Shown here: positions 1 through 64,000 of the stretch, piece by piece
Layout: every line of letters begins with the position of its first letter
How positions within the stretch are numbered: position 1 is the stretch's first letter
Source: a virus
Strand: one strand, 5' to 3'
DNA: 64,000 nucleotides
Virus record (IMG/VR): IMGVR_UViG_3300033145_002663
Coordinates: 1-64,000 of that record
The notes under the pieces: model-generated
Databases searched by the model: none
The model's input: the letters and a program-made list of their open reading frames with translations, nothing else
Told to the model about the DNA's origin: nothing
Position numbers and translations under genes: made by a program

Positions 1-393
1 AGGGATAGATATGTAACTATACAGTTGGGAGGTGCTAATGATTTTCCAGCGTGGGCAAAAGTGGATCTTAGGGGCAAGCTCTCTTTTAGGGAAACTGCCT
101 GGGTTATGTCTAAAGCTTCTGTCGCTGTTACTGTTGATAGTTTTATTTCTCATCTTGCTGGTGCTCTGGGCGTTTCACAGGTGTGTTTGTTTGGCTCTGG
201 CAACAGCAATGTGGTTCGGCCAAATCAGGTCAAGGGAGAATTAGTCTGTATGATCCCGGATTATATTAGACATTGTAAAGGTTTGGGCCCGTGCTCTGCA
301 GCAGTCCGGGATTGCCCGGCAACGTGTACGGGCAGGCATGATCCAAAAGATATTTTAAAAGCAATCGAGAAAATCGAAAGGAGAGTTGAGTGA
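1..393 (+). CDS. Glycosyltransferase family 9 (heptosyltransferase-like), 5'-truncated by the window edge
   Basis: DLRGKLSFRETA...VTVDSFISHLAGALG...LFG matches the GT9 C-terminal motif (DSG..H.A.A.G..LFG). The frame is open from base 1. Confidence 0.8.
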   Translation, partial: RDRYVTIQLGGANDFPAWAKVDLRGKLSFRETAWVMSKASVAVTVDSFISHLAGALGVSQVCLFGSGNSNVVRPNQVKGELVCMIPDYIRHCKGLGPCSAAVRDCPATCTGRHDPKDILKAIEKIERRVE

Positions 394-1094
394 AGCCACT
401 GGTTATTGCAAGCAATATGTTTAACGAGATCGATCAGGTCGAGGATTGGTATGCCAATATGTGCCAAATTGCGGATGCGGGCATTCTGATTGTTGATACG
501 GGTTCGACGGATGGAACAAGGGAGTTCTTTGAATCCAAGGACAACGTAGTGTTTATCACGGACGATATCATCCTCCGTGAAGGCTACGGTCCTGCCAGGA
601 ATCATCTAAGGGAAATGTCAAGGAAGCACTTTCCGGAATCACATTGGATGATCTACCTGGATGCTGATGAGCGCATCATGCCCGAAGACTTCCACACCTT
701 GCGATTCTTAAAAGAGTATCTGGAAGACGAGTATGATGTGATTGCCCTGCCACGGTTGAACCGGTTGAATAAAGACACCCTGGACACCAAGGTTGATATT
801 CACATCCAAGCGGATTACCAGGCGCGAATGACCCGATTGTCTTCCGTGTTGCAATATGTTCGTAAATTGCACGAGCAGATCGTGGGGCAAAACAAAATAT
901 TTGCCGATCTGGAGAATCCTAAGATTCATCACTTTCATAGATCCACGGATCAGGGGAAGAGGGATTACATCGGGAAGGTGTGTGCAAAATTACACAGCGA
1001 AGATGCGGAGTGGGGCGAAACATATGGAAAGCATCATAAGGAAGATTTTTATTATAAACAGTATCTAGAGGTGGGGCTTCATGGAGAAAAATAA
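390..1094 (+). CDS. Glycosyltransferase family 2
   Basis: ILIVDTGSTDGT, GPARN and WMIYLDADE motifs. Confidence 0.85.
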   Translation: MKPLVIASNMFNEIDQVEDWYANMCQIADAGILIVDTGSTDGTREFFESKDNVVFITDDIILREGYGPARNHLREMSRKHFPESHWMIYLDADERIMPEDFHTLRFLKEYLEDEYDVIALPRLNRLNKDTLDTKVDIHIQADYQARMTRLSSVLQYVRKLHEQIVGQNKIFADLENPKIHHFHRSTDQGKRDYIGKVCAKLHSEDAEWGETYGKHHKEDFYYKQYLEVGLHGEK

Positions 1095-1989
1095 TTTTTA
1101 TGTTTATGCATGGCTTGATCCAAGAAAACCTGGGAAATATGTTTATGATAATTATTCTTTTAATTATGAGCCCTATTATATTGGAAAGGGTAAGAAATAT
1201 AGAAAGAGTACTTTGTGTAATAGAAATAATTTTACAATCAACAAGTTAAATAAAATAGAAAGAAATGGTTTTAAAAATAAAGTTTATATTGTTGAAAAAA
1301 AATTAATAGAGAAAAAGGCCTTTGATTTGGAATGCGAGTTGATTGCGCTTGTTGGAAGGTTTGATTTGGGGAACGGTCCATTAACAAATATGTCAGATGG
1401 AGGAGATGGGAATTCTGGTCATATACATACAGAAGAAACTTTAAATAAAATGAGGGGAAGACCGTCTTGGAATAAAGGCATTCCTTTGAGCGATGAATTA
1501 AAAAAACACTTATCTAAAATAAATACAGGGAAAACTCTTTCTGAGGAAACTAAAAAGAAAATACAAAAAGCTATGGAGGGGCGAATAGTTTCCGATGAGA
1601 CCCGTAAAAAGTTGAGGGTGGCAAGCACTGGCAGAAAACATTCTGAAGAAACAAAAAAGATGTATTCTAAAACAAGACGCGGAAAACCTAACGGAAGATT
1701 GGGGTGCAAACATACAGAAGCGACAAAGAAAAAAATGAGTGACGCTGTTAAAAATAGAGAAAAAAGAATTTATTCTGAAGAAGCAAAAAGGAATATGTCT
1801 CTTTCCAAAATGGGAAGCAAGAATCCTATGTATGGTAAACAAGTATCTGAAGAAACAAGACTAAAAACTTCTGAGTCTTTGAAGGGCAGAAGAAGGTCTC
1901 TTGAAACGAGAAGAAGAATGTCTGAAAGTAAAATGGGTGACAAAAATCCCATGTATAAAGGGGGCCGGTATGCTCAACATGCTCAATAA
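1081..1989 (+). CDS. Free-standing GIY-YIG-like homing endonuclease with multiple NUMOD3 repeats
   Basis: FYVYAWLDPR...YYIGKGK N-terminus, LTNMSDGGDG, repeated G(R/K)xH(S/T)EETKKK(M/I)S and KNPMYGK units. Visibly AT-richer than its neighbours. Confidence 0.85.
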   Translation: MEKNNFYVYAWLDPRKPGKYVYDNYSFNYEPYYIGKGKKYRKSTLCNRNNFTINKLNKIERNGFKNKVYIVEKKLIEKKAFDLECELIALVGRFDLGNGPLTNMSDGGDGNSGHIHTEETLNKMRGRPSWNKGIPLSDELKKHLSKINTGKTLSEETKKKIQKAMEGRIVSDETRKKLRVASTGRKHSEETKKMYSKTRRGKPNGRLGCKHTEATKKKMSDAVKNREKRIYSEEAKRNMSLSKMGSKNPMYGKQVSEETRLKTSESLKGRRRSLETRRRMSESKMGDKNPMYKGGRYAQHAQ

Positions 1990-2911
1990 GTTCACGTCAA
2001 CTGGTAAAAAAATCATCCACCATCCAGAAGTTATTAAGAGAATACAGCAGCATGGAATGGGCACACCAATCTCAGCTCAGATCGGAATAACGTCGCGTTG
2101 TAATTTAAAGTGCAGCTTCTGCTCAAACGCAAAAAGAAAAAAGCATGAAGACTTAGATCCCAAAGATATCATGGAGATTCTAAACGAGCTGAAGCATTTA
2201 GGATTAAAAACGGTAGAATGGAGCGGCGGCGGGGATCCGACCATGTATAAGGATATTAATTACGTCATGGAATCCGCTCATGCGATTGGCCTGCAGCAGG
2301 GTATGATTACTAACGGAGTATTTTTAAAGAAAAAAGTTGTCGCGAAGAATCTTAACCGGTTGGCATGGTTAAGGATATCTATGAACTGTCTTGATTACGT
2401 CTCCGATGTTGATGTTCCGGAAATTAAAGGTGTGCTCGGGTTTAGTTATGTCATGAATGAAAAGACCGATGTTCTTGTTCTTAGCAGGTTGCAGCACATG
2501 GTTGATAAATACAATCCGAAATATGTTCGGATAGTTCCCAACTGCCTTGCGACCAAAGAGCGACAGGAAATTAATAACAAAATATACGGTGATAAAATTG
2601 CAAAGTGGGGAGCGCCTTATTTTTATCAGGAAAAAATCTTTGACCGGCCCGATCATTGTTACTGGTGTTATTTCAAACCCTTTATACTGCACGACGGTTT
2701 TGTTTACCCGTGCAGCTCGGTTGTCTTGCATAGCGGAGCTGAGGGTAGATTCAATGATCAGTTTCGTTGGGTGAGGATGGAGGATCTTTGTGATGTTTAC
2801 GAGAAAGAAATGAGCCCGTTTCCGACCGACAATTGTGACCACTGCGTATTCAAAGATCAGAACGATTTAGTTGGGATGATTTTAAATCCTCAGATGGAGA
2901 ATTTTATATGA
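1970..2911 (+). CDS. Radical SAM protein with C-terminal SPASM/twitch-like Cys region
   Basis: CNLKCSFC, SGGGDPT, CYWC...DGFVYPC...CDHC. ATG 1970 is preferred over the ORF-track start at 1901. Confidence 0.9.
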   Translation: MLNMLNKFTSTGKKIIHHPEVIKRIQQHGMGTPISAQIGITSRCNLKCSFCSNAKRKKHEDLDPKDIMEILNELKHLGLKTVEWSGGGDPTMYKDINYVMESAHAIGLQQGMITNGVFLKKKVVAKNLNRLAWLRISMNCLDYVSDVDVPEIKGVLGFSYVMNEKTDVLVLSRLQHMVDKYNPKYVRIVPNCLATKERQEINNKIYGDKIAKWGAPYFYQEKIFDRPDHCYWCYFKPFILHDGFVYPCSSVVLHSGAEGRFNDQFRWVRMEDLCDVYEKEMSPFPTDNCDHCVFKDQNDLVGMILNPQMENFI

Positions 2912-3861
2912 AAAGACCATTTTCGCATACGTCAAACACTGTAAAGCTTTATAAGCACCTTGACCGTTTACAGAAATTACAGTCAGGTATTGTGTCTCCT
3001 ATTTTGATACACATGTCGCCAACCAACAAATGTCAAATGCATTGTTTTCATTGCTGCTTTAAAAATCGTAAAGACAAGACATTGGATATGCCTTTCGGAT
3101 CACTCAAAGAAGGTATGAGTCAATTTCACGAATTAGGCGCAAGGGCTGTCGAGCTGACCGGTGGTGGTGAACCGTCATTGTATTCTCATATAAACGAAAC
3201 AATCGAATTTTTAAAATTGGATTTAGGCATGCATATGGGGATAAACACCAATGCCCTGGAGTCGCAGCGCGTGAAGCATTGGGAGTACTTTGACTGGATC
3301 CGGGTTTCATTCAATACTTTGGATTTTTATGACACTATTAATATTGGGCCTATCCGTCAGTCAGGGGCGTATATTTCGGGTTGTTATATTTGGAATGATC
3401 TTACAACCATCGAAGTGTTTGAAAAGATTGTCAGGTTTGCAGACGAGCATAAGATTGTCTGTAGAATTGCTCCGGACTGTATCAGGCCATTGGAAGAAAT
3501 TGATGAACTGGTTGAAAAGGTCAGGGGTATTGTAGAGAGGTACGAGAGCGATTACATATTCCTTTCGGACTTTAATATTGACACCTATCGTCATAACACC
3601 AAGTGCTACCTGCACTTGATTAAGCCGTTTTTTTATACGGACGGGTACATTTATCCTTGCCCGAGCACGGAGTTGGTCCAGGAGCATAATTTTCAGGTAA
3701 ATCCGGATTATCGAGTATGTCGATATGATGAGGTTCTAAAATTTTACACAACGAACGCGTTGGATATACCGGAAAGAACCTGCTCATATTGCAAGTATGC
3801 CAAACAGCAAATTGTGCTTGAAGAAGTTTTAACCAAAACCACTTTTAATGAGTTTGCCTAA
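2908..3861 (+). CDS. Radical SAM protein, paralog of the upstream gene
   Basis: CQMHCFHC, TGGGEPS, KPFFYTDGYIYPC...CSYC. Confidence 0.9.
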   Translation: MKRPFSHTSNTVKLYKHLDRLQKLQSGIVSPILIHMSPTNKCQMHCFHCCFKNRKDKTLDMPFGSLKEGMSQFHELGARAVELTGGGEPSLYSHINETIEFLKLDLGMHMGINTNALESQRVKHWEYFDWIRVSFNTLDFYDTINIGPIRQSGAYISGCYIWNDLTTIEVFEKIVRFADEHKIVCRIAPDCIRPLEEIDELVEKVRGIVERYESDYIFLSDFNIDTYRHNTKCYLHLIKPFFYTDGYIYPCPSTELVQEHNFQVNPDYRVCRYDEVLKFYTTNALDIPERTCSYCKYAKQQIVLEEVLTKTTFNEFA

Positions 3862-5126
3862 TGAAAAAAATTGAAAAAATAGTTTTAATTATTCCTCCGA
3901 GTCCCTGGTTAATATCAGACCGGGACATCCCGATGCTTGGCATTTTGTACGTCGCGGCACATATCAAACGTATATGTGAAGTTACGGTGTGTGACTTGTC
4001 GAGCATTCCCGAAGATCAGTGGTTTATTCCGGTGGGAGACCTGTACGGCATTACCGGTGTTAGCCCGCAATTTATATACATGAAGAAAATTATCGAAATT
4101 TTAAAACAAAGAGAACCCCACAAGCCTGTCATTGTGGGGGGTGTGCATGCAACGGTGTTGCCGGGTCATGTTTTAGAGGACACACTGGCCGATGCCTGTG
4201 TTTTGGGTCAGGGTGAGGACGTGCTGGCAAATATCATATTGGGGAATAGTTTAGAAATTTCAGGAGTGCAAACCAGAAGCAAGGGCGGGCATATCCAGAG
4301 AAATGGCGTGCCGTTTGTTTTCCCGGACAGGAGCGCCATAGATTACTACAGCTATCTCGTCCCGAGGACTTTTGGATATATGGCCGATGTAAAAAGAGAG
4401 GCGTCTATTATTACCGGGAGAGGATGCCCTTACTCGTGCGCTTTTTGTGCCAGTAAAAAAATGCACGGAACCAAGGTTCGGTTTAATCCCGCGCAGGCGG
4501 TCGTGAGCGAGTTCTTGTACTTAAGAGATGAATTCGGCGTTGAGATGGTTAACGTGCTTGATGATACCTTCATCCTCAATAAGAAAAGAGTGTATGAGAT
4601 TTGCCAGGGGTTAAAAGATCAGGGGATTAAATGGTTTTGCCTAACCCGGGCGGATTGTGTTGATAAGGAACTTCTTGTTGAAATGAAAAAAGCCGGGTGC
4701 TTGTCACTGGCCATAGGATTTGAAACCGGGTCCGATCGCTTGCTTCAATTGTTGAACAAAAAGATCACCATTGCTCAATGTAGAGAATGCGTGAAGATGG
4801 TGAGCAAAATCGGTTTTATGATAAACGGTCAGCTAATGACCGGTCTGCCCACGGAAACCATGAAAGACGTGGAACTTACCAGAAAATTTATTGAAGATAA
4901 TCCGGAGGTGGACACTTTTGGTTTGCATATGTTTCAGCCTTACCCAGGGTCCGACATATGGGAACATCCTGAAAAATACGATATTAAAATTGATAAGACC
5001 ACTGATTTTAGTGATTATCATACCATTGGAAAGCATGATGGTAAGTACCATAAAGATCAATTGCTCGATGAGAGATATCGATATTTAAAGACCGTTATTG
5101 GCAACAGGAGCCGCGAGCTTAGATGA
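3861..5126 (+). CDS. Cobalamin (B12)-binding radical SAM protein (class B methyltransferase-like)
   Basis: N-terminal PMLGILYVAA and VIVGGVHAT B12-binding motifs; TGRGCPYSCAFC; IGFETGS; PYPGS. Confidence 0.9.
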   Translation: MKKIEKIVLIIPPSPWLISDRDIPMLGILYVAAHIKRICEVTVCDLSSIPEDQWFIPVGDLYGITGVSPQFIYMKKIIEILKQREPHKPVIVGGVHATVLPGHVLEDTLADACVLGQGEDVLANIILGNSLEISGVQTRSKGGHIQRNGVPFVFPDRSAIDYYSYLVPRTFGYMADVKREASIITGRGCPYSCAFCASKKMHGTKVRFNPAQAVVSEFLYLRDEFGVEMVNVLDDTFILNKKRVYEICQGLKDQGIKWFCLTRADCVDKELLVEMKKAGCLSLAIGFETGSDRLLQLLNKKITIAQCRECVKMVSKIGFMINGQLMTGLPTETMKDVELTRKFIEDNPEVDTFGLHMFQPYPGSDIWEHPEKYDIKIDKTTDFSDYHTIGKHDGKYHKDQLLDERYRYLKTVIGNRSRELR

Positions 5127-5857
5127 TAGATTATTGCACCATTCTTGTTCATGAAGGAGAGCGCGAGTTGCTGGCTATGCAGCTGCGGAGCCTGCGTCAT
5201 TATTCCGGTGACGAATTTAATTTTAAGGTCAGCGTGCGGCCGGAAGATACGGACTCGATAGAGTTTTGCAAACAGTTAGGCTTAGAGGTTTTATTGCACC
5301 CAACCTACACTCAAATGTTAGCACACCCCGGTTTGAGGCAGGCCGGGTTTGATTGCGCGAACCGTATGCATGAATTGATGAAATCCTGCACGTCGGACTG
5401 GGTTATTTTAACTCACTCCGACATTATATATACCGGAAAGATAGACATGGCTTTAATGACTGACGAATACGGCTTACTGGGGGTCTGGGCCCACGGATGT
5501 ACGGTTATAAACCGGAAAGTCTATAATGGTTGCCATTACCTCTTGTGGCCGATGGGGGGAATTCTTGCCAGACTGGTTTGCAGGCCATCAAAAGAATGGG
5601 ACGGTACGGTTAAACTTGTTGGCAACCATGAGCAGGAGGAAGAATTTTTAAGTGTTTCCGGGGTAGATGTTGGCGAGTTACTAAAGCTGGAAATGCAGGG
5701 CTATGGCTTCAAGTTTGATCCATCAGGGTTTTCAGGACGCTATCGTCACTTGGGAGGCGCATCTTTTCACGGCCTTACTCCTAAAGAAACAGACATTATA
5801 GAGGATATCATTGCCCGAAAAGCAGTTTTTATTGAAGAGTTCAAGGAGTTCAAATGA
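5123..5857 (+). CDS. Putative GT-A fold glycosyltransferase
   Basis: CTSDWVILTHSDIIY is a DxD-like strand motif; paralog of 6534..7394; cluster context. Confidence 0.55.
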   Translation: MIDYCTILVHEGERELLAMQLRSLRHYSGDEFNFKVSVRPEDTDSIEFCKQLGLEVLLHPTYTQMLAHPGLRQAGFDCANRMHELMKSCTSDWVILTHSDIIYTGKIDMALMTDEYGLLGVWAHGCTVINRKVYNGCHYLLWPMGGILARLVCRPSKEWDGTVKLVGNHEQEEEFLSVSGVDVGELLKLEMQGYGFKFDPSGFSGRYRHLGGASFHGLTPKETDIIEDIIARKAVFIEEFKEFK

Positions 5858-6522
5858 CCATTTATGTGTTTGGGGACAGCCATTCCAGTATGTTTAATGT
5901 AGATCACAGGCAACAAGAATCGAAGTTCAAAGTATCTCCGGAGGCCGTTGAGCATGAGGGTTTCGAAGGGTTTTTGGATGTTTCCTCCGGCGTCCCATTA
6001 GCTTATTCCCTTGCAAAGCATCATGAAGTTATCATGAAGGAATTGGAATCCATACCGTTTAAAGACGGCGATGAGATGTGGTTTATATTTGGCGAGATAG
6101 ATGTCAGGTTTCATATTTTTTACTGGCACCAGGAGCTGGAGATCTCGCTGGATGAATCCATCGATAATGTTGTTGTCAGGTATATTTCGTATGTAAAGAG
6201 ATTAAGAGAGATGGGGTATAATATCCACATCGTGAGCGTGGTTCCGCCACAACCGAATCCGTCTGCATTTCATAATGATCCGACCCTTGAGGTTCTCAAT
6301 CCGATTAGAGGTGATGGCATTACCGTTGCGGACAGAGTGTATATGACAGAGAGGTTAAACTCCGAACTCAGCAAGGCGTGCGCTGAAAATAACATACCGT
6401 TCAGGGATGTTCATCAATTTATAGTGGATCCGATTACCAGGTGCAACATTCCGGAAATGACCAGGGATAATATGCACTATTATTACATAGGTGATCTTAT
6501 TATTGAAAAATTCGGTTTATAG
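5854..6522 (+). CDS. SGNH/GDSL-family esterase or acyltransferase
   Basis: VFGDSHS (block I), FGEIDVR, DNMH (DxxH). Confidence 0.75.
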   Translation: MTIYVFGDSHSSMFNVDHRQQESKFKVSPEAVEHEGFEGFLDVSSGVPLAYSLAKHHEVIMKELESIPFKDGDEMWFIFGEIDVRFHIFYWHQELEISLDESIDNVVVRYISYVKRLREMGYNIHIVSVVPPQPNPSAFHNDPTLEVLNPIRGDGITVADRVYMTERLNSELSKACAENNIPFRDVHQFIVDPITRCNIPEMTRDNMHYYYIGDLIIEKFGL

Positions 6523-6533
6523 AGGAGACTTTT

Positions 6534-7394
6534 ATGATAGATCTTTGCGTTTTTTTTGCAGGCCAGAACCTCGATGCGTACGCGCCGTTGTTCCTGGAAA
6601 CATTGTATCAAAACTGCGACACGTCGAATCTCTGTGTTCATGTGGTGGAGAAGGGCGGCATCTATTATAACGGACCGGAGCGCGATCCGGGCGATCCGTG
6701 GTACACGTCGCTTCCGATTCAGTATTATGTTCCGGGTGTTGGCGATAATGTTCATGAGTATTTACTCCAAAAGCAAAATGAGGTGAATACACCGTTTACA
6801 ATTTACGAAAAGCACGACCCCAGCGAATTTTTTACAAAAACAAGACCGGGTGAACCGTTTTGGCATTTCGGGGATGATCATGGCAATACCTTAAACTGGG
6901 CAATCGAGAATTGCGGTACAAACAAGTGGATCATATTTTGTCACTCGGACATAATTTTTAGAAACGATGTGATCACCCGGTTCCAGGAGGAGATGTTTGA
7001 CTGGGTTGGTATGTTTGGCATTTACAATCATTGCTATGCTGTAAACCGGGAAGCATTTTCTAGAGTCGGCATAAAATTTAACTGTGTTACCAATTTCAGG
7101 GTGGTCCCGGTTAAGCACATCGGTTTTGATTATCAGTTAAAACACGCAGGTGATCCGAAATGCCCTGCGGATGCAAAGGTAGTTTACGGTTTTGATATTG
7201 GCGAATTGCTGGAAGTTATGATGATCGCTTATGGCTGGCATTGTGATGTATCAAACGTGCATCCTTTTTGTTCGAGCCTTGACCATATGGCGTCGGGTCA
7301 CGGGTATGTAAATGAAGTGACAAGAACACATCAGGAAAAACGGAGGCAGGCATGGATGAAGGAGTACGACATACAGAAAGTTACGATGAAATAA
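6534..7394 (+). CDS. Putative GT-A fold glycosyltransferase
   Basis: KWIIFCHSDIIF and GFDIGELL; paralog of 5123..5857. Confidence 0.55.
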   Translation: MIDLCVFFAGQNLDAYAPLFLETLYQNCDTSNLCVHVVEKGGIYYNGPERDPGDPWYTSLPIQYYVPGVGDNVHEYLLQKQNEVNTPFTIYEKHDPSEFFTKTRPGEPFWHFGDDHGNTLNWAIENCGTNKWIIFCHSDIIFRNDVITRFQEEMFDWVGMFGIYNHCYAVNREAFSRVGIKFNCVTNFRVVPVKHIGFDYQLKHAGDPKCPADAKVVYGFDIGELLEVMMIAYGWHCDVSNVHPFCSSLDHMASGHGYVNEVTRTHQEKRRQAWMKEYDIQKVTMK

Positions 7395-7410
7395 AGGGGT
7401 TTATTAAACT

Positions 7411-7938
7411 ATGAAACTTCATATCGGTACGGGTACCACATATTTACCGGGCTGGATCAATGTCGATGTTTTTTCTTTTGTAAACGCGGATGTTTATTCA
7501 AACGCGATGAACCTGCCATACGAGAGAGAATCGTTCGATTTGATTTATTCCAGCCATGTTCTTGAACATTTTAATCGGCATATGATCCTGGCAGTGCTTG
7601 GCCACTGGCGAAGCCTGTTAAGACCGGAAGGAATTTTAAGGTTGTCGGTCCCTGATTTTAAAGCGATCTGTGAATATTACAGTAAAACAAAATCTTTAAA
7701 GCCGGTGACAGGATTGCTTTATGGCGGCCAGAGGCATCTTTTAGATGTTCATCGCATTTGTTTTGACAAGGAAACTTTGCTTTCCTGTTTAAGTTCTGTT
7801 GGATTTCAAATCGTTAGGGAATGGGACTGGAGAGAAACGGAACATGCAAAATTTGATGATTACAGTCAGGCGTATCTTCCGCATCTTAAAAAAGACACGG
7901 GTCTTTTGATGTCTTTGAATTTGGAGGCTGTTAAATGA
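7411..7938 (+). CDS. SAM-dependent methyltransferase (type 11-like)
   Basis: KLHIGTG..YLPGWINVD, LPY...SFDLIYSSHVLEH, LRPEGILRLSVPD. Confidence 0.85.
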   Translation: MKLHIGTGTTYLPGWINVDVFSFVNADVYSNAMNLPYERESFDLIYSSHVLEHFNRHMILAVLGHWRSLLRPEGILRLSVPDFKAICEYYSKTKSLKPVTGLLYGGQRHLLDVHRICFDKETLLSCLSSVGFQIVREWDWRETEHAKFDDYSQAYLPHLKKDTGLLMSLNLEAVK

Positions 7939-9155
7939 TTTCTTTTTATCACGTAGCACCCGGGAACGAGTATTATACAATCATGTATCGAAAACCATTG
8001 TGCAAGTTTTGTCAAAAGAATGGAATTCCGTTCGAGGAGGTTAAAGATTTTTTAGCGGTAAAAAATTCTACGCTCGTAATACTGGGGGATCATTTAGCTC
8101 CCGAGATGATTACCAGGATTAAAAATAACGGCAATGTTCTGGTAGTGTTTGATATCAATGATAACTCGGTTCTCACCGGAACATACGGCGATTCTGATGA
8201 AGTGGCTTTGATAGATTTAATCTTTAAGATATCCGGTGTCCAGAAAACACAGGAGTCTTATGAAGTTTGCATTGATAATGATTTGAACTATACGCGCGAA
8301 AAGAAGAAGTTCCAGGGCGGTAACTGGGGAAAATATTTTGATATGGTTGCTGCGAATAAAATTAAAAGCCTGCCGTATCCGTCCTGGGATAAGAAAAACG
8401 CAGCGAATACTCCGTGGGCAGAGCGTCACAAATTAGTCCTGGTCCGTGGTGGGCATCATTATTGCCGGGTTCATTTGTTTTTGCATCTTCTGTCTTTAGG
8501 ATTGCTGGATGGAAATTCCATGTTTCCGGCGAGTGAGTATGCCTTTCAATTTTGCGAAGATTGCAGGAGACTTTTTGATCGTGACGGAAAGATCACGTTT
8601 GAGCACTTAAAGGATCATCCGGACATGCAGTGCCGTTTAAAGAACTGGCCGTACAATTTCAATGAAAATGGAGGTCTTTGGAATAACAGTTGTATTCCCA
8701 GGTATTTTGATTTGGCAGAATTGTTTCTTAAAAAGCATGGCGGTTTTGACCTGAGTGCCGTTGAAAGTGCGTTTCAGGGAAAATTTGCCGGTCCCGGATG
8801 GAAGAATGAAATTTTAAACAGGTATTTATTCTATGCGGATTTTAAATGGATCTTTTCGATATACGCGCCCCCAAGATTCTGGGAGGCGGCGGAAGCATGT
8901 ACGATCAGCCTGGTTCCGGAAAGAATGAACGACCAGGAGTTTTTTCCGCCGATGCGAGACGGAGATCATTATATTACGTATAAGGAAGATTTTTCTGACC
9001 TGAGAGAATCTTTCGAAATCGGCCAGGAACAGTTTGAGCATATCACTAATAACTGTTTGGAGTTGTATGATAAATGGATACTTGGAAATGATGATTATCG
9101 GGTGTCTCCAAATTTACTGTCATACATTATTCAAGAGATTAAGAGTGTCGAATGA
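7935..9155 (+). CDS. Putative GT-B glycosyltransferase (CgeB/GT1-like C-terminus)
   Basis: PPRFWEAAEAC...FFPPMRDGDHYITYKEDFSDL resembles the GT-B C-terminal motif. Confidence 0.55.
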   Translation: MISFYHVAPGNEYYTIMYRKPLCKFCQKNGIPFEEVKDFLAVKNSTLVILGDHLAPEMITRIKNNGNVLVVFDINDNSVLTGTYGDSDEVALIDLIFKISGVQKTQESYEVCIDNDLNYTREKKKFQGGNWGKYFDMVAANKIKSLPYPSWDKKNAANTPWAERHKLVLVRGGHHYCRVHLFLHLLSLGLLDGNSMFPASEYAFQFCEDCRRLFDRDGKITFEHLKDHPDMQCRLKNWPYNFNENGGLWNNSCIPRYFDLAELFLKKHGGFDLSAVESAFQGKFAGPGWKNEILNRYLFYADFKWIFSIYAPPRFWEAAEACTISLVPERMNDQEFFPPMRDGDHYITYKEDFSDLRESFEIGQEQFEHITNNCLELYDKWILGNDDYRVSPNLLSYIIQEIKSVE

Positions 9156-9931
9156 GAATTATTAATGTTTTTGATAAAGACGAACCTCGCGCGGGTGATA
9201 TTTACTCCGGACCCTATCAGTATTTCGACTGGCCCTTAGAGATTGAACCTATGACTTCGAGGGTTCTTGAAGATATACCGTTCGAGGATGAAAATGTCTT
9301 CTTTATTTTTGGCGGCGGCGGGATGCTGCATATTCCATTCCCAGAATATGATCAGGGTCGGTTCTTACTGCTTGAACGGTTTTGCGAGGTGGCGGATCGT
9401 ACGGCCTTATGGGGTATCGGTCATAATGTTCATGGTGCTGAAAAGATTGAATATCCGGAATACATAAAAAAATTTATTGCCGTAGGAGTAAGAGATTGGA
9501 ACCAGGGAATTAGATGGGTTCCATGCGCAAGTTGTATGCATGAGGTATTCCATAAGACTTATGAAGTTAAAGATGAGATCAGAGCTTACCGGAGAGAAGA
9601 TCCGTGGCCTTTCCCGTTTGATCATTACCCGATGCTTCAGGATGCTAACGGATATCCCCTGGAGAGTATCGTAGAATTTCTTGGCGGTGCCGAGACTGTC
9701 ATTACCAATTCATACCATGGAGCTTACTGGTCGATGCTGCTGGGCCGTAAAGTAACAATTCACAAACCTTTTGCTTCTAAATTTTTCGGGCTCACCGATC
9801 GCTATGAGTTTGATGGTGAGAACATTGTTATACCGGTACATGAGAATTTTTATGAGCAGTGCGTAACCGCGAACGAAGCGTTTCACTCTAACGTTGTGGA
9901 TCAATTGAGGATGCGTTTTGGACTTTTATGA
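9152..9931 (+). CDS. Polysaccharide pyruvyltransferase-like protein
   Basis: AGD, IFGGGG, WGIG, VGVRD and VITNSYHGAYWSMLLG motifs. Confidence 0.75.
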   Translation: MRIINVFDKDEPRAGDIYSGPYQYFDWPLEIEPMTSRVLEDIPFEDENVFFIFGGGGMLHIPFPEYDQGRFLLLERFCEVADRTALWGIGHNVHGAEKIEYPEYIKKFIAVGVRDWNQGIRWVPCASCMHEVFHKTYEVKDEIRAYRREDPWPFPFDHYPMLQDANGYPLESIVEFLGGAETVITNSYHGAYWSMLLGRKVTIHKPFASKFFGLTDRYEFDGENIVIPVHENFYEQCVTANEAFHSNVVDQLRMRFGLL

Positions 9932-10538
9932 TCAAGATTATTATGAGCGAGGTTTAGAAACCGGTAAGAGCTGCTATCAGAATTACCGTTGGATACCTGA
10001 GCTCACGATTCCTATGGCCATGGCCATAATCGACTATCTTGACATTAAGCCTAACCAAAAAATTTTGGATTACGGCTGCGCAAAGGGCTTTCTGGTAAAG
10101 GCGTTTCGTTGGCTGCGGCGTGAGGCCTGGGGCGTGGACGTTAGTGAATACGCATTGTCCAACTGTGATTCTGAAGTTCAAGAATATTGCCTGTCTCCAG
10201 TGGATTATGACTACTTCGGTCCTGACCCGGTAGACGTTGTGATTGCCAAGGATGTTTTTGAACATATCTCGTTGACGGTTTTGTCTGATATCGTCAGCGA
10301 GAGGGATTGTCTGATTTTTGCGGTAATTCCCCTGGGGGATAACGGAACATACAGGGCGCCGGCCAACAACATGGACCCGACGCATATTACCTGCATGGAC
10401 GAGGACGAGTGGAAAGCGTTTTTTAATCATCATAACCTGATCGTAGAACAATTCACATTTAAGGTGGATGGAATTAAAGATAGTTATTACGATCAATACC
10501 CAACCGCTCATGGTTTTTTTACTTTGAGGAGGAGATGA
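9918..10538 (+). CDS. Class I SAM-dependent methyltransferase
   Basis: ILDYGCAKGFLV, GVDVSEYA, KDVFEHI; TTG start. Confidence 0.85.
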   Translation: MDFYDQDYYERGLETGKSCYQNYRWIPELTIPMAMAIIDYLDIKPNQKILDYGCAKGFLVKAFRWLRREAWGVDVSEYALSNCDSEVQEYCLSPVDYDYFGPDPVDVVIAKDVFEHISLTVLSDIVSERDCLIFAVIPLGDNGTYRAPANNMDPTHITCMDEDEWKAFFNHHNLIVEQFTFKVDGIKDSYYDQYPTAHGFFTLRRR

Positions 10539-10539
10539 A

Positions 10540-10962
10540 ATGTTAACATTATTTATTTTGAAATCGGGCAGCCCGGATGCTGATCCGAAAAAGACTTTGG
10601 ATTCATTTAACGGTGTGAAGAATTTAGTGGGCCAGGCCACTCTTTTGAATTCATTATCAGAGATTAATGCTGCTGAGAAACCAAGAGACTGGTATTTCGT
10701 TATTTATGACGATGAAATCGTTGGGGACGGCTTGATGCGAGTCCCCTTGGAAAAGGATGGTCAGGTGAGGACATATTGCCCTCTTAAGGTCCACCTAAGA
10801 AATACACAGGCTGATGTGCTTATCTTGTTTAAGAAGAAGGACGGCGCTGTTAGCCAGTCTCCCAGGGTATTCAGGAAGCACGTGAAGCTGTCGGACACGC
10901 TGCTGCCTGCGGATAAAACGGTTAGGTTTGACAAGGTTCTGGATGGGTGGATTAAGGGATAA
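10540..10962 (+). CDS. Short, degenerate GT2-like protein
   Basis: DWYFVIYDDE and SPRVFRK resemble the GT2 DW..LDADE and R.F motifs, but the protein is only 140 aa. Confidence 0.4.
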   Translation: MLTLFILKSGSPDADPKKTLDSFNGVKNLVGQATLLNSLSEINAAEKPRDWYFVIYDDEIVGDGLMRVPLEKDGQVRTYCPLKVHLRNTQADVLILFKKKDGAVSQSPRVFRKHVKLSDTLLPADKTVRFDKVLDGWIKG

Positions 10963-11507
10963 TGATTCAACTCGAGTTCAACAAAACAGATTATCGGCGA
11001 TATATGGGGGCTTTGGATAGGATAGAGTTGTGGTATAAACGGAAGTCGAGGATACTGGATTTTCGAAATGCGGCGAGTTTTCATTGGTTACTGCTCGACA
11101 ATTTGTTTAAGTCAGGCTCGAAATATGGTTATGCCCCGTATCGTCATCGATATGCCGCGTGGAAGAAAACAGGTTTTATGGGCAACTTCTGGCGCTTAGA
11201 CGGAGATCTTGTAAAAAACATTGTTAAGCGTAGCGTAAAAGACGGATGGGTGGTCGGCATCAATGACGTGATGGATCAGGGCGGCAAGTCGTGGTTTGGC
11301 AGGACGGCTACTCATCCCGGACGATTAGGTAAGCCAAAAAGCATTGGGATGTACGCGACGGTCATGGAGTTTGGCGGTGATTTTGGACAGGGCGGAAAGC
11401 ATCCTCCCCGGCCACTGTTTAATCCGACTCGAGAGGAATATGCCAAAGGCGAATGGCCGAAAGAGGGTGCGAAAACATTACAGACTATTAAAGGGGCGTG
11501 GAGGTAA
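10962..11507 (+). CDS. Putative neck / tail-completion (virion morphogenesis) protein
   Basis: C-terminal YATVMEFG...HPPRPLF resembles the HK97 gp10 / morphogenesis family; position before tail genes. Confidence 0.6.
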   Translation: MIQLEFNKTDYRRYMGALDRIELWYKRKSRILDFRNAASFHWLLLDNLFKSGSKYGYAPYRHRYAAWKKTGFMGNFWRLDGDLVKNIVKRSVKDGWVVGINDVMDQGGKSWFGRTATHPGRLGKPKSIGMYATVMEFGGDFGQGGKHPPRPLFNPTREEYAKGEWPKEGAKTLQTIKGAWR

Positions 11508-11510
11508 TTA

Positions 11511-11792
11511 ATGAACTATCCTGATACACAAGAGAGATTGAGAGAGGCTATAGAAATTATAGAAAAGTCTCTTACGACTGCTGTTGGAACCGCTGATTAT
11601 GCTCGACAGGCCAAAGATTGGATTAGAAAATTAACTCGATACTGTTTACATGTTTCTGCTGGAGGTACATTTCGATATTATGGGGAAGGTCCCGGAGCCA
11701 CAAGAAGGTGTATTTTTTGTGGTATGGAAGAAGTTTGTTTTAATCCTGATCCTTCTATTCCTCATTATATTCAATGGCGGCTACCGACATGA
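11511..11792 (+). CDS. Hypothetical protein (CxH...CxxC)
   Basis: ORF fills the gap in the operon. Confidence 0.5.
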   Translation: MNYPDTQERLREAIEIIEKSLTTAVGTADYARQAKDWIRKLTRYCLHVSAGGTFRYYGEGPGATRRCIFCGMEEVCFNPDPSIPHYIQWRLPT

Positions 11793-12022
11793 AAGTCCTT
11801 AACGTACAACCCAAAGACGTCCATGTTATTCTGGAATTACCACACACCGAGCTTATATATATACTCGAGTACTTAAGTGTGTGCGTGGCGAATCCGGATC
11901 GATCGTCATTTAAAGAATTTTCGAAGGCCCGGGACTTCGTGGAACAAGATTTCTTTCAAGGTCTTGACAGGTTATCCGAGGATATAAAAAATGAGTTTGG
12001 ACCCGACAGCACGCAGGGCTAA
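11789..12022 (+). CDS. Hypothetical protein
   Basis: ATGA overlap with the upstream stop. Confidence 0.55.
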   Translation: MKVLNVQPKDVHVILELPHTELIYILEYLSVCVANPDRSSFKEFSKARDFVEQDFFQGLDRLSEDIKNEFGPDSTQG

Positions 12023-12458
12023 TTTTAAAGATTCGATTAAACGGTTTTTCTGCTCCGGATACACCGGAGAACTTACGTTTGATAAATCTTTGAGCAGCCC
12101 GGATTTATTGAACGACAAGTCCGTAGACCGGTGGGTGAATATCGATCTGGGAGAAATCGACAGGGGATATATGTCCACCGTCCCCTTAGAGGTGTACTGC
12201 GCGTCGCGCAAGGACCCTGAAGGATTTAAGCTGGCTCAGTTAACGGACACCATGGTCGATCTGCTGAGCGATACGACAATGACCGATGGCATGAAGCGCA
12301 TCCCGTTTTACCGAAGTGTTCCGTCCGGGCCCGATGACTGGGTGTTGCTCGGATCATTCGTTGTTCAGGACATTATTGAATCCAAGGAGCTGCGCGCTCC
12401 AGACAATACGAAATATATTATTCTGTTCGTAACCCTAAAAACGGCGTCAAAGATATGA
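11991..12458 (+). CDS. Putative tail terminator protein
   Basis: Size and position just upstream of the tail tube gene. Confidence 0.5.
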   Translation: MSLDPTARRANFKDSIKRFFCSGYTGELTFDKSLSSPDLLNDKSVDRWVNIDLGEIDRGYMSTVPLEVYCASRKDPEGFKLAQLTDTMVDLLSDTTMTDGMKRIPFYRSVPSGPDDWVLLGSFVVQDIIESKELRAPDNTKYIILFVTLKTASKI

Positions 12459-12733
12459 ATGATAAAAAGAAAATGTTTTATAACTGCTCAATTTGTGGTA
12501 AGCGAACACTAGAGCGCCAGGAAAATGGGCTGTGGCGATTTATCTTCGGGAGGGACTCGACTCACGGGTTTGCTCCGGTGGATATGATCGTTTACGGGTC
12601 CATTAAAATGAGATGTTTACGGCGCCGGTGCAGAAAAGAAAATCCGGACCACTGGAATATCTTTAACATATTTCCGAACCAAGAATTTCCCTCAATCGGC
12701 TCAACGCCGAATCAATCAACCATATCCGGTTGA
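12455..12733 (+). CDS. Zinc-ribbon protein, Mu Com-like
   Basis: CSICGK...IKMRCLRRRC pattern. Confidence 0.45.
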   Translation: MNDKKKMFYNCSICGKRTLERQENGLWRFIFGRDSTHGFAPVDMIVYGSIKMRCLRRRCRKENPDHWNIFNIFPNQEFPSIGSTPNQSTISG

Positions 12734-12785
12734 AAATCTCCGCAAAAATTTAAAAAAAATAAACCTCGAAAGGAGGTGAAGTGTA

Positions 12786-13376
12786 ATGGCACGCAAGGGA
12801 CCTGTTTGTACAGATACTACCACCATAGCTTTGGGTTTGGCTCAACTTCGAGTGCTGAATTCAGCGGATAACATTGGAAAAATCAATGGTCAGGGTGCGT
12901 CAAGCGATTCTATCGGATCTTTGGCAAACACAAAGTTTATTGGTGGCGCGGATTATTTCGACCTTGAGGGAGGTTTTCCGTTAATCAAGGAGTTCACCAC
13001 TGCGATTCGTGAGTCAGCATCCATGGAGTGCGCTTGGAGAGAACTCACACCGTTTAACGTAGCAATGTCTTACGGCATTGATCCGACTTCCGGATATGCT
13101 GATGCTCATTCCGGAGAAGTCGCTCTGGGCGGAAGAACAGCCCCGGCATACGTTCGGATGGAAGCTTTGTATACCTACCCGGATGGTACCAATACGATGA
13201 ATATTATTTTCCCGCGAGCCCAGGTTAAATCTGCACTTGAGATTGATCTTCAAAGTGAGGATGCGGCTGCGGTTCCGGTTACGTTCGAGTCCATGAACGC
13301 ATCGTCCGATGTTAGCGGCGGTGACGCGGTTTGGGACGATATGCCGCTTGGGAGAATTTATTGGGAAGATGTTTAA
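12786..13376 (+). CDS. Major tail (tube) protein
   Basis: Strong SD AAGGAGGTGA; acidic, beta-rich 196 aa; precedes chaperone and tape measure. Confidence 0.75.
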   Translation: MARKGPVCTDTTTIALGLAQLRVLNSADNIGKINGQGASSDSIGSLANTKFIGGADYFDLEGGFPLIKEFTTAIRESASMECAWRELTPFNVAMSYGIDPTSGYADAHSGEVALGGRTAPAYVRMEALYTYPDGTNTMNIIFPRAQVKSALEIDLQSEDAAAVPVTFESMNASSDVSGGDAVWDDMPLGRIYWEDV

Positions 13377-13407
13377 TCTTTAACCAACCTTAAAAGGAGT
13401 GTGAAAC

Positions 13408-13911
13408 ATGGCGGAGAATCAAGATAGACTCAATCCGCAGATTACGGAGTTTGATATTGGAAATCGTAGTCTGCGGAGCATTACCCTTTATCCCATGTCC
13501 CTGAAGGATGAAAAATTGTTTGGGGATGTTATTCAGAATGCACTGCAAAAATATTTCGAACAGAAGGTGAGCGAGAAAGAAGAGGAGCTTATCGGGTTCA
13601 TTGATTTTTTGTTAAAGCTGATCGAAAAAAACCTGATCAAGATTTTGGGTTTTATTACGGATGAAGAAAAACCTAAAAAGATTTTTGAAGAAATGACAAA
13701 CTATCAGCTTAGCGAGCTGGTTAAATCAATTTACGAAAAGAACTTTGAAGAACCGTCAAAAAACGTGGAGAGCCTTCTCGGGACGATCAAGAGTATGTTT
13801 CTTTCGGGGAGGCTGTTACCACCGTCCTTGAGCGATACGGACAGTACGATCTCAGTCACTTCTATGCCAGAAGTTTCAGAGACGGAGGACTCACCCGAGG
13901 ACAGTTCTTAG
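13408..13911 (+). CDS. Tail assembly chaperone (lambda gpG-like)
   Basis: Between tail tube and tape measure; contains a slippery heptamer. Confidence 0.8.
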   Translation: MAENQDRLNPQITEFDIGNRSLRSITLYPMSLKDEKLFGDVIQNALQKYFEQKVSEKEEELIGFIDFLLKLIEKNLIKILGFITDEEKPKKIFEEMTNYQLSELVKSIYEKNFEEPSKNVESLLGTIKSMFLSGRLLPPSLSDTDSTISVTSMPEVSETEDSPEDSS

Positions 13912-14165
13912 CGCTGTATGAGCATACTCAAAAACGCGAAGAGGTTCGAATGCGGTTCATGATGCACATGCATGGATTTTCATTGAATGAGGATGCAGAG
14001 ATTGAATCGGATCAACCGAAAAAGCAATCCGGCGGGTTCATGTTCCAGGATCCATCGATGTATGAAGACATGACCCAGGAAGAAAAGGAGGCGGAAACCA
14101 AACGAATGATGGGCATGCACAAACAGTGGGCCACCGGTAAGTCGGTGCGTCTGGGAGTGAGCTAA
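13408..14165 (+). CDS. Tail assembly chaperone, frameshifted long form (gpGT-like)
   Basis: -1 frame reads ...RGEPSRDDQEYVSFGEAVTTVLERYG...EVRMRFMMHMHG... with no stop until 14165. Confidence 0.8.
13758..13764 (+). other. Programmed -1 ribosomal frameshift site A AAA AAC
   Basis: In-frame X XXY YYZ heptamer (tcA AAA AAC). The -1 frame is open from here into ORF 13950..14165. Confidence 0.85.
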
Positions 14166-14166
14166 A

Positions 14167-17100
14167 ATGGCTGATAAGACTTTAACGCTGGGGACTGTTT
14201 TTACATCTGATATCTCGCAGGTTATTAGTGCGATCAAACGATTAAGAACTGAGATGCAGGGTCTGAACAGTCGTATGCAGGGTCTTAGTTCTAAAGCTAC
14301 CAGTGCGTCTAAAGCCACTAAGTCCATGTCCACCAGCATGACCAAAGCAACAAAGGATACCAAAAAATTAGGTGAGACCCAACAATGGACCGGTAAGCAG
14401 ATCGGCAAGGTATCCGGTGCGTGGGAGCGTATGAAAGCGGCCATGAAAGTTACCGCGTCATACGGCCTTGCATCCAAGGCCATCTTTGGTATTTACACGG
14501 CCCTGACCGCCGGCACCCAGGAAATCATAAATTTTGATCAGGCATTAAAGAACTTGCAAGCAATTTCCGGTGCGACTGAAGCCCAGGTTTCCGTGATGGG
14601 TGATACCATTAAACAGGTTGCCAAGAGAACAAAGTTTTCTACGGTTGAGGTAGCCGAGGGCATGGTTCTGCTTACCCAGGCCGGTTTCTCCGCTTCCGAA
14701 TCCATGGCCGCGATTCAAGCGGTTGCAAACCTGGCTACCGGCACCTTGACCAGCCTGAAAGTTACGTCGGACCTTTTAACCACAACAATTCGCGCGTTTT
14801 CCCTTGAAGCTACGGAGGCCTCCCGTGTTGCCGATGTGATGGCCAACGCGATCAATAAGTCCAAGCTCACCATTGATAAATTGCGTATCTCTTTCAACTT
14901 TGTTGGTTCAGTCGCGGCTCAGACCGGTTTGTCCTTAGAACAGACCGCCGCGTCCATGATGGTTCTGGCGAACAGCGGTTTGCGGGCCAGCACGATCGGT
15001 ACCGGTCTCAGGCAGGTTCTTGCCCGGCTAATGGCGCCTACCGGTAAATTAAGAGAAGCGTTTGAATCCCATAACATCGAACTGGAAAAAGTGAATCCGC
15101 GCATCGTCGGGTTTCAAACCGCGATTAATAACCTTCTCCCAGTCATGTGGGACAGCAAGAAGGGCGCGGTTGATATGACCAAGGCGTTTGAGTTGTTCGG
15201 ACTGCGGGGATCTCAGGCCGCGGCAATCCTGGTAAAATCATTTGCCGGTACCGAGTATGCGAATATGCTCAGCAAGGTCTACGATGTTGGCGCTGCAGAG
15301 GCCATGGCCGGTATTCAGGCAGAGGGTCTTGGTGTTAAATTAAAGAACCTGGCGGATAGATTTAAGCTGGTTGCGATCGCGGCCGGTGAAGCAGGGGTTT
15401 CCAGCGCGATTGCGCTGCTGGTGGATACTTTAAAGGGTCTTTCCTATGTAATGGAGGCTGTCGCAAAGAACGTTATTGGTACCACACTGATCGGGTGGGG
15501 GGCCTGGTCATTGGTGATTCTGGGGACCGCAAAAGCACTAAAGGTTTTATACAGCTTGATGAAAAGCATGGCAGTTTGGACTGGGTTGAAGGCTGCAATT
15601 AGCGGTTTAGTTTTTCAGTTTACCACATGGAACTCGGTGCTTCTTCTTTCTGGAGCAAGCTTGACAAAATTAAGGGCTGCAGGGATAGCACTTTCATCAA
15701 TGTTTGCGGCTTTGTCGCCGTTAACAAAGTTTGTCTTGATTCTTGGTGCCATGGCCACTGCTTTTGGAGTTGTTGTTAATTGGTCAAAAAAGCATCGGGA
15801 AGAGCTTGAGAAAACTGTCGAGGTTCATAAAGCCGGGATAGGATCACTTCAGCAGCACTCTAAGGCCCTGGAGGATTTGAACGAAAAGCTTGAAGACGGT
15901 GAAGACGTTACCGAGCAGTACAAAGCTACGGTGAAGCGATTACAAAAAGAACACGAGGATCTGGCCAGGTATGTAAATTTTAATACCGCGAGCCATGAAG
16001 AATTAAATCGAGCAATCCAGAAGCTTTCGTTTGATAAATTTCGAAACAGCCTGCCGGATTTAATTAGCCTGATTGCCCTGCAGACAAAGCGGGTTAAAGA
16101 GTTAACTGCCGGTTTTGACGCGTTGAAGGTCAGCACGGACGCTGCCGCCGATGTGTGGATCGACAATGAATTTGCCGGGAAAGCTTCTGTTGAGCAATGG
16201 AAAACAGGGCGCATTGCTATAAATAGTCTTGAAAATGCTAATCAGGACTTAACTTCTCAGTTAGTTCTTTTCGTTAAACAGGAAAAAATCACGATCGATG
16301 AGGCAAAAGAATTAATCACAAAATACTTTGAGACCGAGGGTGCCACGGACAAACTGGCCGATGCCATCAAACGGCTTGAAGATGCAATGGCCGCATTGAA
16401 CAAAGAAACATCGATGGTTAGTGGTGGAGCGTTGCGGAGTATTACTGATGAATACGAAGCCTATTACAAAACCTTAAATGACCTTGAAAAAGCCCGCATG
16501 GTTGTGGCTACCGACACCATGCTTAAAACTCAGAAAAATAGAGCGAGCACGCTTAAGAAAAGACTGCGGGACGAACCGGACGCGGAGCGTTTAATCGGAG
16601 TTGCAAAGGGTGACGAGGCCGCTAAAACCTTATTGAAACAGATTGATAATAATAAAAAAGAAGAATTGAGTTTTCAGGCTTTAATAAATTTCAAGAAAAA
16701 CGCGCTTCGTGAATATGCAGGTGATGTTGACTCACGTTATAGTGAGGATCTTAAAAAGATCGATGAATATTATGAGGAAGAAATTGACAAGGTAAAGGCA
16801 AAGGCGCTTACAAAGGTCAGCGTTGAAAAACTTTCTCAAATAGACAGGGATAATATTAGCAAACAGGCAATTGCTAAAGAAACGGAGTTGAGAAAGAAGC
16901 GCGATTCAAAATTTCAAGAGATGGCCATGAGGCATGCAGGGTTTATGGCGGCGATTGAAGGATCTGTCTCTAAAGTCAAAGAAAAAAAACAAAAGGGAAA
17001 GTCCGCAGCTGAATTAAAGTTAGAGTCCGACAAACAATACTACACGGCTATGGAGAGGGCCAGCGGGGATGCGTTTGAAAAGTTGCGGATGCAGCAGGAC

Positions 17101-18507
17101 AAACAATTGTTGGCGGATCAGAAATGGCTGGCCGCCCGGTTGAAAGATCGCACGAAGTTTAATGAATCCGTGGCTCAGGTGATGGAGAAATACGGCAATC
17201 TTCGAACCGCTCATGAGAATGAAGTGGCGGCTAAATCATTGAAGATTGTAAAGGATCAGGCGGATCAGGCGGCAAAGATTGAAGAGGATAAGGCCAAGAC
17301 TATCCTGGAGGCTAAAAAGAAGATCGCTGTTGGGGATAAGGACGAAACCGCCCGGCTTGCCCAGGAGGAGCGGGATCTTGAGTTAGGATTTATGGAGGAT
17401 CGTTTAAATCGGCACAGGACTCATTATGAGAATTTAAAGATACTTCACGGAGAATATCATTCGAAGGTTAAGGCGGTCTATCAAAAATTGATCGAGGAAG
17501 AAAATAAGGTTGAAGAAAAACGAACGTCCAACGCCGAGTCTAATCATCAGGATCGAATCAATGCGCTGAAACGATATTTCAATGAAGGATTATCCGCCAC
17601 ACAGCTGTACTCGGATAAGTGGCTTGCAATTATGAAGTTCATGCACGAAGAACATATGATCGAAACCCATGATTTTTTGAATCGTATGAAATCCTATTAT
17701 GTTTACTGGATGGACGAACATGAGAAACAGTGGAAGCGCGGAGAGGTTGCGGTTGAAGATTATGTTGCCAGTATTCAGGAGGCCTTTGATCATGCGGCGA
17801 TAACTCTGGAAGAATATAATGAGAGGATGGTTGCTTCAAACGGCACCATGATTGAAGCATTGATGTGGGGTCTCGATCGGGCAAAAGAAAAGATTCAGTC
17901 GTGGCAAGAATTATTCATGAATATTGGGGAAACGTTTGTCGATACGTTCAGCAGCGATGTGACGGGCGCTATATGGGATGTGATTGAGGGAACTAAATCC
18001 GCGGAGCAGGCGTTTCAGGACTGGGCTCGCAGTACTCTTCGCTGGATCGGTGAGATGATCACTAAGCTGTTGATTCAGAAAGCTATTATGATGGCGATGG
18101 GTATGGCCATGGGTGGTAGCTCCCCAACACCGGATACAGGAGGGATGGGGCCTGTAGATTATTCAATGCCTAGAGGTGTAGCTCATGAAGGTGGAATCGT
18201 CGGTGTTACCCCATTTCCCACCAGGATTGTTAATCCTAACATCTTCGCAAATGCCAAAAAAGCTCACGGAGGTCTTGCTCCTGACGAACGCCCTGTCATT
18301 ACAAAAAAGAATGAGGGAATTTTTACACCGGATCAAATGGCAGCATTGGGGCCGGGCGGTACCCGGGTGGAGCTGACCAATATCAATGTCGTGGATGAAC
18401 GGGTATTGCCCAGACTTCTTGCTTCTCCGATGGGGAAGAGCGCAATGTTTAATTTTATGGGTCAGAACGCACCCATGATTAAAAGAATTGTTGGGGGTGG
18501 CCGATAA
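14167..18507 (+). CDS. Tail tape measure protein (TP901 family)
   Basis: 1446 aa; TKFSTVEVAEGMVLLTQAGFS...LANSGLRASTIGTGLRQ core; helical and coiled-coil; C-terminal AHEGGIVG. Confidence 0.95.
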   Translation: MADKTLTLGTVFTSDISQVISAIKRLRTEMQGLNSRMQGLSSKATSASKATKSMSTSMTKATKDTKKLGETQQWTGKQIGKVSGAWERMKAAMKVTASYGLASKAIFGIYTALTAGTQEIINFDQALKNLQAISGATEAQVSVMGDTIKQVAKRTKFSTVEVAEGMVLLTQAGFSASESMAAIQAVANLATGTLTSLKVTSDLLTTTIRAFSLEATEASRVADVMANAINKSKLTIDKLRISFNFVGSVAAQTGLSLEQTAASMMVLANSGLRASTIGTGLRQVLARLMAPTGKLREAFESHNIELEKVNPRIVGFQTAINNLLPVMWDSKKGAVDMTKAFELFGLRGSQAAAILVKSFAGTEYANMLSKVYDVGAAEAMAGIQAEGLGVKLKNLADRFKLVAIAAGEAGVSSAIALLVDTLKGLSYVMEAVAKNVIGTTLIGWGAWSLVILGTAKALKVLYSLMKSMAVWTGLKAAISGLVFQFTTWNSVLLLSGASLTKLRAAGIALSSMFAALSPLTKFVLILGAMATAFGVVVNWSKKHREELEKTVEVHKAGIGSLQQHSKALEDLNEKLEDGEDVTEQYKATVKRLQKEHEDLARYVNFNTASHEELNRAIQKLSFDKFRNSLPDLISLIALQTKRVKELTAGFDALKVSTDAAADVWIDNEFAGKASVEQWKTGRIAINSLENANQDLTSQLVLFVKQEKITIDEAKELITKYFETEGATDKLADAIKRLEDAMAALNKETSMVSGGALRSITDEYEAYYKTLNDLEKARMVVATDTMLKTQKNRASTLKKRLRDEPDAERLIGVAKGDEAAKTLLKQIDNNKKEELSFQALINFKKNALREYAGDVDSRYSEDLKKIDEYYEEEIDKVKAKALTKVSVEKLSQIDRDNISKQAIAKETELRKKRDSKFQEMAMRHAGFMAAIEGSVSKVKEKKQKGKSAAELKLESDKQYYTAMERASGDAFEKLRMQQDKQLLADQKWLAARLKDRTKFNESVAQVMEKYGNLRTAHENEVAAKSLKIVKDQADQAAKIEEDKAKTILEAKKKIAVGDKDETARLAQEERDLELGFMEDRLNRHRTHYENLKILHGEYHSKVKAVYQKLIEEENKVEEKRTSNAESNHQDRINALKRYFNEGLSATQLYSDKWLAIMKFMHEEHMIETHDFLNRMKSYYVYWMDEHEKQWKRGEVAVEDYVASIQEAFDHAAITLEEYNERMVASNGTMIEALMWGLDRAKEKIQSWQELFMNIGETFVDTFSSDVTGAIWDVIEGTKSAEQAFQDWARSTLRWIGEMITKLLIQKAIMMAMGMAMGGSSPTPDTGGMGPVDYSMPRGVAHEGGIVGVTPFPTRIVNPNIFANAKKAHGGLAPDERPVITKKNEGIFTPDQMAALGPGGTRVELTNINVVDERVLPRLLASPMGKSAMFNFMGQNAPMIKRIVGGGR

Positions 18508-19109
18508 TGTATACCATTGCCCCGGCAGAAACGTTGTGCTCATTTGCTCCGCACTGGGCTGAAGACGTTAAGTTGCAGCGGCGATACATTACGACAATTA
18601 CAGAAACCGAAGAAGGGAATGAACAGCGAAGCGGTATTCGCCCAACGGTTGAACATGGACTATCTTTTACGGTTCAGACTAAGAACCAGGCCCAGACGAG
18701 TTATCTGAGAAGGCGTTTGAACAAATATGTAAATCAAGTATGGCATGTACCTATATGGCCATACGAAATGCAATTAACCAGCGAGGCTTCAGCAGGTTCC
18801 AGTGTTTTAAATGTAGACGAAGCAACCTACCGGGAATTGGATCAAATCGGGCCGAGCGGTGAGGTTGTTGAGGTTGTTTTGCATAAAGATTATAACACTT
18901 TCGAGTCCGGGGAAATATTAAGCTTTGATTCGACAACCATTACATTGGATAAGAATTTAGACTCGACATGGGCTCAGGGATCAAAGGTGTATCCATTGTT
19001 TAAAGCAACGTTGGGTATGGCGGTTGACCTGGAAGCGCCGACACAGGAGCATTCGGTAGTGGGGTTGAGTTTTAACGAATCTTTCAGATCAATATCCGGT
19101 GAGGCATGA
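18507..19109 (+). CDS. Distal tail-like protein
   Basis: Follows tape measure; ETEEGNEQRSGIR...WHVPIW. Confidence 0.6.
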   Translation: MYTIAPAETLCSFAPHWAEDVKLQRRYITTITETEEGNEQRSGIRPTVEHGLSFTVQTKNQAQTSYLRRRLNKYVNQVWHVPIWPYEMQLTSEASAGSSVLNVDEATYRELDQIGPSGEVVEVVLHKDYNTFESGEILSFDSTTITLDKNLDSTWAQGSKVYPLFKATLGMAVDLEAPTQEHSVVGLSFNESFRSISGEA

Positions 19110-19720
19110 GTTTTTCTACATTTAAAGACAAGTATGTTTTTCATTTATTTCCGTATTGGACTGAGAATCCGAAAGATTCGTTCGCTCATGGCTTTGAGGA
19201 ATTTGAAGGGTTCGGTTATACGGCAGGTGAAGAGGTTGAAACATACCCGCGCTATCGAACAAACTTGCAATATATTTTTAGAACCAGAGCTAAGATCAGC
19301 GAAGTAAACGATCTGTTTGACAATCGGCTGGGAATGTTGGGGGCTTTATGGTTTCCGTCTTTTCAAAAGGACATTGTTTTAACGTCTGATATTGGATCGG
19401 CGGATCTTAATATCAGCATTGAAGACATCGAGTACAGCACTTTTTATCCTGCGACTCCCGGGACCGGGCGTTATATATTTATTTATGTTAATTCAAATAA
19501 GTGGTTTGCCAGAAAAATAATAGGAGCTCCGTCCTCCACTCTCTTGACCATGGAGTCTTCCCTGGGAGAAGCCGTAACAATGGCAAGGGTTAAGATGGTT
19601 TCAATTTTATATTTAGGCCGATTTGATATCGATGAGATTGAATGGGAGTATGTCACTCCGGATATTGCAACAACAGATTTATATTTTATTGAACTTCCTA
19701 ACGAGTACGCGGACTTATGA
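19106..19720 (+). CDS. Distal tail-like protein
   Basis: Position; RLGMLGALWFPSF...LGRFDIDEIEW pattern. Confidence 0.55.
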   Translation: MSFSTFKDKYVFHLFPYWTENPKDSFAHGFEEFEGFGYTAGEEVETYPRYRTNLQYIFRTRAKISEVNDLFDNRLGMLGALWFPSFQKDIVLTSDIGSADLNISIEDIEYSTFYPATPGTGRYIFIYVNSNKWFARKIIGAPSSTLLTMESSLGEAVTMARVKMVSILYLGRFDIDEIEWEYVTPDIATTDLYFIELPNEYADL

Positions 19721-20556
19721 AATCTTCACCATCAGCAACTTTTACAAATAATGAAGAAGGTACGGAACGCCGACCTGCAGAGTTATTCCATATCTGGAGG
19801 GGTTCCACCCACTGGAGATATACCAGCGGACTTAATCCAATTGTTTACAATGGAAACACTTATGTTCCGGGTCCGATTATGAGACAAACAATTCAGCATG
19901 ATAGTGATATTGCGGCGGATACCGTAACAATAACTTGTGCTCGAACCATGCCGCCATTTTCAGAGTATGGAGCTAATATGGCGATAGATAGTGTTTGGAT
20001 TACGATCTATAATGTGTTTTGGGATCAAAGTCCGATTGAAGCTTCACCTATTTTTTCGGGTTTAGTGGAAAAAATATCAGCCCAGGGCCCTGCTTATAGT
20101 ATCCCCTGCGTGTCTTTAGAATATGTCCTTCATAGATCCGTTCCAAGATATAGATATCAACCGGGTTGCAATCATACAATCTACAGTGCCAGGTGCGGGG
20201 TAACTGAAGCAACCTATCAAATAACAGCCACGGTAGACAGTATCAGTGCCAGTGGGTTTGTTTTAACATTATCCGGGGCAACCTTTGAGAGCAATGCGGC
20301 GCCTTATTATCTTCTTGGTAATTTATATTTCGGGGATCACAAACGTATGATCGTGGATCATTCGGGGTTAACGGTAACCATGAGATATGCTTTGGTTACT
20401 TTAGAGGCAGGAAGTTCAGTTATAGTTTCGGCAGGATGTGATAAATTAAAAGAAACCTGTCGGGATAAATTCGATAACATGGTTCATTATTTCGGGTTTC
20501 CCTATATTTCTTTTGAGAATCCAGTTCTAAGAACTTTTTCAAAACCGGTGTACTAA
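19717..20556 (+). CDS. DUF2163 / BR0599-family tail hub protein
   Basis: YQPGCNHTIYSARCGV and AGCDKLKETCRDKFDNMVHYFGFPYI Cys motifs. Confidence 0.9.
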   Translation: MKSSPSATFTNNEEGTERRPAELFHIWRGSTHWRYTSGLNPIVYNGNTYVPGPIMRQTIQHDSDIAADTVTITCARTMPPFSEYGANMAIDSVWITIYNVFWDQSPIEASPIFSGLVEKISAQGPAYSIPCVSLEYVLHRSVPRYRYQPGCNHTIYSARCGVTEATYQITATVDSISASGFVLTLSGATFESNAAPYYLLGNLYFGDHKRMIVDHSGLTVTMRYALVTLEAGSSVIVSAGCDKLKETCRDKFDNMVHYFGFPYISFENPVLRTFSKPVY

Positions 20557-21026
20557 TGGAATGGTATTTTACAGAAACAGAACGGCAGTTACAATTGAAA
20601 GCAATTATTGATTCATGGATTAACACCCCGTTCCGGCATCGATGTGCTGTAAAGGGTAAGCAGGGCGGTGTGGATTGCATCCATTTTTGTGCGGAAGTGT
20701 ATAAGGAATTAGGGGTGATAGATAGTTATAATATTCCTGAGTACGCTCCGGATTGGCATCTTCATCGTACAGGCGAAAAATTATTGCTTGGCATTTTTAA
20801 TTTTGCAGACTCACATCCAACGGGCACTTTAAAAAGTGTTGGGTACGCAAATCCAAAAAATGGGGATGTAATTATGTTTCAGTATGGCAGGGCTTCAGCT
20901 CATACGGCCATATATTATGAGAATCGAGTGTATCAGGTATTGACCGGTATGCGAGTAGAACCCCGACCATGGAATGATGCAACCACTAACTTTAGAAAAC
21001 AATATGGATTGAGGGTATATGAGTAG
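20556..21026 (+). CDS. NlpC/P60 tail-associated peptidase
   Basis: SWINTPFRH...GVDCIHF...HTAIY. Confidence 0.85.
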   Translation: MEWYFTETERQLQLKAIIDSWINTPFRHRCAVKGKQGGVDCIHFCAEVYKELGVIDSYNIPEYAPDWHLHRTGEKLLLGIFNFADSHPTGTLKSVGYANPKNGDVIMFQYGRASAHTAIYYENRVYQVLTGMRVEPRPWNDATTNFRKQYGLRVYE

Positions 21027-22368
21027 CTGGACTAATTTTTTTATTGCTGGATTTGCCGGTATAATAGGATTTATTGCTTCCGGTTTTAATCCCTATGTCG
21101 GAATGTTGACATTTTCTCTGGTCGCAGGAGTTGCGTCTTATATTAATCCTGTGACCCCTGATGTAGATTCTCCCGGGCAACCACAAATAGGTCAGCTTCA
21201 TATTGCAACGGCTTCGGAAGGAACGATCATTCCCGATGTTCTCGGCACGATTAAAACCACCGGTAATATTTTCTATTTTTTTGGAGATCGTAATGAAGAA
21301 GTTATGACAGAGGTTGAGGGAGGGAAAGGTGGTGCATCAGGCGAGGAATTTCTTTCCGGTTATAAATATTTTTGCTCCTGGCTTGTGGGTATTTGCTTAG
21401 GACCGGTGGATACTCTTTATGCCGTATATGCGGGGGATACTTTAGTTTGGGCGGGGGAGCTTGATTGTCCGGCCTCCGGTGGAGAAGAAACCATTACATT
21501 AGGCAATTTAGAGCCGGAACTTACCGGGAAAGAAGTTACTCATCATCATGATGTAACACATGTGTGCGAGCATTCCGGGAGCACAATAAAAGTTGTTACT
21601 CAACCCCCAGATCCCTGGCTGGATGCAACAGGAGAGTCAGCCCTCACTCCCTATGGTGTGGAATATATTAGTGGGACAATTTCTGCGGATTGGTACGATG
21701 CCACCAATGAATTTTTATATACCAAAACCGCTGTTATTCTTAACAGGACGTTTTCTCTCCTTGCACCATGCGCATCGATGGCCGACGCTCTAATGGGGAT
21801 AAATAATTTAACAGTTAATTCAGACCCTTTCAGCGATTCAGCTTATCAATATAAAAATGCCCAGTTACATTTAGTATTTCGATACGAGTACGATGAATCA
21901 GAAACTGCGACTTCAATGGGGTCGATGACATTTTATTTTGGTACGGATGATCAGGTAGCGAATAGTACTGTCGGGGGCTCCTTGGCGGACGGTACGCTTA
22001 ATCCCGCATACCGTGGATTATGCTATGCGTTTTTTAATGATAATTATATTGGCAGAAACAACGGTGCGCCCACTATGCGGTTTGTTGTTGGAAAACGTCC
22101 GAAGTATGCGTTCAGTGCTTTAGAATCTATTAATGCTTACGATTATAACATTGCACATGCGATTTATCATATTTTAGTAAATGACATGCATTTAGGTTTG
22201 GGTACCGATTTAATTGGTAATGCCACTTTTGCCCAGGTAGCCGCGACCTTAAGTGGTGAGGGCAGGGGAATCAGTGCGTTAATTGGTACACAGCAATCTG
22301 CCAGCACATATATTGAGGCTTTTTTACTTCATGGAGGAGGGATGCTTACGAGCAGCTCAGACGAATGA
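21019..22368 (+). CDS. Tail tip / host-specificity protein, N-terminal part
   Basis: TASEGTIIPDVLGT, VEGGKGG, ICLGPVD, PAYRGLCY, NIAHAIYHIL, EGRGIS motifs of phage tail-tip proteins. Confidence 0.8.
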   Translation: MSSWTNFFIAGFAGIIGFIASGFNPYVGMLTFSLVAGVASYINPVTPDVDSPGQPQIGQLHIATASEGTIIPDVLGTIKTTGNIFYFFGDRNEEVMTEVEGGKGGASGEEFLSGYKYFCSWLVGICLGPVDTLYAVYAGDTLVWAGELDCPASGGEETITLGNLEPELTGKEVTHHHDVTHVCEHSGSTIKVVTQPPDPWLDATGESALTPYGVEYISGTISADWYDATNEFLYTKTAVILNRTFSLLAPCASMADALMGINNLTVNSDPFSDSAYQYKNAQLHLVFRYEYDESETATSMGSMTFYFGTDDQVANSTVGGSLADGTLNPAYRGLCYAFFNDNYIGRNNGAPTMRFVVGKRPKYAFSALESINAYDYNIAHAIYHILVNDMHLGLGTDLIGNATFAQVAATLSGEGRGISALIGTQQSASTYIEAFLLHGGGMLTSSSDE

Positions 22369-22664
22369 TAGCCTATAAATGTAAATGCGGTGCGACTTCT
22401 TTTAATGGAGTTGAGTGCCCGGTGTGCAGCTCAAAAGACTTGATTATTATTAAGGAGACTAACGGTGTTCGAATATTAAAGAAATGGGAAGATGGAACGG
22501 TGGTAGTTTTATTTCCATTTCCTGTTGCAAATCACCTGCATGACCCGGGTTTTTGGAATTTGCTTATCAGTGAAAGAATTTATACTGAAGGTCATGTATT
22601 AATGAACTACTTGGACGAATTGGAAAATGAGTCACTCATTCAAACTAAAATTATTAAGAGATGA
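22365..22664 (+). CDS. Hypothetical Cys-rich protein between tail-tip fragments
   Basis: CKCG...CPVC N-terminus; overlaps both neighbours. Confidence 0.5.
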   Translation: MIAYKCKCGATSFNGVECPVCSSKDLIIIKETNGVRILKKWEDGTVVVLFPFPVANHLHDPGFWNLLISERIYTEGHVLMNYLDELENESLIQTKIIKR

Positions 22665-23901
22665 TATTGCTTTAGCTTCCATACCGGATTTACCAAGCAA
22701 TGCTTTATTGTCTCCACCCGTAGTAACTCGAAAGTCATTAATTGGTTGTGTTAATGATGTACGAGTTAATTATGTTTTGAGAGTTGGATTGCCTGATATA
22801 TCCATTTCTTACCTTTCGTGCGATTATAGTGTTGCACAGGTAGTTTTGTCTAATGGCACTATTTACACTTGGGGGGATGGATGGTGTGGCCAATTAGGGA
22901 ATAATACGGATGATGAGGTTTTAAGTTCTGCCCCTGTAATCCCGTATGGCGATCATAATTTTATTTATGGTGGAATTTATCCTGAGCATGCTTGGGGTAT
23001 AGATGATCAAGGACAATTATGGTGTTGGGGAGAAGGGGATAATGGGGAATATGGCGATGGAAGTCACGGTAGTGTAGAATACCCTATAGAAGGAGGAATT
23101 GGTTATTTTTTCTCAAAAGTTCGTATGGGTGGTCGGCATACTATGGGTTTAGAATCTGGTACTGGAAAGTTGTATGGTTGGGGATATCAAACAGGTGGGG
23201 ATCCCGCACAAGGGGAATGTGGTTTAGGTCCGGCATATACTCCTATTGAGGGATTAATTGTCCTGCTTCCAGTACAGGAATATTTAGGCAAAACAGATTG
23301 GGTAGACGTTTGGTGTGGTTGGAACTTTTCAATTGCGATTGATTCTTCGGGAAGATTATGGGGGACAGGCAATAATGGATGTAGTTGTATTGGTCAACCG
23401 GGCGAAAGTGGTGGTCATCAAATTCAATTCACACAAATAGGCACTGATACAGACTGGGCAAAGGTAAGAGTTGGGGATTGTCATTGTTTAGCTCAGAAAA
23501 ATAATGGAGACGTTTATTATTGGGGTACAAATACTTCTGGGCAGTTTGGCGATGGTACTGCGAAGTATACCGGTGAAACGTATACCCCAGTAAAGATGGA
23601 GATCCCCGATGTCCAAGATTTTATGTGTGGAGCGTTCTTTTCTGCCATCCTGAAATCCGATGGGACTTTATGGATGGCTGGAGAAAACTCAGCAGGGCAA
23701 TTAGGACTTGGATATAGGCCAACTGATGTCTTAATATATACTCAAATAACGAATTGCCCAGCATTTTCAAAGATAGCAGAGCAGGGAGAAGCCCACATGC
23801 TGGCAGTTACTGAAGATAACCAAGTTTATGAATGGGGTTATACAATGGACGGGTATTATACGGTACCTACATTAGTAAACTTTGATTTTACAGGAAGTTA
23901 A
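22627..23901 (+). CDS. Tail-tip middle fragment fused to an RCC1-repeat beta-propeller (candidate receptor-binding protein)
   Basis: N-terminal FKLKLLRDD...VNDVRVNY segment, then about 7 repeats of G.(L/V)(Y/W).WG.N..GQLG. Confidence 0.85.
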   Translation: MSHSFKLKLLRDDIALASIPDLPSNALLSPPVVTRKSLIGCVNDVRVNYVLRVGLPDISISYLSCDYSVAQVVLSNGTIYTWGDGWCGQLGNNTDDEVLSSAPVIPYGDHNFIYGGIYPEHAWGIDDQGQLWCWGEGDNGEYGDGSHGSVEYPIEGGIGYFFSKVRMGGRHTMGLESGTGKLYGWGYQTGGDPAQGECGLGPAYTPIEGLIVLLPVQEYLGKTDWVDVWCGWNFSIAIDSSGRLWGTGNNGCSCIGQPGESGGHQIQFTQIGTDTDWAKVRVGDCHCLAQKNNGDVYYWGTNTSGQFGDGTAKYTGETYTPVKMEIPDVQDFMCGAFFSAILKSDGTLWMAGENSAGQLGLGYRPTDVLIYTQITNCPAFSKIAEQGEAHMLAVTEDNQVYEWGYTMDGYYTVPTLVNFDFTGS

Positions 23902-23904
23902 AAA

Positions 23905-25299
23905 ATGGCAATTGGAGTAAATGTAAAAGAATCTGTTGTAATGTCTGAAGACCTGGGCAGTAAACAGGTGGTCGGAACTATTCATAAATCCGCACGGTTT
24001 ATGCTGTTCACAACCACACCGAATGCTCAGTGGGCGGCGGACAGAATTATACAGGAGAATGCTTATCCTTTTGCGGATGTTGTAATTGAAACAAACCGTA
24101 AATTATTTCGATATATGCCGGGGGATGTTTTTAGGCTCACCTATGCTCGTTATAGCGAGAATTTGATCTTGCGGGTTTTAAATATACAGGAAGAGGATTT
24201 ATTGTCCGGAAAAATTATTGTTTCCTGCATCGAGGATCCTCGATATGCAGGTCAGTTAATTCCAGCGGATACCATGGACATTCCCGTTGGAGAGGGTGAT
24301 GAAGGACCCACTCAATTCCCGTTAGAACCGCTCGACAATTTTACAATCAAGGAAGCTCCCTACGTGCTTGTCGGAGATGAAATTAAAATCATTACCCTGG
24401 TGGGCAGAGAAAAAGGGTACGAGGTTGGGTATGCTTTGTACATGTCCATTGACGATGGGGCTTCATTCGCCAAGATTCAGGATGCAACTTCTTTTGCGGT
24501 TCATGGTACATTGGCATCTGCTTACACGGACCAGACCAATATTATTGATGACGATGTAGGCTTTGATGTCATTATTGAGACAGATGCGGATGCAATTCAG
24601 AGTGTTACCAGGGATCAGTTATTTACGGCAACAAATTTGGCGGTTATACATAATGAAATCGTTACCTTCCAGACCATTACGCCTTATGGCTCTGATAACA
24701 AATATAAGATTGAAGGCATTTATAGAATGAGATGGGGGACAGATCAGGTTCATCATTCAGTCGGAGAAGATTTTTATTTTATTGGTGGCGGAAGGTATGA
24801 AATTTTAACGAATGTCGAATTTGTTTTAGGCGCTCAGATTTATTTTAAGGTCGTTCCTTACTCAGGATATACAATAAGTGCTATAGAGTATGCCATGCCA
24901 AAATACATTGAGTTGGCAGGGACTGCCAGGGAACCTTATGATCCGTGCAATTTAATAGCGAATGGCGTTGCCTTAGATCCTACGTACTCTACCAATATAG
25001 ATCTTGCCTGGAATCCAAGGGTTAGGGGCGATGGCGCAGGTCTTGAAAATCCGGATTATTATACAGATGCTGAAAATACATGGGAAGGTTTGTTTGAAGT
25101 GCAAGTGTGGGTGTCTTCCTCGCTGGTTCGTACAATAACAGGGATCGATAATGATCATTATGTATATACCGAAGCTATGAATTTAATAGACAACGGCAGT
25201 TTAGCCGGCTCGATTGAGTTCTGGCTGCGTAATTATATCGATGTTAGTGGTCAGACATATTATTCGGCATGGGTTAAAAGAACGGTAACTAAGATATGA
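23905..25299 (+). CDS. Tail tip protein, C-terminal part
   Basis: YMPGDVFRLTY, LRVLNIQE, NEIVTFQ, GIYRMRWGT, IDLAWNPR patterns typical of GTA-like tail proteins. Confidence 0.8.
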   Translation: MAIGVNVKESVVMSEDLGSKQVVGTIHKSARFMLFTTTPNAQWAADRIIQENAYPFADVVIETNRKLFRYMPGDVFRLTYARYSENLILRVLNIQEEDLLSGKIIVSCIEDPRYAGQLIPADTMDIPVGEGDEGPTQFPLEPLDNFTIKEAPYVLVGDEIKIITLVGREKGYEVGYALYMSIDDGASFAKIQDATSFAVHGTLASAYTDQTNIIDDDVGFDVIIETDADAIQSVTRDQLFTATNLAVIHNEIVTFQTITPYGSDNKYKIEGIYRMRWGTDQVHHSVGEDFYFIGGGRYEILTNVEFVLGAQIYFKVVPYSGYTISAIEYAMPKYIELAGTAREPYDPCNLIANGVALDPTYSTNIDLAWNPRVRGDGAGLENPDYYTDAENTWEGLFEVQVWVSSSLVRTITGIDNDHYVYTEAMNLIDNGSLAGSIEFWLRNYIDVSGQTYYSAWVKRTVTKI

Positions 25300-25463
25300 G
25301 CACAACATTCAAATTAAAATTATTAAGAGAGGATGTACCCCTTGATTCTATCCCGGAATTGCCGAGTGAGGTTTTGTTGTCAGCACCCGTAATAACTCGT
25401 AAGAACCCTCAGGCATTGATTAATGATGTCCGTGTAAACTTTGTGAAAAGAATTGGGGAATAA
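25296..25463 (+). CDS. 55-aa stand-alone paralog of the N-terminal module of the RCC1 protein (absent from the ORF track)
   Basis: MSTTFKLKLLREDVPLDSIPELPSEVLLSAPVITRKNPQALINDVRVNFVKRIGE; ATGA overlap with the upstream stop. Confidence 0.85.
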   Translation: MSTTFKLKLLREDVPLDSIPELPSEVLLSAPVITRKNPQALINDVRVNFVKRIGE

Positions 25464-25465
25464 AA

Positions 25466-25657
25466 ATGAAACGACAATTACCGGATAAAATATATTTAAT
25501 CCTGGAAGAAACTTTTGACAAAATTATTGAGGAATTAGGTGAGAATGAAATTCATGGTCATAAATTTCATATGGTCGAGAGAGAATTCAGGTTTATGATA
25601 CGGAATAAACGGCATGAAGCGAGGAAATCATGGCAACAACAACTAAATATGGTTTAG
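25466..25657 (+). CDS. Hypothetical protein
   Basis: 63-aa ORF filling the operon. Confidence 0.45.
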   Translation: MKRQLPDKIYLILEETFDKIIEELGENEIHGHKFHMVEREFRFMIRNKRHEARKSWQQQLNMV

Positions 25658-26091
25658 TTACAGTCGAGTATGGTGTTACCGGGTGGAACGGAATTTTAAA
25701 AACTTCCACTCAACAGATAGATTATTTTCTCCATACATACGCACGATTTCGGGTAGCCTCTGGGGAATCCATTGCTCCATACAGACCCGTATGCCTGCAG
25801 AACGGACAGTGGAAGTTGGCCATGGATGACGGTTCCGGGCGTCTCCCGAATGTTGGTCTCTCCATTGAATCCACCACAAAGGGGAGCGGGGAGTACCTGC
25901 GGGCTCAGCGCTGCGGGCCGGTAACGAACAACTCCGGGGAAGCGGCCTGGTCCTGGGACCCGGTAAGCGGGGAAGTCTGGACGAATGAATCGGGAGAATT
26001 GGTTCAGGGTGTGTCCGGTGAGAGCTGGCGGAACCGCCAGGCACGTGTAGGGTGCGTATCTGATGAAACAACTATTTTTATTCAATTATAA
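25630..26091 (+). CDS. Putative virion structural / tail-associated protein
   Basis: MATTTKYGL...GWN N-terminus and GESIAPYRPV...WKLA pattern seen in small virion proteins. Confidence 0.5.
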   Translation: MATTTKYGLVTVEYGVTGWNGILKTSTQQIDYFLHTYARFRVASGESIAPYRPVCLQNGQWKLAMDDGSGRLPNVGLSIESTTKGSGEYLRAQRCGPVTNNSGEAAWSWDPVSGEVWTNESGELVQGVSGESWRNRQARVGCVSDETTIFIQL

Positions 26092-26094
26092 CGG

Positions 26095-26211
26095 ACGGAC
26101 CGCCGATAAGCCGGCAGCAAATCGACGGCCCTGACCTAATAACCTGTATCGAGGCTATCCGGCTGATGCCCTATATCAGAGGATAACCCCATAAGGCAAG
26201 GGGGATTAACG
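26095..26211 (+). promoter_or_regulatory. Structured leader upstream of the lysis genes
   Basis: Hairpins GCCG/CGGC, TATCC-CTGAT/ATCAG-GGATA and CCCC/GGGG; the last covers the SD. Confidence 0.4.
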
Positions 26212-26538
26212 ATGAGCGATCCGAATTTGATGAGTTATGCTGGACTTGTAGCTGTAGGGACTGGGATTGGTATCAGCGGCAGGATTGTGTTTGATTGGTT
26301 AAAGAATCGAAATGGTAACCAATCAAAAGAGACTGATATTCATAGCGCTTTAAGTTCGTCAGAATGCTTTAAATGGAAAACCGGTGTTGAGACGTCTTTA
26401 GCAACGCAGGGGAATACTTTAATAAATCATGAAAAACGCCTTGATAAAGGCAGTCAGGATTTCGAAGGAATAAAAAAGAGCATAGCCGGCATTGATATAA
26501 GCATGGCTGTATTTGCGGAAAAATTAGAAAAGGAGTAA
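26212..26538 (+). CDS. Membrane-anchored coiled-coil protein (holin/antiholin-like)
   Basis: One N-terminal hydrophobic segment followed by a coiled coil; position after tail genes. Confidence 0.5.
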   Translation: MSDPNLMSYAGLVAVGTGIGISGRIVFDWLKNRNGNQSKETDIHSALSSSECFKWKTGVETSLATQGNTLINHEKRLDKGSQDFEGIKKSIAGIDISMAVFAEKLEKE

Positions 26539-26544
26539 TTAATC

Positions 26545-27057
26545 ATGGAATTTGATTGGAAATCAGTGGTTAAGGCCGTGGCGCCGACCATTGCGACAGC
26601 TCTTGGAGGGCCTTTAACAGGCCTAGGCGTGAAGGCAATCAGTGAGGCTATCCTGGGGAACGGTGATGGTACCGAGGAGGATATTTCTCTGGCTCTGCAG
26701 GGTGCCACTCCTGAGATTCTGGCAACTTTGAAAAAGGCTGACCAGGATTTCAAAGTCCAGATGAAAAAATTGGATATCGATTTAACCAAGCTGGACTATG
26801 ACGATGCCGACTCGGCACGAAAGCGCCAGATGGAAGTTAAGGACACCACGCCCGATGTGCTTGCATATCTGTTACTTGCTTCATTTGTGGGGGCATTAAT
26901 GACATTGTTCTGGTGTGTGATTCCGCCGGGGAATGAGAAGTTGATTTACACCATGCTCGGGTCCCTGGGTACGCTCACGATCGGCGCAATGGCCTATTTC
27001 CATGGTTCAAGCAGAGGGTCCGCGAAGAAGGATCATATAATTCAGAATCAGAAATAG
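26545..27057 (+). CDS. Holin (3TM / GTA-type)
   Basis: VAPTIATALGGPL, DADSARKRQ, two C-terminal TM segments, YFHGSSRGSAKKD. Confidence 0.75.
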   Translation: MEFDWKSVVKAVAPTIATALGGPLTGLGVKAISEAILGNGDGTEEDISLALQGATPEILATLKKADQDFKVQMKKLDIDLTKLDYDDADSARKRQMEVKDTTPDVLAYLLLASFVGALMTLFWCVIPPGNEKLIYTMLGSLGTLTIGAMAYFHGSSRGSAKKDHIIQNQK

Positions 27058-27473
27058 GACATGCCTCCTCCACCCCTTCCGGTAATAACAGGAGGGGTTT
27101 GGAGTTCCTTAATAACAAACCCAAATCTCTCCATTATTTGCCCAAATTTATTATTTGCATATTTTATCATTTGGTGAAAATTAAGCTCGCCCGGAAATAT
27201 AAACATTGAATTTGAACCAGGCCTTTTATCGATAGAATAATCATGAAAAGCAAGGATAGTAAACCCATCAAAATGATGCAACAATGCCGCCCCTTCTGTT
27301 GAGCCGAATTGTGGAGTTAACTTGCCATCCATGCTTGAAATCCAATTAGAAAATCTATTATATATTTTGGCCCCATTTTTTTTAAAGACATAATGACCAG
27401 GCCTTCCAATGCAACCAAAATAATAGCCTTCTGATTGTTTTAATTTTTCAAGTTCGTTTTTATCCATTTTCAT
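27048..27473 (-). CDS. Hypothetical phage protein
   Basis: YFGCIGRPGHY...FHDYSIDKRPGSNSMF; start placed at ATG 27473 because the longer ORF runs through attP arm sites. Confidence 0.6.
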   Translation of the reverse strand: MKMDKNELEKLKQSEGYYFGCIGRPGHYVFKKNGAKIYNRFSNWISSMDGKLTPQFGSTEGAALLHHFDGFTILAFHDYSIDKRPGSNSMFIFPGELNFHQMIKYANNKFGQIMERFGFVIKELQTPPVITGRGGGGMSYF

Positions 27474-27547
27474 TGCAACCTTTTTGAAAAAAATGATATG
27501 GTTTTTTAAATAATGAATAGTAAATAATGGTGGGGGTGCTGGTGGTC

Positions 27548-27568
27548 TTGTCAACGTTTCGTCAATGT
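27548..27568 (+). repeat. Tandem arm-type integrase sites, left of the att core
   Basis: TTGTCAACGT-TTCGTCAATGT. Confidence 0.7.
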
Positions 27569-27615
27569 TTTTCGGCATATTTTTATTCATAACTTACTGA
27601 AATGATAACAACAAG

Positions 27616-27643
27616 TGGCGGAAGTGCATGGGAATCGAACCCA
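27616..27643 (-). other. attP core: 3' end of a tRNA-Sec (selC)-like gene
   Basis: Minus strand TGGGTTCGATTCCCATGCACTTCCGCCA gives a T-loop, a long acceptor strand and GCCA. No 5' half of a tRNA is present. Confidence 0.85.
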
Positions 27644-27699
27644 AACACAGGGTAGGTTACTTGTTGAAATCGTTGGATTTTTTGGTGGCTGATTCTGGG

Positions 27700-27722
27700 T
27701 TCGTCAATGTTTCGTCAACGTT
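27700..27722 (+). repeat. Tandem arm-type integrase sites, right of the att core
   Basis: TTCGTCAATGT-TTCGTCAACGT. Confidence 0.7.
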
Positions 27723-27829
27723 GGGGTTGAATCCCTTGTAATATGTTCCGCAGATGCAGTAGTAAAAGGATCTGTGATAGTCGTAATATCCATCCAATGA
27801 TCTTCCACACTTTAAACATTTAGGGTCTC

Positions 27830-28267
27830 TCATTTTTGTATCCCTCTAATAAAATCCCACACCTTCTCGCCAAAACAAACATCCATAGCGGTTTCAAATA
27901 TGTAATGGTCATAATCTTCATCAGCATAACCGTTTTTCGCAAGATCATTTATGTAATCCTGGCAGATTTTTTGTAGAGGCTTGGTGTCCGGTGAGTCAAT
28001 TAATTCGGGGATTTGAGGTTTCTGTTCGGTAAAGCTTAAACCAATATGAGTGTCAATATCGCTTGAAATTATCTTTGCTTGAAGGAAAGTCCCCATATCG
28101 AATTGTGGGTTTTTAAGTACGGAGGTCTTATATTCTTCCAGTAATTTTATTTCTTCCTTACCTAAATAAAGAATATTCGGCTTAAGTCCTGTTTTGCACT
28201 CATATTGCGCCATTTCGTTCTTTATTTTTATAACAATATTTTCACCACCTGGGAAGGCCTGGCTCAT
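27830..28267 (-). CDS. Hypothetical protein
   Basis: 145-aa ORF with SD GAGGAG. Confidence 0.6.
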   Translation of the reverse strand: MSQAFPGGENIVIKIKNEMAQYECKTGLKPNILYLGKEEIKLLEEYKTSVLKNPQFDMGTFLQAKIISSDIDTHIGLSFTEQKPQIPELIDSPDTKPLQKICQDYINDLAKNGYADEDYDHYIFETAMDVCFGEKVWDFIRGIQK

Positions 28268-28403
28268 CTATCTCCTCCTCGTATTTCTTCACCCCTGCCT
28301 TTAAGAACCAAATGATTACCGCCTGCCTCGATATGCATTCTTGCAGGGCTATCTTTTTTAATTTTTCATTTAAATAGTCCGGCAAGTTTAGGTTGATTCT
28401 CAT
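28242..28403 (-). CDS. Ribbon-helix-helix protein (candidate excisionase or regulator)
   Basis: MRINLNLPDYLNEKLKKIALQECISRQAVI RHH pattern; lies between integrase and attP. Confidence 0.6.
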   Translation of the reverse strand: MRINLNLPDYLNEKLKKIALQECISRQAVIIWFLKAGVKKYEEEIDEPGLPRW

Positions 28404-28413
28404 TTTTGTACTC

Positions 28414-28941
28414 CTACTCCTTCGGCAATAAGAACCACCATCCGGTTTTGTCTCGGAGCCTGACACGGATATTCTTTTTCTTCCTATTAATGTTTAAATC
28501 CTGGCTGTAAATATTATCGGTAAGTTTGCTAATTTTATTGCAATAATCTGTTATTGTTTCTGACGCTTTGATATCTGGAAACATAGTGGCGACTGCTGTG
28601 ATATTGTCCGGTAATAACTTAGAAAAGATCTCTTTTTCGTAATTGGGATATTGTTCTGCAAGGTATTGTTTAAAAACAACTGTTAATTCTTCCCGTTTCT
28701 TTCGGTAAACTTCTTTGTCTTGTTCTTTTTCTTTTATCGATTCAATGTCTTCAATTTGAGAAATATAAACATTCCAACAATCTACAATCGTAGCTATAAA
28801 AACAATTATAAAAACAATCGAAGATAGGATTGTAAAGACCGGAATAACGCTATCGCTGCCTTCCCAATCCTTTACATAAGTATAACTACTTAATATATAA
28901 ACAATAGTCCCTAAGCAAAATGTTCCTAACAATTTAATCAT
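28414..28941 (-). CDS. Two-TM membrane protein with coiled coil
   Basis: Two N-terminal hydrophobic helices; directly downstream of the integrase. Confidence 0.65.
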   Translation of the reverse strand: MIKLLGTFCLGTIVYILSSYTYVKDWEGSDSVIPVFTILSSIVFIIVFIATIVDCWNVYISQIEDIESIKEKEQDKEVYRKKREELTVVFKQYLAEQYPNYEKEIFSKLLPDNITAVATMFPDIKASETITDYCNKISKLTDNIYSQDLNINRKKKNIRVRLRDKTGWWFLLPKE

Positions 28942-28944
28942 TTT

Positions 28945-30252
28945 TTATCCTCCATTCCCCGGAAACTTAATCACGTTATTAAAATCCTCAACACAAACCT
29001 TCCTTGCTTCCCTCTGTCGCTTGATCGCGGCTTCCTGCACCTGGCGTTTCTTATCCATGGTGATCTCAGCGTACTGCTCCACGGACTTCCGTGTGGCATG
29101 ATCTGTTAGGATCTGCAGGTCGTCGATCGATCCTCCCTCCTCAATAAAATTCGTACATGCCGTATGTTTTAATCCCTGGTACGTCCAGATACGCCTCACC
29201 CCCGCGTCGTCGCAGGCCTGGTACCACAAATTCCTGAGCGCCTCGAGGGTGTACCTCCGTCCTTTCTTCCGGGCCCGTGGATTTGCAAACAGGAACGGGC
29301 TGTCCGGATCCTGATTTAAAAGCTGCTCGGCAGTTGCTTTGAACCGATCATCGCATGCCACGTAATGAATCTTGGGTTTCTGCCAGTTGGTCTTAACCGA
29401 ATTAACAAGCTGCCTGGCAGATATGGCCCGGTGAACCTTAAAACACTCCGTGAACGGATCGTAATCGATCTTATGCAGGGCGCAGGCCTCACCGAGTCTC
29501 CGGTAGTGCAAATACACCCAGTGAAATATCGGGCGCGTAGTTCCAGGCAGCTTGTTATACACGGCGTCCCATTCTTCCCGTGTGAGCCACTGAATTTCAG
29601 GCTTTTGGAGGTTGTAGTCCTCAAGTGTAGGGAAGGGCGGAACCACCGAGATACGCTTGGATCTGCGGGCGTAGAGCATCATTTTCTTTAAGGTGCTCAT
29701 AATGTTCAGAGCGGTCTTATCAATATTGCCCTCCGGGTTCTTTCGTCTAAGCCGATCAAGGATGTAATTTAAAAACGACATCAGAATATCATGCTCGATC
29801 TCATGCAGCCGAACCGGGTGCTTGGAGAAGAAAGGTTCGATCCAGGTGCGGGCATATGATTGATACGCTTTTATCGTGGCCGGCTTACGGCGTTTGGCCA
29901 CGACGTCATTGATAAACGTATGGTAATACTCGATGGTGTCCGTCCAGCCGTCCTGTGTGAACTCCTCGATCCTGAAGACGCACTCGCCCTTCTTCGCTTG
30001 CTCAGCGCGTCCCTGCATGAGAGAGCGGAGTTTTCTGGCCAGCTCGTACCCTTTGCACTTATCCTTGTCCGGTACCGGGCGCCCATTATTAAGAACAATC
30101 GTGCCGCTGCGCATCTTAAACGCGGTGCAGGGCATGTGGCCACCCTTGTATTTTGTGATCCAGCGGTTCTTATTTTTCTTCGTGGACTTTTCATCATACC
30201 AAATCACGGCCCACCGGTTCCGGTCAGCCTGATATTGAATTGAGCCTTTCAT
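28945..30252 (-). CDS. int: Tyrosine integrase with atypical catalytic motif
   Basis: HYRRLGEACAL (Arg I), YQGLKH (in place of HxLRH), LTDHATRKSVEQY (Tyr); SD GGGAGG before ATG 30252; near attP. Confidence 0.9.
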   Translation of the reverse strand: MKGSIQYQADRNRWAVIWYDEKSTKKNKNRWITKYKGGHMPCTAFKMRSGTIVLNNGRPVPDKDKCKGYELARKLRSLMQGRAEQAKKGECVFRIEEFTQDGWTDTIEYYHTFINDVVAKRRKPATIKAYQSYARTWIEPFFSKHPVRLHEIEHDILMSFLNYILDRLRRKNPEGNIDKTALNIMSTLKKMMLYARRSKRISVVPPFPTLEDYNLQKPEIQWLTREEWDAVYNKLPGTTRPIFHWVYLHYRRLGEACALHKIDYDPFTECFKVHRAISARQLVNSVKTNWQKPKIHYVACDDRFKATAEQLLNQDPDSPFLFANPRARKKGRRYTLEALRNLWYQACDDAGVRRIWTYQGLKHTACTNFIEEGGSIDDLQILTDHATRKSVEQYAEITMDKKRQVQEAAIKRQREARKVCVEDFNNVIKFPGNGG

Positions 30253-30299
30253 AACATAATCCTCCCTGAAGGGAAGATTATCATATATTTGATTCTTAA

Positions 30300-30890
30300 T
30301 CAATATTTCGTCAACGTTAAATTTAAATATTTTTTTCTGGCGTTATATTCCATCCTATTTATACAAAACCCATCTGTGTTTGCATAATCCACATCAAAGG
30401 AAATCTTGGCGGTACTGGATACAGGCAGTCTTGTTAAAATCTTTTTAAATTCTAATACGGTTAAATTTTTCTTTCCCAATGAGTTCCTTCCGTTTAATAC
30501 GAAGTTTATGTAGTTTTTATTATTGTCAATTAGTTCAATTATGCCTATATTATCTTCATTAAAGAAAATTTCTGTATCATCAGGCATTTGGTTTAAAATT
30601 GCTTTAAGATTCATTACTGTTAAAACGCGGTTAATTTCTTTTACAAATCCTTTTTTAGAGCGAATATAATTAAGCAATTCATCAGAAAGCTTAAACCATT
30701 CACCACGAATTTTTAAATGATGAAACTGTTGATGTAATTTCATTTCATCATTTTTATTACCATTAATTGTTTTGAGTAATTTTAATTTAGAAGGAGTCCC
30801 TATTTGCAATTCAGCCAATCTTTTTTTTGGACTTTGTGATGTTCCGATTTTAATATCACCATTTTGACCATTTTGAATAAAATAAATCAT
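30300..30890 (-). CDS. GIY-YIG (T5orf172 / MUG113-like) domain protein
   Basis: MIYFIQ...IKIGTSQSPKKRLAELQIG...LHQQF...RGEWF. Confidence 0.85.
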   Translation of the reverse strand: MIYFIQNGQNGDIKIGTSQSPKKRLAELQIGTPSKLKLLKTINGNKNDEMKLHQQFHHLKIRGEWFKLSDELLNYIRSKKGFVKEINRVLTVMNLKAILNQMPDDTEIFFNEDNIGIIELIDNNKNYINFVLNGRNSLGKKNLTVLEFKKILTRLPVSSTAKISFDVDYANTDGFCINRMEYNARKKYLNLTLTKY

Positions 30891-30891
30891 G

Positions 30892-31383
30892 TTACATCCC
30901 CGGCAACTTCTGCTGCGAGTTTTTAATTGACTCATATTTAGTGGCCACCAATATCCCCACCCGGTCCCGCCAGCGGGGATCGTCCTCATTTAAATTAACC
31001 TCACTGTGAAAATCCTCGATCGAATGCGGGCGCAGTTTGTACGGACTCTTGGATTCGATCTCTATGTGCGTATGCCTGAGCTCGTGCCGGATAATCCGAA
31101 CACGATCCAAATCCTCGATGTTGTTCCACATCACCTTGTCCAGGTACATGATATAATCGTAGCCGGTGTCGGACCCGGATTCGTCAATAGTCAGGTGCCG
31201 GGTGAGATCATTGGTTTTTGTAATTCTGCCCAGGGTAATTGTGTCTCCGGTTTTACGTTCTTTGAGATCCATGAGTATCAGGATCTTGCAATCACCGAGC
31301 TCTTTAAAATGGCTTCCAATTAGCAAGCGCATGAGATCATACGCGTGCTCCGGGGCGTCTTCGAATCTGATGTCTACATCCAT
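30892..31383 (-). CDS. Putative phage metallopeptidase
   Basis: IIRHELRH (HExxH) followed by LRPHSIEDF. Confidence 0.75.
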   Translation of the reverse strand: MDVDIRFEDAPEHAYDLMRLLIGSHFKELGDCKILILMDLKERKTGDTITLGRITKTNDLTRHLTIDESGSDTGYDYIMYLDKVMWNNIEDLDRVRIIRHELRHTHIEIESKSPYKLRPHSIEDFHSEVNLNEDDPRWRDRVGILVATKYESIKNSQQKLPGM

Positions 31384-31539
31384 GTTAATCCTCCTTTCTT
31401 TCTCGTTCAATACCAGCGATGACCGCTTCATATGACCGATTATAAATTTCGGTAAATTCCGGTGACGGCCAGTTTAAATATTTTCTGATGGCCTCTGCCA
31501 CTGGCTCCATTATTTTATAAATATTGTAAGTGTCTTCCA

Positions 31540-32268
31540 TTATTTAACCTCCAAAAACTCCTTCGCAGCCTCACGGCCATTATTATAAAGCGATTCCTTC
31601 TGATCATCGGTCAGGTCAAAGTCCGTGGCCATAATATCCATGACCGGGATATAAATTATCTTTCTCACGGTTTTCGGCAGGTGCTCTTTGTGAATACGCT
31701 GGGCATCCACATAGTTGAAGTGGGCCAGGAACAGGTCTTTTATGGTGGGGTTGTCCGTATTTTTCAGATAGCACTTGGGGCGTTCATCCATATACATGAA
31801 CAGTCCAAATGTTGGGATGTCCGTGGTTTTATTGAGACCGTCTGTATTATTATTTAGACCGCCGATATAGGGGAAATTACTGCATATGGTGCCGTCGGTA
31901 GGAAGTTTACAACTTCTTTCTAAAGCATTATACATAGGAAAATCACTTTGGTAGTCCTGTATTTCGCTTTTGTATATTGATAAATCGCTTATAAAAACTT
32001 GGAAATCTTTTGGCCATGTCCATCCCAATCCTTCTTGAAGAAGAACAAGCTCAACAAATCTGTATGGCGTTATTGGCCTTTTATTTAATAATTTAGGATT
32101 ATATTTATTAAATATTCCCGTCTTAACCAACGCCCCAACAACAGCGCCGGCAGAAACGCCGGCGAAGTTTTTAATCTCATATTGTTTTTGAATTTCCTCA
32201 ATTGCTCCCGCGAAAGCGTACAGCCCGCGAGCCCCGCATCCATCAGCTACGATGTTGCATTGCTTCAT
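31540..32268 (-). CDS. Patatin-like phospholipase
   Basis: DGCGARG oxyanion loop, GVSAG nucleophile, DG..CSNFP, C-terminal LYNNGREAAKEFL. Confidence 0.8.
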   Translation of the reverse strand: MKQCNIVADGCGARGLYAFAGAIEEIQKQYEIKNFAGVSAGAVVGALVKTGIFNKYNPKLLNKRPITPYRFVELVLLQEGLGWTWPKDFQVFISDLSIYKSEIQDYQSDFPMYNALERSCKLPTDGTICSNFPYIGGLNNNTDGLNKTTDIPTFGLFMYMDERPKCYLKNTDNPTIKDLFLAHFNYVDAQRIHKEHLPKTVRKIIYIPVMDIMATDFDLTDDQKESLYNNGREAAKEFLEVK

Positions 32269-32281
32269 GAAGTCTCTCCTA

Positions 32282-32584
32282 TTATTTTTCTGAGGGCCAA
32301 GTTATTTTAGTGAAGACAGCAACTCCATTTTTCAATTTACATTCGCCCGACCAAGACTTCATGACAATTTCCGCTGGGATACCTCTATTTTGCTCATAAG
32401 CACTTAAGCAATTGTGTAGTTCTTCAGCCAGCATCAGACCGGCATCAAGAAGAATTTTTGCAAACTGCTCTTCTTCCGAGGTTAATTCTTTACGCTTTTC
32501 AAATTCTTCTTTGATACCTTCAAAAGATAAACTCGCATCCTGAACCCCGATACCACTTATTTCTATTCTTTTTTCTTCGCTCAT
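32282..32584 (-). CDS. Hypothetical protein
   Basis: ORF with SD GGAGG. Confidence 0.6.
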   Translation of the reverse strand: MSEEKRIEISGIGVQDASLSFEGIKEEFEKRKELTSEEEQFAKILLDAGLMLAEELHNCLSAYEQNRGIPAEIVMKSWSGECKLKNGVAVFTKITWPSEK

Positions 32585-32601
32585 GCTACCTCCTTATGAG
32601 T

Positions 32602-33261
32602 TTATTCAAGACTTTCAGCGTGCCTAACAATATATTCTTCAAGGCCGGAAATATTATAACGTTCCGACAATACTCTGATAAGATCATTCTCATGGATTTT
32701 GTTACCATCACTATCTTTAACAAACATACTGCTATGTTTTAGGCATTTGGATTTTGGATCGATGAAGAAGGATTTATTTTTTGCCTTGATTGCTTTCTTG
32801 AGAGGTTTTTCAAGACGCTCCTTCTGTTTTTTGATTGATCTAAAACCGTCATTTGAAAATGCAAGGGCTATTTCAGAATTGTCCATGTCTTCCAATTTTT
32901 TAGTGATTGATGTAATGTTGTCACCTATAATGACTGCAAGGGGAATCTGTTTCTCTCCGGTTACAACTGCTAACTGATCTTGCCTGGAGATATGCTCAAG
33001 TTTTTTAAGTAAGGGTTTATTAGTAAAGAATTTTATAAAAGCTTTTTCATGGAGCAATCCACTGCCAATGCTTTGCAGCCACCTGCGCCATTTCAGTTGT
33101 GGCTCCCTTCCCATCTGAATTAATCTGACAGTAATTTTAGCTGCACGACAAATTGTCCTTTCAGTTAATCCAAGACATTTTGCAAGCTCGGCTTCCAATT
33201 GCTCTGCGTTCATTCCATCAATGTCGCTATCAGGATTGATTGGTTGTACTTGTGTTTCCAT
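32602..33261 (-). CDS. Hypothetical protein
   Basis: ORF with SD GGAGG. Confidence 0.65.
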   Translation of the reverse strand: METQVQPINPDSDIDGMNAEQLEAELAKCLGLTERTICRAAKITVRLIQMGREPQLKWRRWLQSIGSGLLHEKAFIKFFTNKPLLKKLEHISRQDQLAVVTGEKQIPLAVIIGDNITSITKKLEDMDNSEIALAFSNDGFRSIKKQKERLEKPLKKAIKAKNKSFFIDPKSKCLKHSSMFVKDSDGNKIHENDLIRVLSERYNISGLEEYIVRHAESLE

Positions 33262-34114
33262 TTAATTCCTCCTTACATAAAATATAATACATTAAAATTT
33301 CATCTTCTTTAATTTTTCTTAAATAATTTTTCTTGTATGTAGATTCCTTAGAAATACCCCCCTTCCAATTTCCTGAACCTCCATTGGCCTGATATCTCCC
33401 ATTGCATTTTGCAGAACAACAAAAGTTTTTATTTCTTTTCTCTTGGCATGGTGTAATATATTTTGTTTTTCCACAAACAACGCATGGCACTTCCTTTCCT
33501 GTTTGCATTTTTTCGCCCTGTCGCTTTGATGAACAAATTTTGCATGTACCTCCACGCCTTATAACAGAGAGATATGCATCCCATTTTTCCCCACATTTGC
33601 ATATTACTAGGATTTTAGTTTCGTAGTTTACATATGGCCCAATAAACTTATGTCCCATTTTTTCGATTTCATTTTTTACATTTTCCTCACTTAACATATG
33701 GGTGTAGCAATTTTTTCCTTTACGCCATTCGTAATGACATTTTTGAGAACAAAAGTTGTTTCTTCTGATTCCGATTTCACACTTATGTTTTTCGAATAAC
33801 TTTTTGCAATTTTTACATTCCACTTTGATCTTTGTTTTGCGAAATTCACCGTTGCATTTTTGAGAACAGAATATTTTTTGGTTTTTATGAATGTTTTTTG
33901 CATATTTTACTTTTGGCCTCAGAAAAAAGCGTTGACAATTTTCGCATCTTAATTTTACTTTATTTCTTTCTAAAGATTTTTTATTCATAATTCGTTTGCA
34001 TTTCAAACATTCATGCTTACGAATCCACCTCAAACTCTTCCCCGTTCCCTCATAATCATGCCCCCGCTTGCAGAGAGTCCCGAGATAATATTTTGATTCG
34101 TCGAAGGGGTTCAT
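33230..34114 (-). CDS. Multi-zinc-finger protein (CxxC...FCS..C repeats), homing-endonuclease-associated type
   Basis: Three CxxC...FCSQKC / CCSAKC units, a YVNYETKILVICKCG unit and NWKGG; AT-rich. Confidence 0.7.
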   Translation of the reverse strand: MNPFDESKYYLGTLCKRGHDYEGTGKSLRWIRKHECLKCKRIMNKKSLERNKVKLRCENCQRFFLRPKVKYAKNIHKNQKIFCSQKCNGEFRKTKIKVECKNCKKLFEKHKCEIGIRRNNFCSQKCHYEWRKGKNCYTHMLSEENVKNEIEKMGHKFIGPYVNYETKILVICKCGEKWDAYLSVIRRGGTCKICSSKRQGEKMQTGKEVPCVVCGKTKYITPCQEKRNKNFCCSAKCNGRYQANGGSGNWKGGISKESTYKKNYLRKIKEDEILMYYILCKEELNGNTSTTNQS

Positions 34115-34392
34115 TCCTCTCCCAACAATACCTTGCTTATATATAAACATTCGAGTTTTGTTTTAAGATCAGCGAAATTTTCATCATCGGAACACACCCG
34201 TATTAACTGCTTAATAATATTACGGGTTACTGTACCCGTGATGTAATCCAAATAGCGCCCATTGTGGAATAAATAATAGCCGTTACCACGCTTTTTAAAC
34301 TTATATACTTCCTTGTTCAAAAATTGATCGAGAAAATTATGAAACGTATCTTCATCATCATCATTAACTTTAAATATGTATCCTGGTTTCAT
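34111..34392 (-). CDS. Hypothetical protein, paralog of 51960..52376
   Basis: PGYIFKV and VTRN.IK.L.RVCSDDE...LLGEE are shared. Confidence 0.65.
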   Translation of the reverse strand: MKPGYIFKVNDDDEDTFHNFLDQFLNKEVYKFKKRGNGYYLFHNGRYLDYITGTVTRNIIKQLIRVCSDDENFADLKTKLECLYISKVLLGEE

Positions 34393-34693
34393 TTTAACCT
34401 TTTTTGATGTTATCATTCCTTTTTGAGCCAAAGCGAATGGCATTGCTATTTTTATGATTTTCGATCCATGTGGTCTATGTCCTCCAACCATTACGACGCT
34501 CCTTATTTGATCGATACAAAAATATGAGGATGATTGAGTCTTTGTAAATCGATAATGCAGTTTTTTTTAATCATTGACGTTCCTTTCATGATTGTGTTCG
34601 CCCCTGCCATATGGCAGAAAGAACACCGCGCAAAAGCAGGGGCGAACGGTTGGAGGATTGTTGCGCGATGTTCAATTTTAAATAGTTTAATAA

Positions 34694-34711
34694 TGAATTT
34701 TAGTCAAGTAA
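34694..34711 (-). promoter_or_regulatory. Promoter/operator motif copy 1 (TTACTTGACTAAAATTCA)
   Basis: Four-copy motif containing a TTGACT -35-like hexamer; heads the leftward lysogeny operon. Confidence 0.65.
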
Positions 34712-34722
34712 AAAATGAAGAT

Positions 34723-35106
34723 TTATGGAAGTTTTTTTAGAAGAATTATAAAATGATCGTAAAGCGGTGCGACATAGAACATTGTTTTCATTGAAGTCGC
34801 GCAGATAGTGGTTCGGGTGGTTCGGGCAGTATTAACCGGGCAGCCGGCACAATCATCGTTGCGGCGTTGATAACACCCCTTACGGTTTGACCATAACACA
34901 TTGCCCCCGGTGTCCTGAAGAATGATAACGTCTCTCTTTAAATTAAAAAGAATGTCAAGAGGATATATAATATTATTACAGGTAATATATTTTGGAATTT
35001 TAAGTTCATACAAAAATGATAGAGCAGTATGTTTAATAAATAGCTGGTCTTGAGTTTGAACAGCTTCCCGGAAGATTTGATACCGGCAATTTATTGTAGA
35101 TATCAT
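34723..35106 (-). CDS. Hypothetical protein downstream of the repressor
   Basis: 127-aa ORF with a CYQ...CAGCPV motif resembling a PAS-like fragment. Confidence 0.5.
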   Translation of the reverse strand: MISTINCRYQIFREAVQTQDQLFIKHTALSFLYELKIPKYITCNNIIYPLDILFNLKRDVIILQDTGGNVLWSNRKGCYQRRNDDCAGCPVNTARTTRTTICATSMKTMFYVAPLYDHFIILLKKLP

Positions 35107-35154
35107 AAACCATCTCCTGAATTTTTAAGAAAAAGAAAAATATTACAGGAGAAT

Positions 35155-35526
35155 TTACGCTATGTCGACTTTCTTTATATACTGTTCCATCTTTTTAAAT
35201 GTAAATTTAATCAGCTCGGGATCTTTAATTTTAGCTGCCAGATTTATAGATTCCAGATAGTGTCCTAATTTTGGAAAATATTCAAGCGCCTCTTTGCTGA
35301 CGAGAAAACCGTCGGTGTTATCGTCGTTATGATCCAAATCAATCCCCAGTTCAGCGCTGATATCTTTTAATTCCTGTAATGTCGGTTTTTGAATCCCCGC
35401 CTCGATTTTGCGCATCTTTACGTGCGGTGCGTTCAGTTTCGGGAAAAGTTTTTCCCCAAGCATTTTCTGTGTCCAACCTTTCCGGCTCCTGTGCAGCGCG
35501 ATGAGCTCTCCCTGTTTTAATTTCAT
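35155..35526 (-). CDS. XRE-family HTH repressor (CI-like)
   Basis: IALHRSRKGWTQKMLGEKL...KIEAGIQKPTLQELKDISAELG; divergent from a Cro-like gene. Confidence 0.85.
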   Translation of the reverse strand: MKLKQGELIALHRSRKGWTQKMLGEKLFPKLNAPHVKMRKIEAGIQKPTLQELKDISAELGIDLDHNDDNTDGFLVSKEALEYFPKLGHYLESINLAAKIKDPELIKFTFKKMEQYIKKVDIA

Positions 35527-35552
35527 GTTACCCCCCACTTTTTGTTTAAAAA

Positions 35553-35570
35553 TTACTTGACTAAAGTTCA
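35553..35570 (+). promoter_or_regulatory. Promoter/operator motif copy 2 (TTACTTGACTAAAGTTCA)
   Basis: In the repressor/cro intergenic region; 26/29 match to copy 1 when extended. Confidence 0.7.
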
Positions 35571-35620
35571 AAATTAAACTAAAAAAGTTTAAAAATAAAC
35601 TTTTACGGAGACTGAATTAA

Positions 35621-35875
35621 ATGACAATCGATGATTATTTGAAATCAACAAAGTTAAAAGCCCTTGAATTTGCTAAAAGAATCAACCGCCACCCATCCTA
35701 CGTCTCTAAACTAAAAAAGAAAAAAATTGTTCCTTCGCTTCTGGAAGCTTTAGTTATTTTTAAAGTGTCCGACGGCCATATCAATATCGAAGATATGGTC
35801 CATACAAAACATCTAAAAGCTCACGGCTTACTCAAAAGCGACAGTTCCGCTGTTATTAAATTAATACAGAATTGA
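35621..35875 (+). CDS. Cro-like HTH protein
   Basis: MTIDDYLK...EFAKRINRHPSYVSKL...PSL HTH pattern. Confidence 0.8.
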   Translation: MTIDDYLKSTKLKALEFAKRINRHPSYVSKLKKKKIVPSLLEALVIFKVSDGHINIEDMVHTKHLKAHGLLKSDSSAVIKLIQN

Positions 35876-35890
35876 ATATAAGTCAAGTAA
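35873..35890 (-). promoter_or_regulatory. Promoter/operator motif copy 3 (TTACTTGACTTATATTCA)
   Basis: At the cro stop codon, oriented antisense to cro. Confidence 0.55.
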
Positions 35891-35914
35891 AAAAGTGAAC
35901 AATAGGGTTGTTTT

Positions 35915-37324
35915 ATGACGAAGCTTTGGAAGCATCAGGAAGAAGCGGTGAACCTCGCCTTGCCACATCCAAGTTATATGTTCGCGCATGACATGGGAGT
36001 GGGAAAGTCACTCGAAACGATTGAATACGCCAATCGCATCGAGGCTAAATTAATTTTAATCCTGTGTCCAAAATCCGTGATGGACGTATGGCCGAATCAA
36101 TTCTGGCAGCACTCTAAGATTATTAAGTGGGATTGCTTAATCCTAAATAAAGGGTCTGTCAAGAAAAAAGCTCAAACTTTAACCAATGCTCTGAATCTAC
36201 AAAAGCTCACCAAAAAACATCTGGCCGTAATTGTCAATTATGAATCGGCCTGGCGATCGGGACTCGGACCGGATTATAACAAAAAAAACCGTATCATAAA
36301 TAAAGGTGTGATTTTATCCACGCTCTGGGATCTGGTTGTGGCTGACGAATCCCACAGATTAAAATCCCCATCTTCAAAAGCTTCCTGGTTCGCCTACCAA
36401 ATCACCAAGAATAAAAAAGCAAAGCGTCGGTTATGCCTGACGGGTACGCCTCTCCCGCATGGGCCATTGGATATATACGGCCAATATCGGTTCATGGACT
36501 TTTCCATATTCAACCGGAACTTCACTCAGTTTAGAAATCGCTACGCCATCATTCGGGACATGGGCGACTTTAAAAAGGTGGTCGGGTATCAGCGCGAAGA
36601 AGAAATGAACGCGTTAATTTACAGCCGGGCGCATCGGGTAATGAAACGGGACGTGCTGGATCTGCCACCGGTCATGCACGAGCAACGCACCTGTCAATTA
36701 TCTTCAAAAGCTCAGAAAATATACAACGAGCTTGAAACCGAGTTTGTGGCGTGGATAGAAGAGCAGGGCGATAAGGTTACGGTAACCAATGTTCTTACCA
36801 AGCTGCTTCGATTAGGCCAGATCACCGGCGGGTTCCTACAGATGGATTCCGGTGAGTCGGAAATCGTATGCAACAATAAAATATCGCTGCTTGAAGATAT
36901 CTTTGAAGACCTCCCACCGAACGAACCGGTTGTTGTATTTGCCCGGTTCACCAATGAAATTCAGCGCGTAAAACAACTGGCCGAAAAAATGAAGCGATCG
37001 GCAGCGGAACTATCCGGCCAAATGAACCAGCTCAAAGAATGGCAGAAGGGCGGGTTTAATATTCTTGCAACTCAGATTCGTGCAGGGGGTGTGGGCATTG
37101 ATCTAACCCGCGCGCATTATTGTGTGTATTTTTCCACGGGTTACAGCCTCGGGGATTACGAGCAATCACTGGCCAGGCAGGATCGACCGGGGCAGATCGA
37201 GAATGTCATGTACTATCACCTGCTGGCTGAAAAAACCGTGGACATAGACGTGTATAACAGCCTGTCAAAGAAGAAGGAAATTGTAGAGTATGTGCTCAAA
37301 CAACGGAGGAAAGGAGGTGTGTGA
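35915..37324 (+). CDS. SNF2-family (SF2) helicase
   Basis: DMGVGKS, VADESH, LTGTP, GGVGIDLT, QSLARQDRPGQ. Confidence 0.92.
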   Translation: MTKLWKHQEEAVNLALPHPSYMFAHDMGVGKSLETIEYANRIEAKLILILCPKSVMDVWPNQFWQHSKIIKWDCLILNKGSVKKKAQTLTNALNLQKLTKKHLAVIVNYESAWRSGLGPDYNKKNRIINKGVILSTLWDLVVADESHRLKSPSSKASWFAYQITKNKKAKRRLCLTGTPLPHGPLDIYGQYRFMDFSIFNRNFTQFRNRYAIIRDMGDFKKVVGYQREEEMNALIYSRAHRVMKRDVLDLPPVMHEQRTCQLSSKAQKIYNELETEFVAWIEEQGDKVTVTNVLTKLLRLGQITGGFLQMDSGESEIVCNNKISLLEDIFEDLPPNEPVVVFARFTNEIQRVKQLAEKMKRSAAELSGQMNQLKEWQKGGFNILATQIRAGGVGIDLTRAHYCVYFSTGYSLGDYEQSLARQDRPGQIENVMYYHLLAEKTVDIDVYNSLSKKKEIVEYVLKQRRKGGV

Positions 37325-37750
37325 ATGACAGATCAAAACGGTATGGGCGTTGACCTGGAAATGCTAACCGAATTCGCAAAGCTGGACTTGCAGCTGAAAG
37401 AATTCGAGATGAAAGTTAAATCCATAAAAAACGTCAAGTCAAAACTGGAAGCACCATTGCTGGAGCAGATGGCTAACTCGGGGGTGAATTCAATGAACCT
37501 GGAAGGGCTGGGAACCCTATACATCCGGTGCACAGTCTGGCCGAAGTTTAAAGACGGCAAGACCCGGGCTGATGTGGTGGCCGCTATGAAAGAAGACGGT
37601 ATCAGCGAGGACTTTCTAAAAGAGGATTACAACGCCAATTCTTTCGCGGCATATGTCCGTGAGATTGAGAACACCGGCGAAGAATTCCCGGAGCATCTGG
37701 CAACGGTGGTGGAAGCATCAGAGAAGTTCAATCTTATCCGATTGAAATAA
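37325..37750 (+). CDS. Conserved phage replication-module protein
   Basis: Coiled coil, then GVNSMNLEGLGTLY; position in the replication cluster. Confidence 0.6.
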   Translation: MTDQNGMGVDLEMLTEFAKLDLQLKEFEMKVKSIKNVKSKLEAPLLEQMANSGVNSMNLEGLGTLYIRCTVWPKFKDGKTRADVVAAMKEDGISEDFLKEDYNANSFAAYVREIENTGEEFPEHLATVVEASEKFNLIRLK

Positions 37751-37769
37751 CAAGGAGGAAAAGAAAAAA

Positions 37770-38528
37770 ATGACGAAGAAAAAAAACGGTAAAGAACTTG
37801 TAGTTGTGGCGCCGACGGACTACGCGGCGGTGAAAATGGAGGTGGATATAACCGAGGTTATCCGCACCAATCTCGGAAACGTGAAAATCAGCCCGCTGGA
37901 TCTGGATCAGATTAAAATACCGGCCGCTGGTGGAAGAGTATGGTCATATGAAACCCTCGACGGCGAGGTGGATTCTAAAATCATCGAAGGCATCATTGTT
38001 TATACCACAACAACCCGGGTGTATTGGAAGGACTCATACGAGGAATCCGGCGGCGGGTCCCCGCCCGATTGCGTATCTATCGACATGATTCATGGACGTG
38101 GAGAACCCGGCGGTATGTGTCCTCAATGTCCGCTGTCGGAATTTAAAAGTGCACCTGTACGCAAAGGGCAGGAAAAAAGCAGGGGTCAGGCCTGCCAGGA
38201 ACGACGGTTTATGTTTCTTGTTTTACCGAACGCGGCCCTGCCGTATGTAATTAACTTACCGCCAACAAGTCTGAATCCGAGTAAACGGTTCCTGCTTCGG
38301 CTGGCATCGAACGGTATAAACTTCTATGAGAGAATCACTCGCGTCGAGCTGGAACCGGACAAAAGTGCTGACGGACATAAGTTTTCCAAGGCCAAGTTCT
38401 CGGTTGCCGGTCCGGTACCGAACCCTGATTTCTGGAAAGAATATTCCTTGAAGATTGCTCCGATGCTGCAGGCGACCGCTGAGGAAATCGCGACTGAGAT
38501 GGAGCAGGATCATCCGGAAACAGAATAA
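37770..38528 (+). CDS. Putative ssDNA-binding / annealing protein
   Basis: PPDCVSID...CPQCPLSEF...GQAC, INLPPTSL and an acidic tail. Confidence 0.6.
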   Translation: MTKKKNGKELVVVAPTDYAAVKMEVDITEVIRTNLGNVKISPLDLDQIKIPAAGGRVWSYETLDGEVDSKIIEGIIVYTTTTRVYWKDSYEESGGGSPPDCVSIDMIHGRGEPGGMCPQCPLSEFKSAPVRKGQEKSRGQACQERRFMFLVLPNAALPYVINLPPTSLNPSKRFLLRLASNGINFYERITRVELEPDKSADGHKFSKAKFSVAGPVPNPDFWKEYSLKIAPMLQATAEEIATEMEQDHPETE

Positions 38529-38539
38529 TAAATCGGGGT

Positions 38540-40234
38540 TTGTCAATGGATCTGCGCGATTTCTTCGAATTGCTCTATGGTGACAAGCCCGACAACTCGC
38601 ACCTGTTGATCTGGACACCGGGGAAAACTAAGGGTGGGCATTCTTTCTGGACACCGGATACCAATGGCGCGGTGGATCACATCCTGAAGGACCCGAAGAA
38701 GGACCAGTATTTTCAGGTGGGGTTGTCGGGTAAAAAATACAAAAAGAACCAAAGGTGTCACCTCGACGAAAGCGAGGGTCGCCCGGTGGTAGCACTGCCG
38801 GCGGCCTTCGCTGACATTGATTTTGGTACCGAAGGCCATAAGAGCAAGAAAAATCCTCCAACGCGAGATGATGCGCTGCGGCTGATCCATGGCCACGGCT
38901 TTGACCCAACCGTGATCGTTCATTCCGGTCACGGCCTGCAGGCGTACTGGGTGTTCAAAGAAATCTGGAAACTGGAAACACCGGATGAACGTAAAAAAGC
39001 CATGGTGTTTTTACGTCGCGTAGTAGCATTTTTTAAAGACAAGGCCTCTGAAAAAAAATGGTATGTTGACAGCGTTCAGGATCTGGCTCGCATTCTTCGA
39101 CCACCGGAGAGTTACAACTGCAAGACTGACCCCAAATTAGTTGAAATCATTGAGTACAATGAGGATCGCAGATACAACCCCGAAGACCTCGAAGAATTCC
39201 TACCTGAAGATCCCGGCCATCAATCCTATGTGGAATCCAAACAGATTCATAGTACAGGTAAAAAATTATTCATAACCGAAGGACGCCAACCTCCATCCGG
39301 TAAGTTCGCGCAGCTCTGGGCGATCTTTCCGAAGTTTCAGGCCACGTGGGAAAATCAAAGAACCGGGGATTTAAATGATACCAGCCCTTCCGGATACGAT
39401 ATGGCGCTGGCATTATTTGCGGCGCAGGCAAACTGGAAACCGCAGGAAATTGTGGACCTGATCATTGCTCACCGGGAACATCATGGGCACGATTTAAAAT
39501 TAAAGAATATTCAATATTACGCCCGCACCGTGATTAATGCACGGGATCTCGCAATCTCGGAATCGTTCGAGACTCAGCAGGACATTCAGAATCTTCAGTT
39601 ATCGGAAGAATTGAACCCGACAGAAGAAGATTCTCCGGAGGAACGGTTAAGGAAAGATGTCAGTCTTCGCATGGGTGTTAAGATTTTAAAGATTGAAAAA
39701 TACTTAAGTGAGGATCCCGATTATATTATTCATATTGAATATAACGCCAAGATCGAAGAAATCACGTTAAAAATTACTCACTTTACATCGCAGAATCAAT
39801 TCCGCAACAAGATAGCGGCGATTACCGGCAAGGTAATTACCAGGTTTAAACCCAGGGAGTGGGACAGCCATATTCAGCAGTTATTAAATCTGGCGGAACA
39901 AAACATCAAGGAAGTGGGCGAGGAGGCGAGTGATAAGGGTATCACGCGATACTGGCTGGAAGATTATTTAAAGGGCTGTCATAAGTTAAAGCTGGAAGAT
40001 GCCGTCGATAACAAAAAACCGTTTATCAAAGACGGTACCTGGTTTTTCTTTTTGGAAAACTTTTATATGTGGGCCAAGATGAAGCGAGGCGCAACCCTGT
40101 CCCGCAGAGAACTTGGAACCCTGGTCAGCAGGCTGGGGTGCTTAAATAAAACGTTTAATATTCTGTCCGACAACAACAAACGAACCTCTCGTTCGGCGTA
40201 TCGAGTGCCGAAAAAGGTGGAACCGCAAACATGA
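38540..40234 (+). CDS. DNA primase (RepB/AEP-like)
   Basis: FADIDFG, IVHSGHGLQAYW, DLARILRPPESYN and D.SPSGYDMALA motifs. Confidence 0.85.
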   Translation: MSMDLRDFFELLYGDKPDNSHLLIWTPGKTKGGHSFWTPDTNGAVDHILKDPKKDQYFQVGLSGKKYKKNQRCHLDESEGRPVVALPAAFADIDFGTEGHKSKKNPPTRDDALRLIHGHGFDPTVIVHSGHGLQAYWVFKEIWKLETPDERKKAMVFLRRVVAFFKDKASEKKWYVDSVQDLARILRPPESYNCKTDPKLVEIIEYNEDRRYNPEDLEEFLPEDPGHQSYVESKQIHSTGKKLFITEGRQPPSGKFAQLWAIFPKFQATWENQRTGDLNDTSPSGYDMALALFAAQANWKPQEIVDLIIAHREHHGHDLKLKNIQYYARTVINARDLAISESFETQQDIQNLQLSEELNPTEEDSPEERLRKDVSLRMGVKILKIEKYLSEDPDYIIHIEYNAKIEEITLKITHFTSQNQFRNKIAAITGKVITRFKPREWDSHIQQLLNLAEQNIKEVGEEASDKGITRYWLEDYLKGCHKLKLEDAVDNKKPFIKDGTWFFFLENFYMWAKMKRGATLSRRELGTLVSRLGCLNKTFNILSDNNKRTSRSAYRVPKKVEPQT

Positions 40235-41895
40235 AAGAATATCGCATTTATGGGCCGCCGGGAACTGGGAAGACCCGAGTGCTTGCACGACGGCACATTC
40301 CCCGGGCGGTGGAAAAATACGGGCCTGACAAGGTGATGGTTACATCATTCACCCGGGCGGCGGCAAGGGAAATCGCCGGGCGGGATATCAAGGTCAATGA
40401 GCACAATGTCGGCACGTTGCATAGCATCTGCTTCCACGCGTTCGGGCAGCCTGATCTGGCCGTCAAGCATTTAAAAGAATGGAATGAGGCATATCCGAAG
40501 TGGCAGATGTCCAAAGGCAGCCAGGATCATGACGAAAGCTTTGAACCTCAAATGGACGGTGATAAACTTATATCCGAGATTCAAGTGCTGAAAGCAAGGC
40601 TGGTGCCGTCAAACATTTGGAGAATGCACCTTCAAAGTTTCAAGAAAGCATGGGACGGATTCAAGAAAGAAATGAACGTGCTGGACTTTGACGACCTGAT
40701 TGAAAGCGCGCTGGAAGAATTTCCGGTGGCGCCAAACAATCCCGCCGTTATGTTCCTGGACGAAGCCCAGGATTTCACCCCCATACAATTTAAGCTGATC
40801 CGGTTATGGGGCATGTCAATGGAATGGTTCGTGATGTGTGCGGACGACGATCAAACTTTATATGAATGGCTCGGTGCAGATCCCAAAGCCCTTATTTATC
40901 CACCGGTGCCTAAAGAATTCAAAACAGTTCTCAATCAATCGTGGCGGGTACCGGCCACGGTTTTGGAAATAGCGAACCGTGTAATCAAAGAGGTTTCGAT
41001 CAGGGAACCTAAAGAATATCGACCGCGCATGGACGATGAGCTTGAATCGGTGCAGGGTGAAGTGATTTTTCATGATGATCATTATAAAAGCCCGGACGAA
41101 GTTTTAGAGATGGCCATAAAATATATCAAACAGCCGTCAACAAGACCGGGCAGAAAAAATAAGGATGTCATGTTTTTAGCATCATGTTCTTACATGCTGG
41201 AACCGTTAAAGAGACTGCTCAGAGACAGGGGCATTCCTTTTCACAATCCGTACCGGCGGCAGCGGTATGACTGGAACCCGTTTTACAGATCGAAAGGTGT
41301 GTCCTCGGGTGAGCTGCTGTCCAGTTTTCTTTCTCAGTCGGAGTCTGACGAAACCTACTGGAGCGTGGCCCAGTTTTTAAAGTGGGCTCAGTTTATCAAA
41401 GTGGGTAAGACCGGGTTAATAAAAAAACAGGGCAAGGAAGCGATCAAGGTTTTAAATCAGGCCGTCGAGGACTGCGCCATGGGTATTCACACCACCCGGG
41501 AGGTGCTCCACAATGTGCTGTCTCCGGACGCTCTGCACGCTGCCTTAAATCGGGATATTCGATGGCTGCAGGACAATATCTTAAAATCCCGTTTAAACGG
41601 CCTCGCGTACCCGTTAACGGTGTTGAAGAATCAGGGGTGCGATGCCCTGCGAGAGGAGCCGAGCGTGGTTTTAGGTACAGTTCACTCGGTAAAAGGAGGT
41701 GAGGGATCGTGTGTCGTGCTCTTCCCGGACCTGTCAAGAGCTGCATACTCCGAGATGGATATTCAGGAGAATGAAGACGCCATACGCCGAATGTTCTATG
41801 TAGCCATGACCCGTGCGTATGAAACATTAATATTATGCTCGCCGGTCCCGGCGCCGCGAGGTATGCCGGCGATGTATTTTGAGTGGCCGGAGTAA
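40231..41895 (+). CDS. UvrD/Rep-like SF1 helicase
   Basis: GPPGTGKT, SFTRAAARE, GTLHS, DEAQD, DDDQTLY, TVHSVKGGE, YVAMTRA. Confidence 0.93.
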   Translation: MKEYRIYGPPGTGKTRVLARRHIPRAVEKYGPDKVMVTSFTRAAAREIAGRDIKVNEHNVGTLHSICFHAFGQPDLAVKHLKEWNEAYPKWQMSKGSQDHDESFEPQMDGDKLISEIQVLKARLVPSNIWRMHLQSFKKAWDGFKKEMNVLDFDDLIESALEEFPVAPNNPAVMFLDEAQDFTPIQFKLIRLWGMSMEWFVMCADDDQTLYEWLGADPKALIYPPVPKEFKTVLNQSWRVPATVLEIANRVIKEVSIREPKEYRPRMDDELESVQGEVIFHDDHYKSPDEVLEMAIKYIKQPSTRPGRKNKDVMFLASCSYMLEPLKRLLRDRGIPFHNPYRRQRYDWNPFYRSKGVSSGELLSSFLSQSESDETYWSVAQFLKWAQFIKVGKTGLIKKQGKEAIKVLNQAVEDCAMGIHTTREVLHNVLSPDALHAALNRDIRWLQDNILKSRLNGLAYPLTVLKNQGCDALREEPSVVLGTVHSVKGGEGSCVVLFPDLSRAAYSEMDIQENEDAIRRMFYVAMTRAYETLILCSPVPAPRGMPAMYFEWPE

Positions 41896-41908
41896 GGAAG
41901 GAGAAACC

Positions 41909-42067
41909 ATGAATAAAATAGAGTTAGTTCAAAAGATAGGCAATGAGATTTGTGAGGGATGCGGGCCGCATGCTGATTGCGGCATTGAGCCTTCGGATTG
42001 CGATCGCATAACCAATGCAGTCAATTTGCTTGATGAATTTTTAGAGGAAAAAGATGCCAAAATGTAA
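41909..42067 (+). CDS. Small Cys-containing hypothetical protein
   Basis: SD GGAG; CEGC...C...C. Confidence 0.45.
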   Translation: MNKIELVQKIGNEICEGCGPHADCGIEPSDCDRITNAVNLLDEFLEEKDAKM

Positions 42068-42236
42068 AGGCTGCGGCCAGGAAATTAAATGGATAGAGAT
42101 GGCAACAGGAAAGAAAATGCCACTGGATGCAAAACCAATACAAATGATTCAGGTAAAAGAAGGAATCGGCGAAGTGATCCCGGTTTACATGCCCCACTGG
42201 GCAACTTGTCCGAATGCCCCGGATTTTAAAAAATGA
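42054..42236 (+). CDS. Small zinc-binding phage protein
   Basis: CKGCGQEIKW...GKKMPLD...HWATCP. Confidence 0.65.
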   Translation: MPKCKGCGQEIKWIEMATGKKMPLDAKPIQMIQVKEGIGEVIPVYMPHWATCPNAPDFKK

Positions 42237-42484
42237 AAAAAGTTAAAGGCATCTCTCTTTCAGTCAAAGGAACCGAGGTATCGTACAACAAAGGGTATCT
42301 TGTCAGGGACTCTCCTTTTGTTAAGATCAAACAGTTCGTGGATGGTTCAAGCATATCCGAGGATGAAGTCAGGAAAATTATCAAAGGAATTCCGCACCCG
42401 GACAGGCACGAAACCTATATCGGTGCGAAAGAACTCGCATTATTAAAACAGGCATGGAGGAAATTGGATGGTAACCGTTCATAA
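42233..42484 (+). CDS. Hypothetical protein
   Basis: Overlapping operon ORF. Confidence 0.5.
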   Translation: MKKVKGISLSVKGTEVSYNKGYLVRDSPFVKIKQFVDGSSISEDEVRKIIKGIPHPDRHETYIGAKELALLKQAWRKLDGNRS

Positions 42485-42701
42485 AGCATCGCCAATTGGT
42501 AAAGAGATTATTCCAGATGGACATCTTTCAATCAGCATTCCGCTGAAAGATTCCATTACATTGGAAGACTGCGAAGCTACCATGGAGGAAGACGCATCTA
42601 AGATAGCAAAGGTTTTAACAGAGCATCTTCCACAAGGGGTAAGGCATAAACTCTTAATCAAAATGCTTCAAGCCACCTTGAATCTTTATATTGGAAAATA
42701 A
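42468..42701 (+). CDS. Hypothetical protein
   Basis: SD GGAGG; operon ORF. Confidence 0.5.
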   Translation: MVTVHKASPIGKEIIPDGHLSISIPLKDSITLEDCEATMEEDASKIAKVLTEHLPQGVRHKLLIKMLQATLNLYIGK

Positions 42702-42714
42702 TGGAGGAAATTAG

Positions 42715-43306
42715 ATGGGTAAAATTTTTTGGTTTGATACTGAAACAACCGGCTTGGATGACAAAATTCATGGCATTACTGAGCTGGCCATATTGATTGA
42801 GGATGATGGCAAAATAATTGATGAGATTCATTATGCGGTTCGTTCGTCCGGATGACAAGTGCATTGTCAACCCGGATGCGTTGGAAATTCAGGGTAGGAC
42901 GTGGGAAGATATAATTATGGGCATGCCTGAGCGACTGGTACTCGATGATCTTAAGAACAGATTAAAAAAGCATGTTGATCCCTACAATCCCAAAGATAAG
43001 TTCGTGCAGGCCGGATACCGCGTGGGATTCGATGATGGTTTTCTTAGGGAATTTTTTATCCGGAACAATGACAAGTATTATGGGAGCTGGTTTTTTAATG
43101 CCAGGATCGATGTGTTGTCATTAGCGGCGATGTGTCATGCCAGAAATTCATTCCCGGTGGACAATTTCAAGCTCGCCACGATGTGTAAACATTTTTATAT
43201 TCCGCTTGATGCTCATAAAGCCATGGATGATATCAAAGCAACGCAGGATCTGTATTATAGACTACATTCAATTATGGGGTGGACGAATGGCAAACAGGGT
43301 CAGTGA
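42715..43306 (+). pseudogene. DEDDh 3'-5' exonuclease, frameshifted by a 4-bp duplication
   Basis: The frame starting at 42715 reads MGKIFWFDTETTGLD (Exo I) and stops at 42855. The +1 frame carries AGYRVGFD (Exo II) and AHKAMDDI (Exo III). GTTCGTTCGT lies at 42838-42847. Confidence 0.8.
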
Positions 43307-43664
43307 AGACTCAATCGTAAAGGCCAGTCAGCGGTGGTTGAAGTCACTCCCGGGGTGCAAGGTCCGCAAGCGCCGGGGAGGGATGTCCAACCGTGGCGAG
43401 CCGGATCTGTACGGATGTATTCACGGGATTCATTTTGAGATCGAGGTGAAGGCGCCGGGAAATACACCAACAAAGCACCAGGTGGCGCGGCTGGAAGAAT
43501 GGGAAGTGACCGGCGCGATAACCGGAGTATCGTACTGTCTGGATGATACAAAAACGATCATACTTACCGGCCTGTTGAATATCGCGTCTAAAATTAAACC
43601 TGTAATCAAACAGTTTTTATCAGGGAGGAGCGGAGAATGCCTGAAACATGTGAGACCAAATTAA
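43287..43664 (+). CDS. VRR-NUC nuclease (candidate Holliday junction resolvase)
   Basis: SEDSIV...GEPDLYG...FEIEVKAPG..PTKHQ. Confidence 0.85.
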   Translation: MANRVSEDSIVKASQRWLKSLPGCKVRKRRGGMSNRGEPDLYGCIHGIHFEIEVKAPGNTPTKHQVARLEEWEVTGAITGVSYCLDDTKTIILTGLLNIASKIKPVIKQFLSGRSGECLKHVRPN

Positions 43665-44005
43665 AAATCTATCTGATTGTCGGTATGGGGCATGTTATTG
43701 GAGAGCTGGTTCATGACTGGAAAGAAAAAATCGTGCTGCAAAATGCCGGTGTGGTTAAAGGCGACGGCAAACATATTGCCGTAACGCCTCCGATCCTTCA
43801 TTGGTTTGCTCATCAGATGGATAAGATTCAAAGATTCGAGATCCCGAAACGTTTAATCATCAACGATGATGATGCCAGTCCTGATTTATACGCAGTGTAC
43901 GATATGTATGTCAAGAAACTCACCGAGAAGACTACCGGCATTAAGGTGGCCAATGAGCAGGACATGCAGCGAGTGATTAATATCGCTCAGAAAAAGCTGC
44001 ATTAA
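43637..44005 (+). CDS. Hypothetical protein
   Basis: SD GGAG; 122 aa. Confidence 0.6.
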   Translation: MPETCETKLKIYLIVGMGHVIGELVHDWKEKIVLQNAGVVKGDGKHIAVTPPILHWFAHQMDKIQRFEIPKRLIINDDDASPDLYAVYDMYVKKLTEKTTGIKVANEQDMQRVINIAQKKLH

Positions 44006-44217
44006 TGGCAACGATAATTTTTGAAAACTGGCCCAACACATGCTGGATGGATAAAGAGTGGGTCAAAGATAGGCTTGAAACGGAACAAAAGAAAAAGATT
44101 ATACAGATAGAATCTCTTTTTTCTAAGGCAAGCATGAAAAGAAAAGCTCAAATCATGGGAATTTCTGTTGGATATTATTATCAATTAAGAAGCAAGTATA
44201 AAATTACCACCCCATAG
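44005..44217 (+). CDS. Small HTH-like protein
   Basis: MKRKAQIMGISVGYYYQLR. Confidence 0.5.
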   Translation: MATIIFENWPNTCWMDKEWVKDRLETEQKKKIIQIESLFSKASMKRKAQIMGISVGYYYQLRSKYKITTP

Positions 44218-45082
44218 CCGCATCCACCCGGCGCTGAAGCATGTTCGGTGTCGGGTGAATGTAGTTATCCTCGATTGTTTTCGGTGTGTCCCCCAGCAGG
44301 AACGCAATGTCCATGATACTCATACCGCCTTCATAGTGCAGCCATGTGGCCACGTAATGCCTAAAGGTGTGGGGGCCCCGACCATCGGCACCGTTCTTTA
44401 GTCCCAGGTCAATCAGCATGTCATTAATAATCTTCTGGACCTGCTTGGTGGAGGGGAATATTCTATCCTGCCATCCCATATCCAGCATTGCGCGTTCCTT
44501 ATATATTAATAATATGCGCGCGGTGTCTTTTGAGAAGAACGCCGGCCGGGGTTCGGTCTTGGAGTCAGACAGAAATACGGTTCTGTTCTCAAGATCCACG
44601 TCCCTGGACATGATGCGGCTGACCTCCCGGACCCTGGCACCGGTATCGATCAGCAGGCACACGATCGCCTGGTTCCGGACAGAGTTTCTTGAATCCGGGA
44701 ACGAGTATTCTCTGCACATCTCGACCTCAATTTCAGTGAACCAGCGGCTCACAGCCTTGAGCTGGGCTTCCTTGCGCTCGGATGCAGGAATGCGGTAGGT
44801 GTATTCTATGGGGGTGCCGTTCCATTTGAAGAACATTTTAGCAATGGTGAGGTATTGCTGGATGGTGGGTCCACCGCAGTTCAAACTTTCAAGATAGGCC
44901 GCATACCCTGGCATGTATTCCTGGAAGTTATTTAAGTCTACGTTATCCATTCCTAACCAATTGCAATACCCTTGAAGCCTTTGCAGACCATTTCTGTATA
45001 GATTGATTGTGTTCGGCCTCAATGAAGATATTGAGGATAAATATTGAGCTATAACCATGTTTATATCTGCTTTGTGTGCCAT
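44204..45082 (-). CDS. Second tyrosine recombinase (XerC/D-like)
   Basis: DTGARVRE, SKT, HTFRH, LLGD...NYIH. Confidence 0.9.
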   Translation of the reverse strand: MAHKADINMVIAQYLSSISSLRPNTINLYRNGLQRLQGYCNWLGMDNVDLNNFQEYMPGYAAYLESLNCGGPTIQQYLTIAKMFFKWNGTPIEYTYRIPASERKEAQLKAVSRWFTEIEVEMCREYSFPDSRNSVRNQAIVCLLIDTGARVREVSRIMSRDVDLENRTVFLSDSKTEPRPAFFSKDTARILLIYKERAMLDMGWQDRIFPSTKQVQKIINDMLIDLGLKNGADGRGPHTFRHYVATWLHYEGGMSIMDIAFLLGDTPKTIEDNYIHPTPNMLQRRVDAAMGW

Positions 45083-45375
45083 TAATCCTCATCTCCCTCG
45101 TAGAGTTTGACCCATTCTTCAAATAACATAACTTGCCATTTAATCGATGGTATTCGTTTTTGCAGCAACGCTTGAAATTCATAAGCCTCAAAGGTGGTGC
45201 AAAACATTCCATATGGTACATGTTTTTTGGGGTCATCAATAACGATATCGTAACTTCCAATATATTTAAGTAATTGATCAAGATCCTCAAGTACTGCTCC
45301 ATAATACCCACATGCGCCGCATGCACCTTCGAGCATTGCCTTTTGTTGACACCGTGGACATTTATAGTGATTCAT
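45082..45375 (-). CDS. Hypothetical zinc-ribbon protein
   Basis: CPRC...CGACG. Confidence 0.55.
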   Translation of the reverse strand: MNHYKCPRCQQKAMLEGACGACGYYGAVLEDLDQLLKYIGSYDIVIDDPKKHVPYGMFCTTFEAYEFQALLQKRIPSIKWQVMLFEEWVKLYEGDED

Positions 45376-45441
45376 TTTACAATCCTCGCTTTAATAGTTA
45401 CAAGCATTCATCCGCAATTTTACGGTATTCATTAAGTTCTT

Positions 45442-45873
45442 TTATTTTGCAAACATAAATCTATGTGGAATCCTCGCTTTCTGCACCTTCCTCGGGGCCA
45501 TACCCTTGAACACTCCACTTGGATCAATGCCTAATGCCTGCGTGAAATTCGCCAGCTTCAATGCACACATCGGACATACGCTTGTGTCCGGGCCGTACTC
45601 ATCGGCGTTCGGGTCAATGTCGCTGCAGAAATAACAGTCGCCGGCGGCTTCGTCGTAAATGTCCTGGATCTTGTCAAAGATCTTCAACTCACCGGGATCC
45701 TCCTCGGTGTCCACCAGGCCCAGACCAACACGAACTTCGGTCATCACATACGTTAACAGGAATGTCATAGCCCTGTTGGCGATTTCAGGATCCAGGCTGT
45801 TGATGGCGTCAATGCCGTCGTCGTACCAGGTGTCTTTATCTTTTAGAATCTTTGTGAAATCAATGATTTTCAC
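45442..45873 (-). CDS. Hypothetical protein
   Basis: CYFC...CPMC; SD GGAGG. Confidence 0.6.
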   Translation of the reverse strand: MKIIDFTKILKDKDTWYDDGIDAINSLDPEIANRAMTFLLTYVMTEVRVGLGLVDTEEDPGELKIFDKIQDIYDEAAGDCYFCSDIDPNADEYGPDTSVCPMCALKLANFTQALGIDPSGVFKGMAPRKVQKARIPHRFMFAK

Positions 45874-46510
45874 TCCATACCTCCTTTACATGTTTGATGC
45901 TCGGATAAAGTTTATGCGATGCTATCATATTGGCAATTTCAGGTTTGAATTTTGGTGGACAGTCCTCTTTACTCCACTTGTAAAACAAATCAAACTCGTC
46001 ATTGAACTCTTTTATCTGACGATCCTTTTCCGCTATTTCTTTCTTGAATAATTCGTGCAGTTTTTTAATTTCCGGTACTACCTGCCTGACAATCATATCT
46101 GAAAGATTAAGTTTTTTTGCTTCGTATTCATGACGGGAGGGCAGGGGCCACGAATAGGACAAGCAGTTTTTAAATGTAGTATTATTTAAAGTAATTTGTG
46201 AGTTGTCGTTGAACGTATATCTCTGCTTTAAAATATCCGCGATTTTATCAAATGCGTATTTACGATCTTGTTCGCTTAGGTCATAGTTAAATATACGGTT
46301 CCCATATTTCATAGTACCGTAACACCTGAAATTAATACCCTCACCAGTCATTTTAAAATCTTCGGATCTCACAATATTAACTAGTTCAAACTGATAAGGA
46401 TCATCGCATATTACAACTGTATTAACATTCCCACCACGATGAAGACCTAACTGCTTGTTCAATAAAAGTTTAATATGGTGTATGTTTCTCAGTACATTTT
46501 CAGCTAACAT
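45860..46510 (-). CDS. Hypothetical protein
   Basis: 216-aa ORF. Confidence 0.6.
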   Translation of the reverse strand: MLAENVLRNIHHIKLLLNKQLGLHRGGNVNTVVICDDPYQFELVNIVRSEDFKMTGEGINFRCYGTMKYGNRIFNYDLSEQDRKYAFDKIADILKQRYTFNDNSQITLNNTTFKNCLSYSWPLPSRHEYEAKKLNLSDMIVRQVVPEIKKLHELFKKEIAEKDRQIKEFNDEFDLFYKWSKEDCPPKFKPEIANMIASHKLYPSIKHVKEVWSENH

Positions 46511-46553
46511 ATTCCCTCTATTTACACGGGTACCACCCGTATCGGTACCGCAT

Positions 46554-46733
46554 TCACCTTTTCATTTCAAACGTGTTCATCATCAGCGCGTCCGGGTTCC
46601 CACCTCTACCGTATACGCACTCCCACTTATCCCTTTCAAAATCCGCCGGGCCTTTTGTTGGATGGCACCATTTGGTTTGAGCGCAACCATAAATACATAG
46701 AGCCATGATTAAAACTGCGATAACTGTTTTCAT
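46554..46733 (-). CDS. Small putative lipoprotein
   Basis: MKTVIAVLIMALCIYGCAQ lipobox-like signal; SD GGAGG. Confidence 0.55.
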   Translation of the reverse strand: MKTVIAVLIMALCIYGCAQTKWCHPTKGPADFERDKWECVYGRGGNPDALMMNTFEMKR

Positions 46734-46798
46734 AATTTTATCCTCCTTTTTAATTTTAGAGGATAGAATTATACCTTCTTTTTGATTATTAATCAAGA

Positions 46799-47392
46799 TT
46801 AAAAAGCATAGCGCCCGGAGGGTTTACGGACCTTCCACATCCAGCTGGAATCATAAGCGGAGTTTCGACCGAGCTTTAACAGTCCGGCTTTGTTTTTAAT
46901 GACCAGCCCCTCAATTTCATTATCCTCGATAACGTCAAAGAACACCTTGCGAAAGTTGTCCGGGAACTCCTCGGGGATCCCCAGGGGATCACTGTTCACT
47001 TTGAACAGGTTCTCGATGATGGTTCTTCGGTACCAACGCGGTTTCCCAACCAGAAGTTTTCCCTGCCACACAAACACGTCGTAGATCATAACCTTATGTT
47101 TTATGCCCGGCACCTTATTATGGCGGAGGCCTCCGTCAAATAAACAGTACCCGTTAAGCTGAAGACGGCTTAACGCTTCCATCAGCTCATCGTTCGGGGT
47201 GTAGTTTAATTTTTCCTCGTGCCGGTTCCAGAACTCAAAATTGCCGTTGCAGTGCAGCTCTAAACGCTGCTCATTATATTTTCGTTCGGCAACGAAAGAG
47301 TTGTGATCAGAAAGCCTTTGAAACAGGGGTTGCTCTATGCTGAGCAGGCGGGGTTTCTCCGGGTAGAAATATTTAAAAGCGGTGAGTTTCAT
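46799..47392 (-). CDS. ATP-dependent ligase-like nucleotidyltransferase, adenylation domain only
   Basis: AERKYNEQR (motif I variant), LFDGGL, IYDVF, EGLVIK, WMWKVR. Confidence 0.75.
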   Translation of the reverse strand: MKLTAFKYFYPEKPRLLSIEQPLFQRLSDHNSFVAERKYNEQRLELHCNGNFEFWNRHEEKLNYTPNDELMEALSRLQLNGYCLFDGGLRHNKVPGIKHKVMIYDVFVWQGKLLVGKPRWYRRTIIENLFKVNSDPLGIPEEFPDNFRKVFFDVIEDNEIEGLVIKNKAGLLKLGRNSAYDSSWMWKVRKPSGRYAF

Positions 47393-47730
47393 GCAGTAAC
47401 CTCCTTCTTGAAATTCCGAGTACAATAATAAATTCCATTTTGGTACCTCATGGGCTTGCCGCAATATGGGCATAGTTTTTGCTTACATTGTTCACAAATT
47501 GTTTCATCTTCGCTTCCTTTCAATAAACTTTGCCAAAGATTTACCATATATTCTACAAGCTCTTTCAGTTCGGTTTGCGTTAATGACTGAACACTGCAGA
47601 ACTCTCCGTCATACCCGTAATCAATAACTCCAACCTCAACACCATCTTCGGATAACCCTAAAATTCCAGAAGGAGCATCTATTTTTTTGCCAGTAGAGAA
47701 AACAAACGTATTGTTATGAACAAGCTTCAT
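47389..47730 (-). CDS. Hypothetical protein with a C-terminal Cys cluster
   Basis: CEQC..CPYCG..C. Confidence 0.5.
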   Translation of the reverse strand: MKLVHNNTFVFSTGKKIDAPSGILGLSEDGVEVGVIDYGYDGEFCSVQSLTQTELKELVEYMVNLWQSLLKGSEDETICEQCKQKLCPYCGKPMRYQNGIYYCTRNFKKEVTA

Positions 47731-47956
47731 GCCTGATTGCCTCCTCGATTTCGTCTTTGTATAATAATTCAAAAGAACTCCACAGCAAGTACGGAACCTG
47801 CTCGTACGTTCTTTCATTCACCACGTCTATAATTTCCCAGCTGAGCGATTCACCCGGACAGTGGAAGCTTGCCGGTTCGCCCTTGTGGGCATGAATAAAC
47901 AGGGTGTAGGATTTTCCATTGACTGATATCGTTAATTTTAATTTTAGGGGGGTCAT
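47714..47956 (-). CDS. Hypothetical protein
   Basis: Overlapping operon ORF. Confidence 0.5.
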   Translation of the reverse strand: MTPLKLKLTISVNGKSYTLFIHAHKGEPASFHCPGESLSWEIIDVVNERTYEQVPYLLWSSFELLYKDEIEEAIRHEACS

Positions 47957-48192
47957 TTCAATTTCTCACCTCTCTTAATCAACTCGGGCCGCCACAATGA
48001 TTTTGTTTCTTCACTGCAATGAGCCATGGCATCCTCCCATGTCGGCCATCGCCCATGTTTATTATAAAAACTATACTGGTAGCACAGGCTATTTCTATCA
48101 TGCGGGGCATCGATAGGATGATCAACCGCACATTCCTGACATACCCCCGGCCTGGGTGGCAACATAGTAAGTGGGCTTAAGTGTGATTTCAT
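47953..48192 (-). CDS. Hypothetical phage protein
   Basis: CQECAVDH...PHD...GRWPTWEDAMAHC. Confidence 0.6.
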   Translation of the reverse strand: MKSHLSPLTMLPPRPGVCQECAVDHPIDAPHDRNSLCYQYSFYNKHGRWPTWEDAMAHCSEETKSLWRPELIKRGEKLK

Positions 48193-48383
48193 TATCCCTC
48201 CAACTTTTTTAAGAACCACGACGCCTTAACATCCAGCGTAAACTCCTCGTTATAATAATAAAACTGCGAATCATCCCAATCAATCAGCACGGACTTGGGG
48301 ATGAACACCATGCGCTTTTTGTACCGGACGCGGATAGCCTTTCCGGAGAAAGACTCCCGCATCCATTTAACTTGGATTTTCAT
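48192..48383 (-). CDS. Hypothetical protein
   Basis: KAI...FIPKS pattern; operon ORF. Confidence 0.5.
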   Translation of the reverse strand: MKIQVKWMRESFSGKAIRVRYKKRMVFIPKSVLIDWDDSQFYYYNEEFTLDVKASWFLKKLEG

Positions 48384-48628
48384 TTAGCCAAATTCACTCT
48401 CTGCCCCTTGTTATTTCTTGCCACAAGGTCGGCTGCCGGTGGAAAATCTATGCTTTTATCGTCCACGTTGATTGTTCCGTAGCTGGCTACGTCAAAACGA
48501 TTGTATGATACCACCTCGGTAACCCGGGACGGCGACTGAAGCTCAACGGCCAGCTTTTCAAATGCCACCCGAAGATTACAGAGAACAATTGTTATTATGA
48601 TCAGGGCTATGAGTATTAAAACTCTCAT
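48380..48628 (-). CDS. Small membrane-anchored protein
   Basis: Hydrophobic N-terminus. Confidence 0.5.
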   Translation of the reverse strand: MRVLILIALIIITIVLCNLRVAFEKLAVELQSPSRVTEVVSYNRFDVASYGTINVDDKSIDFPPAADLVARNNKGQRVNLAK

Positions 48629-49065
48629 TGCTTCAACGCCTCCTTTCTTGCGAGATAATCCGCCCGCTCATTAAGCTTATTGCCAGCATGACCGGGCACC
48701 CAGTGAATACTAAACTGATATTTGGCGTACAGCTTTAGCAGTTTCAACCACAGATCTTTGTTCTTAACTGCCTGGCCGCTGGCTGTTCTCCATCCGTTCG
48801 CCTGCCACCTGGCCAGCCAGCCTTTGGTGAAAGCGTGTTGAACGTACTTGCTGTCGGTGTATATGCTAACACCAAAAACCGGGAAACTGATGGCCTGCAG
48901 GCCGGCAATCACGCCCATCAGCTCCATACGGTTGTTCGTTGTTCTGGACTCACCGCCCTTAACCTCTCGATCCCTGCCGCCGTAACTTAAGATCGCGGCG
49001 TATCCTCCCCTGCCTCCCGGGTTGCGGAGGCAGGAACCGTCGGTGTAGATTGTGACATTTTTCAT
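48625..49065 (-). CDS. rnhA: Ribonuclease HI
   Basis: IYTDGSCLRNPG, TTNNRMEL, TDSKYV, VKNKDLW, WVPGHAG..NERADYLA. Confidence 0.95.
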   Translation of the reverse strand: MKNVTIYTDGSCLRNPGGRGGYAAILSYGGRDREVKGGESRTTNNRMELMGVIAGLQAISFPVFGVSIYTDSKYVQHAFTKGWLARWQANGWRTASGQAVKNKDLWLKLLKLYAKYQFSIHWVPGHAGNKLNERADYLARKEALKQ

Positions 49066-49180
49066 GGTTTCCTTTCTTCGAGCAAGTCGAATAACCTTAA
49101 TTTCCGCCATTCTCAAGCGAGCCTTTTTCATTTCTAATCCTTAATCTGTACTCCCATGATGCAAAATAAATCCATGCTCG

Positions 49181-49804
49181 TTACCCCCTTAGGCTCGGTG
49201 TGTACGGCCGGCAGAACGTGCGCAGCGCGGCCAGGTTATCTTCGTCCACGGCCCGATACAATTTGCGATCAAACTCGTTACACACCTTCAGGTTGGTGGT
49301 GGTGTCAAAGAATACGGTGAACCGATCGCCCATGCATTCCATGAGCTCCGCCTGCAGATCATCGTCCTCAAATACTTCTGCTTTGAGCTTGACTGAAAAC
49401 TTCTGGTCGATCAGGTCCGGGTACTTATCTCCCAGAATTTCCTCGATCTCACAACCATCCTCGGCATTGACAGAAAAGCGGTTGCTGCTGACAAATTTCA
49501 CTTGACTATCATTCATGCCTGGGATACTGTAACTATGCCGGAAGTTGCTGTTATAACCATCCTTGTCTTGGCGGACGCGGGTAAATTCTATAATGGTGCC
49601 TCCGGCATCTTTCTTTTCGGCGGTAGCTTCTTTTAATGCCTTATCCGCCGCCAGGTAGCGATCCACCTCCTCCCTGATATGATCCGGCGCGTCGATCACC
49701 GGGATCTTGAACTTGGACGACTTCTTCTTCTTGGTCGTTGCCGTCTGTTTCAGCATGTCTCCAAATCCTACTGCGGGTTTAATCTTCCTTGCTGCTTGTG
49801 CCAT
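49181..49804 (-). CDS. Hypothetical protein
   Basis: SD GGAGG; 207 aa. Confidence 0.65.
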   Translation of the reverse strand: MAQAARKIKPAVGFGDMLKQTATTKKKKSSKFKIPVIDAPDHIREEVDRYLAADKALKEATAEKKDAGGTIIEFTRVRQDKDGYNSNFRHSYSIPGMNDSQVKFVSSNRFSVNAEDGCEIEEILGDKYPDLIDQKFSVKLKAEVFEDDDLQAELMECMGDRFTVFFDTTTNLKVCNEFDRKLYRAVDEDNLAALRTFCRPYTPSLRG

Positions 49805-49961
49805 GCGGTTTCCTCCTTTGGTTAATAAATCTATTCAGTGCTTCTAAAACACTGGGTTCCAAATAAACTTTGTCGGTCGGATTGAGATGATCATTTGCCA
49901 AAAGCCAGACGCCAAATCCATCGAACTTTGCGTAAACGCCATCACCGAGATACTCATAAAT
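49779..49961 (-). CDS. Small hypothetical protein, possible ATT start
   Basis: Open frame IYEYLGDGVYAKFDGFGVWLLANDHLNPTDKVYLEP...; GGAGG lies 8 nt upstream of ATT. Confidence 0.45.
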   Translation of the reverse strand: MYEYLGDGVYAKFDGFGVWLLANDHLNPTDKVYLEPSVLEALNRFINQRRKPHGTSSKED

Positions 49962-50057
49962 ATGTCATACCTCCCTGTTAAAGACTCGAAAGTCCTTTAC
50001 CAAAAAACTCCCACAATTGCCTTCTTCCACGCCATGTAATCCGTTTTTTCTCGGTCA

Positions 50058-51698
50058 TTAACCCAAGGTCAACGAGCAACATAAATGCCGTATATCCGGT
50101 GCTAAATTCACCTCATGAGTCAATTTGATTTGTGTTGACCTATCCGCAAATACAGGTTGATTTAAGTTCTGGCTGTATGATTCCCAGCCCTCGAAGCTGT
50201 CAACGATATTCTGTTCTTCATTATTCATGTTCTGATATGATTTATTGCCGTAATCATGGGGCAACCAGTTCTTACCCAGACATGCCGCCATGTTAAACCG
50301 TCTGAGGATATCCTCATCCCTGAAAGTTAAATGAATCGTGCCCTTTTTATAGCAGTTCATTTTAAAGTAGGTACTATGAATACCTCTTGACTCGCCTCTA
50401 TCGAAAGCACGCGTTATTGCGCTTGTTATTGTTTGATAATGAGCGCATCCGTCAAAGTAATTCATAACGATATCAATGTCTCTTAGTTCTCTTGCGGCAT
50501 CGTAGTGCAATTTCCATCGTCCATCAAACCAATCATTAAACGGGCCGCTTCCATATCCGCCATACATTGGAATGATAACCTTCTTACCCACTTTAAAAGC
50601 GTTATTGGTTTTCCAACCACTAAAATAATGAATGTTATCTTCATACAGACCACCGCTATAGCAATTCTTGATAGTAAACTTATCAAAAATTTCCAGCACG
50701 GCCCTGGTGAGTGCGTCCGTATATCCACCGATTAAATTAAGAACAAACTGCCTGATATTATGCTCGGTGAAATCCATATCACATCGCTCATTCAGCGCGT
50801 GCTCGAACTCCGACTGTCGCTTGGCGGTCATGCGGCTGTTGACTTCTTTCAGGTCAAGCGTTTTTCGCCAGAACGTTTTTCGAACGGCGATCACCAGGAC
50901 ATTGACCTCGTTCTGCATTTGTGTGGTAAGATCTTCGTCCCTGCAATACTTATCCGGTTCCTTGTTTAATCCAATAAAGACACCGACCTTTTTGTAATTC
51001 TTATAATAATCCGTGATGGTTTGAATGCCAATATTTACGATCTGATTGTACTCAGCCACCAGCTCCTGGATGGTTCGACGGTTGGACACTTCGTGGTTGG
51101 TTTCAATTCCAGGCTTTAATTCACCGGCGGTATCACTGACATCTTTGAAAAGATCTTCCTCAACATTACGCGTGACAATGATATTCACCAGGGCAACTTC
51201 GACCTTGGTTTTTCGTTCCGCGAACTCAAAACCGTTTTGGATATATTCAATCTCGGCGTTGAGTTCGTCCAGCTTCTTAACCAGCTCCTTGCGGGTGTTG
51301 CTGTACGGATTGCACAAAGTTTCGGCATTGAGCAGGAATATGATCTGCCCTCTGTACATAATATCGATTGCTTTGAGCAGATGCTTATCCCCCTCATCAA
51401 ACGGCGGGTTCGCAATAATTAAATCGAACTTATCCGGTCCGGCGTAAGTGAGAAAGTTACTATCAATGACTTTAATACCCTTGCCTCTGAGTGTTGCCTG
51501 AAATTCCTCATCAATCTCTATGGCCGATATGTTGCTGAAATTTCGACTATGGCTATATCGGCTACGCTCCTTGAGAAATTCGATAATACCCCCCCTACCC
51601 GCCGAAGGATCCAATACGTTGACAAATGAACCTTTCTGAACCTTGTCAAGCATCTTTCTTATCAGACGCTTCGGGGTAGGATAATCATTTTTTAACAT
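50058..51698 (-). CDS. Amino (N6-adenine-type) DNA methyltransferase with DUF4942-like C-terminus
   Basis: YPTP, VLDPSAGRG, IIANPPF; C-terminal YFKMNCYKKGTIHLTF. Confidence 0.85.
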   Translation of the reverse strand: MLKNDYPTPKRLIRKMLDKVQKGSFVNVLDPSAGRGGIIEFLKERSRYSHSRNFSNISAIEIDEEFQATLRGKGIKVIDSNFLTYAGPDKFDLIIANPPFDEGDKHLLKAIDIMYRGQIIFLLNAETLCNPYSNTRKELVKKLDELNAEIEYIQNGFEFAERKTKVEVALVNIIVTRNVEEDLFKDVSDTAGELKPGIETNHEVSNRRTIQELVAEYNQIVNIGIQTITDYYKNYKKVGVFIGLNKEPDKYCRDEDLTTQMQNEVNVLVIAVRKTFWRKTLDLKEVNSRMTAKRQSEFEHALNERCDMDFTEHNIRQFVLNLIGGYTDALTRAVLEIFDKFTIKNCYSGGLYEDNIHYFSGWKTNNAFKVGKKVIIPMYGGYGSGPFNDWFDGRWKLHYDAARELRDIDIVMNYFDGCAHYQTITSAITRAFDRGESRGIHSTYFKMNCYKKGTIHLTFRDEDILRRFNMAACLGKNWLPHDYGNKSYQNMNNEEQNIVDSFEGWESYSQNLNQPVFADRSTQIKLTHEVNLAPDIRHLCCSLTLG

Positions 51699-51708
51699 TT
51701 ATCCCTCC

Positions 51709-51963
51709 TTAAATCATCGGTTGATTCCGTTCGGACAGCGGACGACCCACCTCTGGAACTTCCTCAAAATATAATTTCATATCCTTATCCAAATCCATTC
51801 CGTGAGGCGGTTCTCCATCATCATCGATCAAATAAACATCTGTCCATTGATCCCCTTTATAGTCGTGGCGACATCGATCAACCTCTTCGTAAATCTTACC
51901 TGACGTAAAGACTATCCTGTTATCTTGAATCATCCTAAAGTCTTTCTTGCACAGCCATTTCAT
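51709..51963 (-). CDS. Hypothetical protein, paralog of 53066..53260
   Basis: MKWLCKKDF.M..DNR.VFT.GK.YEEV is shared. Confidence 0.7.
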   Translation of the reverse strand: MKWLCKKDFRMIQDNRIVFTSGKIYEEVDRCRHDYKGDQWTDVYLIDDDGEPPHGMDLDKDMKLYFEEVPEVGRPLSERNQPMI

Positions 51964-52376
51964 CCTTCCTCCCCCAACAATGTTTTAGCTACATAGAGCC
52001 GTTCCAGTTTCTCGGCAATACCGGACAAATCCTCGTCGTCGGAGCATACCCGCTTTAATTCTTTGATAAGGTTACGGGTCACTGCACCGCGCATCACGTG
52101 CAACTCTTGATAAACCCTGCCAACTTCCCGACGTAAGTACTCATGTTGACTAGCGTTAAGCTGTTTTAAATCATTATTTAAATCTTTATACTGTAAATAA
52201 TATCGATGCATGGGAACTTGATGAATATGTTTTCCATCCTGACCACGTCGTCTAAAGCGGTATGTTTTACTTAAAAATTTCTTGGCAAGGGATCGAAATA
52301 AATCTCCCTCCTTAGTGTTTGGGACTTTAAAAATATATCCCGGATTGTCCTTCATATATTTTTCAAGTTTCTTCAA
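51960..52376 (-). CDS. Hypothetical protein, paralog of 34111..34392
   Basis: PGYIFKV and RVCSDDE...LLGEE are shared. Confidence 0.65.
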   Translation of the reverse strand: MKKLEKYMKDNPGYIFKVPNTKEGDLFRSLAKKFLSKTYRFRRRGQDGKHIHQVPMHRYYLQYKDLNNDLKQLNASQHEYLRREVGRVYQELHVMRGAVTRNLIKELKRVCSDDEDLSGIAEKLERLYVAKTLLGEEG

Positions 52377-52385
52377 AGCTCCTCC

Positions 52386-53066
52386 TTACGCCGGCAACGG
52401 CGCACGATCGTCCGGGTTCGCCTGCGTTCCCAGCATAATATCGTCGCTGATCTTGCCTAATATTTCCTCGATGTACTCATCCTCATCCGGGTGCGCGGCC
52501 TTCATGAAGTTTAAAGCGATGTCCTTTTCTCCCTCGGCCAGTTGCAGGTAGCGGGCGTATTGCTTTTTGTACCGATTGATTTTCTCAACCTCATCAAATG
52601 CCAAACCTACAGCAACACTAACTTTATCAATAACACTTTTACGCTCTTTGATGATGCCATCATATTCTTTCTTCGCCAAATTATAACGAGTTTCAATTTC
52701 TTTAGCAGCCTTCTCTTGAGCCTTATGCTTTTCTCGATGCTCTGACGAGAAAGCCTTTTGCGGCTTAAAAGAAACAGATTCTTCATTCAATACATAACCA
52801 TCTGTTGACCAATCTCGTCGCATACGTGTCATGCCATTAAGAAGATTAACAATTTCTTGAGCATCTTCTTTGCGCTCAAGCAATACATCATCAATATTGA
52901 AAAGGTTTAAATCTTCCTGCGGCTTGTTTACTTCCGGTTTGACTGGCGACGACTCCGGCAGTAGCGGTATGCCTTCAAAGCAACACTCCAGGTCGATTAA
53001 ACGCTCAATTCCATCCTGATTTAAATCTCTAAGCTCTTCGTTGGTGTAGTCTGTGAGTCTTTTCAT
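52386..53066 (-). CDS. Hypothetical coiled-coil protein
   Basis: 226-aa ORF; SD GGAGG. Confidence 0.65.
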   Translation of the reverse strand: MKRLTDYTNEELRDLNQDGIERLIDLECCFEGIPLLPESSPVKPEVNKPQEDLNLFNIDDVLLERKEDAQEIVNLLNGMTRMRRDWSTDGYVLNEESVSFKPQKAFSSEHREKHKAQEKAAKEIETRYNLAKKEYDGIIKERKSVIDKVSVAVGLAFDEVEKINRYKKQYARYLQLAEGEKDIALNFMKAAHPDEDEYIEEILGKISDDIMLGTQANPDDRAPLPA

Positions 53067-53260
53067 TATTCCTCCTTAAAATAATTTAACATGTCTTCTA
53101 TTAAATCCATTCCATGACGTTCACCCTCATCATCAATCAGAAAAATATCAACCCATTTGTCATGCTTAATACGAGAAACTTCCTCGTAAGTTTTACCTGC
53201 TGTAAATACCACCCGATTATCATGATTCATTTTAAAGTCTTTTTTACATAACCATTTCAT
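53066..53260 (-). CDS. Hypothetical protein, paralog of 51709..51963
   Basis: Shared motif as for its paralog. Confidence 0.7.
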   Translation of the reverse strand: MKWLCKKDFKMNHDNRVVFTAGKTYEEVSRIKHDKWVDIFLIDDEGERHGMDLIEDMLNYFKEE

Positions 53261-53261
53261 C

Positions 53262-54398
53262 TTAATTCACCCCCATATGCACCAGCTCGCCCCAGGGCGG
53301 ATCACTGCCCCGGCCGCTTGGGGTTTTCACCCACAGCACGGGATAATCCGGCGGGCTTGCCGGGTAATCGCTGCTTTCCAGGTCTGTCAGATAAATCGCA
53401 AATCCCGGAGTGCCGTCATAGTTTCTTTCGATCCACTCAAATGCCGGTGAAAACCGGGTACCGCCGCCCCCGCTAAATTCAAGGGACAATATCGGCAGGT
53501 CCTCACGGGTGTAAATCGCGGGTGTTCCCTGCACCTTAGTATCAACATAAACCACGGTCAGCTCGGTGGGATACGTTTCAAGGATACCGTTAAACTCCCC
53601 GAGAAACTGCTGCCGGTCCTTTAATGTGGAACCTGAAGCGTCCATGATCAGGACACCGGGATTAAGCTCCCTGCAAAACATGCTCGGCAGATAAATACCC
53701 ATGTGAATAAAGCGGCGGTTCGGCGGGATCCACTGATAGTCGTTCCGGGTTATCTTCTCGATGAACCTCATGAGCACGACTCGCCAGTCCACCTTGGGCT
53801 TTAAGATGTTATCCACCATCTCTTTAATACCACCCAGCATCTTACCCTCGGCACTCGCCTGGTTCTTGGCCTGTCTTACGGTCAGCTCCCAGTCGACCTC
53901 GTGCTCTCGTTTCTGGGATTCGGTGGCGGGCTGGTTTTCGTCTTCCGGGTTCGGCATGTCTCGAACTTCGCCAAAGCCGCCACCTTCAGGCGGATCGGGA
54001 ATTAATGAATAGATCTCCTCTGCACACATCCCGTAAAACGCCGGGTCGTCCAAGCCGCCTTCCGGCAACCTAAATCCGGCATCCGTTACCAGCGGATTAA
54101 TCGCATAATCGGCAGCCCTGTTAAATTTCTCATGTTTCCGATCACCCCTTCTGGTATGATGCATGCAAGCACAGTGCATGCATTCGTGACAGACAACACC
54201 CCGGATCTTACCGATGGTAAGCGAGTGCACGAACTCAGGGTTGTATCCAAGGTGTATGCCGTCGGTCCACATCGTTTTACAGCCGTAGTCTTCCTTTAAA
54301 ATGAGCTTTAGGGACAGCGTACCGAAGAACGGTGCTTCAGCTATCAGCCCGGATCGTGCCCGCACCATCTGGAAGCGGGCCTCTTTGTCTTTGATCAT
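53262..54398 (-). CDS. Metallopeptidase plus vWA-like domain protein (DUF2201-type)
   Basis: TMWTDG, HECMH (HExxH), AADYAIN, DASGS (MIDAS-like), GGGGTRF, YLTD. Confidence 0.88.
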   Translation of the reverse strand: MIKDKEARFQMVRARSGLIAEAPFFGTLSLKLILKEDYGCKTMWTDGIHLGYNPEFVHSLTIGKIRGVVCHECMHCACMHHTRRGDRKHEKFNRAADYAINPLVTDAGFRLPEGGLDDPAFYGMCAEEIYSLIPDPPEGGGFGEVRDMPNPEDENQPATESQKREHEVDWELTVRQAKNQASAEGKMLGGIKEMVDNILKPKVDWRVVLMRFIEKITRNDYQWIPPNRRFIHMGIYLPSMFCRELNPGVLIMDASGSTLKDRQQFLGEFNGILETYPTELTVVYVDTKVQGTPAIYTREDLPILSLEFSGGGGTRFSPAFEWIERNYDGTPGFAIYLTDLESSDYPASPPDYPVLWVKTPSGRGSDPPWGELVHMGVN

Positions 54399-54409
54399 TT
54401 TTCACCTCC

Positions 54410-54898
54410 TCACTCCCACATATGCCGGAAATCGTTGTTTGGCATGATCCAGAAATACTGATTCAAAATAATTCGGCATAGTTTGTGGAGATCGTCGAAA
54501 TATAACTTATCTTTATCAAAATAGGGTTCCCATGAACCCGACTCAATCACTTTGTGCATATCGTCACACTCATATGGGTAGTTTGGATCAAAACCGTACC
54601 TTAGAAAATGATCAACCTCCGCTTCGCATCCGTATTGAGTCAGAGTATTATCCAATCTTTGAAAGCATGTTTCGCAATACGGGGTTCCATCACCATCTGT
54701 ACCCCAACCACCATCAACATCATACTCGCCATCCGGATCTGATCTTCGGAGATCCTCCACTTTTTTATGTGCGCAATCATAACAAAAACTTAATCCTTCA
54801 TCGTATCCGCTGATCCAGTGTTCATTTTCTTCCGTGACGAGCATGGCGCCGGCCAGAAAAACTTCTTCCAGTCTCATGCGTTCAGTTTTTGTTAACAT
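54410..54898 (-). CDS. Hypothetical protein with CxxC pairs
   Basis: CYDC...CETC. Confidence 0.6.
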   Translation of the reverse strand: MLTKTERMRLEEVFLAGAMLVTEENEHWISGYDEGLSFCYDCAHKKVEDLRRSDPDGEYDVDGGWGTDGDGTPYCETCFQRLDNTLTQYGCEAEVDHFLRYGFDPNYPYECDDMHKVIESGSWEPYFDKDKLYFDDLHKLCRIILNQYFWIMPNNDFRHMWE

Positions 54899-54905
54899 AC
54901 CTTTG

Positions 54906-55754
54906 TTAACATACCACCCCCGCGTACGGCGCCATCTTCTTCATGATCTCAGCTGTGGCGTCCTTTAAAGTGTTTCGAACTTCCTCGTTCCCCCTGATCT
55001 CCTTGCCGGAAAACCGGCACAGTTTTTGCTCGATCTCTTTGGCCATTTCGTCCAGCTTGGGATCGTTGCCGATGTTCAGCTTGGGCAGCACCGGGAGCAG
55101 GTCTTTAATATTCTGCACGATGGAGTTGTGCGGTTTCTTGGACTCCGCCAAACGGTCCGCCATTTTCTTGATCGGATCGTACAGCTTTTTCCATACACCG
55201 GCCATTGCCCCGGCAAACCGGGCAGTGATCTGTTTTTCCAGGTTGTCGTTCAGATAGTCCAGTTCGTCCTGGGACAGCTTCACGCGCCAGTCCCCCACCG
55301 AAGGGATAGGAACAATGTTCAGTTTAGTTCCGAACAGGTCACGAATTTTCGAGACAGCCGGGTAATCCCCAGCCTTCCACATCGTTCCGAGTAATTCTTT
55401 CTCGGCATGAACATAACCGGAATAGTTAATACAGAACTGATCATAGCGATCCTCGAACGTTGAGATTCGCTGGCGCTGACCGTCCATGTATTCCTGGTGC
55501 AGCTCGATGGCCAGAATGCGGTTAACAGGATCCCACGGCAGGGTCATGAGTTTATGAAAGTTCTTAATATCGGCGGCCGCGGACTCGTACCCGCTGGTAC
55601 AATCCTTGGCCATCGTATATTTCGTGAATGATCCTGCCTTTCTCCTGCATCCCTCATTAATCTTGTTTGTTACTTCCTTGTCCACCCGGTTCGTGCGGTA
55701 CATGTTCACCTCACATGACACCAGGACGGCTCTTGAGCTTAGGTCTAACAACAT
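54906..55754 (-). CDS. Helical protein associated with the AAA/vWA locus (DUF3150-like)
   Basis: LSSRAVLV...TLPW...DYP...LPKLNIGNDP pattern; position between AAA and vWA genes. Confidence 0.6.
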   Translation of the reverse strand: MLLDLSSRAVLVSCEVNMYRTNRVDKEVTNKINEGCRRKAGSFTKYTMAKDCTSGYESAAADIKNFHKLMTLPWDPVNRILAIELHQEYMDGQRQRISTFEDRYDQFCINYSGYVHAEKELLGTMWKAGDYPAVSKIRDLFGTKLNIVPIPSVGDWRVKLSQDELDYLNDNLEKQITARFAGAMAGVWKKLYDPIKKMADRLAESKKPHNSIVQNIKDLLPVLPKLNIGNDPKLDEMAKEIEQKLCRFSGKEIRGNEEVRNTLKDATAEIMKKMAPYAGVVC

Positions 55755-56088
55755 TGGTTTTCTCCTTTCCAAAAACTTTTAAGATGCGAATACATTCGGG
55801 ATGATTTTTATATCCCAAAGCATTTGACACTTCGCGCCAGGTTTTCCCACCACCTCGCATACGTTTAATAATTTTCACCTGCTTCATGCGCTGTTCAATG
55901 GTAAACCGAGGCTGTCTGCCAGGTTTTCGGTTTAAATTTTTAATAATTTCTTGTCTTTTTTTACGCAATTGACATAATTGCATCCGAACGGATCGTTTTT
56001 GTTTAAATAATTCGATTTCCTTTTGATTGATTTTATCATCAATCTCGACCAAACGAGCTATTTCTTCATCAATGAGTTTTGTTGGCAT
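55711..56088 (-). CDS. Basic coiled-coil plus HTH protein
   Basis: GKTWREVSNALG. Confidence 0.5.
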   Translation of the reverse strand: MPTKLIDEEIARLVEIDDKINQKEIELFKQKRSVRMQLCQLRKKRQEIIKNLNRKPGRQPRFTIEQRMKQVKIIKRMRGGGKTWREVSNALGYKNHPECIRILKVFGKEKTNVVRPKLKSRPGVM

Positions 56089-56246
56089 TAATCGCCTCCG
56101 TCGAAATCTAATGAATCTGCATCAGAACCGACGACTTCAAATTGATCGCTACCACACTTGGGGCACCTTGCTCCGTGTTCGGCCCAATCAATGTCGTTAT
56201 CGTATGGGCTTGCTGTTTTCCATTGATCATAATTTGTAAACGGCAT
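56088..56246 (-). CDS. Small hypothetical protein (52 aa)
   Basis: MPFTNYDQWKTASPYD...CPKCGS; SD GGAGG; absent from the ORF track. Confidence 0.5.
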   Translation of the reverse strand: MPFTNYDQWKTASPYDNDIDWAEHGARCPKCGSDQFEVVGSDADSLDFDGGD

Positions 56247-56441
56247 CTATTCCTCCTTAAACACGCAATTTTGACAACGCGTCTTATCTCTACAAAATTT
56301 ACATACTTTATTGCTGTCTATGGCCTCGCAAGTATGATCGATAATCACTCCTATCGCTTTTGTCATAGGCACATCCAAAGCCCATGCAATACGCCTCAAT
56401 GCGCAACTACGCTGATAGTTTAATTCTGGCGTATATGCCAT
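56247..56441 (-). CDS. Small RHH-like, Cys-rich protein
   Basis: MAYTPEL...LRRIAWALDVPMTK...VCKFCRDKTRCQNC. Confidence 0.65.
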   Translation of the reverse strand: MAYTPELNYQRSCALRRIAWALDVPMTKAIGVIIDHTCEAIDSNKVCKFCRDKTRCQNCVFKEE

Positions 56442-56454
56442 CTTGCCTCACCCC

Positions 56455-57519
56455 CTACTGCAAATACTGCCCGTGCTCCGGGAACCACTGCGTGGTGTAC
56501 GCTTTGTGCTTCATGAGCATGGGGTCTTTGCGGACGATGTCTTTCATTAATTTCATGGACCACTCTTTTTCCACCCGCATAGAATATGTTACGATGTTCT
56601 TAAAGTTGTCCTGATCGGCCATGGATGCCAGCGCGCAGGTCAGCGAGTACATTATGTCAGGCTTACCTGTGGGAACACCGGCGGTCTTGGGATGCGCCAG
56701 GATATTGTCCATGTCCGGCAGCTCGTTATAAACTTTCTCGAATGTCATGAACTCACCGGTGGGCCCCTTGCCGACCGTGCCGCTTAACAGCTCGAACTTT
56801 AAATCCTGCGGCGGGTGCTGCTTTAAAATGTCGGATGTAAATTCCCATGTCCTAGGCGAGGCGAACGCTTTTTCGTTTTTCTTTTCCGGGTTCTGAGAAT
56901 CGTTCATCGGGTCAAAGTCCAACAGCAGCTGCGGAAAATTATGAATGAACGCAATCACCATTGGATAAATATCAGCGCGGTACGCCCATGTAATCCAATC
57001 TTCCTGGCTTACATCGTAGTTAATATGAATGAGCCGGTTCGCCATGGGGGTGCTCATCCGGTGGGTGAACGCTCTGTCAATTTCCCGGTTGCCGGCGGCT
57101 ACGATCCACCAGCCAGGCGGCAGCTCGTACTCCCCGATTTTTCGATCAAGGAATAACTGAAGCAGGGCGTTCTGTGTGAGCGGCGGTGCTGAGGGCAGCT
57201 CATCAAAAAAGATGATGCCCTTGCCTTCCGTCGGCAGGAATGCCGGCGGACACCAGTGCGCTTTCTGGTCGCCGTTGATTGATGGCAACCCACGAATATC
57301 AACAGGATCGAGCAGCAATGCCCGAATATCCCTGAAGCCGTACAGTGCCTTTGCCTTTTGTTTGATTAATTTGCAATCACCGCCCTCGGTGGCGTTAAGC
57401 CAGTCCACCAGTTGTTGGATGATACATGACTTTCCAACTCCCGGCGGGCCCCATAAAATGCAGGGCAGGTCGGCGTTTTTAAGAATCTTTAATGATTCAA
57501 ATACTTGGGTTGGCCTCAT
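56455..57519 (-). CDS. MoxR-like AAA+ ATPase
   Basis: WGPPGVGKS, DIRGLP, IIFFDE, AAGNR, MANR, SPRTWE. Confidence 0.9.
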   Translation of the reverse strand: MRPTQVFESLKILKNADLPCILWGPPGVGKSCIIQQLVDWLNATEGGDCKLIKQKAKALYGFRDIRALLLDPVDIRGLPSINGDQKAHWCPPAFLPTEGKGIIFFDELPSAPPLTQNALLQLFLDRKIGEYELPPGWWIVAAGNREIDRAFTHRMSTPMANRLIHINYDVSQEDWITWAYRADIYPMVIAFIHNFPQLLLDFDPMNDSQNPEKKNEKAFASPRTWEFTSDILKQHPPQDLKFELLSGTVGKGPTGEFMTFEKVYNELPDMDNILAHPKTAGVPTGKPDIMYSLTCALASMADQDNFKNIVTYSMRVEKEWSMKLMKDIVRKDPMLMKHKAYTTQWFPEHGQYLQ

Positions 57520-57667
57520 TGCTTTCCTCCTTTCTGTTACATCCAAATTTCTCCTGCAGGGAGTACAGACATTTGTTGCACTTTGAGCACCTTTCCCGCC
57601 TGCAATTTAACTGCTCATCAGTTTCAAGCTCTCCCTTGCACCTTTTACACTTATAAATATAAACCAA
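57497..57667 (-). CDS. Small zinc-ribbon protein
   Basis: TTG start after GGAGG; YIYKCKRC...CSKC; absent from the ORF track. Confidence 0.5.
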   Translation of the reverse strand: MVYIYKCKRCKGELETDEQLNCRRERCSKCNKCLYSLQEKFGCNRKEESNEANPSI

Positions 57668-57680
57668 TAGTTTCACCTCC

Positions 57681-58445
57681 TTAAATTGGTATTGGATTAA
57701 CCTTCATGGTCTCTAAATTTACAAAGACACCATGATATTCGATTCGGGTTTCTCGAATTAGTTTCCAGAGTATGTCCATGCCGAGCATAGCCAGCGTGGA
57801 ATTGATAAACAGATCCTGCCTGCCTAAAGCCTCGGCAAGGCTGCATGACGGCCCCTGATCTTCCTCGGTTGCCCGTTCAAACTCGTCATAGAACAATTCC
57901 AGCACGTGAGGGAGCTTTTGGGATTGACCATCGGGTTGCTTTATTTCGTCCCATGAGCCAAGCACGGCCTGACCGGTCTTCTGGGTGTTGCCAAAATCCA
58001 TCCAGTACATTCCTTCGTTATACTCCTGCCCCCCTCGAACATCCTCGTCCCAAAGTTCCGCCAATGCGATGCGTGCTTCAACAGTATCGACACAGGATAT
58101 AATTATATTGGTGGGATCAATAACTTCGACGGTATCCCTGCAGTACGGGATGGCATTAGCTTCCCATGCCAGTCCGAAGAACCGGTTTACCCTTGTAATC
58201 AGAGCGACGGCTTTGTTCTGCTCGATTTCGGCGGGTGAGAACAATTGTCGCCCGAAGTTGGACTCGCTCACGATGTCCGGATCGTATGCCTGAACATAGA
58301 ACCCAGGGTGCCCCAGGCCCTGCAGGGCGAAGTCCATGCGGGCCAGGCAGGTTAGCACCTGCGATCCGGTACCGCCGCACCCTACCAGCGCGACGGTGAT
58401 CGGGTGTGTGGGGTCTAATAAGTATTTGTCAGCGTAGTGAGTCAT
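57681..58445 (-). CDS. PRTRC-system ThiF/E1-like activating enzyme
   Basis: LVGCGGTGSQ, DPDIVSESNFGRQ, SCVD, PSCSLAEALGRQDLFINS. Confidence 0.92.
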   Translation of the reverse strand: MTHYADKYLLDPTHPITVALVGCGGTGSQVLTCLARMDFALQGLGHPGFYVQAYDPDIVSESNFGRQLFSPAEIEQNKAVALITRVNRFFGLAWEANAIPYCRDTVEVIDPTNIIISCVDTVEARIALAELWDEDVRGGQEYNEGMYWMDFGNTQKTGQAVLGSWDEIKQPDGQSQKLPHVLELFYDEFERATEEDQGPSCSLAEALGRQDLFINSTLAMLGMDILWKLIRETRIEYHGVFVNLETMKVNPIPI

Positions 58446-59128
58446 AATAAATCCCCCAGTACCTTTGCTTTTTTCTTGGAAACCATATGTTTTTTCATGG
58501 TTGTTTTAAGGGGGAACCGGCCTCCTTTAGTTATAAGTTTCGTCCAAATAGCATTCAGGTTCTTTCTTCCCTTGCAGGGATTGGCTACAAAATGAGAAAA
58601 TTTGGAGTTGAAGAAAGCCGATTCCCAGCCACGGATAATCTGATCAATGGTTTTTCCTTGTATTCTTTTAGCACTCCCCATACACATATTCCCGTCCTCG
58701 TACCTGTTGTGAAACGGGGCATAGTACAGCTCGGTTTCGAGGGTAGGGCGGTCTTTGCCGACGTAGGCAAACACGGACAGGGTGCTTCCCGTAACCATAA
58801 AGATCAAACCGGGGCACCATGCCAGGCCGTCAGGAATGTTCAAGGCGTCCGAAAAATATAGCTGGCGAATCATCGGCGGGTAATACCAGAGGGTTTTATG
58901 AACATCATGTGTTAATAAATTTACAGGGAACAACCCGGATTTATCCGGCTGATTTTTTTGCTGAAACAGGGTGATCAAACCTTTCAGGTTTTTCCATGTC
59001 AGAGGCTTCCCGCCCAGCAGGGTGCCGTCCCGTGTAATATCATGCAGTTCCGCATAGTAATCTGTATTGGTGTCCGCCTGATATATCATCAGGGATTTTC
59101 TTAGGTGAAAGTTAGAGTAATCCATCAA
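58442..59128 (-). CDS. PRTRC-system protein B (prokaryotic E2 family D)
   Basis: WYYPP..RQLYF, PGLIF, LYYAPFHN..DGNMCMGS, WESAFFNSKFSH. Confidence 0.88.
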   Translation of the reverse strand: MMDYSNFHLRKSLMIYQADTNTDYYAELHDITRDGTLLGGKPLTWKNLKGLITLFQQKNQPDKSGLFPVNLLTHDVHKTLWYYPPMIRQLYFSDALNIPDGLAWCPGLIFMVTGSTLSVFAYVGKDRPTLETELYYAPFHNRYEDGNMCMGSAKRIQGKTIDQIIRGWESAFFNSKFSHFVANPCKGRKNLNAIWTKLITKGGRFPLKTTMKKHMVSKKKAKVLGDLL

Positions 59129-60228
59129 GCCTCCATTAATTTTTGAGAAACACCTGTCCCCATTTCAAAAAATTTCATAAGGTTATAAGGCCATTGAGGA
59201 ACTTTCAGCCTGTTAATTTCCAGGCAATCCTTGCCGGTTAAGTAAAAGTTGTGCACAAACGGAATCATGCCGACACTATTGCAATATTCTTCAGAATCTC
59301 TTAAAACTTCCTCGCCCATATAATCATCCAATGACCATACGAATCGCATATAATTATATGGGTTCGCCCCATCAATGCCTCGTTCAAATTCATAGTCGAG
59401 AAAATCATTATAGTCCAAACCGCTTCTGATTAATTCATACCCCTTAAAGCACCAGCTAAAAATCTCTACTTCAAGATCGTTTTCAGGGTTGAATTGAGCG
59501 AGCATTTGCGCAAAATCATCTATGGAAAAATTCAGCCGATTAATACAATTTTCATAGAAACCGGGTTCACCTTTCATGTATTTATGAATCATGTCTGAAT
59601 AATACGAAATTAAACCTTCATCCGGATCGTCCTCATATTTTTCTTCCCCGATGCGCTCATCAAAATAATCAAGCATACGCTCATCCATATCCATGTGCGG
59701 CATATTGCAATGCTTGTTTAACAAGCTCATCATGGATAGAATTAAATTATAAATCTTACGATTTTGATTCTTTAGTTTTGGCAGGTATTCCAGGGAGAGC
59801 ATATAAATATCATACTCACAGACATTAGAGTATTTATGGTAAACTCGAATCAAATAGTTTGGTGACTCGATTATTTCCCATTGAAAATCATTCGGGATGA
59901 GTCCGTGCAGTTTTTCAAGGATCGTGCCCAGCACTTTCCAGGTTGGTGTGTTTTTATCTAAGTCCGGTATGGAAATTTCATAGTTTTTTAAGATGTTTCG
60001 TATTTCCCTTATGGCTTGAAGTTGTTTTCTTTCTGAATCAAACATTCCGTAGTGCAATTTCGCACACACCTCCAGCTCGTGCTTTACGGCAGGCACACCA
60101 TGCAGGGCGGGGCAGGTAATCGCTCGGGCCGCTCTATGCCGGTCCGGTATGCCCTGTCGGAGTCCACCAGCAGGCGCCCGACACCGTTGTGCAGCATTTT
60201 GAGCTGTTTCTCCTTTTTTTTCCTGCAT
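59125..60228 (-). CDS. PRTRC-associated protein (protein F position)
   Basis: Directly upstream of protein B; acidic helical C-terminal half. Confidence 0.5.
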   Translation of the reverse strand: MQEKKGETAQNAAQRCRAPAGGLRQGIPDRHRAARAITCPALHGVPAVKHELEVCAKLHYGMFDSERKQLQAIREIRNILKNYEISIPDLDKNTPTWKVLGTILEKLHGLIPNDFQWEIIESPNYLIRVYHKYSNVCEYDIYMLSLEYLPKLKNQNRKIYNLILSMMSLLNKHCNMPHMDMDERMLDYFDERIGEEKYEDDPDEGLISYYSDMIHKYMKGEPGFYENCINRLNFSIDDFAQMLAQFNPENDLEVEIFSWCFKGYELIRSGLDYNDFLDYEFERGIDGANPYNYMRFVWSLDDYMGEEVLRDSEEYCNSVGMIPFVHNFYLTGKDCLEINRLKVPQWPYNLMKFFEMGTGVSQKLMEA

Positions 60229-60256
60229 TTTTTCACCTTCAAATATTCTTCGAGTG

Positions 60257-60553
60257 TCATTGTCTGCTACTCCAATCGGCATACTCATCAACGTCATCGT
60301 TCTGTTTGGTTTTAAAGCAGTACTCCGATAAAAAATGGAGGCCTTCACCCACCGGGCGACCGCACCCGCAGGAGCAGAGCTTTATTTTCTTGGGATCCTT
60401 TTTTTCGTCCTTGTGCGCTCTGTAATAATCCCTGCATCTTTTACGGTGCATATCTTTGTTGCACTCCGGACAATATTTTCGACGGGCAGCAAAGTGGTTT
60501 GCCACCTTAAATATCTTGCCGCACTTGGGGTTTTGGCATATTACGGTGAGCAT
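60257..60553 (-). CDS. Zinc-finger protein
   Basis: CQNPKC...YCPEC...CSCGCG. Confidence 0.55.
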   Translation of the reverse strand: MLTVICQNPKCGKIFKVANHFAARRKYCPECNKDMHRKRCRDYYRAHKDEKKDPKKIKLCSCGCGRPVGEGLHFLSEYCFKTKQNDDVDEYADWSSRQ

Positions 60554-60732
60554 GATAACTCCTGGCACTCATATTTCTTGAGCATTTTTATGGCGTTCCG
60601 GTAATTTTTAAACCTTAAGAAGTGACGCAGTTTTTTTAGCTGAGCCTGGGGAAAGCCAAAATAGCAATACTGACGCGATTCCCAGGCCACCTCCAGCTCG
60701 CCGTATGAGTTGTAATTAATGATTTCTATCAT
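60541..60732 (-). CDS. Hypothetical protein
   Basis: SD GAGGTG; 63 aa. Confidence 0.45.
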   Translation of the reverse strand: MIEIINYNSYGELEVAWESRQYCYFGFPQAQLKKLRHFLRFKNYRNAIKMLKKYECQELSCSP

Positions 60733-60839
60733 CTTTCACCACCTCATGAATTTTCCATGCGATATCCATGAATTCAGCAAGGCGTTCACCCTGCTGATCC
60801 ATGGATAAAAATTTAAAGGGCGGTATGTCTTTGATTTGA

Positions 60840-61046
60840 TTATAGAGCTTTTGCTCCATCTCTTGCCGGGTCATTCTCCTTTATTACCTCCTTAATAATA
60901 TTAGCTAATGCTACTATAGCAGCACCCTGATTCCCAAAGTATTCAGCTACAGTTTTTCCATTGAAGGGTTGACCATCAAAGTGCTTTGCATCATTTGATG
61001 TATTAGTAATTATTAAATCTAAAACCCTAATCTTCCTCTCGTTCAT
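60840..61046 (-). CDS. Hypothetical protein
   Basis: Operon ORF. Confidence 0.5.
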   Translation of the reverse strand: MNERKIRVLDLIITNTSNDAKHFDGQPFNGKTVAEYFGNQGAAIVALANIIKEVIKENDPARDGAKAL

Positions 61047-61228
61047 TCAGTCACACCTCCTCCATACCAGGCATGGACCGTGCCGGTTTCTTCGTCCACC
61101 AGAAGATCCAATGCCACGAAATTAAAGTGGCGAAACATTGCCAGTGCTTCGCCACTTAAACCTAATTTTTCGCCCATATCTTCCATGTACTCCCGATCCA
61201 GTTCAGCTTGAACGGATACTTTTCTCAT
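61043..61228 (-). CDS. Hypothetical protein
   Basis: Operon ORF. Confidence 0.5.
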   Translation of the reverse strand: MRKVSVQAELDREYMEDMGEKLGLSGEALAMFRHFNFVALDLLVDEETGTVHAWYGGGVTE

Positions 61229-61230
61229 AC

Positions 61231-61449
61231 CTATCCTTTCATCCCCACGGATGTGGAAAACTTGTACTCGGCTACACCGTCCTTGATTTCCGGGCCGGTA
61301 ACCGTGGCAGTGGTTAGTTCGGGGTAGGTGTTGCTGTAAAACTGCAACACGTCGTGCGGGGACATCTCAGGGGCGGGATCGGTGAGCGGTTCGCCCTTAT
61401 GAAGAAACACCCGTTTTATATTCGTTACGTCTAATGCCATTTGAGCCAC
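61231..61449 (-). CDS. PRTRC-system protein C (ubiquitin-like modifier candidate)
   Basis: RVF...LTDPAPEMSPHDVLQFYSNTYPELTTATVTGP...FSTSVGMKG; ends in Gly. Confidence 0.9.
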   Translation of the reverse strand: MAQMALDVTNIKRVFLHKGEPLTDPAPEMSPHDVLQFYSNTYPELTTATVTGPEIKDGVAEYKFSTSVGMKG

Positions 61450-61455
61450 CCCCTT

Positions 61456-61833
61456 TTATGTAAACAAACCTGGTTGTTGACTGACAGCACCAGGTGTCTT
61501 AACCGGCGCGGCCTTCTTTTTCACGGTCTTGTCGGTCTTTTTCACCACGGCTCGCTTTTGTTTCTCGACCAGATCGTTATACTCGTCTATGGAACTCATT
61601 AAACCATGGGTCGATCGGCCGGCTCTTGTCAGTTCATTAATGAACCCCTCGTCCAGTTCTTTGGGAGTTCCGGATATAACCAGCGGTTTAACCTCAATCT
61701 TATCCGCTTTCTCATCCGTCTGTTTGGGCAGCACGCTCACGGCGATTTTCCCATGAACAGGCTTGCTGATAACCATTGTTATTGTTAACTTACCCGATTC
61801 TATGACCGGGTAAATTCGTTCAAAAAACTCCAT
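61456..61833 (-). CDS. PRTRC-system protein E
   Basis: MEFF...VSVLPK...PLVISGTPKELDEGF...GLF. Confidence 0.88.
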   Translation of the reverse strand: MEFFERIYPVIESGKLTITMVISKPVHGKIAVSVLPKQTDEKADKIEVKPLVISGTPKELDEGFINELTRAGRSTHGLMSSIDEYNDLVEKQKRAVVKKTDKTVKKKAAPVKTPGAVSQQPGLFT

Positions 61834-61881
61834 GCGTTTCCTCCTTTTGGGCTAATAAAATACCTCTTTTATACTCCAAAG

Positions 61882-61899
61882 TGAACATAAGTCAAGTAA
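61882..61899 (-). promoter_or_regulatory. Promoter/operator motif copy 4, driving the PRTRC/accessory operon
   Basis: TTACTTGACTTATGTTCA, with TATAAA 16 nt after TTGACT. Confidence 0.7.
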
Positions 61900-61941
61900 A
61901 AAATGACTTTCAAGGAATATAAAAGAGGGGTTCGCTGATAT

Positions 61942-63246
61942 CTAACTGTTTATTCCCATGATAGCGGCTTTTAAATTTCCGCCTTCGAAAAACACGGGTT
62001 TCATCGAATCATCGGACAGCTTCAGGGTAACTTTTTTACCCACGTGCTTCAGGGCGTCCGCGACATAGCCCGTATTCAACCGGACGGTCATTTCGGGATC
62101 AACCTTGCCTTTGAGAAACGGTACGTCAAACCTGCGGTATTCTCCCTTGTCGTCATTGGCAGCCTCGACGTTCATCACGCCGTTGAGTGTGAAATCCGCG
62201 ACCTCGGAGATCAGCCCGACCTGTTTTACGACGTCTTTGAACACGTCGTTGTCAATCTCGATGCTGTGAACGGTTTTCGTACCGTTCATAAATCCCATGT
62301 AATCCGGGAAATTAACGTCTTCATCCTTGGTCAACACGGTCAGCTTGCCGTAGGTAAATTGAGCCCGGCTTCCGTTCTTGTCGATCTTCATGGTAACATC
62401 TTTGTCCTTGGCAACTTTCGCCAAAGTTCCCAGAGCACCCGCCGGCAGCGTGATGTTTTGCTTCAGGTTGATCTGATGCTTCAGCATGTGCAAACGGTTA
62501 CCGTTGGTGGACACCAGATTTTTCTCCTTGGCATCGAACATAACAACCGTTTGATGCGGCGAAGCGTCATCTTTGTAATTGCAGGCATCCGTCAAGCTTC
62601 TCAGGTCATCACCCTTTATGGTGGCAACCTGAGTCCCGGTAAATTCTCGAGCATCAGGGAACTCTTTGATGTCGGTCAGCGGGATGCGCTGAAAATGCTC
62701 CCCGATTGCCAGGGCCGTTGCGTTGACACCCTCGGTCAAAAAGTCCGATTTTTGCTCGAACTCCTCAACATGAAGATCAATAACATCCCCGGAATTCTCG
62801 GAATTCACGATCTTAAGCAGGTGGTCCGGGTCTACCAGGAACCGTTCGTCAACCTCGGTCTCGGGCGGCGGCAGTTTCTCCTCGGTCTGGGCGGCGGCTT
62901 CGCTGGCATTAAATATCGATTCAACCATATCAGCTTTCTTGGCCTTCTCGCCGAGATCGATGCCGGCGTACTCGCACAGATCGACAAGCTGCCCGACCTT
63001 CAATGATTTCAGGTCTGTGGTAAGGTCTTCGTCCGGATGCACCACGGCGGGTTTTTCGCCAACGATTTTCTGCTTGTAATCAGTCAGCGAAATCGCTACC
63101 TCACCCCTGGTCTGCATATCCGTTGCGATGATCTTCTGGCTGGGGCCATCAATCAAAACTTTTCCCAGCTCCGGATAGGACTTACCATTTTTAAACCCTT
63201 TGACCATTTTCAGGCCCTCTACAAGGTCTTTCTTTGCTACTTTCAT
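61942..63246 (-). CDS. DNA polymerase III beta-clamp-like protein with an inserted helical domain
   Basis: IIATD, EFPD, LVSTNGNRLH, NFPDY, LNTGYVADALK, MKPVFF...AAIMGI match DnaN motifs; insertion LKSLKVGQLVDLCEYAGI...KKADMVESI. Confidence 0.8.
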   Translation of the reverse strand: MKVAKKDLVEGLKMVKGFKNGKSYPELGKVLIDGPSQKIIATDMQTRGEVAISLTDYKQKIVGEKPAVVHPDEDLTTDLKSLKVGQLVDLCEYAGIDLGEKAKKADMVESIFNASEAAAQTEEKLPPPETEVDERFLVDPDHLLKIVNSENSGDVIDLHVEEFEQKSDFLTEGVNATALAIGEHFQRIPLTDIKEFPDAREFTGTQVATIKGDDLRSLTDACNYKDDASPHQTVVMFDAKEKNLVSTNGNRLHMLKHQINLKQNITLPAGALGTLAKVAKDKDVTMKIDKNGSRAQFTYGKLTVLTKDEDVNFPDYMGFMNGTKTVHSIEIDNDVFKDVVKQVGLISEVADFTLNGVMNVEAANDDKGEYRRFDVPFLKGKVDPEMTVRLNTGYVADALKHVGKKVTLKLSDDSMKPVFFEGGNLKAAIMGINS

Positions 63247-63344
63247 ATGCACCTCCTTTGAAATAAATTTACCGAACCATACAGCCCGGCCGGATCTTAT
63301 GAATCCGTGAGAACCGTCGAATTTTTTCAACAGCTCTCATGGAG

Positions 63345-63698
63345 TCACACTCGGGTTAAATCTTTATACTTCGTTTTTAATCGAGCTATCGTTCCTCGAT
63401 CTGCCATACTGTAAAACGCCCTATCGCCGACGATCAGGTGTTCGTGTATTGTGACACCAACCGATTGCAGGGCGATCATCAGTTGAAAGGTGATAGAAAG
63501 ATCTTCAGGCGACGGATCGGAACTTCCTGAAGGATGGTTGTGGCAAAAAATTACCGCTGCGGCTTGTTCCTGGGCAGTCAAAGGTTTCATAATATTATAT
63601 AACTCCTCAGAGTTATTTACCTTTTGCCCTTTAATATTTTCCTTAACCATTGTTGCAAATTTACCGGATATCAAATCCTGATAGAACTTACAATTCAT
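63345..63698 (-). CDS. RadC-like JAB/MPN protein with an apparent internal deletion
   Basis: AAAVIFCHNHPSGSSDPSPEDLSIT...HEHLIVG..FYSMADRG. Confidence 0.8.
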   Translation of the reverse strand: MNCKFYQDLISGKFATMVKENIKGQKVNNSEELYNIMKPLTAQEQAAAVIFCHNHPSGSSDPSPEDLSITFQLMIALQSVGVTIHEHLIVGDRAFYSMADRGTIARLKTKYKDLTRV

Positions 63699-63754
63699 GC
63701 TACCACCTCCTTTTTCGCTTGACATTATCAATCAAAAATATTAGATTTTTCTCT

Positions 63755-63970
63755 ATGGAAAAAAAACATGGCGGGGCGAGGGCAGGGGCAGGACGACCCA
63801 GGGGTTCAAAATCTCCAAAGACGAAATTCAAGCCGAAACATCTTCAGAGAACAGAGGTATTTTTGGGCATTCTACGGGTAACAAAGGTGGAAATGAACCA
63901 GCTGAAAAGCCGGATCAGGAAGTCCGGCTTATCGGCCAGTGAGTGGGCGAGGCGAAGATTGTTGGGTTAG
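63755..63970 (+). CDS. Small basic DNA-binding protein (GGAR.GAGR plus RHH-like)
   Basis: HGGARAGAGRP...LRVT...SGLSASEWARR. Confidence 0.6.
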   Translation: MEKKHGGARAGAGRPRGSKSPKTKFKPKHLQRTEVFLGILRVTKVEMNQLKSRIRKSGLSASEWARRRLLG

Positions 63971-64000
63971 CATTATTTTCGAACCATTCCGAAAAATTTA

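Follow-up and report, generated by a model that had tools for sequence, protein, structure and literature searches.

A phage gene island for the probable sugar coating of its virion

An uncultured 92-kb phage carries, directly flanked by its head-completion gene (h201) and its neck gene, a 12.7-kb sugar-building island of 15 genes, three of which encode radical SAM enzymes. Across this phage and its relatives, the tripeptide Ser-Gly-Glu marks outer particle proteins only where the island is owned, so that the phage, as read from its genes, probably decorates its particle with a sugar that it tailors itself. We consider it reasonably likely that the island is a putative cytoplasmic O-glycosylation system acting on virion proteins at Ser-Gly-Glu during late gene expression. 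The original prediction of a pathway that builds and tailors a glycan on the virion thus gains support from every computational test made, among them the island's position, the NDP-sugar enzymes found in relatives, the solubility of its proteins and a motif that tracks it.

Position and borders of the island

The window, that is, the whole stretch of 64,000 nucleotides analysed here, comprises positions 1 to 64,000 of record IMGVR_UViG_3300033145_002663. The genome is circular, with an 8-bp overlap common to both contig ends, and since these ends join into one 698-aa gene, the cluster begins before the window. This first gene, a GT4-GT9 fusion that aligns end to end with a 688-aa protein of a relative (L004), starts at genome position 90758 and continues over the joined contig ends, and the island runs from there to window position 10962. 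Its genes in the window, with the neck gene that follows, are:

1..393, + strand: C-terminal 130 aa of the GT4-GT9 fusion, the end of the GT9 domain (Pfam; 8-bp end overlap; four invariant Cys)
390..1094, + strand: GT2-family glycosyltransferase (Pfam PF00535, 34.2 bits; PHROG 13126)
1081..1989, + strand: free-standing NUMOD3 homing endonuclease (Pfam NUMOD3, 2e-29; PHROG 314, 1.9e-26)
1970..2911, + strand: rSAM1, twitch/SPASM-like radical SAM enzyme (Pfam Radical_SAM; CX3CX2C and C193, C231, C249, C290 and C293 conserved)
2908..3861, + strand: rSAM2, paralog of rSAM1 (Pfam Radical_SAM; same Cys set)
3861..5126, + strand: B12-domain radical SAM enzyme, N-terminal B12-binding domain, class B type (PF04055, 82 bits; PF02310, 45 bits)
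5123..5857, + strand: u244, putative enzyme, paralog of u286 (invariant D3, D77, H98-x-D100 and H209)
5854..6522, + strand: SGNH/GDSL-type hydrolase or acyltransferase (Ser9-Asp205-His208 triad)
6534..7394, + strand: u286, paralog of u244 by sequence comparison
7411..7938, + strand: MT175, class I SAM methyltransferase (Pfam PF13489/PF08241)
7935..9155, + strand: u406, conserved protein with four invariant Cys
9152..9931, + strand: 259-aa protein (polysaccharide pyruvyl transferase Pfam family, sub-threshold)
9918..10538, + strand: MT206, class I methyltransferase (PHROG 27380; Pfam)
10540..10962, + strand: u140, last island gene, found 3'-terminally in most islands and in none of the island-less relatives
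10962..11507, + strand: conserved 181-aa neck-region gene, named from position only (no Pfam or PHROG family)

At least 13 tightly packed genes, many with overlapping stop and start codons, had been predicted; we find 14 plus-strand open reading frames between window positions 1 and 10962, and 11 of the island's 14 junctions overlap by 1–20 nt, the remaining gaps being 1, 11 and 16 nt. Promoter and terminator signals sought in the island did not rise above those in shuffled sequences. The predicted overlap of the last stop codon, that of u140, with the start of the neck gene at 10962 is indeed present, and the proposed placement within the late structural operon holds: genes for an S49 protease, a scaffold and the major capsid protein lie at the contig end, and tail tube, tape measure and tail genes follow downstream. 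The earlier gene list passed over 1081–1989, where Pfam and PHROG identify the homing endonuclease. This gene, which has a GIY-YIG-like N-terminal motif, sits between the GT2 and rSAM1 genes and overlaps both; L004 and most relatives lack it here, other endonucleases occur elsewhere in relatives' islands, and it is outside the sugar pathway.

In dozens of diverged relatives the island recurs as a discrete insert between the head-completion and neck genes. The order protease, scaffold, capsid, accessory, h144, h201, [GT4-GT9, GT2, cassette, u140], neck, tail tube, tape measure is seen in about 25 loci found via the radical SAM enzyme and 58 found via the capsid protein. In nine island-less relatives h201 abuts the neck gene, which thereby marks the island's right border, and the island, u140 and the accessory protein are all absent. 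In other lineages an rSAM-MT206 cassette separates portal from protease and so remains within the head module, and L039 has its island split over both head sites. Homologous clusters were not found to reside in host O-antigen loci. The rSAM1 family is virus-specific, with 55 IMG/VR loci and one true match among 185,579 cellular species genomes, and among the 120 best matches listed the fusion (about 700 aa) occurs only on contigs of metagenomic or viral origin, none longer than 92.6 kb. Twitch radical SAM and GT4-GT9 fusion are, then, almost confined to phage-sized contigs.

Core transferases and a swappable cassette

GT4-GT9 and GT2 form the universal core of the island, GT2 following GT4-GT9 in all distinct layouts seen. 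The predicted GT2 is secured by its Pfam score, which is above the cut-off. The predicted GT9 is likewise real (PF01075, 38.8 bits against a cut-off of 22), with the correction that the reading frame at 1–393 is not a whole gene but the tail of the 698-aa fusion. The end of the domain carries an invariant CX5CX6CX3C, and the domain matches the structures of 3tov (Z 22.9), WaaF (20.8), TibC (18.6) and WaaC (17.7), the next GT-B scoring 11.7; its fold is slightly nearer WaaF than TibC. In profile searches it reaches only WaaF, WaaC and 3tov (LPS heptosyltransferases/GT9, E 1.5e-9 to 7e-6), and not TibC. For the GT4 domain, the closest protein of solved structure is chlorovirus B736L (PDB 3oy2, E 8.9e-11).

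LPS core is built by enzymes of families GT9, GT4 and GT2, and source annotations name the fusion 'ADP-heptose:LPS heptosyltransferase'. Together with the GT9 matches, this would fit an island that remodels the host envelope, its transferases working at the inner membrane face on nascent host LPS or on some other glycan linked to lipid, to block superinfection or to keep progeny from sticking to debris, with the structural operon a merely permissive site. We regard this as unlikely. All island proteins are soluble, none having a membrane segment, and flippase, polymerase, ligase and priming transferase are absent from the island; its families are essentially absent from cellular genomes; it is translationally coupled to late virion genes, lacks a promoter of its own and relocates within the head module only; and envelope remodelling leaves unexplained why Ser-Gly-Glu in virion proteins is gained and lost with the island.

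Downstream of the core, cassettes swap between relatives. Here, rSAM1 (start at 1970, not 1901) and rSAM2 are paralogs, as predicted, with 24% identity, eight Cys in common and Pfam scores above cut-off. The AF2 model of rSAM1 (pLDDT 92) gives DesII as top full-length match (VIA Z 19.1 over 301 of 314 residues), followed by SkfB (18.4), SuiB (17.3), BlsE (17.2), viperin (16), PqqE (15.9) and BtrN (14.7), with the twitch dehydrogenase SpeY in the Foldseek top ten; peptide maturases (SkfB, SuiB) match this fold about as well as sugar enzymes do. rSAM2 orthologs always precede the B12-domain enzyme (L008, L009, L035, L057). The latter, also foreseen, has both domains above Pfam cut-off, and among solved structures it comes closest to AprD4, a sugar diol dehydratase (PDB 6fd2, E 1.4e-26). 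No NCBIfam equivalog cut-off is reached by the island's radical SAM enzymes. Both predicted methyltransferases, MT175 and MT206, are class I enzymes above Pfam cut-off; MT206 partners rSAM1 in 42 of 55 loci, and MT175 lies directly upstream of u406 in every u406 locus, save one gene between them in L057.

The remaining predictions fared unevenly. The SGNH call holds by invariant Ser9, Asp205 and His208 in an alignment with GDSL-like relatives, one of which scores 21.9 bits against Lipase_GDSL_2 (sub-threshold, cut-off 32.9); the protein itself has no Pfam match. Two GT-A-like and one GT-B-like enzyme had been proposed: language-model leads suggest that u244 and u286 may be glycosyltransferases and u406 a GT-B-like transferase, while Pfam, NCBIfam and PDB profiles all return no match for the three. 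A pyruvyltransferase-like assignment for the 259-aa protein, which has an ortholog in L035 only, falls short, scoring 20.2 bits where the cut-off is 25.3 and finding no match in a PDB profile search. The gene called a degenerate GT2 is probably u140, and profile comparison with the island GT2 gives a probability of 0.9% only, which leaves that label unsupported. The pyruvylation, acylation, B12-dependent methylation and LPS mimicry suggested earlier are conjectural.

Islands of relatives add a GDP-mannose 4,6-dehydratase (2e-125), a PfkB kinase with a cytidylyltransferase-like protein (HldE-like), cupin and DegT proteins, a hexapeptide transferase (acetyltransferase), CmcI-like methyltransferases and a SPASM radical SAM enzyme. 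The NDP-sugar enzymes among these indicate that the island's chemistry is sugar chemistry. In two relatives the HldE-like kinase and nucleotidyltransferase lie just upstream of GT4-GT9, and on this ground we propose that the GT9 domain probably adds heptose from ADP-heptose.

Ser-Gly-Glu in virion proteins

Virion proteins contain 19 Ser-Gly-Glu tripeptides where 1.89 are expected (P 2.4e-13), an approximately ten-fold excess confined to the virion: the island enzymes have none, the remaining proteome has 7 (4.7 expected), and ten control tripeptides are flat. Virion proteins that carry it number at least seven and are unrelated to one another; among them are:

12786..13376, + strand: tail tube protein, one Ser-Gly-Glu at residue 109 in H-S-G-E-V (Pfam Phage_TTP_17; PHROG 117)
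18507..19109, + strand: minor tail protein, three Ser-Gly-Glu (PHROG 1082)
21019..22368, + strand: tail tip protein, two Ser-Gly-Glu (PHROG 1101)
25630..26091, + strand: 153-aa protein encoded last among the tail-tip genes, six Ser-Gly-Glu (no PHROG)

The 153-aa protein has the strongest per-protein tripeptide excess of the proteome (P 1.8e-9 with its own composition as background). Sites are positionally conserved (c10, 16 of 16; h201, 19 of 23; tail tube, 10 of 10) while flanking residues vary, and the motif is encoded by 13 different 9-mers in this phage and by all 48 possible ones across relatives. Read from this variety of codings, selection on Ser-Gly-Glu acts at the protein level; surface exposure of the sites is suggested by insertion tolerance, not by models.

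The tail tube motif is kept in all ten island-bearing homologs and altered in all three island-less ones. Throughout island-less relatives its density is 0.18 per 1000 aa, equal to background, and every aligned site is changed; on the capsid tree the island label needs three changes, at least two of them forced, and the association therefore counts as only two to three independent evolutionary contrasts. In the clade of this phage the island is retained but none of the four h201 sites is left, which shows that the set of targets varies.

Could the twitch radical SAM enzymes instead recognise or cross-link Ser-Gly-Glu, in the manner of SkfB, SuiB or PqqE, with the transferases serving another purpose? 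The Z scores of SkfB, SuiB and PqqE lie close to that of DesII, the auxiliary Cys set of rSAM1 is typical for peptide maturases, and the substrate residue of PqqE is Glu. Many islands with Ser-Gly-Glu-rich h201 and c10, however, hold GT4-GT9 and GT2 and no rSAM1 homolog (for example L079, L082, L092 and L099), lineages with rSAM1 and MT206 and no GT4-GT9 have the motif at background density, and the radical SAM enzyme co-travels with NDP-sugar enzymes, which makes peptide chemistry very unlikely in our estimate. Phages are known to glycosylate hydroxymethyl-pyrimidines, radical SAM enzymes also take part in thymidine hypermodification, and several island proteins have no assigned fold or function. 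The island might accordingly decorate DNA bases or make a diffusible glycoconjugate, the motif excess being a structural quirk of virion families. Counting against DNA sugar modification, no thymidylate-synthase-family hydroxymethylase is present in the complete genome. The island moreover sits in the structural and not the replication module, and the motif spans at least seven unrelated virion proteins in all synonymous codings and is lost site by site without the island; we hold this explanation to be highly improbable.

Under virion self-glycosylation, our preferred explanation, the core transferases would recognise Ser-Gly-Glu on exposed loops of a capsid-accessory protein, the tail tube and the tail-tip proteins, and its Ser would receive the first sugar of an O-linked glycan. 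The swappable cassette, here rSAM1 with MT206, rSAM2 with the B12-domain enzyme, the SGNH enzyme, u244/u286, MT175 with u406 and the 259-aa protein, would extend and tailor this glycan or its NDP-sugar donors, rSAM1 most likely performing radical oxidation, epimerisation or deoxygenation of a sugar that MT206 then methylates. Three Fe-S enzymes suggest that the host cytoplasm is reducing and probably anoxic. By coating the particle the phage would shield its surface or change it; island-less relatives carry an extra protein domain at the same loops instead.

Comparison with known systems

In chloroviruses, enzymes encoded by the virus itself glycosylate the capsid protein, and B736L, whose own function is to our knowledge unproven, is the nearest solved GT4-domain relative; these are, however, eukaryotic giant viruses with atypical N-linked glycans and no gene context in common with the island. 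The matches of rSAM1 and rSAM2 to DesII, BlsE, BtrN and SpeY, and that of the B12-domain enzyme to AprD4, are all to sugar- or nucleotide-sugar-acting enzymes, yet identity is 12–18%, NCBIfam equivalog cut-offs are not reached, peptide maturases score equally, and DesII lacks the auxiliary Cys set of the phage enzymes. WaaC, WaaF and 3tov remain the best sequence and structure matches of the GT9 domain, which differs from them in its fusion, its added Cys knuckle and its lack of a lipid A/Kdo context or membrane partner.

TibC, a soluble cytoplasmic enzyme of GT9 fold, O-heptosylates Ser in N-S-G-G (PMC4358343). The phage domain shares with TibC/AAH the GT9-type GT-B fold (265 residues aligned) and a four-Cys knuckle, metal-binding in TibC, near the C-lobe C-terminus. 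It differs in knuckle spacing (Cys339, 342, 358 and 370 in TibC), in a sequence profile that does not reach TibC, in being fused behind a GT4 domain where TibC has a beta-barrel, and in its proposed targets, virion proteins in place of beta-helical adhesins.

Virion glycosylation is described for mycobacteriophage clusters F and O (Freeman et al. 2023, Cell Host Microbe 31:1216, as cited in PMC11600133); in the latter's account, transferases beside an O-methyltransferase modify capsid and tail tube of a cluster O phage. In what that account gives, the likeness lies in phage glycosyltransferases and a methyltransferase among structural genes, with the capsid-accessory protein and tail tube as candidate targets here. 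The present island, known from genes alone and with no sign found of an actinobacterial host, is far larger and sets against this a GT4-GT9 and GT2 core, as many as three radical SAM enzymes, an SGNH protein and others besides, swappable cassettes and a sharp candidate sequon, Ser-Gly-Glu. Judged by its genes, it probably resembles actinophage-type virion glycosylation carried out with a differing enzyme set.

Borders and gene content of the island

The source record is a virus genome of 92,469 bp (CheckV completeness 100%), of which the window is the first 64 kb, and its two contig ends share 8 bp (AGGGATAG; window 1–8 = genome 92462–92469). When one copy is dropped, frames 90758–92469 and 1–393 fuse into a protein of 698 aa, and its alignment with a 688-aa protein of the relative L004 runs from end to end. 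The restored reading frame places the start of the cluster before window base 1, and the intact gene across the junction indicates a complete genome, circular or circularly permuted, although IMG/VR classes it as 'linear'. Upstream of this island of sugar-building genes, at the contig end, lie genes for an S49 head protease, a scaffold-position protein, the Phage_cap_E major capsid protein and four small head proteins (h186, h136, h144 and h201). On the downstream side, a conserved 181-aa gene is followed by genes for the tail tube protein, the tape measure (1446 aa) and the tail-tip proteins. Window 1–10962 holds 14 ORFs, all on the + strand, and 11 of the 14 junctions overlap by 1–20 nt. Promoter or terminator signals in the cluster do not rise above shuffled controls, and the 64-kb window has no tRNA genes.

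Genes of the island (window coordinates unless marked; strand; description)
genome 90758 to window 393, +, GT4-GT9 fusion, 698 aa (GT4, PF00534/PF13692; GT9, PF01075)
390–1094, +, GT2 (Pfam family match)
1081–1989, +, NUMOD3 homing endonuclease with GIY-YIG-like N-terminus, between GT2 and rSAM1
1970–2911, +, rSAM1, radical SAM enzyme
2908–3861, +, rSAM2, paralog of rSAM1 (24% identity)
3861–5126, +, radical SAM enzyme with B12-binding domain (Pfam)
5123–5857, +, u244, no known function
5854–6522, +, SGNH-type enzyme with Ser-Asp-His triad
6534–7394, +, u286, paralog of u244, no known function
7411–7938, +, MT175, class I methyltransferase (Pfam)
7935–9155, +, u406, no function assigned
9152–9931, +, 259-aa protein, no function assigned, pyruvyl-transferase match below cut-off
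9918–10538, +, MT206, class I methyltransferase (Pfam)
10540–10962, +, u140, no kinship to the island GT2

Most of the gene inventory in the original prediction proved right; the endonuclease and the GT4-GT9 fusion had been overlooked, and three or four proteins over-named. The "degenerate GT2" is probably u140, which matches the island GT2 with an hhalign probability of 0.9%, and the "pyruvyltransferase-like" 259-aa protein scores 20.2 bits against PF04230 (cut-off 25.3, 50 residues covered) and has no PDB relative. Both names were dropped. The endonuclease gene shares 14 nt with GT2 and 20 nt with rSAM1, and most relatives have no endonuclease at this junction. The islands of L008, L011, L013, L014 and L079 have free-standing endonucleases of other kinds (HNH_3 and a related homing-endonuclease family), at differing positions.

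An rSAM1-family profile collected 55 IMG/VR loci and a capsid profile 80 of 378 relatives, the h201 alignment being too variable for a collection-wide scan. About 25 of the former and 58 of the latter share one gene order: protease, scaffold, capsid, accessory protein, h144, h201, then the island (GT4-GT9, GT2, a variable cassette, u140), then neck (so named by position), tail tube and tape measure. Transferase genes are thus embedded among capsid and tail genes, as in actinophage-type virion glycosylation systems. In nine relatives without the island h201 abuts the neck gene, which makes the island a discrete insert of about 12.7 kb; also missing from these phages are u140 and the accessory protein. 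GT4-GT9 and GT2 recur in every distinct island layout seen, while the genes after GT2 vary between phages, with rSAM1+MT206, rSAM2+B12-domain enzyme+SGNH+u244-type protein, and MT175+u406 as recurring modules. Between portal and protease a second lineage (L023, L026–L031, L045) carries rSAM1-MT206 together with a B12-domain radical SAM enzyme and other transferases; it has no GT4-GT9 fusion and, in the parts seen, no excess of Ser-Gly-Glu, the candidate attachment tripeptide discussed below. In L039 the island genes are divided, some lying at each of these head positions. Several arrangements thus preserve the link to head genes. L003 has only the B12-domain enzyme in common with the island and is uninformative for that reason.

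Homologs lying mainly in host O-antigen loci, the outcome that the original prediction had named as contrary to it, were not seen. Among cellular genomes (one genome per species, 185,579 species) rSAM1 has one true homolog, located in an archaeal bin on a contig of 80 kb, and the best 120 of 307 clusters of fusion homologs, nearly all 666–726 aa (three incomplete), are all on contigs of ≤92.6 kb. Against INPHARED phages, megablast of the region gave no match, and the only match of the capsid protein was at 26% identity, in Rhodococcus phage Mbo2. The capsid proteins of L065 and L066, contigs of two other IMG samples, are 100% identical to that of the window phage, so that the same phage recurs in several samples.

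Core and tailoring enzymes

The GT9 assignment of the fusion rests on PF01075, which scores 38.8 bits on the 130-aa fragment in the window (cut-off 22) and is annotated on most of the 120 homologs listed, and on fold comparison. A single-sequence PDB search with the fusion gave a GT4 match only. An AF2 model of the GT9 domain of the L004 ortholog (pLDDT 83) matches 3tov (Z 22.9), WaaF (20.8), TibC (18.6) and WaaC (17.7), the next GT-B after the solved GT9 enzymes scoring 11.7. TibC is a GT9-fold enzyme able to O-heptosylate Ser before Gly (PMC4358343). The phage domain differs from it in that a profile of 20 GT9 domains does not reach TibC at E values up to 10, and that a GT4 domain precedes the GT9 domain where the autotransporter heptosyltransferases TibC and AAH have an N-terminal β-barrel. 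Close to the C-terminus of the phage domain, in a low-confidence part of the model (pLDDT 59), stand four invariant cysteines with the spacing CX5CX6CX3C; the cysteines of the iron finger inserted in the C-lobe of TibC are residues 339, 342, 358 and 370. In L012 and L035 the fusion is immediately preceded by genes for a PfkB kinase and a cytidylyltransferase-like protein (HldE-like), which bears indirectly on ADP-heptose as the putative donor. The first sugar of the glycan would most likely be heptose.

All three radical SAM enzymes exceed the PF04055 cut-off of 29.5 bits (rSAM1 54.4, rSAM2 39.5, B12-domain enzyme 82.3) and their translations contain CX3CX2C. In rSAM1 and rSAM2 this motif is joined by five more conserved cysteines; they include CX9GX4C and CX12GX4C, respectively, plus CX2C, conserved over 31 sequences. 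The Pfam SPASM model matches neither, and the fold matches of rSAM1 include two twitch enzymes, BtrN and SpeY. DesII is the best full-length match of the rSAM1 model (pLDDT 92; Z 19.1), with SkfB (18.4), SuiB (17.3), BlsE (17.2) and viperins (16) so close behind that the fold does not fix the substrate class. Homologs of rSAM1 are 50–85% identical among phages whose capsid proteins share 35–55% identity. The third enzyme has the class B architecture, joining an N-terminal B12-binding domain (PF02310, 45 bits, cut-off 32.1) to the PF04055 core; it reaches no NCBIfam equivalog cut-off, and its nearest solved relative is the sugar enzyme AprD4, for which the NCBIfam name is radical SAM diol dehydratase, not methylase. 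The SGNH-type protein, itself without a Pfam match, has the catalytic residues of blocks I (Gly-Asp-Ser) and V (Asp-x-x-His), Ser9, Asp205 and His208, invariant in an alignment with GDSL-like relatives. PDB profile searches returned nothing significant for u244/u286, u406, MT206, h201 or the 259-aa protein. Islands of relatives encode a GDP-mannose 4,6-dehydratase, a cupin, DegT aminotransferases, a hexapeptide acyltransferase, CmcI-like methyltransferases, a SPASM radical SAM enzyme and GDSL-like proteins.

Membrane-spanning stretches do not occur in the island proteins, and flippase, polymerase and priming transferase are missing from the island. DNA as the acceptor of the sugars is very improbable: transferases acting on DNA would call for their usual partner enzyme, and the genome encodes no thymidylate-synthase-type hydroxymethylase.

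Ser-Gly-Glu in virion proteins with and without the island

The proteome of the window phage contains 26 Ser-Gly-Glu against 7.7 expected, and this excess resides in the virion proteins, with 19 in 7,213 residues (1.89 expected, P 2.4e-13); the island enzymes have none and the other 18,078 residues seven (4.7 expected). Ten related tripeptides show no virion-protein bias, and a looser motif was rejected, as TGE, SGD, SAE, AGE, SGQ, SGK, SGS, SGT and reversed forms are not enriched. The tripeptide is encoded by 13 different 9-mers in the window phage and by all 48 possible 9-mers in its relatives. This use of all synonymous codons points to selection on the protein and rules out a DNA motif. 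The richest carriers are a 153-aa tail-end protein (25630–26091, +; six sites, P 1.8e-9) and h186 (genome 88668–89228; five sites, P 4.5e-8), followed by a minor tail protein (three), a 109-aa head-region protein (two), a tail-tip protein (two) and the tail tube (12786–13376, +; one). The 109-aa protein (genome 84749–85078; L001:12280–12609), encoded just upstream of the head protease, has no family match and displays its sites in two Ser-Gly-Glu-Ile-Arg repeats; it, too, may be a head-associated protein that bears the glycan. The tripeptide scan also showed as an outlier a 60-aa ORF beyond the window (genome 69370–69552) with a strong Cys-Ser-Ala/Leu repeat bias (CSA five times), which is probably low-complexity or non-coding sequence.

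In relatives the Ser-Gly-Glu positions are kept while their flanks vary: in 16 of 16 sequences of c10, the usual accessory protein, in 19 of 23 of h201 (3–6 sites each) and in 10 of 10 of the tail tube. The nine island-less relatives have seven Ser-Gly-Glu in 39,183 residues, which is background, and in their h201 and tail tube proteins all aligned sites are occupied by other residues. Three changes account for the island-less state on the capsid tree, at least two of them forced by well-supported branches, so that the independent contrasts are few. The clade of the window phage (with L004 and L066–L069) lies beside the island-less phages and has kept the island. In this clade (region at genome 88668–90697, L001:16199–18228, in the window phage) c10 is replaced by h186, with 4–5 sites, and h136, and all four Ser-Gly-Glu of h201 are lost at once, to TGE, VAT, TET and DSE, with the island retained. 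Two virion proteins of island-less phages carry a homologous inserted domain of 90–115 aa (blastp E 7e-11 to 2e-9), in the tail tube (L070, L088, L135) just upstream of the former site and in h201 (L134, L135, L143) at the third former site. Insertion at these positions marks them as insertion-tolerant loops, which are probably exposed, and the domain may be a protein substitute for the glycan.

Two other explanations can be weighed here. Remodelling of host LPS by the island enzymes would agree with the GT9 similarity; we deem it unlikely, as it is at odds with a soluble, virus-only enzyme set and with the behaviour of Ser-Gly-Glu. That the tripeptide exists for radical SAM peptide chemistry is likewise unlikely, because many motif-rich relatives have no rSAM1.

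Proposed virion glycosylation and comparison with known systems

We consider it fairly probable that virion proteins are glycosylated by the island enzymes in the cytoplasm, with the Ser of Ser-Gly-Glu as the attachment residue. For reading the tripeptide and starting the glycan the best candidate is the constant pair of GT4-GT9 and GT2, and each cassette module may add or tailor one residue, or the NDP-sugar donor of that residue. A fuller reading, a sequon-directed system of cytoplasmic protein O-glycosylation in environmental tailed phages, is more tentative, its chances falling slightly short of even. The phage-only GT4-GT9 would be a protein heptosyltransferase akin to LPS core enzymes and would act with GT2; its targets would be the exact Ser-Gly-Glu where capsid-accessory, connector-region, tail tube and tail-tip proteins have exposed loops; the glycan would be varied by interchangeable cassettes, here through two twitch radical SAM enzymes and a B12-domain radical SAM enzyme that would give radical-modified sugars; and upon island loss an inserted protein domain would take the place of the glycan at the same loops.

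Searches of open-access text found neither the island nor a Ser-Gly-Glu sequon of phages described, nor any account of radical SAM enzymes in glycan clusters of phage structural modules. To our knowledge, the only phages with documented virion glycosylation are a few actinobacteriophages, which use a few transferases. As read from its genes, a large lineage of uncultured phages, with 378 capsid relatives in IMG/VR, appears to glycosylate its virions with a different, phage-specific core enzyme, featuring a precise candidate sequon of three residues and tailoring cassettes that can be swapped, one with three radical SAM enzymes. If true, this would provide a bacterial-type O-glycosylation sequon together with its transferase, directly testable and a possible glycoengineering tool, as well as new radical SAM sugar chemistry. 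Sugar-coated virion surfaces would then be readable from sequence alone, which bears on phage–host recognition, immune recognition of therapeutic phages and particle stability. The nearest known system is mycobacteriophage virion glycosylation, as outlined in PMC11600133 (citing Freeman 2023). The island would be a variant form of that system, set apart by another core enzyme, by its candidate sequon and by predicted tailoring with radical SAM enzymes.

Follow-up and report, generated by a model that had tools for sequence, protein, structure and literature searches.

Background

Tail-tip hubs of the 'megatron' type, namely, RcGTA g15 (PDB 6TBA/6TEH) and the R4C megatron (8GTC), are single chains of 1304-1447 aa that include a large peripheral (TIM-barrel-like) domain and a fibre-binding domain, and they are encoded at the end of a gene series that runs from the tape measure protein through the distal tail genes, a g13-like hub (Gp84_N and BR0599 domains) and an NlpC/P60 peptidase to the hub itself. 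The solved or cultured hubs that are closest by sequence to the one analysed here, the minor tail protein of phage Chi (8VJH), gp53 of phage JBD30 (8RK3), the FBPa53 hub and Salvo gp43, are each made of one polypeptide, and hubs of the Chi/JBD30 type are trimers that close the tail (PMC11445458). The core of the tail tip can be divided among genes, as is apparent when RcGTA g13 and g15 are compared with T4 gp27, or JBD30 gp53 and the upper baseplate protein gp50 with T5 pb3 (PMC7296036, PMC11445458). In both cases, the divisions lie at domain boundaries, and there is one fixed partner each.

Phages with multiple receptor-binding proteins have conserved N-terminal anchor domains on these proteins, and 'evolved' Dit and Tal proteins are baseplate proteins with carbohydrate-binding insertions. 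The locus described here shares with these systems the combination of a constant attachment part with a variable host-binding part, or the insertion of binding modules, and shares with the megatrons the gene order, the Rcc01698_C domain, Phage-tail_3 in divided form and a profile match of the N-terminal part of the hub. However, the chain of its hub is broken twice, in or next to the Phage-tail_3 ('central') domain, and the peripheral load resides on a separate segment of 55 residues (hereinafter, the module). Judging from the gene sequences and predicted structures, we estimate at roughly 0.7 the probability that the tail-tip hub of this uncultured temperate siphophage is built from three polypeptides, the middle piece of ~55 residues being supplied in trans and coded in both a loaded and a bare version.

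Results

The window (the whole stretch of DNA that was analysed, 64,000 nt, positions 1 to 64,000 of the IMG/VR virus record IMGVR_UViG_3300033145_002663) contains the following features in and around the tail-tip block:

19717..20556, + strand: baseplate hub protein, RcGTA g13 type (context); Pfam Phage_phiJL001_Gp84_N 1.5e-16, Phage_BR0599 5.7e-14
20556..21026, + strand: NlpC/P60 tail peptidase, RcGTA g14 type (context); Pfam NLPC_P60 28.3 bits, cut-off 23
21019..22368, + strand: N-part of the tail-tip hub ('megatron'/J-like), 449 aa; phrog_1101 1.2e-38, phrog_6284
22365..22664, + strand: 99-aa ORF with an N-terminal CxC...CxxC motif (ORF list)
22627..23901, + strand: RCC1 protein, 424 aa, module copy 1 plus propeller cargo (ORF list)
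22627..22791, + strand: module copy 1, the N-terminal 55 aa of the RCC1 protein; module HMM E 8e-25
22792..23901, + strand: cargo, a seven-bladed RCC1-like beta-propeller; Pfam WD40_RLD 1.5e-49, RCC1_2, RCC1
23905..25299, + strand: C-part of the tail-tip hub, 464 aa; Pfam Rcc01698_C 8.4e-10, phrog_1101 positions 355-785
25296..25463, + strand: module copy 2, the bare 55-aa protein; phrog_6284 positions 237-287 (E 0.0016)
25466..25657, + strand: 63-aa helical ORF, of a small family adjoining module genes
25630..26091, + strand: conserved 153-aa protein (context); homologue P0004 in locus L003, same block end in relatives

The ORFs are all intact and lie close together, every coordinate of the initial annotation was matched, and a promoter and terminator scan of the locus gave signals at or below shuffle expectation. 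The N-part, module and C-part, which are separate ORFs with stops between them rather than a single polypeptide, form a block that follows the tape measure protein, the distal tail genes, the g13-like hub and the g14-like peptidase, and the gene order around the peptidase is the same in L003. The N-part contains hydrophobic N-terminal helices like those of the RcGTA iris/penetration domain (PMC7296036), an adhesin-like region and the first portion of Phage-tail_3; its profile matches Chi 8vjh_A (residues 3-231, 2.2e-19), RcGTA g15 6tba/6teh (10-204, 8e-14), the R4C megatron 8gtc_M (5-204, 4.6e-11) and 8rk3_o (6.4e-10). The C-part, with less than 26% identity to any cultured phage and 48 stand-alone homologues of about 460 aa, comprises the remainder of Phage-tail_3 and the Rcc01698-like C-terminal domain (PF23666, 39.3 bits, cut-off 27, residues 198-290), and its profile matches residues 292-732 of Chi (E 1e-19). 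Phage-tail_3 (PF13550) is there in divided form, and none of the genes alone qualifies as the whole domain: the C-part of the window scores 20.3 bits (cut-off 23) over positions 96-163 only, its L003 orthologue scores 30.6 bits over positions 81-162, and positions 1-76 are seen, weakly (E 0.065), in the fused protein P0036, where they cover the end of the N-part together with the module.

The initial annotation had proposed that the module is the segment that single-chain relatives hold between the N-part and the C-part, and this is borne out by the gapless order N-part, module, C-part in PHROG profiles, solved hubs and cultured-phage proteins. In phrog_6284, the N-part covers positions 70-229, the bare module 237-287 and the C-part 290-632, and phrog_1101 leaves a 60-position gap precisely between the N-part and the C-part. 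The module aligns with residues 235-283 of Chi 8vjh_A, between the regions matched by the N-part and the C-part; the respective segments of the single chains are 2-213, 218-264 and 273-677 in Pseudomonas phage FBPa53 and 8-294, 312-355 and 356-753 in Xylella phage Salvo gp43, and the same order is seen in the solved single-chain hub, JBD30 gp53. Unlike the loaded module of the window, these four hubs lack cargo after the module. A module profile of 4 sequences had no credible PDB match, whereas one of 28 sequences matched a single-chain hub in the PDB.

The recurrence of the N-terminus of the RCC1 protein as a 55-aa gene is likewise solid (34 of 54 positions identical, or 63%, with 80% positives, ungapped, BLASTP E 2e-22). 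At the DNA level, the repeat is direct, confined to the module, 73-77% identical, with the copies 2669 nt apart, and a search of the whole 92.5-kb virus record found exactly these two copies. The start of the bare ORF overlaps the stop of the C-part, in keeping with the proposed ATGA coupling, and the invariant residues of the module are intact in it; a Shine-Dalgarno site was looked for and none was clear. The ORF is not, as had been stated, unannotated: its exact product was already in the protein collection, on two contigs. As to the proposed selection on the module protein, dN/dS between the copies is 0.23-0.25 (Nei-Gojobori), but dS is about 1.2; because synonymous sites are near saturation, dN/dS values of 0.23-0.66 are soft evidence.

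Several other mechanisms were considered for this arrangement. The copies are direct repeats only, no significant inverted repeat brackets them and no invertase- or DGR-type Pfam match was found among the neighbouring ORFs; a host-range switch of either kind was rejected for this locus, in line with the initial annotation. Protein splicing was rejected since no intein-like sequence was seen, by reading, at the junctions, and so was a constant fusion, by read-through, of the bare module to the ORF that follows it, the frames of the two differing in the window and coinciding in L007, with the order reversed in L031.

The cargo has the seven blades, above Pfam thresholds, and the fold of an RCC1-like propeller (WD40_RLD 169.7 bits, cut-off 150; RCC1_2 100.7 bits; RCC1 77.3 bits); the best Foldseek match is UVR8 4dnw_A (TM 0.81 by target, E 1.3e-25), and RCC1 was found as well. 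Such a propeller is probably an adhesin and may serve in receptor binding.

Three small genes lie within or beside the block. The 99-aa ORF sits between the N-part and the loaded module, the start of which it overlaps by 38 nt, has no Pfam or PHROG match and has no counterpart at the same spot in L003 or L006, and whether it belongs to the module system is uncertain. In L011 and L039, too, small ORFs with Cys motifs lie close to module or C-part genes. The 63-aa ORF resembles the ORFs that follow the bare module (47% identical, E 4e-11) and a loaded module (38%, E 8e-9) of L007, as well as a 75-aa ORF placed before the bare module of L031; it had no family match, and an ESM Atlas look-up returned generic helical matches only. 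Proteins of 214-233 aa related to the 153-aa protein follow the C-part in L007, L008, L010, L011, L031 and L032.

The 55-aa protein alone, used as the query against genome contigs and viral sequences, yielded no matches; the relatives (22 IMG/VR loci and metagenome loci) were gathered via the C-part and its alignment. Among them, the fragments occur fused in the same order. The commonest form (14 loci) consists of two genes, namely, N-part, module and cargo in the first and C-part in the second, and L012, L018, L023 and L043 encode a single chain with a 225-380-aa insert after the module. The free-module form (the window, L006, L007, L008, L010 and L011) is confined to one clade with 99/97 support in the C-part tree. 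Each of five fused-type records contains exactly one module copy and the free-type records contain 2, 2, 2, 2 and 3; two or three module genes per record were found only in the free-module clade. Because the free-module loci all fall in that one clade, the link between freed modules and multiple copies rests on a single evolutionary event. The older state likely was one gene for N-part, module and cargo, with the cargo inserted after the module; the three-gene state is peculiar to a single clade. The module gene is found between the N-part and the C-part, after the C-part (the window, L006 and L030) or upstream of the hub gene (L011).

The search for other cargo domains on the module, suggested by the initial annotation, revealed RCC1, Kelch and BNR propellers, a small Cys-rich domain and poly-Ser tails across the relatives; on free modules, the identified cargos are RCC1 or BNR propellers, others are without a family match, and some modules are bare. 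The notion of a plug-in adaptor gains from this diversity or lack of cargo and from the two or three copies per record, although the opposition of RCC1-loaded and bare modules, in which it was originally framed, is just one instance of a broader system. The modules also carry a lineage signature: both those of the window and those of L006 contain NDVR(V/L)N(F/Y), in a strand that the predicted complex pairs with C-part residues 29-32, and the C-parts of these two loci have F32, whereas in other lineages L or M at this position goes with a KVQY-type module.

The principal competing explanation, which we consider unlikely, is that the hub is indeed split and the RCC1-loaded module is its true third subunit, but the bare ORF is a decaying, roleless remnant of a second module-cargo gene, left by deletion of its cargo. 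Indeed, L006, a 61%-identical relative, has a 440-aa loaded module after the C-part, L030 has an RCC1-like loaded module there, the Shine-Dalgarno site of the bare ORF is weak, and bare modules are not monophyletic but scattered among loaded ones on the (short, weakly resolved) module tree, so some of them could be products of repeated truncation. Nevertheless, bare modules, 54-61 aa in length, make up at least nine protein clusters at 50% identity and turn up in four loci (the window, L007, L008 and L031) at differing positions, and all of them are full length and stop cleanly no more than a few residues from the module end, unlike what random truncation would produce. Furthermore, dN/dS is 0.31 between the L007 and L031 bare copies and 0.23 between the window copies, and the retained invariant residues and the overlap with the C-part stop also speak against decay. 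The longest contigs of P0010, a bare 58-aa protein, and of P0042, the closest C-part relative (68% identical), are both 2280 nt, which is suggestive of adjacency.

The complex of N-part, bare module and C-part was predicted with an ipSAE of 0.80 in three runs that agreed on at least 87% of contacts, with partner pLDDT of at least 76; the best control reached 0.47, and two controls with unrelated partners scored 0.00. Among solved complexes, 58 of 80 attained the mark applied; among mismatched pairs, 2 of 110 did. In the prediction, module residues 2-55, that is, nearly the entire module, are buried through about 280 contacts with N-part residues 374-448 (the last ~75) and C-part residues 3-114 (the first ~114), which make up the two walls of the predicted socket. 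This check, of a kind proposed by the initial annotation, gave a score above the best control, but the result may reflect the model's memory of the solved single-chain hubs of Chi and JBD30 and shows likeness of fold rather than binding of free pieces. When the RCC1 protein was folded alone, module residues 1-56 had pLDDT below 50 and lacked secondary structure. For L023, a natural single chain, AF2 gave a model (pTM 0.37) that was poor precisely in the module and insert region (pLDDT below 50), a point against the scheme; being uninformative, it was left out of the fold mapping.

The predicted interface bears on a second alternative, marginally less probable than the remnant, under which both modules function but are not interchangeable, the bare one being a transient placeholder or assembly factor until the loaded one replaces it, or else a regulator or decoy that never enters the virion. 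Translational coupling of the bare ORF to the C-part suggests 1:1 synthesis with the socket, the small helical ORFs beside module genes could serve an assembly step, and every socket is loaded with cargo in fused relatives; yet the burial of almost the whole module looks permanent and not like that of an exchangeable ligand.

It is highly improbable that the module is a mere docking peptide at the N-terminus of a tail fibre that binds the outside of a complete, unsplit hub. A common N-terminal region on differently loaded proteins is, admittedly, the classic picture of a fibre anchor, but the module stands in line between the N-part and the C-part in cultured-phage single chains and solved structures, the profile gap has exactly its size, and fused relatives hold it covalently after the N-part. 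Least credible of all is an assembly artefact of the metagenomic contig, since a collapsed or duplicated repeat would not leave copies that are only 67-77% identical in DNA, the ORFs are intact, and the same split recurs in contigs assembled independently from other samples, with a module gene following the C-part in L006 and L030 and several modules in L007, L008 and L010.

Discussion

Under the three-polypeptide reading, the hub, of the RcGTA g15 'megatron' or lambda J-like type, would have an N-part that ends and a C-part that begins inside the Phage-tail_3 domain. The module would be unfolded on its own and would fold, by fragment complementation, on insertion between the C-terminal ~75 residues of the N-part and the N-terminal ~114 of the C-part, thereby completing the Phage-tail_3 domain and tethering its C-terminal cargo at the periphery of the tail tip. 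The phage would code for two such plugs, one bearing the seven-bladed RCC1 propeller and the other bare, its translation coupled to that of the C-part. A trimeric tip is presumed, with the stoichiometry of three per tail taken from solved homologues, and because the same contact residues are present in both modules, either should fit each of the three sockets of a tail. The blank module might ensure that every socket is filled; it does not appear to be needed sterically, given that all three sockets carry cargo in fused relatives. Assembly in trans in real virions and competition of both modules for one socket are what we infer from this scheme, and virions might plausibly mix loaded and blank plugs, which would be the protein-level switch of the initial annotation.

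A more far-reaching proposal, to which we give slightly less than an even chance, is that this clade of uncultured temperate siphophages has a natural tag-and-socket display, in which two or three co-encoded plugs with the same 55-residue fold fragment (RCC1 or BNR propellers, other domains or a blank) complete an open hub and yield tails with mixed, combinatorial sets of host-binding domains and no DNA rearrangement. Unlike the divided tail-tip cores of RcGTA and JBD30, the split cuts through a single Pfam domain, and the small fragment comes, in this clade, in two or three alternative versions. Unlike the anchors of receptor-binding proteins, the module is a fragment of the hub's own fold, not a folded adaptor that docks on a surface, and it also exists without cargo.

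Conclusions

If assembly proceeds as predicted, this would be a phage structural domain completed by an exchangeable fragment of 55 residues, a principle distinct from swapped fibre genes, invertase switches, diversity-generating retroelements and folded adaptor domains. Such a scheme would account for the accommodation of several adhesins from one genome on a three-fold tail tip and, in laboratory phage engineering, would offer a short tag of natural origin by which foreign domains could be attached to siphophage tails. With their fused, two-gene and three-gene forms, the relatives make a clean series in which the evolution of gene fission inside a domain can be studied.

Results

The ~55-aa module that begins the RCC1 protein and recurs downstream as a bare ORF was identified as the segment that, in single-chain tail-tip proteins, lies between the two hub portions encoded here by separate genes (hereafter, N-part and C-part). 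All ORFs named in the initial annotation were found where it had placed them, in the following setting; the window comprises the leading 64 kb of an IMG/VR virus record that totals 92.5 kb.

14-27 kb, + strand: siphophage tail operon
14167-18507, + strand: tape measure gene
18507-19109 and 19106-19720: two distal-tail-type genes of ~200 aa each, between the tape measure and g13-like hub genes
tail operon, + strand: RcGTA-g13-like hub gene (Gp84_N and BR0599 domains)
tail operon, + strand: NlpC/P60 peptidase gene, ahead of the split-hub genes
21019-22368, + strand: N-part (449 aa)
22627-23901, + strand: RCC1 protein (424 aa), loaded copy of the module
23905-25299, + strand: C-part (464 aa)
25296-25463, + strand: bare module
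28945-30303, minus strand: integrase gene
27.5-30.3 kb: att site together with the integrase gene

The Rhodobacter capsulatus gene transfer agent and the 'megatron'-tip phages have their tail genes in this order (PMC7296036). The products of the two distal-tail-type genes match positions 511-681 and 697-898 of phrog_1082 (tail assembly protein) consecutively, so that another tail gene may be split too, unless these are a tandem pair; at this site, the close relative L003 encodes one SPRY+PKD protein of 491 aa.

Colinearity of the three parts with unsplit hubs was judged by comparing profile coordinates rather than by searching with a concatenated sequence. Along phrog_6284, the N-part aligns to positions 70-229, with the bare module next at 237-287 and the C-part after it at 290-632; along phrog_1101, the N-part stops at 295 and the C-part begins at 355. 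The part profiles match the phage Chi minor tail protein (8vjh_A) at 3-231 (E = 2e-19), 235-283 (0.002) and 292-732 (1e-19), and line up in the same order on the JBD30 hub gp53 (8rk3); these entries were identified from PMC11945409 and PMC11445458. Within one chain of Pseudomonas phage FBPa53, the HMMs detect the N-part at 2-213, the module at 218-264 (8e-13) and the C-part at 273-677; in Xylella phage Salvo gp43, the respective ranges are 8-294, 312-355 and 356-753. Positions 96-163 of Pfam Phage-tail_3 fall on the window C-part (81-162 on its orthologue), and positions 1-76 weakly match the end of the N-part plus the module of one fused relative. The family pattern given in the initial annotation is therefore right and, as judged from sequence, the gene breaks fall within or at the margin of a single Pfam domain, Phage-tail_3. 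The window C-part is at most 26% identical to that of any cultured phage.

The N-terminus of the RCC1 protein and the 55-aa ORF share 34 of 54 residues without gaps (E = 2e-22). At the DNA level, the two copies form a direct repeat, 2669 nt apart and 73-77% identical, in which similarity is restricted to the module; they are the only copies in the 92.5-kb record. Neither an invertase-type nor a DGR-type feature was found around them.

A search of the module profile against 1.84 billion representative proteins (E below 1e-3) yielded 36 matches, of which about nine stand alone (54-61 aa), about twelve begin with the module and continue with 30-450 aa of cargo of various kinds, and about twelve have it at residues ~305-378, behind an N-part; for the C-part, 48 homologues of about 460 aa occur as separate proteins. 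The loci retrieved via the C-part alignment (22 from IMG/VR and 44 from metagenomes), annotated with HMMs of the three parts, display three hub architectures: a single chain with a 225-380-aa insert separating module and C-part (L012, L018, L023, L043); two genes, N-part plus module plus cargo and then C-part (14 IMG/VR loci), with Kelch propellers among the cargos; and a module separate from the N-part (the window, L006, L007, L008, L010, L011). In the C-part tree, the free-module loci comprise a single clade (support 99/97), so the fission of N-part and module probably was one event. Multiple module genes were seen only in this clade: over whole records, the module profile finds one copy in each of five records with the module fused to the N-part (17-60 kb) and 2-3 copies in those with a free module.

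Order of module and C-part genes
Window: RCC1-loaded module, C-part, bare module
L006: 155-aa module protein, C-part, 440-aa module protein
L007: RCC1-loaded (520 aa), bare (57 aa), RCC1-loaded (532 aa), C-part
L008: bare (57 aa), 277-aa module protein, C-part farther along
L010: 689-aa module protein plus a 462-aa BNR propeller, then C-part
L030 (partial): C-part, then RCC1-like module protein
L031 (partial): RCC1 cargo end, small helical ORF, bare module (57 aa), C-part

L011 has its module-cargo gene upstream of that for the hub; such shifting of position fits a subunit that is made separately.

Accessory tail genes seem to gather preferentially in the interval between the N-part and C-part. 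In some free-module phages, paralogous genes for ~366-aa proteins (starting MALLWFDGFE / MALVFMDSFDHY) separate the module genes from the C-part (L008:4023-5123, 5821-6927; L038:316-1416). A group of small helical proteins of 63-102 aa directly adjoins module genes in several phages (window 25466-25657; L007:4685-4993, 5167-5397; L031:219-446), the window and L007 forms being 47% identical (E = 4e-11). The group matches no family and could comprise assembly chaperones or partners in a mobile cassette of module and small ORF. Short ORFs bearing Cys motifs (CxC...CxxC, CPRC, CPVC) recur beside module or C-part genes (window 22365-22664, L011:757-1122, L039:411-620); the 99-aa window ORF shares 38 nt with the start of the RCC1 gene and is missing there in the closest relative. 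The window N-part exceeds that of the closest relative (312 aa, L003:6602-7540) by 137 aa, the extra block being at about residues 160-300; N-parts are long in L007, L010 and L011 and short in L006 and L008, which makes this block another site of variable insertion in the hub. A conserved protein encoded after the C-part ends in a long poly-serine tail in L007:8403-9074, L008:8322-9023, L010:8397-9050, L011:5424-6098 and L031:2028-2729, as do some module proteins of relatives (P0019, P0030), whereas the window homologue (25630-26091) has none. Given the large glycosyltransferase cluster read at window 1-11 kb in the initial annotation, the poly-Ser tracts of this phage group might serve as substrates for glycosylation.

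Assembly of the hub domain in trans, with either module version, had been proposed, and we modelled the version with the bare module (the scored partner), N-part and C-part, each with its own alignment. The predicted complex reached ipSAE 0.80 in all three runs, with at least 87% contact agreement between runs and partner pLDDT of at least 76; the best control, in which the module was retained and the C-part swapped, gave 0.47, and two with unrelated partners gave 0.00. In calibration, 58 of 80 solved complexes and 2 of 110 mismatched pairs reach the ipSAE mark, counts that are only approximate here because of the self-supplied alignments and three chains. Nearly all module residues (2-55) make predicted contacts, with residues 6-8 touching N-part 403-407 and 442-443, and residues 46-49 touching C-part 10, 29-32 and 41-45. 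Solved single-chain relatives exist, so the high score may reflect prior learning of that fold by the predictor: the model gives a possible layout of the three pieces as one domain, from which binding between them does not follow. Folded alone, the RCC1 protein gives a propeller of high confidence, for which UVR8 is the best Foldseek match (TM 0.81), and a disordered module (residues 1-56, pLDDT below 50). For the natural single chain L023, AF2 produced a model that was poor around the module and was left out of the argument.

As to whether both copies fit one socket, the module tree groups by phage lineage, not by cargo. The motif NDVR(V/L)N(F/Y), on a strand whose predicted partner is C-part 29-32, is common to modules of the window, L006 and P0009/P0010; C-parts of this lineage have F32, and those of other lineages, with a KVQY-type module, have L or M. 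In the alignments, this signature amounts to one clade-level co-change, which is consistent with a shared socket but is not proof, since a recent duplication would yield the same.

Several observations favour a functional bare copy. Clean bare forms of 54-61 aa recur across many lineages in varied positions, and the invariant residues of the module are intact in both window copies. The proposed selection on the protein fits dN/dS values below 1, namely, 0.23 between the window copies (Nei-Gojobori; a soft figure, with dS about 1.2) and 0.31 between the L007 and L031 bare copies. The start codon overlaps the C-part stop (ATGA), indicating translational coupling, and P0010, which may adjoin the closest C-part relative, is a possible orthologue. 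Against function, L006 and L030 have a loaded module gene after the C-part, bare modules are not monophyletic on the weakly resolved module tree, and no clear SD site was found at the bare ORF.

Discussion

Propellers and lectin-like domains are widely used in phage adhesins, and from this general usage and their position we infer that the module-borne propellers bind receptors. Precedents exist for invariant anchors attached to variable receptor-binding proteins and for hub functions shared out among genes (RcGTA g13 and g15 versus T4 gp27; JBD30 gp53 and gp50 versus T5 pb3). In our literature search, no account turned up of a tail-tip domain divided in such a way that a short piece of its own fold acts as an interchangeable anchor and also exists in a blank form.

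We estimate at about 70% the probability that the hub is completed by trans-complementation with both modules usable. The hub would be produced with an open socket, and a 55-residue fragment, unfolded alone, would complete the Phage-tail_3 domain and carry its cargo to the exterior of the trimeric tip. The two module versions would compete for three sockets per tail, the trimeric tip and this count being taken from solved homologues (PMC7296036, PMC11445458). Conceivably, the mixed tails that would result are a genuine display system kept by selection, a proposition to which we give slightly less than even odds.

Follow-up and report, generated by a model that had tools for sequence, protein, structure and literature searches.

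A PRTRC-type E1-E2-Ubl cassette beside the sliding-clamp gene of an uncultured tailed phage

The genome of an uncultured tailed phage contains an intact gene set for a ubiquitin-like (Ubl) conjugation system of the PRTRC type (ParB-Related, ThiF-Related Cassette; NCBIfam TIGR03734-03742), located directly downstream of a gene for a DNA sliding clamp. With about evenly divided confidence, we favour the view that this cassette is a functional, phage-borne E1-E2-Ubl conjugation system that lacks a protease and in which protein E may act as a clamp-docking adaptor. The initial annotation of this DNA is supported with respect to the intact system, its phage origin, the clamp link and its regulation, but needs amendment on ParB, the JAB protein, protein A, the identity of the F-position protein and novelty.

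HMM searches placed all of the cassette genes on the minus strand. PRTRC ThiF (57681..58445), a single-domain E1-like adenylating enzyme of 254 aa, scored 266 bits on TIGR03736 against a cut-off of 145, with conservation of 95% or more across 145 sequences for its GxGxxG motif and for R66, Q67, K78, C118, D120 and C201 (in PSCS). The E2-like protein B (58442..59128) matched Pfam Prok-E2_D (PF14460; 116 bits, E = 1.6e-33) and scored 121 bits on TIGR03737, slightly under the cut-off of 131. Its predicted catalytic Cys149, in the sequence GNMCMG, is conserved in at least 95% and the downstream His179 in 85-95% of 143 sequences. Protein C (61231..61449) is the ubiquitin-like component, with 85 bits on TIGR03738 and 86 bits on Prok_Ub (PF14454); it ends in VGMKG-stop with a free C-terminal Gly, and conservation reaches at least 95% at G69, K71 and G72. 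Every gene named in the initial annotation was found, the TIGRFAM HMMs support its ThiF, B, C and E (B below the NCBIfam cut-off), and the VGMKG-stop, GNMCMG and PSCS motifs are present as quoted there, so that the families and the conserved predicted catalytic residues bear out an intact E1/E2/Ubl system of PRTRC type. Our search of the literature and structure records returned no solved structure for any PRTRC component and no PRTRC biochemistry.

The cassette DNA is part of a tailed phage and not a co-assembled ICE. The source record is 92 kb long with a CheckV completeness of 100%, and the cassette lies between a set of tail, tape-measure and replication genes and a set encoding terminase, protease and capsid. 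GC content is even, and strong Shine-Dalgarno sites occur both in the cassette and across the remaining genome. Downstream, annotation searches identified a MoxR-like AAA_5 ATPase (56455-57546, minus strand) and a DUF2201 metallopeptidase + VWA protein (53262-54398, minus strand), with ORFs lacking an assignment also lying within 53262..57546; this pair is outside the cassette and absent from other PRTRC loci. Two independent metagenome contigs share the junction between ThiF and the AAA gene with 86-89% identity, and the PRTRC module itself occurs on dozens of further terminase-bearing viral contigs. Among 50 related viral records, 28 had a TerL match and none carried the Bacteroidota conjugation gene traG. 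These observations confirm the assignment to a tailed phage and speak against the co-assembly that the initial annotation had named as a possible refutation. The nearest named relatives of the ThiF protein are from Bacteroidota (49-56% identity), but the host is probably not a member of this phylum, since it probably uses Shine-Dalgarno sites.

Protein A (DUF2016 + JAB) is missing not only from the window (the whole 64-kb stretch analysed), as first reported, but from the entire 92-kb genome. This absence is not peculiar to the phage: it is the typical state of a large Bacteroidota-type branch, which occurs in over 200 IMG/VR contigs and over 380 Bacteroidota species. The xKG-stop ending of protein C was seen in 77 of 79 viral loci and in all 72 bacterial ones, whereas in phages Dina and BgVeeders33, whose protein A consists of DUF2016 and Prok-JAB, the same xKG is followed by ~60 extra residues. 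The lack of protein A is therefore explained by a Ubl that is made ready-trimmed. The JAB gene noted beside the cassette is present (63345..63731, minus strand; at most 128 aa) and encodes a RadC-like protein (PF04002, E = 1.7e-19), the sole JAB in the genome. Its match is confined to profile positions 60-120 of 121, the C-terminal half of the domain, and the translation retains an intact JAMM motif, HNHPSGx4SxxD. RadC lies near the cassette in only ~5 of ~160 related loci and is not a conserved cassette partner.

Between proteins C and B lies the F-position protein, hereafter F' (59125..60348, minus strand; 387-407 aa), which is mostly helical and fast-evolving. It has 77 distant homologues of ~380 aa; its family, at the same position, was matched by HMM in 64 of 78 viral F-position ORFs and was found by BLAST clustering in 76 loci, and almost every Bacteroidota locus has it. 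Column identity averages 21%, and hardly any position is invariant. The AF2 model has a pLDDT of 82, and comparison with the PDB gave no match (Foldseek E > 0.08; VIA best Z 4.9). The initial annotation placed this protein correctly, but homology to PRTRC_F is not detectable, as TIGR03742 did not recognise it and hhalign returned a probability of 0.1%. Five small minus-strand ORFs with coupled starts and stops and Shine-Dalgarno sites occupy the interval between C and F' (60257..61228). The first four span 61043-61228, 60840-61046, 60716-60874 and 60541-60732, and the fifth (60257-60553) is Cys-rich and Zn-ribbon-like. None matched a Pfam family, and all five are missing from other loci, where F' directly follows C.

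The phage DNA sliding clamp (DnaN-like; 61942..63330, minus strand; 462 aa if a TTG start is used) was recognised, as a weak DnaN match, by TIGR00663 (E = 2.9e-13) and phrog_947 (E = 3.4e-29). It is divergent, with ~95 N-terminal residues outside the family match and an uncertain start codon. Directly downstream, protein E (61456..61833, minus strand; TIGR03741, 63 bits; PF19556) has a small N-terminal domain of alpha-beta3-alpha form, followed by a disordered, Lys-rich linker and the C-terminus QQPGLFT; its AF2 model reaches a pLDDT of ~80 over residues 1-72 and shows the tail as disordered. The tail contains a conserved S-L-F motif in which the [LMI]-F column is at least 90% conserved, with variants including QTSLF, QNSLF, GNMF and QPGLF. 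Bacterial beta-clamp-binding motifs reportedly include QL[SD]LF and QADMF (Dalrymple and colleagues, 2001), and the protein E variants fall within this known motif space.

The pairing of these two genes recurs. Of 73 viral loci, 25 have a dnaN gene no more than 400 bp upstream of protein E, and dnaN abuts the cassette in 15 of the 18 viral records that have any dnaN, in one of these 15 from inside the cassette, between C and F'. Adjacency also tracks the form of protein E: dnaN is adjacent for 14 of 15 E proteins that end at the LF motif but for only 19 of 126 others (Fisher p = 1.5e-9; ~1e-3 once collapsed by ThiF identity clusters). Conserved dnaN-E synteny and the clamp-binding-like motif in E thus lend comparative support to the clamp link drawn in the initial annotation. 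However, the clamp gene neighbours the cassette in no more than about one third of viral loci, and some of the synteny could be incidental because dnaN and the cassette both reside in replication modules. In Bacteroidota ICE-type loci, topoisomerase III takes the clamp position (40 of 68); as E retains its SLF motif there, the motif may bind another partner or the host clamp. The recurrence of the arrangement in many phages hints at a system that acts at replicating DNA.

A promoter-like site (TTGACT, a 16-nt spacer and TATAAA; 61868-61895, within 61868..61899, minus strand) precedes protein E and is contained in the 18-nt motif TTACTTGACTTATGTTCA. The motif has exactly four copies in the 92-kb genome (34694, 35553, 35873 and 61882), against an expectation of 0 in shuffled sequence, and the other three lie in the 34.7-35.9 kb switch region, which contains an HTH_3 regulator gene (35155-35571). 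Thus, the promoter motif first reported is present and belongs to a four-copy element, although sites found by a generic sigma-70 scan were no commoner than in shuffled sequence. The shared motif would fit early or switch-controlled expression of the cassette, in line with the early expression originally proposed.

In the favoured explanation, which rests on sequence comparison, ThiF would adenylate the free C-terminal Gly72 of protein C. Transfer of the Ubl to Cys149 of protein B would follow, in thioester form and possibly by way of the invariant Cys201 of ThiF. Protein B together with F', a likely specificity or E3-like factor, would attach the Ubl to lysines of target proteins. Since translation yields a Ubl that is already mature, a peptidase for trimming or removal would be dispensable. 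Protein E would be the adaptor, with a folded head, a Lys-rich linker and a C-terminal S/G-L-F peptide proposed to dock on the clamp encoded directly upstream; tagging would then take place where DNA of the phage or the host is being replicated. The unit from E to ThiF would be expressed from its own promoter/operator motif, held in common with the phage genetic switch.

Alternatively, the system could serve to counter host defences or to take over the host, independently of the clamp, with the Ubl tagging immune or repair factors recognised by F' or B; we regard this as possible but unlikely, and consider it equally doubtful that the dnaN neighbourhood merely reflects early or replication gene placement. 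The very rapid evolution of F', the report of PRTRC protein B as a recurrent mutational hotspot in a P. vulgatus prophage (10.64898/2026.10.01.756045), the DGR cassettes beside the module in several loci, the role of cellular E1/E2/Ubl systems (Bil, CBASS Cap2) in phage-host conflict and the two thirds of viral loci without adjacent dnaN are all compatible with this function. It nevertheless leaves unexplained both the near-constant adjacency of dnaN and the cassette where dnaN is present and the conserved SLF peptide of E, nor is the cassette linked to any known anti-defence gene. Less probable still is a prophage-encoded, Bil-like defence or superinfection exclusion, in which the lysogen would tag proteins of incoming phages or mobile elements. 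Many related records are classed as proviruses, Bil reportedly conjugates its Ubl to a phage tail protein (Hor et al.), and the fast-evolving F' and adjacent DGRs would suit an arms race. In contrast, the cassette lies in the replication arm with a switch-shared promoter motif and not at a typical lysogeny moron position, occurs also on ICEs and plasmids behind topoisomerase III near establishment-type genes, and, unlike Bil, has no dedicated JAB and an E1 of a single 254-aa domain.

ThiF-family enzymes and Gly-ending beta-grasp proteins also form thiocarboxylates in thiamine and molybdopterin synthesis. Weak matches to ThiF and MoeB models would agree with such a sulfur-carrier role (ThiS/MoaD-like) or another non-conjugating adenylation, with a thiocarboxylate on protein C and no protein attachment. 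We consider this very improbable, given that the cassette invariably includes a dedicated E2-like protein whose Cys and His are conserved, that none of ~160 loci contains rhodanese, cysteine desulfurase or biosynthetic genes, and that the genomic setting is DNA replication on mobile elements.

A partition or maintenance function, as the PRTRC name and some papers assume, seems just as hard to sustain. PMC13366799 names PRTRC a partitioning cassette, and the same arm contains, further upstream, a ParB-like gene close to repeats. This gene (HTH_ParB; genome 65470-66411, minus strand) lies ~1.5 kb past the window end; the cassette was described as lacking ParB, which is correct for the 64-kb window and for a PRTRC ParB, but is an effect of the window edge. 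The gene was rejected as a PRTRC ParB, scoring 16 bits against a cut-off of 279, and is a generic ParB. Moreover, no ParB cluster appears among the 40 most recurrent neighbour-gene clusters (for the bacterial loci, as judged by clustering alone), the E1/E2/Ubl gene set gives no hint of DNA segregation, and PMC13366799 itself states that PRTRC function has never been studied. An assembly artefact joining an ICE fragment into a phage contig is almost certainly not the explanation, for although the named ThiF relatives are from Bacteroidota and the phage has strong Shine-Dalgarno sites, these sites extend into the cassette, GC content is even, phage genes lie on both sides, and the ThiF-AAA junction and the module recur on independent and other terminase-bearing contigs.

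Compared with operon type 6d of Iyer, Burroughs and Aravind 2006 (PMC1779556), to which PRTRC corresponds, the phage cassette has the same ThiF, B, C (Ubl) and E families in the order E-C-(helical protein)-B-ThiF, an E2 that lacks the classical His and carries one downstream of the Cys, and a location on mobile DNA. It differs in lacking protein A and a PRTRC-type ParB, in an F' not detectably related to PRTRC_F, in its already mature Ubl, in the five extra small ORFs and in the dnaN directly upstream. Bacteroidota-type modules without protein A, either ICE-like behind topoisomerase III or on IMG/VR phages and prophages, share the identical core E-C-F'-B-ThiF, in which B directly adjoins ThiF, together with the xKG-stop end of the Ubl and an F' of the same family. 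The window cassette differs from these in a ThiF that is just 49-56% identical, a probably non-Bacteroidota host (Shine-Dalgarno), the inserted small ORFs and an E that stops after LF, without an acidic or Q/P-rich tail.

A phage-borne PRTRC is not new. The initial annotation described such cassettes as mainly from plasmids and integrative elements, but our viral survey found many phage loci, and the tailed phages Ralstonia phage Dina (NC_055026), Burkholderia phage BgVeeders33 and B. gladioli prophage AB2 form a group that is annotated in RefSeq and mentioned in PMC13366799, which, like the preprint 10.64898/2026.10.01.756045, dates from 2026. These phages carry the complete E-C-F-B-A-ThiF set, which includes a JAB protein, a canonical PRTRC_F and a Ubl with a C-terminal extension; they have no annotated adjacent dnaN, and their ThiF is ~40% identical to that of the window. 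Eukaryotic PCNA ubiquitylation and SUMOylation likewise couple a Ubl system genetically to a sliding clamp and use an accessory protein with a clamp-docking-like peptide, for which E is the phage candidate; the phage clamp is of the bacterial beta type, and the likeness is an analogy that implies neither homology nor the clamp as target. Finally, Bil (BilABCD), Bub and CBASS Cap2/Cap3 share the logic of E1, E2 and Ubl, with an E2 that probably picks targets without an E3, whereas the window system has a single-domain 254-aa E1, no dedicated JAB, an E2 of the Prok-E2_D family and is encoded by a phage.

Profile searches with NCBIfam and Pfam confirmed that the PRTRC genes named in the initial annotation (ThiF, B, C and E) are present in the window, and every motif it quoted was found. 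The genes run on the minus strand from 63.7 to 57.7 kb, beginning with a RadC-type JAB gene (63345–63731) and a gene for a DnaN-like clamp (61942–63330), both called by NCBIfam/Pfam and the latter also matched by phrog_947. Next come protein E (61456–61833; TIGR03741, 63 bits against a cut-off of 37.95; PF19556, 63.4 bits, cut-off 26) and protein C, a Prok_Ub protein (61231–61449; TIGR03738, 84.9 bits, cut-off 45.95; PF14454, 86.4 bits, cut-off 25). Protein B belongs to the Prok-E2_D family (58442–59128; PF14460, 116.3 bits, cut-off 25), and on the NCBIfam equivalog TIGR03737 it scored 121.4 bits, slightly below the cut-off of 131.45 (E = 3.5e-35). The last gene encodes the PRTRC ThiF (57681–58445; TIGR03736, 266.2 bits, curated cut-off 144.75). 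Five small coupled ORFs and a 387–407-aa protein at the F position (F') lie between C and B, none of them with a family match in NCBIfam or Pfam, and PHROGs yielded no family covering ThiF, B, C, E or F'. An 88%-identical relative has two small ORFs of 65 and 104 aa inserted between B and ThiF (locus L173, 298–840); this lineage seems to gather small inserts within the cassette, which in the window lie between C and F'.

Family alignments revealed conservation of Cys149 and His179 in protein B, and in ThiF the GxGxxG motif, R66, K78, D120 and C201 proved invariant. Protein C terminates in ...VGMKG-stop, and in an alignment of 119 sequences its G72 reaches at least 95% conservation. The conserved Gly72, the E1 residues, Cys201 of ThiF and Cys149/His179 of protein B, together with a mature Ubl, fit the type 6d description, and the catalytic features of the window agree with those described by Iyer et al. 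(PMC1779556). We conclude that this is a genuine, intact, phage-borne and protease-less PRTRC (type 6d) Ubl conjugation cassette, the conjugation mechanism being predicted from sequence.

The lack of a canonical protein A in the window extends to the entire 92-kb genome, in which protein A (TIGR03735; DUF2016 plus Prok-JAB peptidase) had no match. The genes for B and ThiF overlap and therefore leave no space for a further gene between them. Across the whole genome the one protein reached by the Prok-JAB model is RadC (14.9 bits), which is the sole JAB encoded; its JAMM motif is kept, but the match covers no more than the C-terminal half of the domain. The RadC-JAB protein was rejected as a cassette component or conserved substitute for protein A, as it occurs near the cassette in ~5 of ~160 related loci. 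In loci of the A-less branch the Ubl ends in xKG-stop in 77 of 79 viral and 72 of 72 bacterial cases, and in two A-containing phages (Dina and BgVeeders33) the same xKG is followed by ~60 more residues. Read most simply, protein A would trim a Ubl precursor and be dispensable in the A-less branch because the tag is translated already mature, so that a ready-made tag would account for the missing protease.

The IMG/VR virus record, of which the window forms the first 64 kb, is 92,469 bp long with a CheckV completeness of 100%. It encodes a tape measure, tail proteins, helicases and a primase-polymerase and, past the window end, a terminase, a head protease and the major capsid protein. GC content is even along the whole record, 37% of ORFs have a strong Shine-Dalgarno site in front (2% by chance), genes within the cassette among them, and the order B, ThiF, AAA-ATPase is repeated in two independent metagenome contigs at 86–89% identity. 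Given the phage genes, the even GC, the Shine-Dalgarno sites and the repeated junction, a co-assembled ICE is a very unlikely source of the region, and the assignment of the cassette to the phage was upheld. Megablast of the region against GenBank phages gave no match, and no close cultured relative of the capsid protein was found; ThiF relatives at 60–88% identity exist, with two short metagenome contigs giving gene context. The nearest named ThiF relatives are from Bacteroidota, the window ThiF being 49–56% identical to that branch. Strong Shine-Dalgarno sites are unusual for Bacteroidota, and their use by the phage, whose host probably relies on such sites too, together with a Bacteroidota-like ThiF suggests either that the cassette crossed phyla or that the host is non-Bacteroidota. 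The genome also encodes an ECF-type sigma factor with an uncharacterised extension of ~230 aa on the plus strand of the own-genome stretch beyond the window (L004:3977–5314, genome 67977–69314).

Among GenBank phages, the full cassette (E-C-F-B-A-ThiF) is found in Ralstonia phage Dina, where RefSeq carries the PRTRC label, and in Burkholderia phage BgVeeders33; the unannotated record of Ralstonia YO105_4 has a PRTRC ThiF match. Single-protein scans detected one viral locus and none in genomes, and alignment-based scans were required. Scanning IMG/VR with a ThiF alignment identified 208 viral contigs. The gene order in the 80 contigs retrieved was almost always E, C, a ~380-aa gene, B and ThiF, with B touching ThiF and protein A absent. 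Fifty whole viral records were also analysed, of which 25 were at least 90% complete; the HK97 capsid Pfam model performed poorly as a phage marker for them (3/50), the TerL model (phrog_2) did better (28/50), and the Bacteroidota conjugation gene traG was found in none of the 50. At least 380 species genomes, almost all from Bacteroidota, carry the same five-gene core. The window cassette is a divergent member of a widespread, hitherto undescribed variant.

Between the clamp gene and that for protein E, a gap of 108 bp holds a promoter-like site inside an 18-nt motif, TTACTTGACTWAWDTTCA, which has exactly four copies in the 92-kb genome (34694–34711, 35553–35570, 35873–35890 and 61882–61899). 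Three copies are found in a divergent switch region, close to the gene for an HTH_3 regulator (35155–35571), and one precedes protein E; TTACTTGACTWAWDTTCA is probably a shared promoter or operator. The promoter motif originally reported before E corresponds to the site within this repeated motif; a generic sigma-70 promoter scan was not above chance. In several viral loci, DGRs adjoin the dnaN-PRTRC module (L012:3980–5900, L017:15660–17680, L027:1040–4810, L068:1000–3010 and L085:2740–4770), each consisting of a reverse transcriptase and template/variable repeats in which every mismatch falls at a template A. A 2026 preprint on a P. vulgatus prophage reports that mutations concentrate recurrently in its PRTRC protein B (10.64898/2026.10.01.756045). 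Protein B was rejected as the DGR target in the loci examined here, where the variable repeats sit in small genes that precede the reverse transcriptase gene.

The claim that the system is without ParB holds for the window and for PRTRC-type ParB (TIGR03734, ~555 aa), but a generic ParB of 313 aa is encoded on the cassette strand just past the window edge (genome 65470–66411) and scores 16 bits against the TIGR03734 cut-off of 278.6. Several copies of GTGAGTAAGAAC and AACCATTGGAAAT, in both orientations, lie between the ParB-like and RadC genes (L004:640–920, genome ~64640–64920) and could be parS-like sites or iterons. Downstream of ThiF (53262–57546) lie a gene for a MoxR-like AAA_5 ATPase (phrog_1297) and, further on, one for a DUF2201 metallopeptidase plus VWA protein, which PHROGs labels an HNH endonuclease. 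The ThiF-to-ATPase junction is kept in close relatives, whose contigs stop short of the VWA gene. We rejected the MoxR-like AAA and DUF2201 pair as part of the cassette, since it is limited to this lineage and absent from other PRTRC loci.

The F-position gene encodes a helical protein for which comparisons with TIGR03742 and by hhalign detected no homology to protein F. The PRTRC_F model TIGR03742, which is related to alpha-hel2, matched neither the window F' nor 50 members of its family, among which NCBIfam also recognised no family; hhalign of F' against PRTRC_F gave a probability of 0.1% with a template of only three sequences, one of them a protein of locus L006 recruited by iteration. 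A set of 77 distant homologues matches F' in length, and an HMM built from them matched 64 of 78 viral F-position ORFs. BLAST clustering united the F-position ORFs of 76 loci, and almost every bacterial locus has a member of the family at this position. The AF2 model of F' is mostly helical (pLDDT 82 overall, with residues 80–387 confident); Foldseek and VIA-align retrieved no PDB fold for it, and a search of the protein atlas found nothing. F' evolves very fast, which would suit a putative target-recognition or E3-like factor.

The sliding clamp beside the cassette, noted initially in this one genome, recurs. Of 73 viral loci, 25 have a dnaN gene no more than 400 bp upstream of E, as do 8 of 68 bacterial loci, and topoisomerase III is encoded upstream of the cassette in 40 of the 68 bacterial loci. 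A dnaN of any kind is present in 18 of the 50 whole viral records; its position relative to the cassette, assigned by hand from scan coordinates, is directly upstream of E in 14 records, between C and F' in one, at most 4 kb downstream of ThiF in two and distant in one. We conclude that phages repeatedly couple the protease-less PRTRC variant to their own sliding clamp. An example of dnaN placed within the cassette, flanked by the genes for C and F', is a complete provirus (L060:6326–7405).

Protein E was modelled as a small alpha-beta3-alpha head with a disordered linker, and the head domain gave only weak matches, dsRBD or SRP9/14-like and none significant (E ≥ 0.013). At least 90% of E sequences retain a short motif, x-[STGN]-[LMI]-F, and its variants, such as QTSLF, QNSLF, GNMF and QPGLF, resemble beta-clamp-binding peptides. 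The beta-clamp-binding motif is a QL[SD]LF-type pentapeptide that fits the hydrophobic cleft of the clamp. The window E stops right at the motif (QQPGLFT). An adjacent dnaN accompanies 14 of 15 E proteins ending at the motif versus 19 of 126 other E proteins (p = 1.5e-9; p ~ 1e-3 after related loci were collapsed). Long-tailed E proteins of the ICE type, which lack a neighbouring dnaN, share the motif, and it could therefore bind the host clamp or another partner. More broadly, the C-terminal tail of E covaries with the upstream gene (loci L087–L166 and L007–L086): Q/P-rich tails ending in ...YQTV have topoisomerase III upstream in 37 of 45 cases, tails ending at the LF motif have dnaN upstream, and acidic tails are found in many viral E proteins.

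A further reading, drawn from sequence and analogy and in our estimation rather improbable, is that PRTRC is a clamp-directed Ubl system. The conserved C-terminal S-L-F peptide of E would dock on the beta sliding clamp and bring the charged E2 (protein B), with F' as specificity factor, to DNA-loaded clamps. The Ubl might then be joined to the clamp, to the Lys-rich linker of E or to clamp-bound polymerases or repair proteins, by which mobile elements would take over or protect the replication of incoming DNA. Phages would supply their own clamp, and ICEs would pair the cassette with topoisomerase III. By analogy, such tagging would be for bacteria and viruses what ubiquitylation or SUMOylation of PCNA is for eukaryotes.

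The prediction of PRTRC (type 6d) dates from 2006, and thousands of genomes carry the annotation. To our knowledge, host defence systems (Bil and CBASS Cap2) are the only bacterial systems for which Ubl conjugation has been demonstrated to date. Our literature search found no paper testing PRTRC function and no solved structure of any PRTRC component; a report noting the cassette in a B. gladioli prophage calls its function unstudied (PMC13366799). The protease-less form emerges here as a regular part of phage replication modules, physically coupled to the phage sliding clamp and carrying a peptide like those that dock on clamps, and the combined findings make PRTRC function a concrete and cheap experimental question. 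Should the clamp or replisome prove to be what the system tags, this would be the first counterpart of PCNA modification in viruses or prokaryotes, and mobile DNA would have a new means of controlling replication or repair. Among related systems, Ralstonia phage Dina has a protein A composed of DUF2016 and Prok-JAB, whereas the genome studied here is without such a gene. The window system also does not match Bil (BilABCD; architecture per PMC11601596): it is without a dedicated JAB, its E1 is a single ThiF domain of 254 aa, and its E2 belongs to the Prok-E2_D family.
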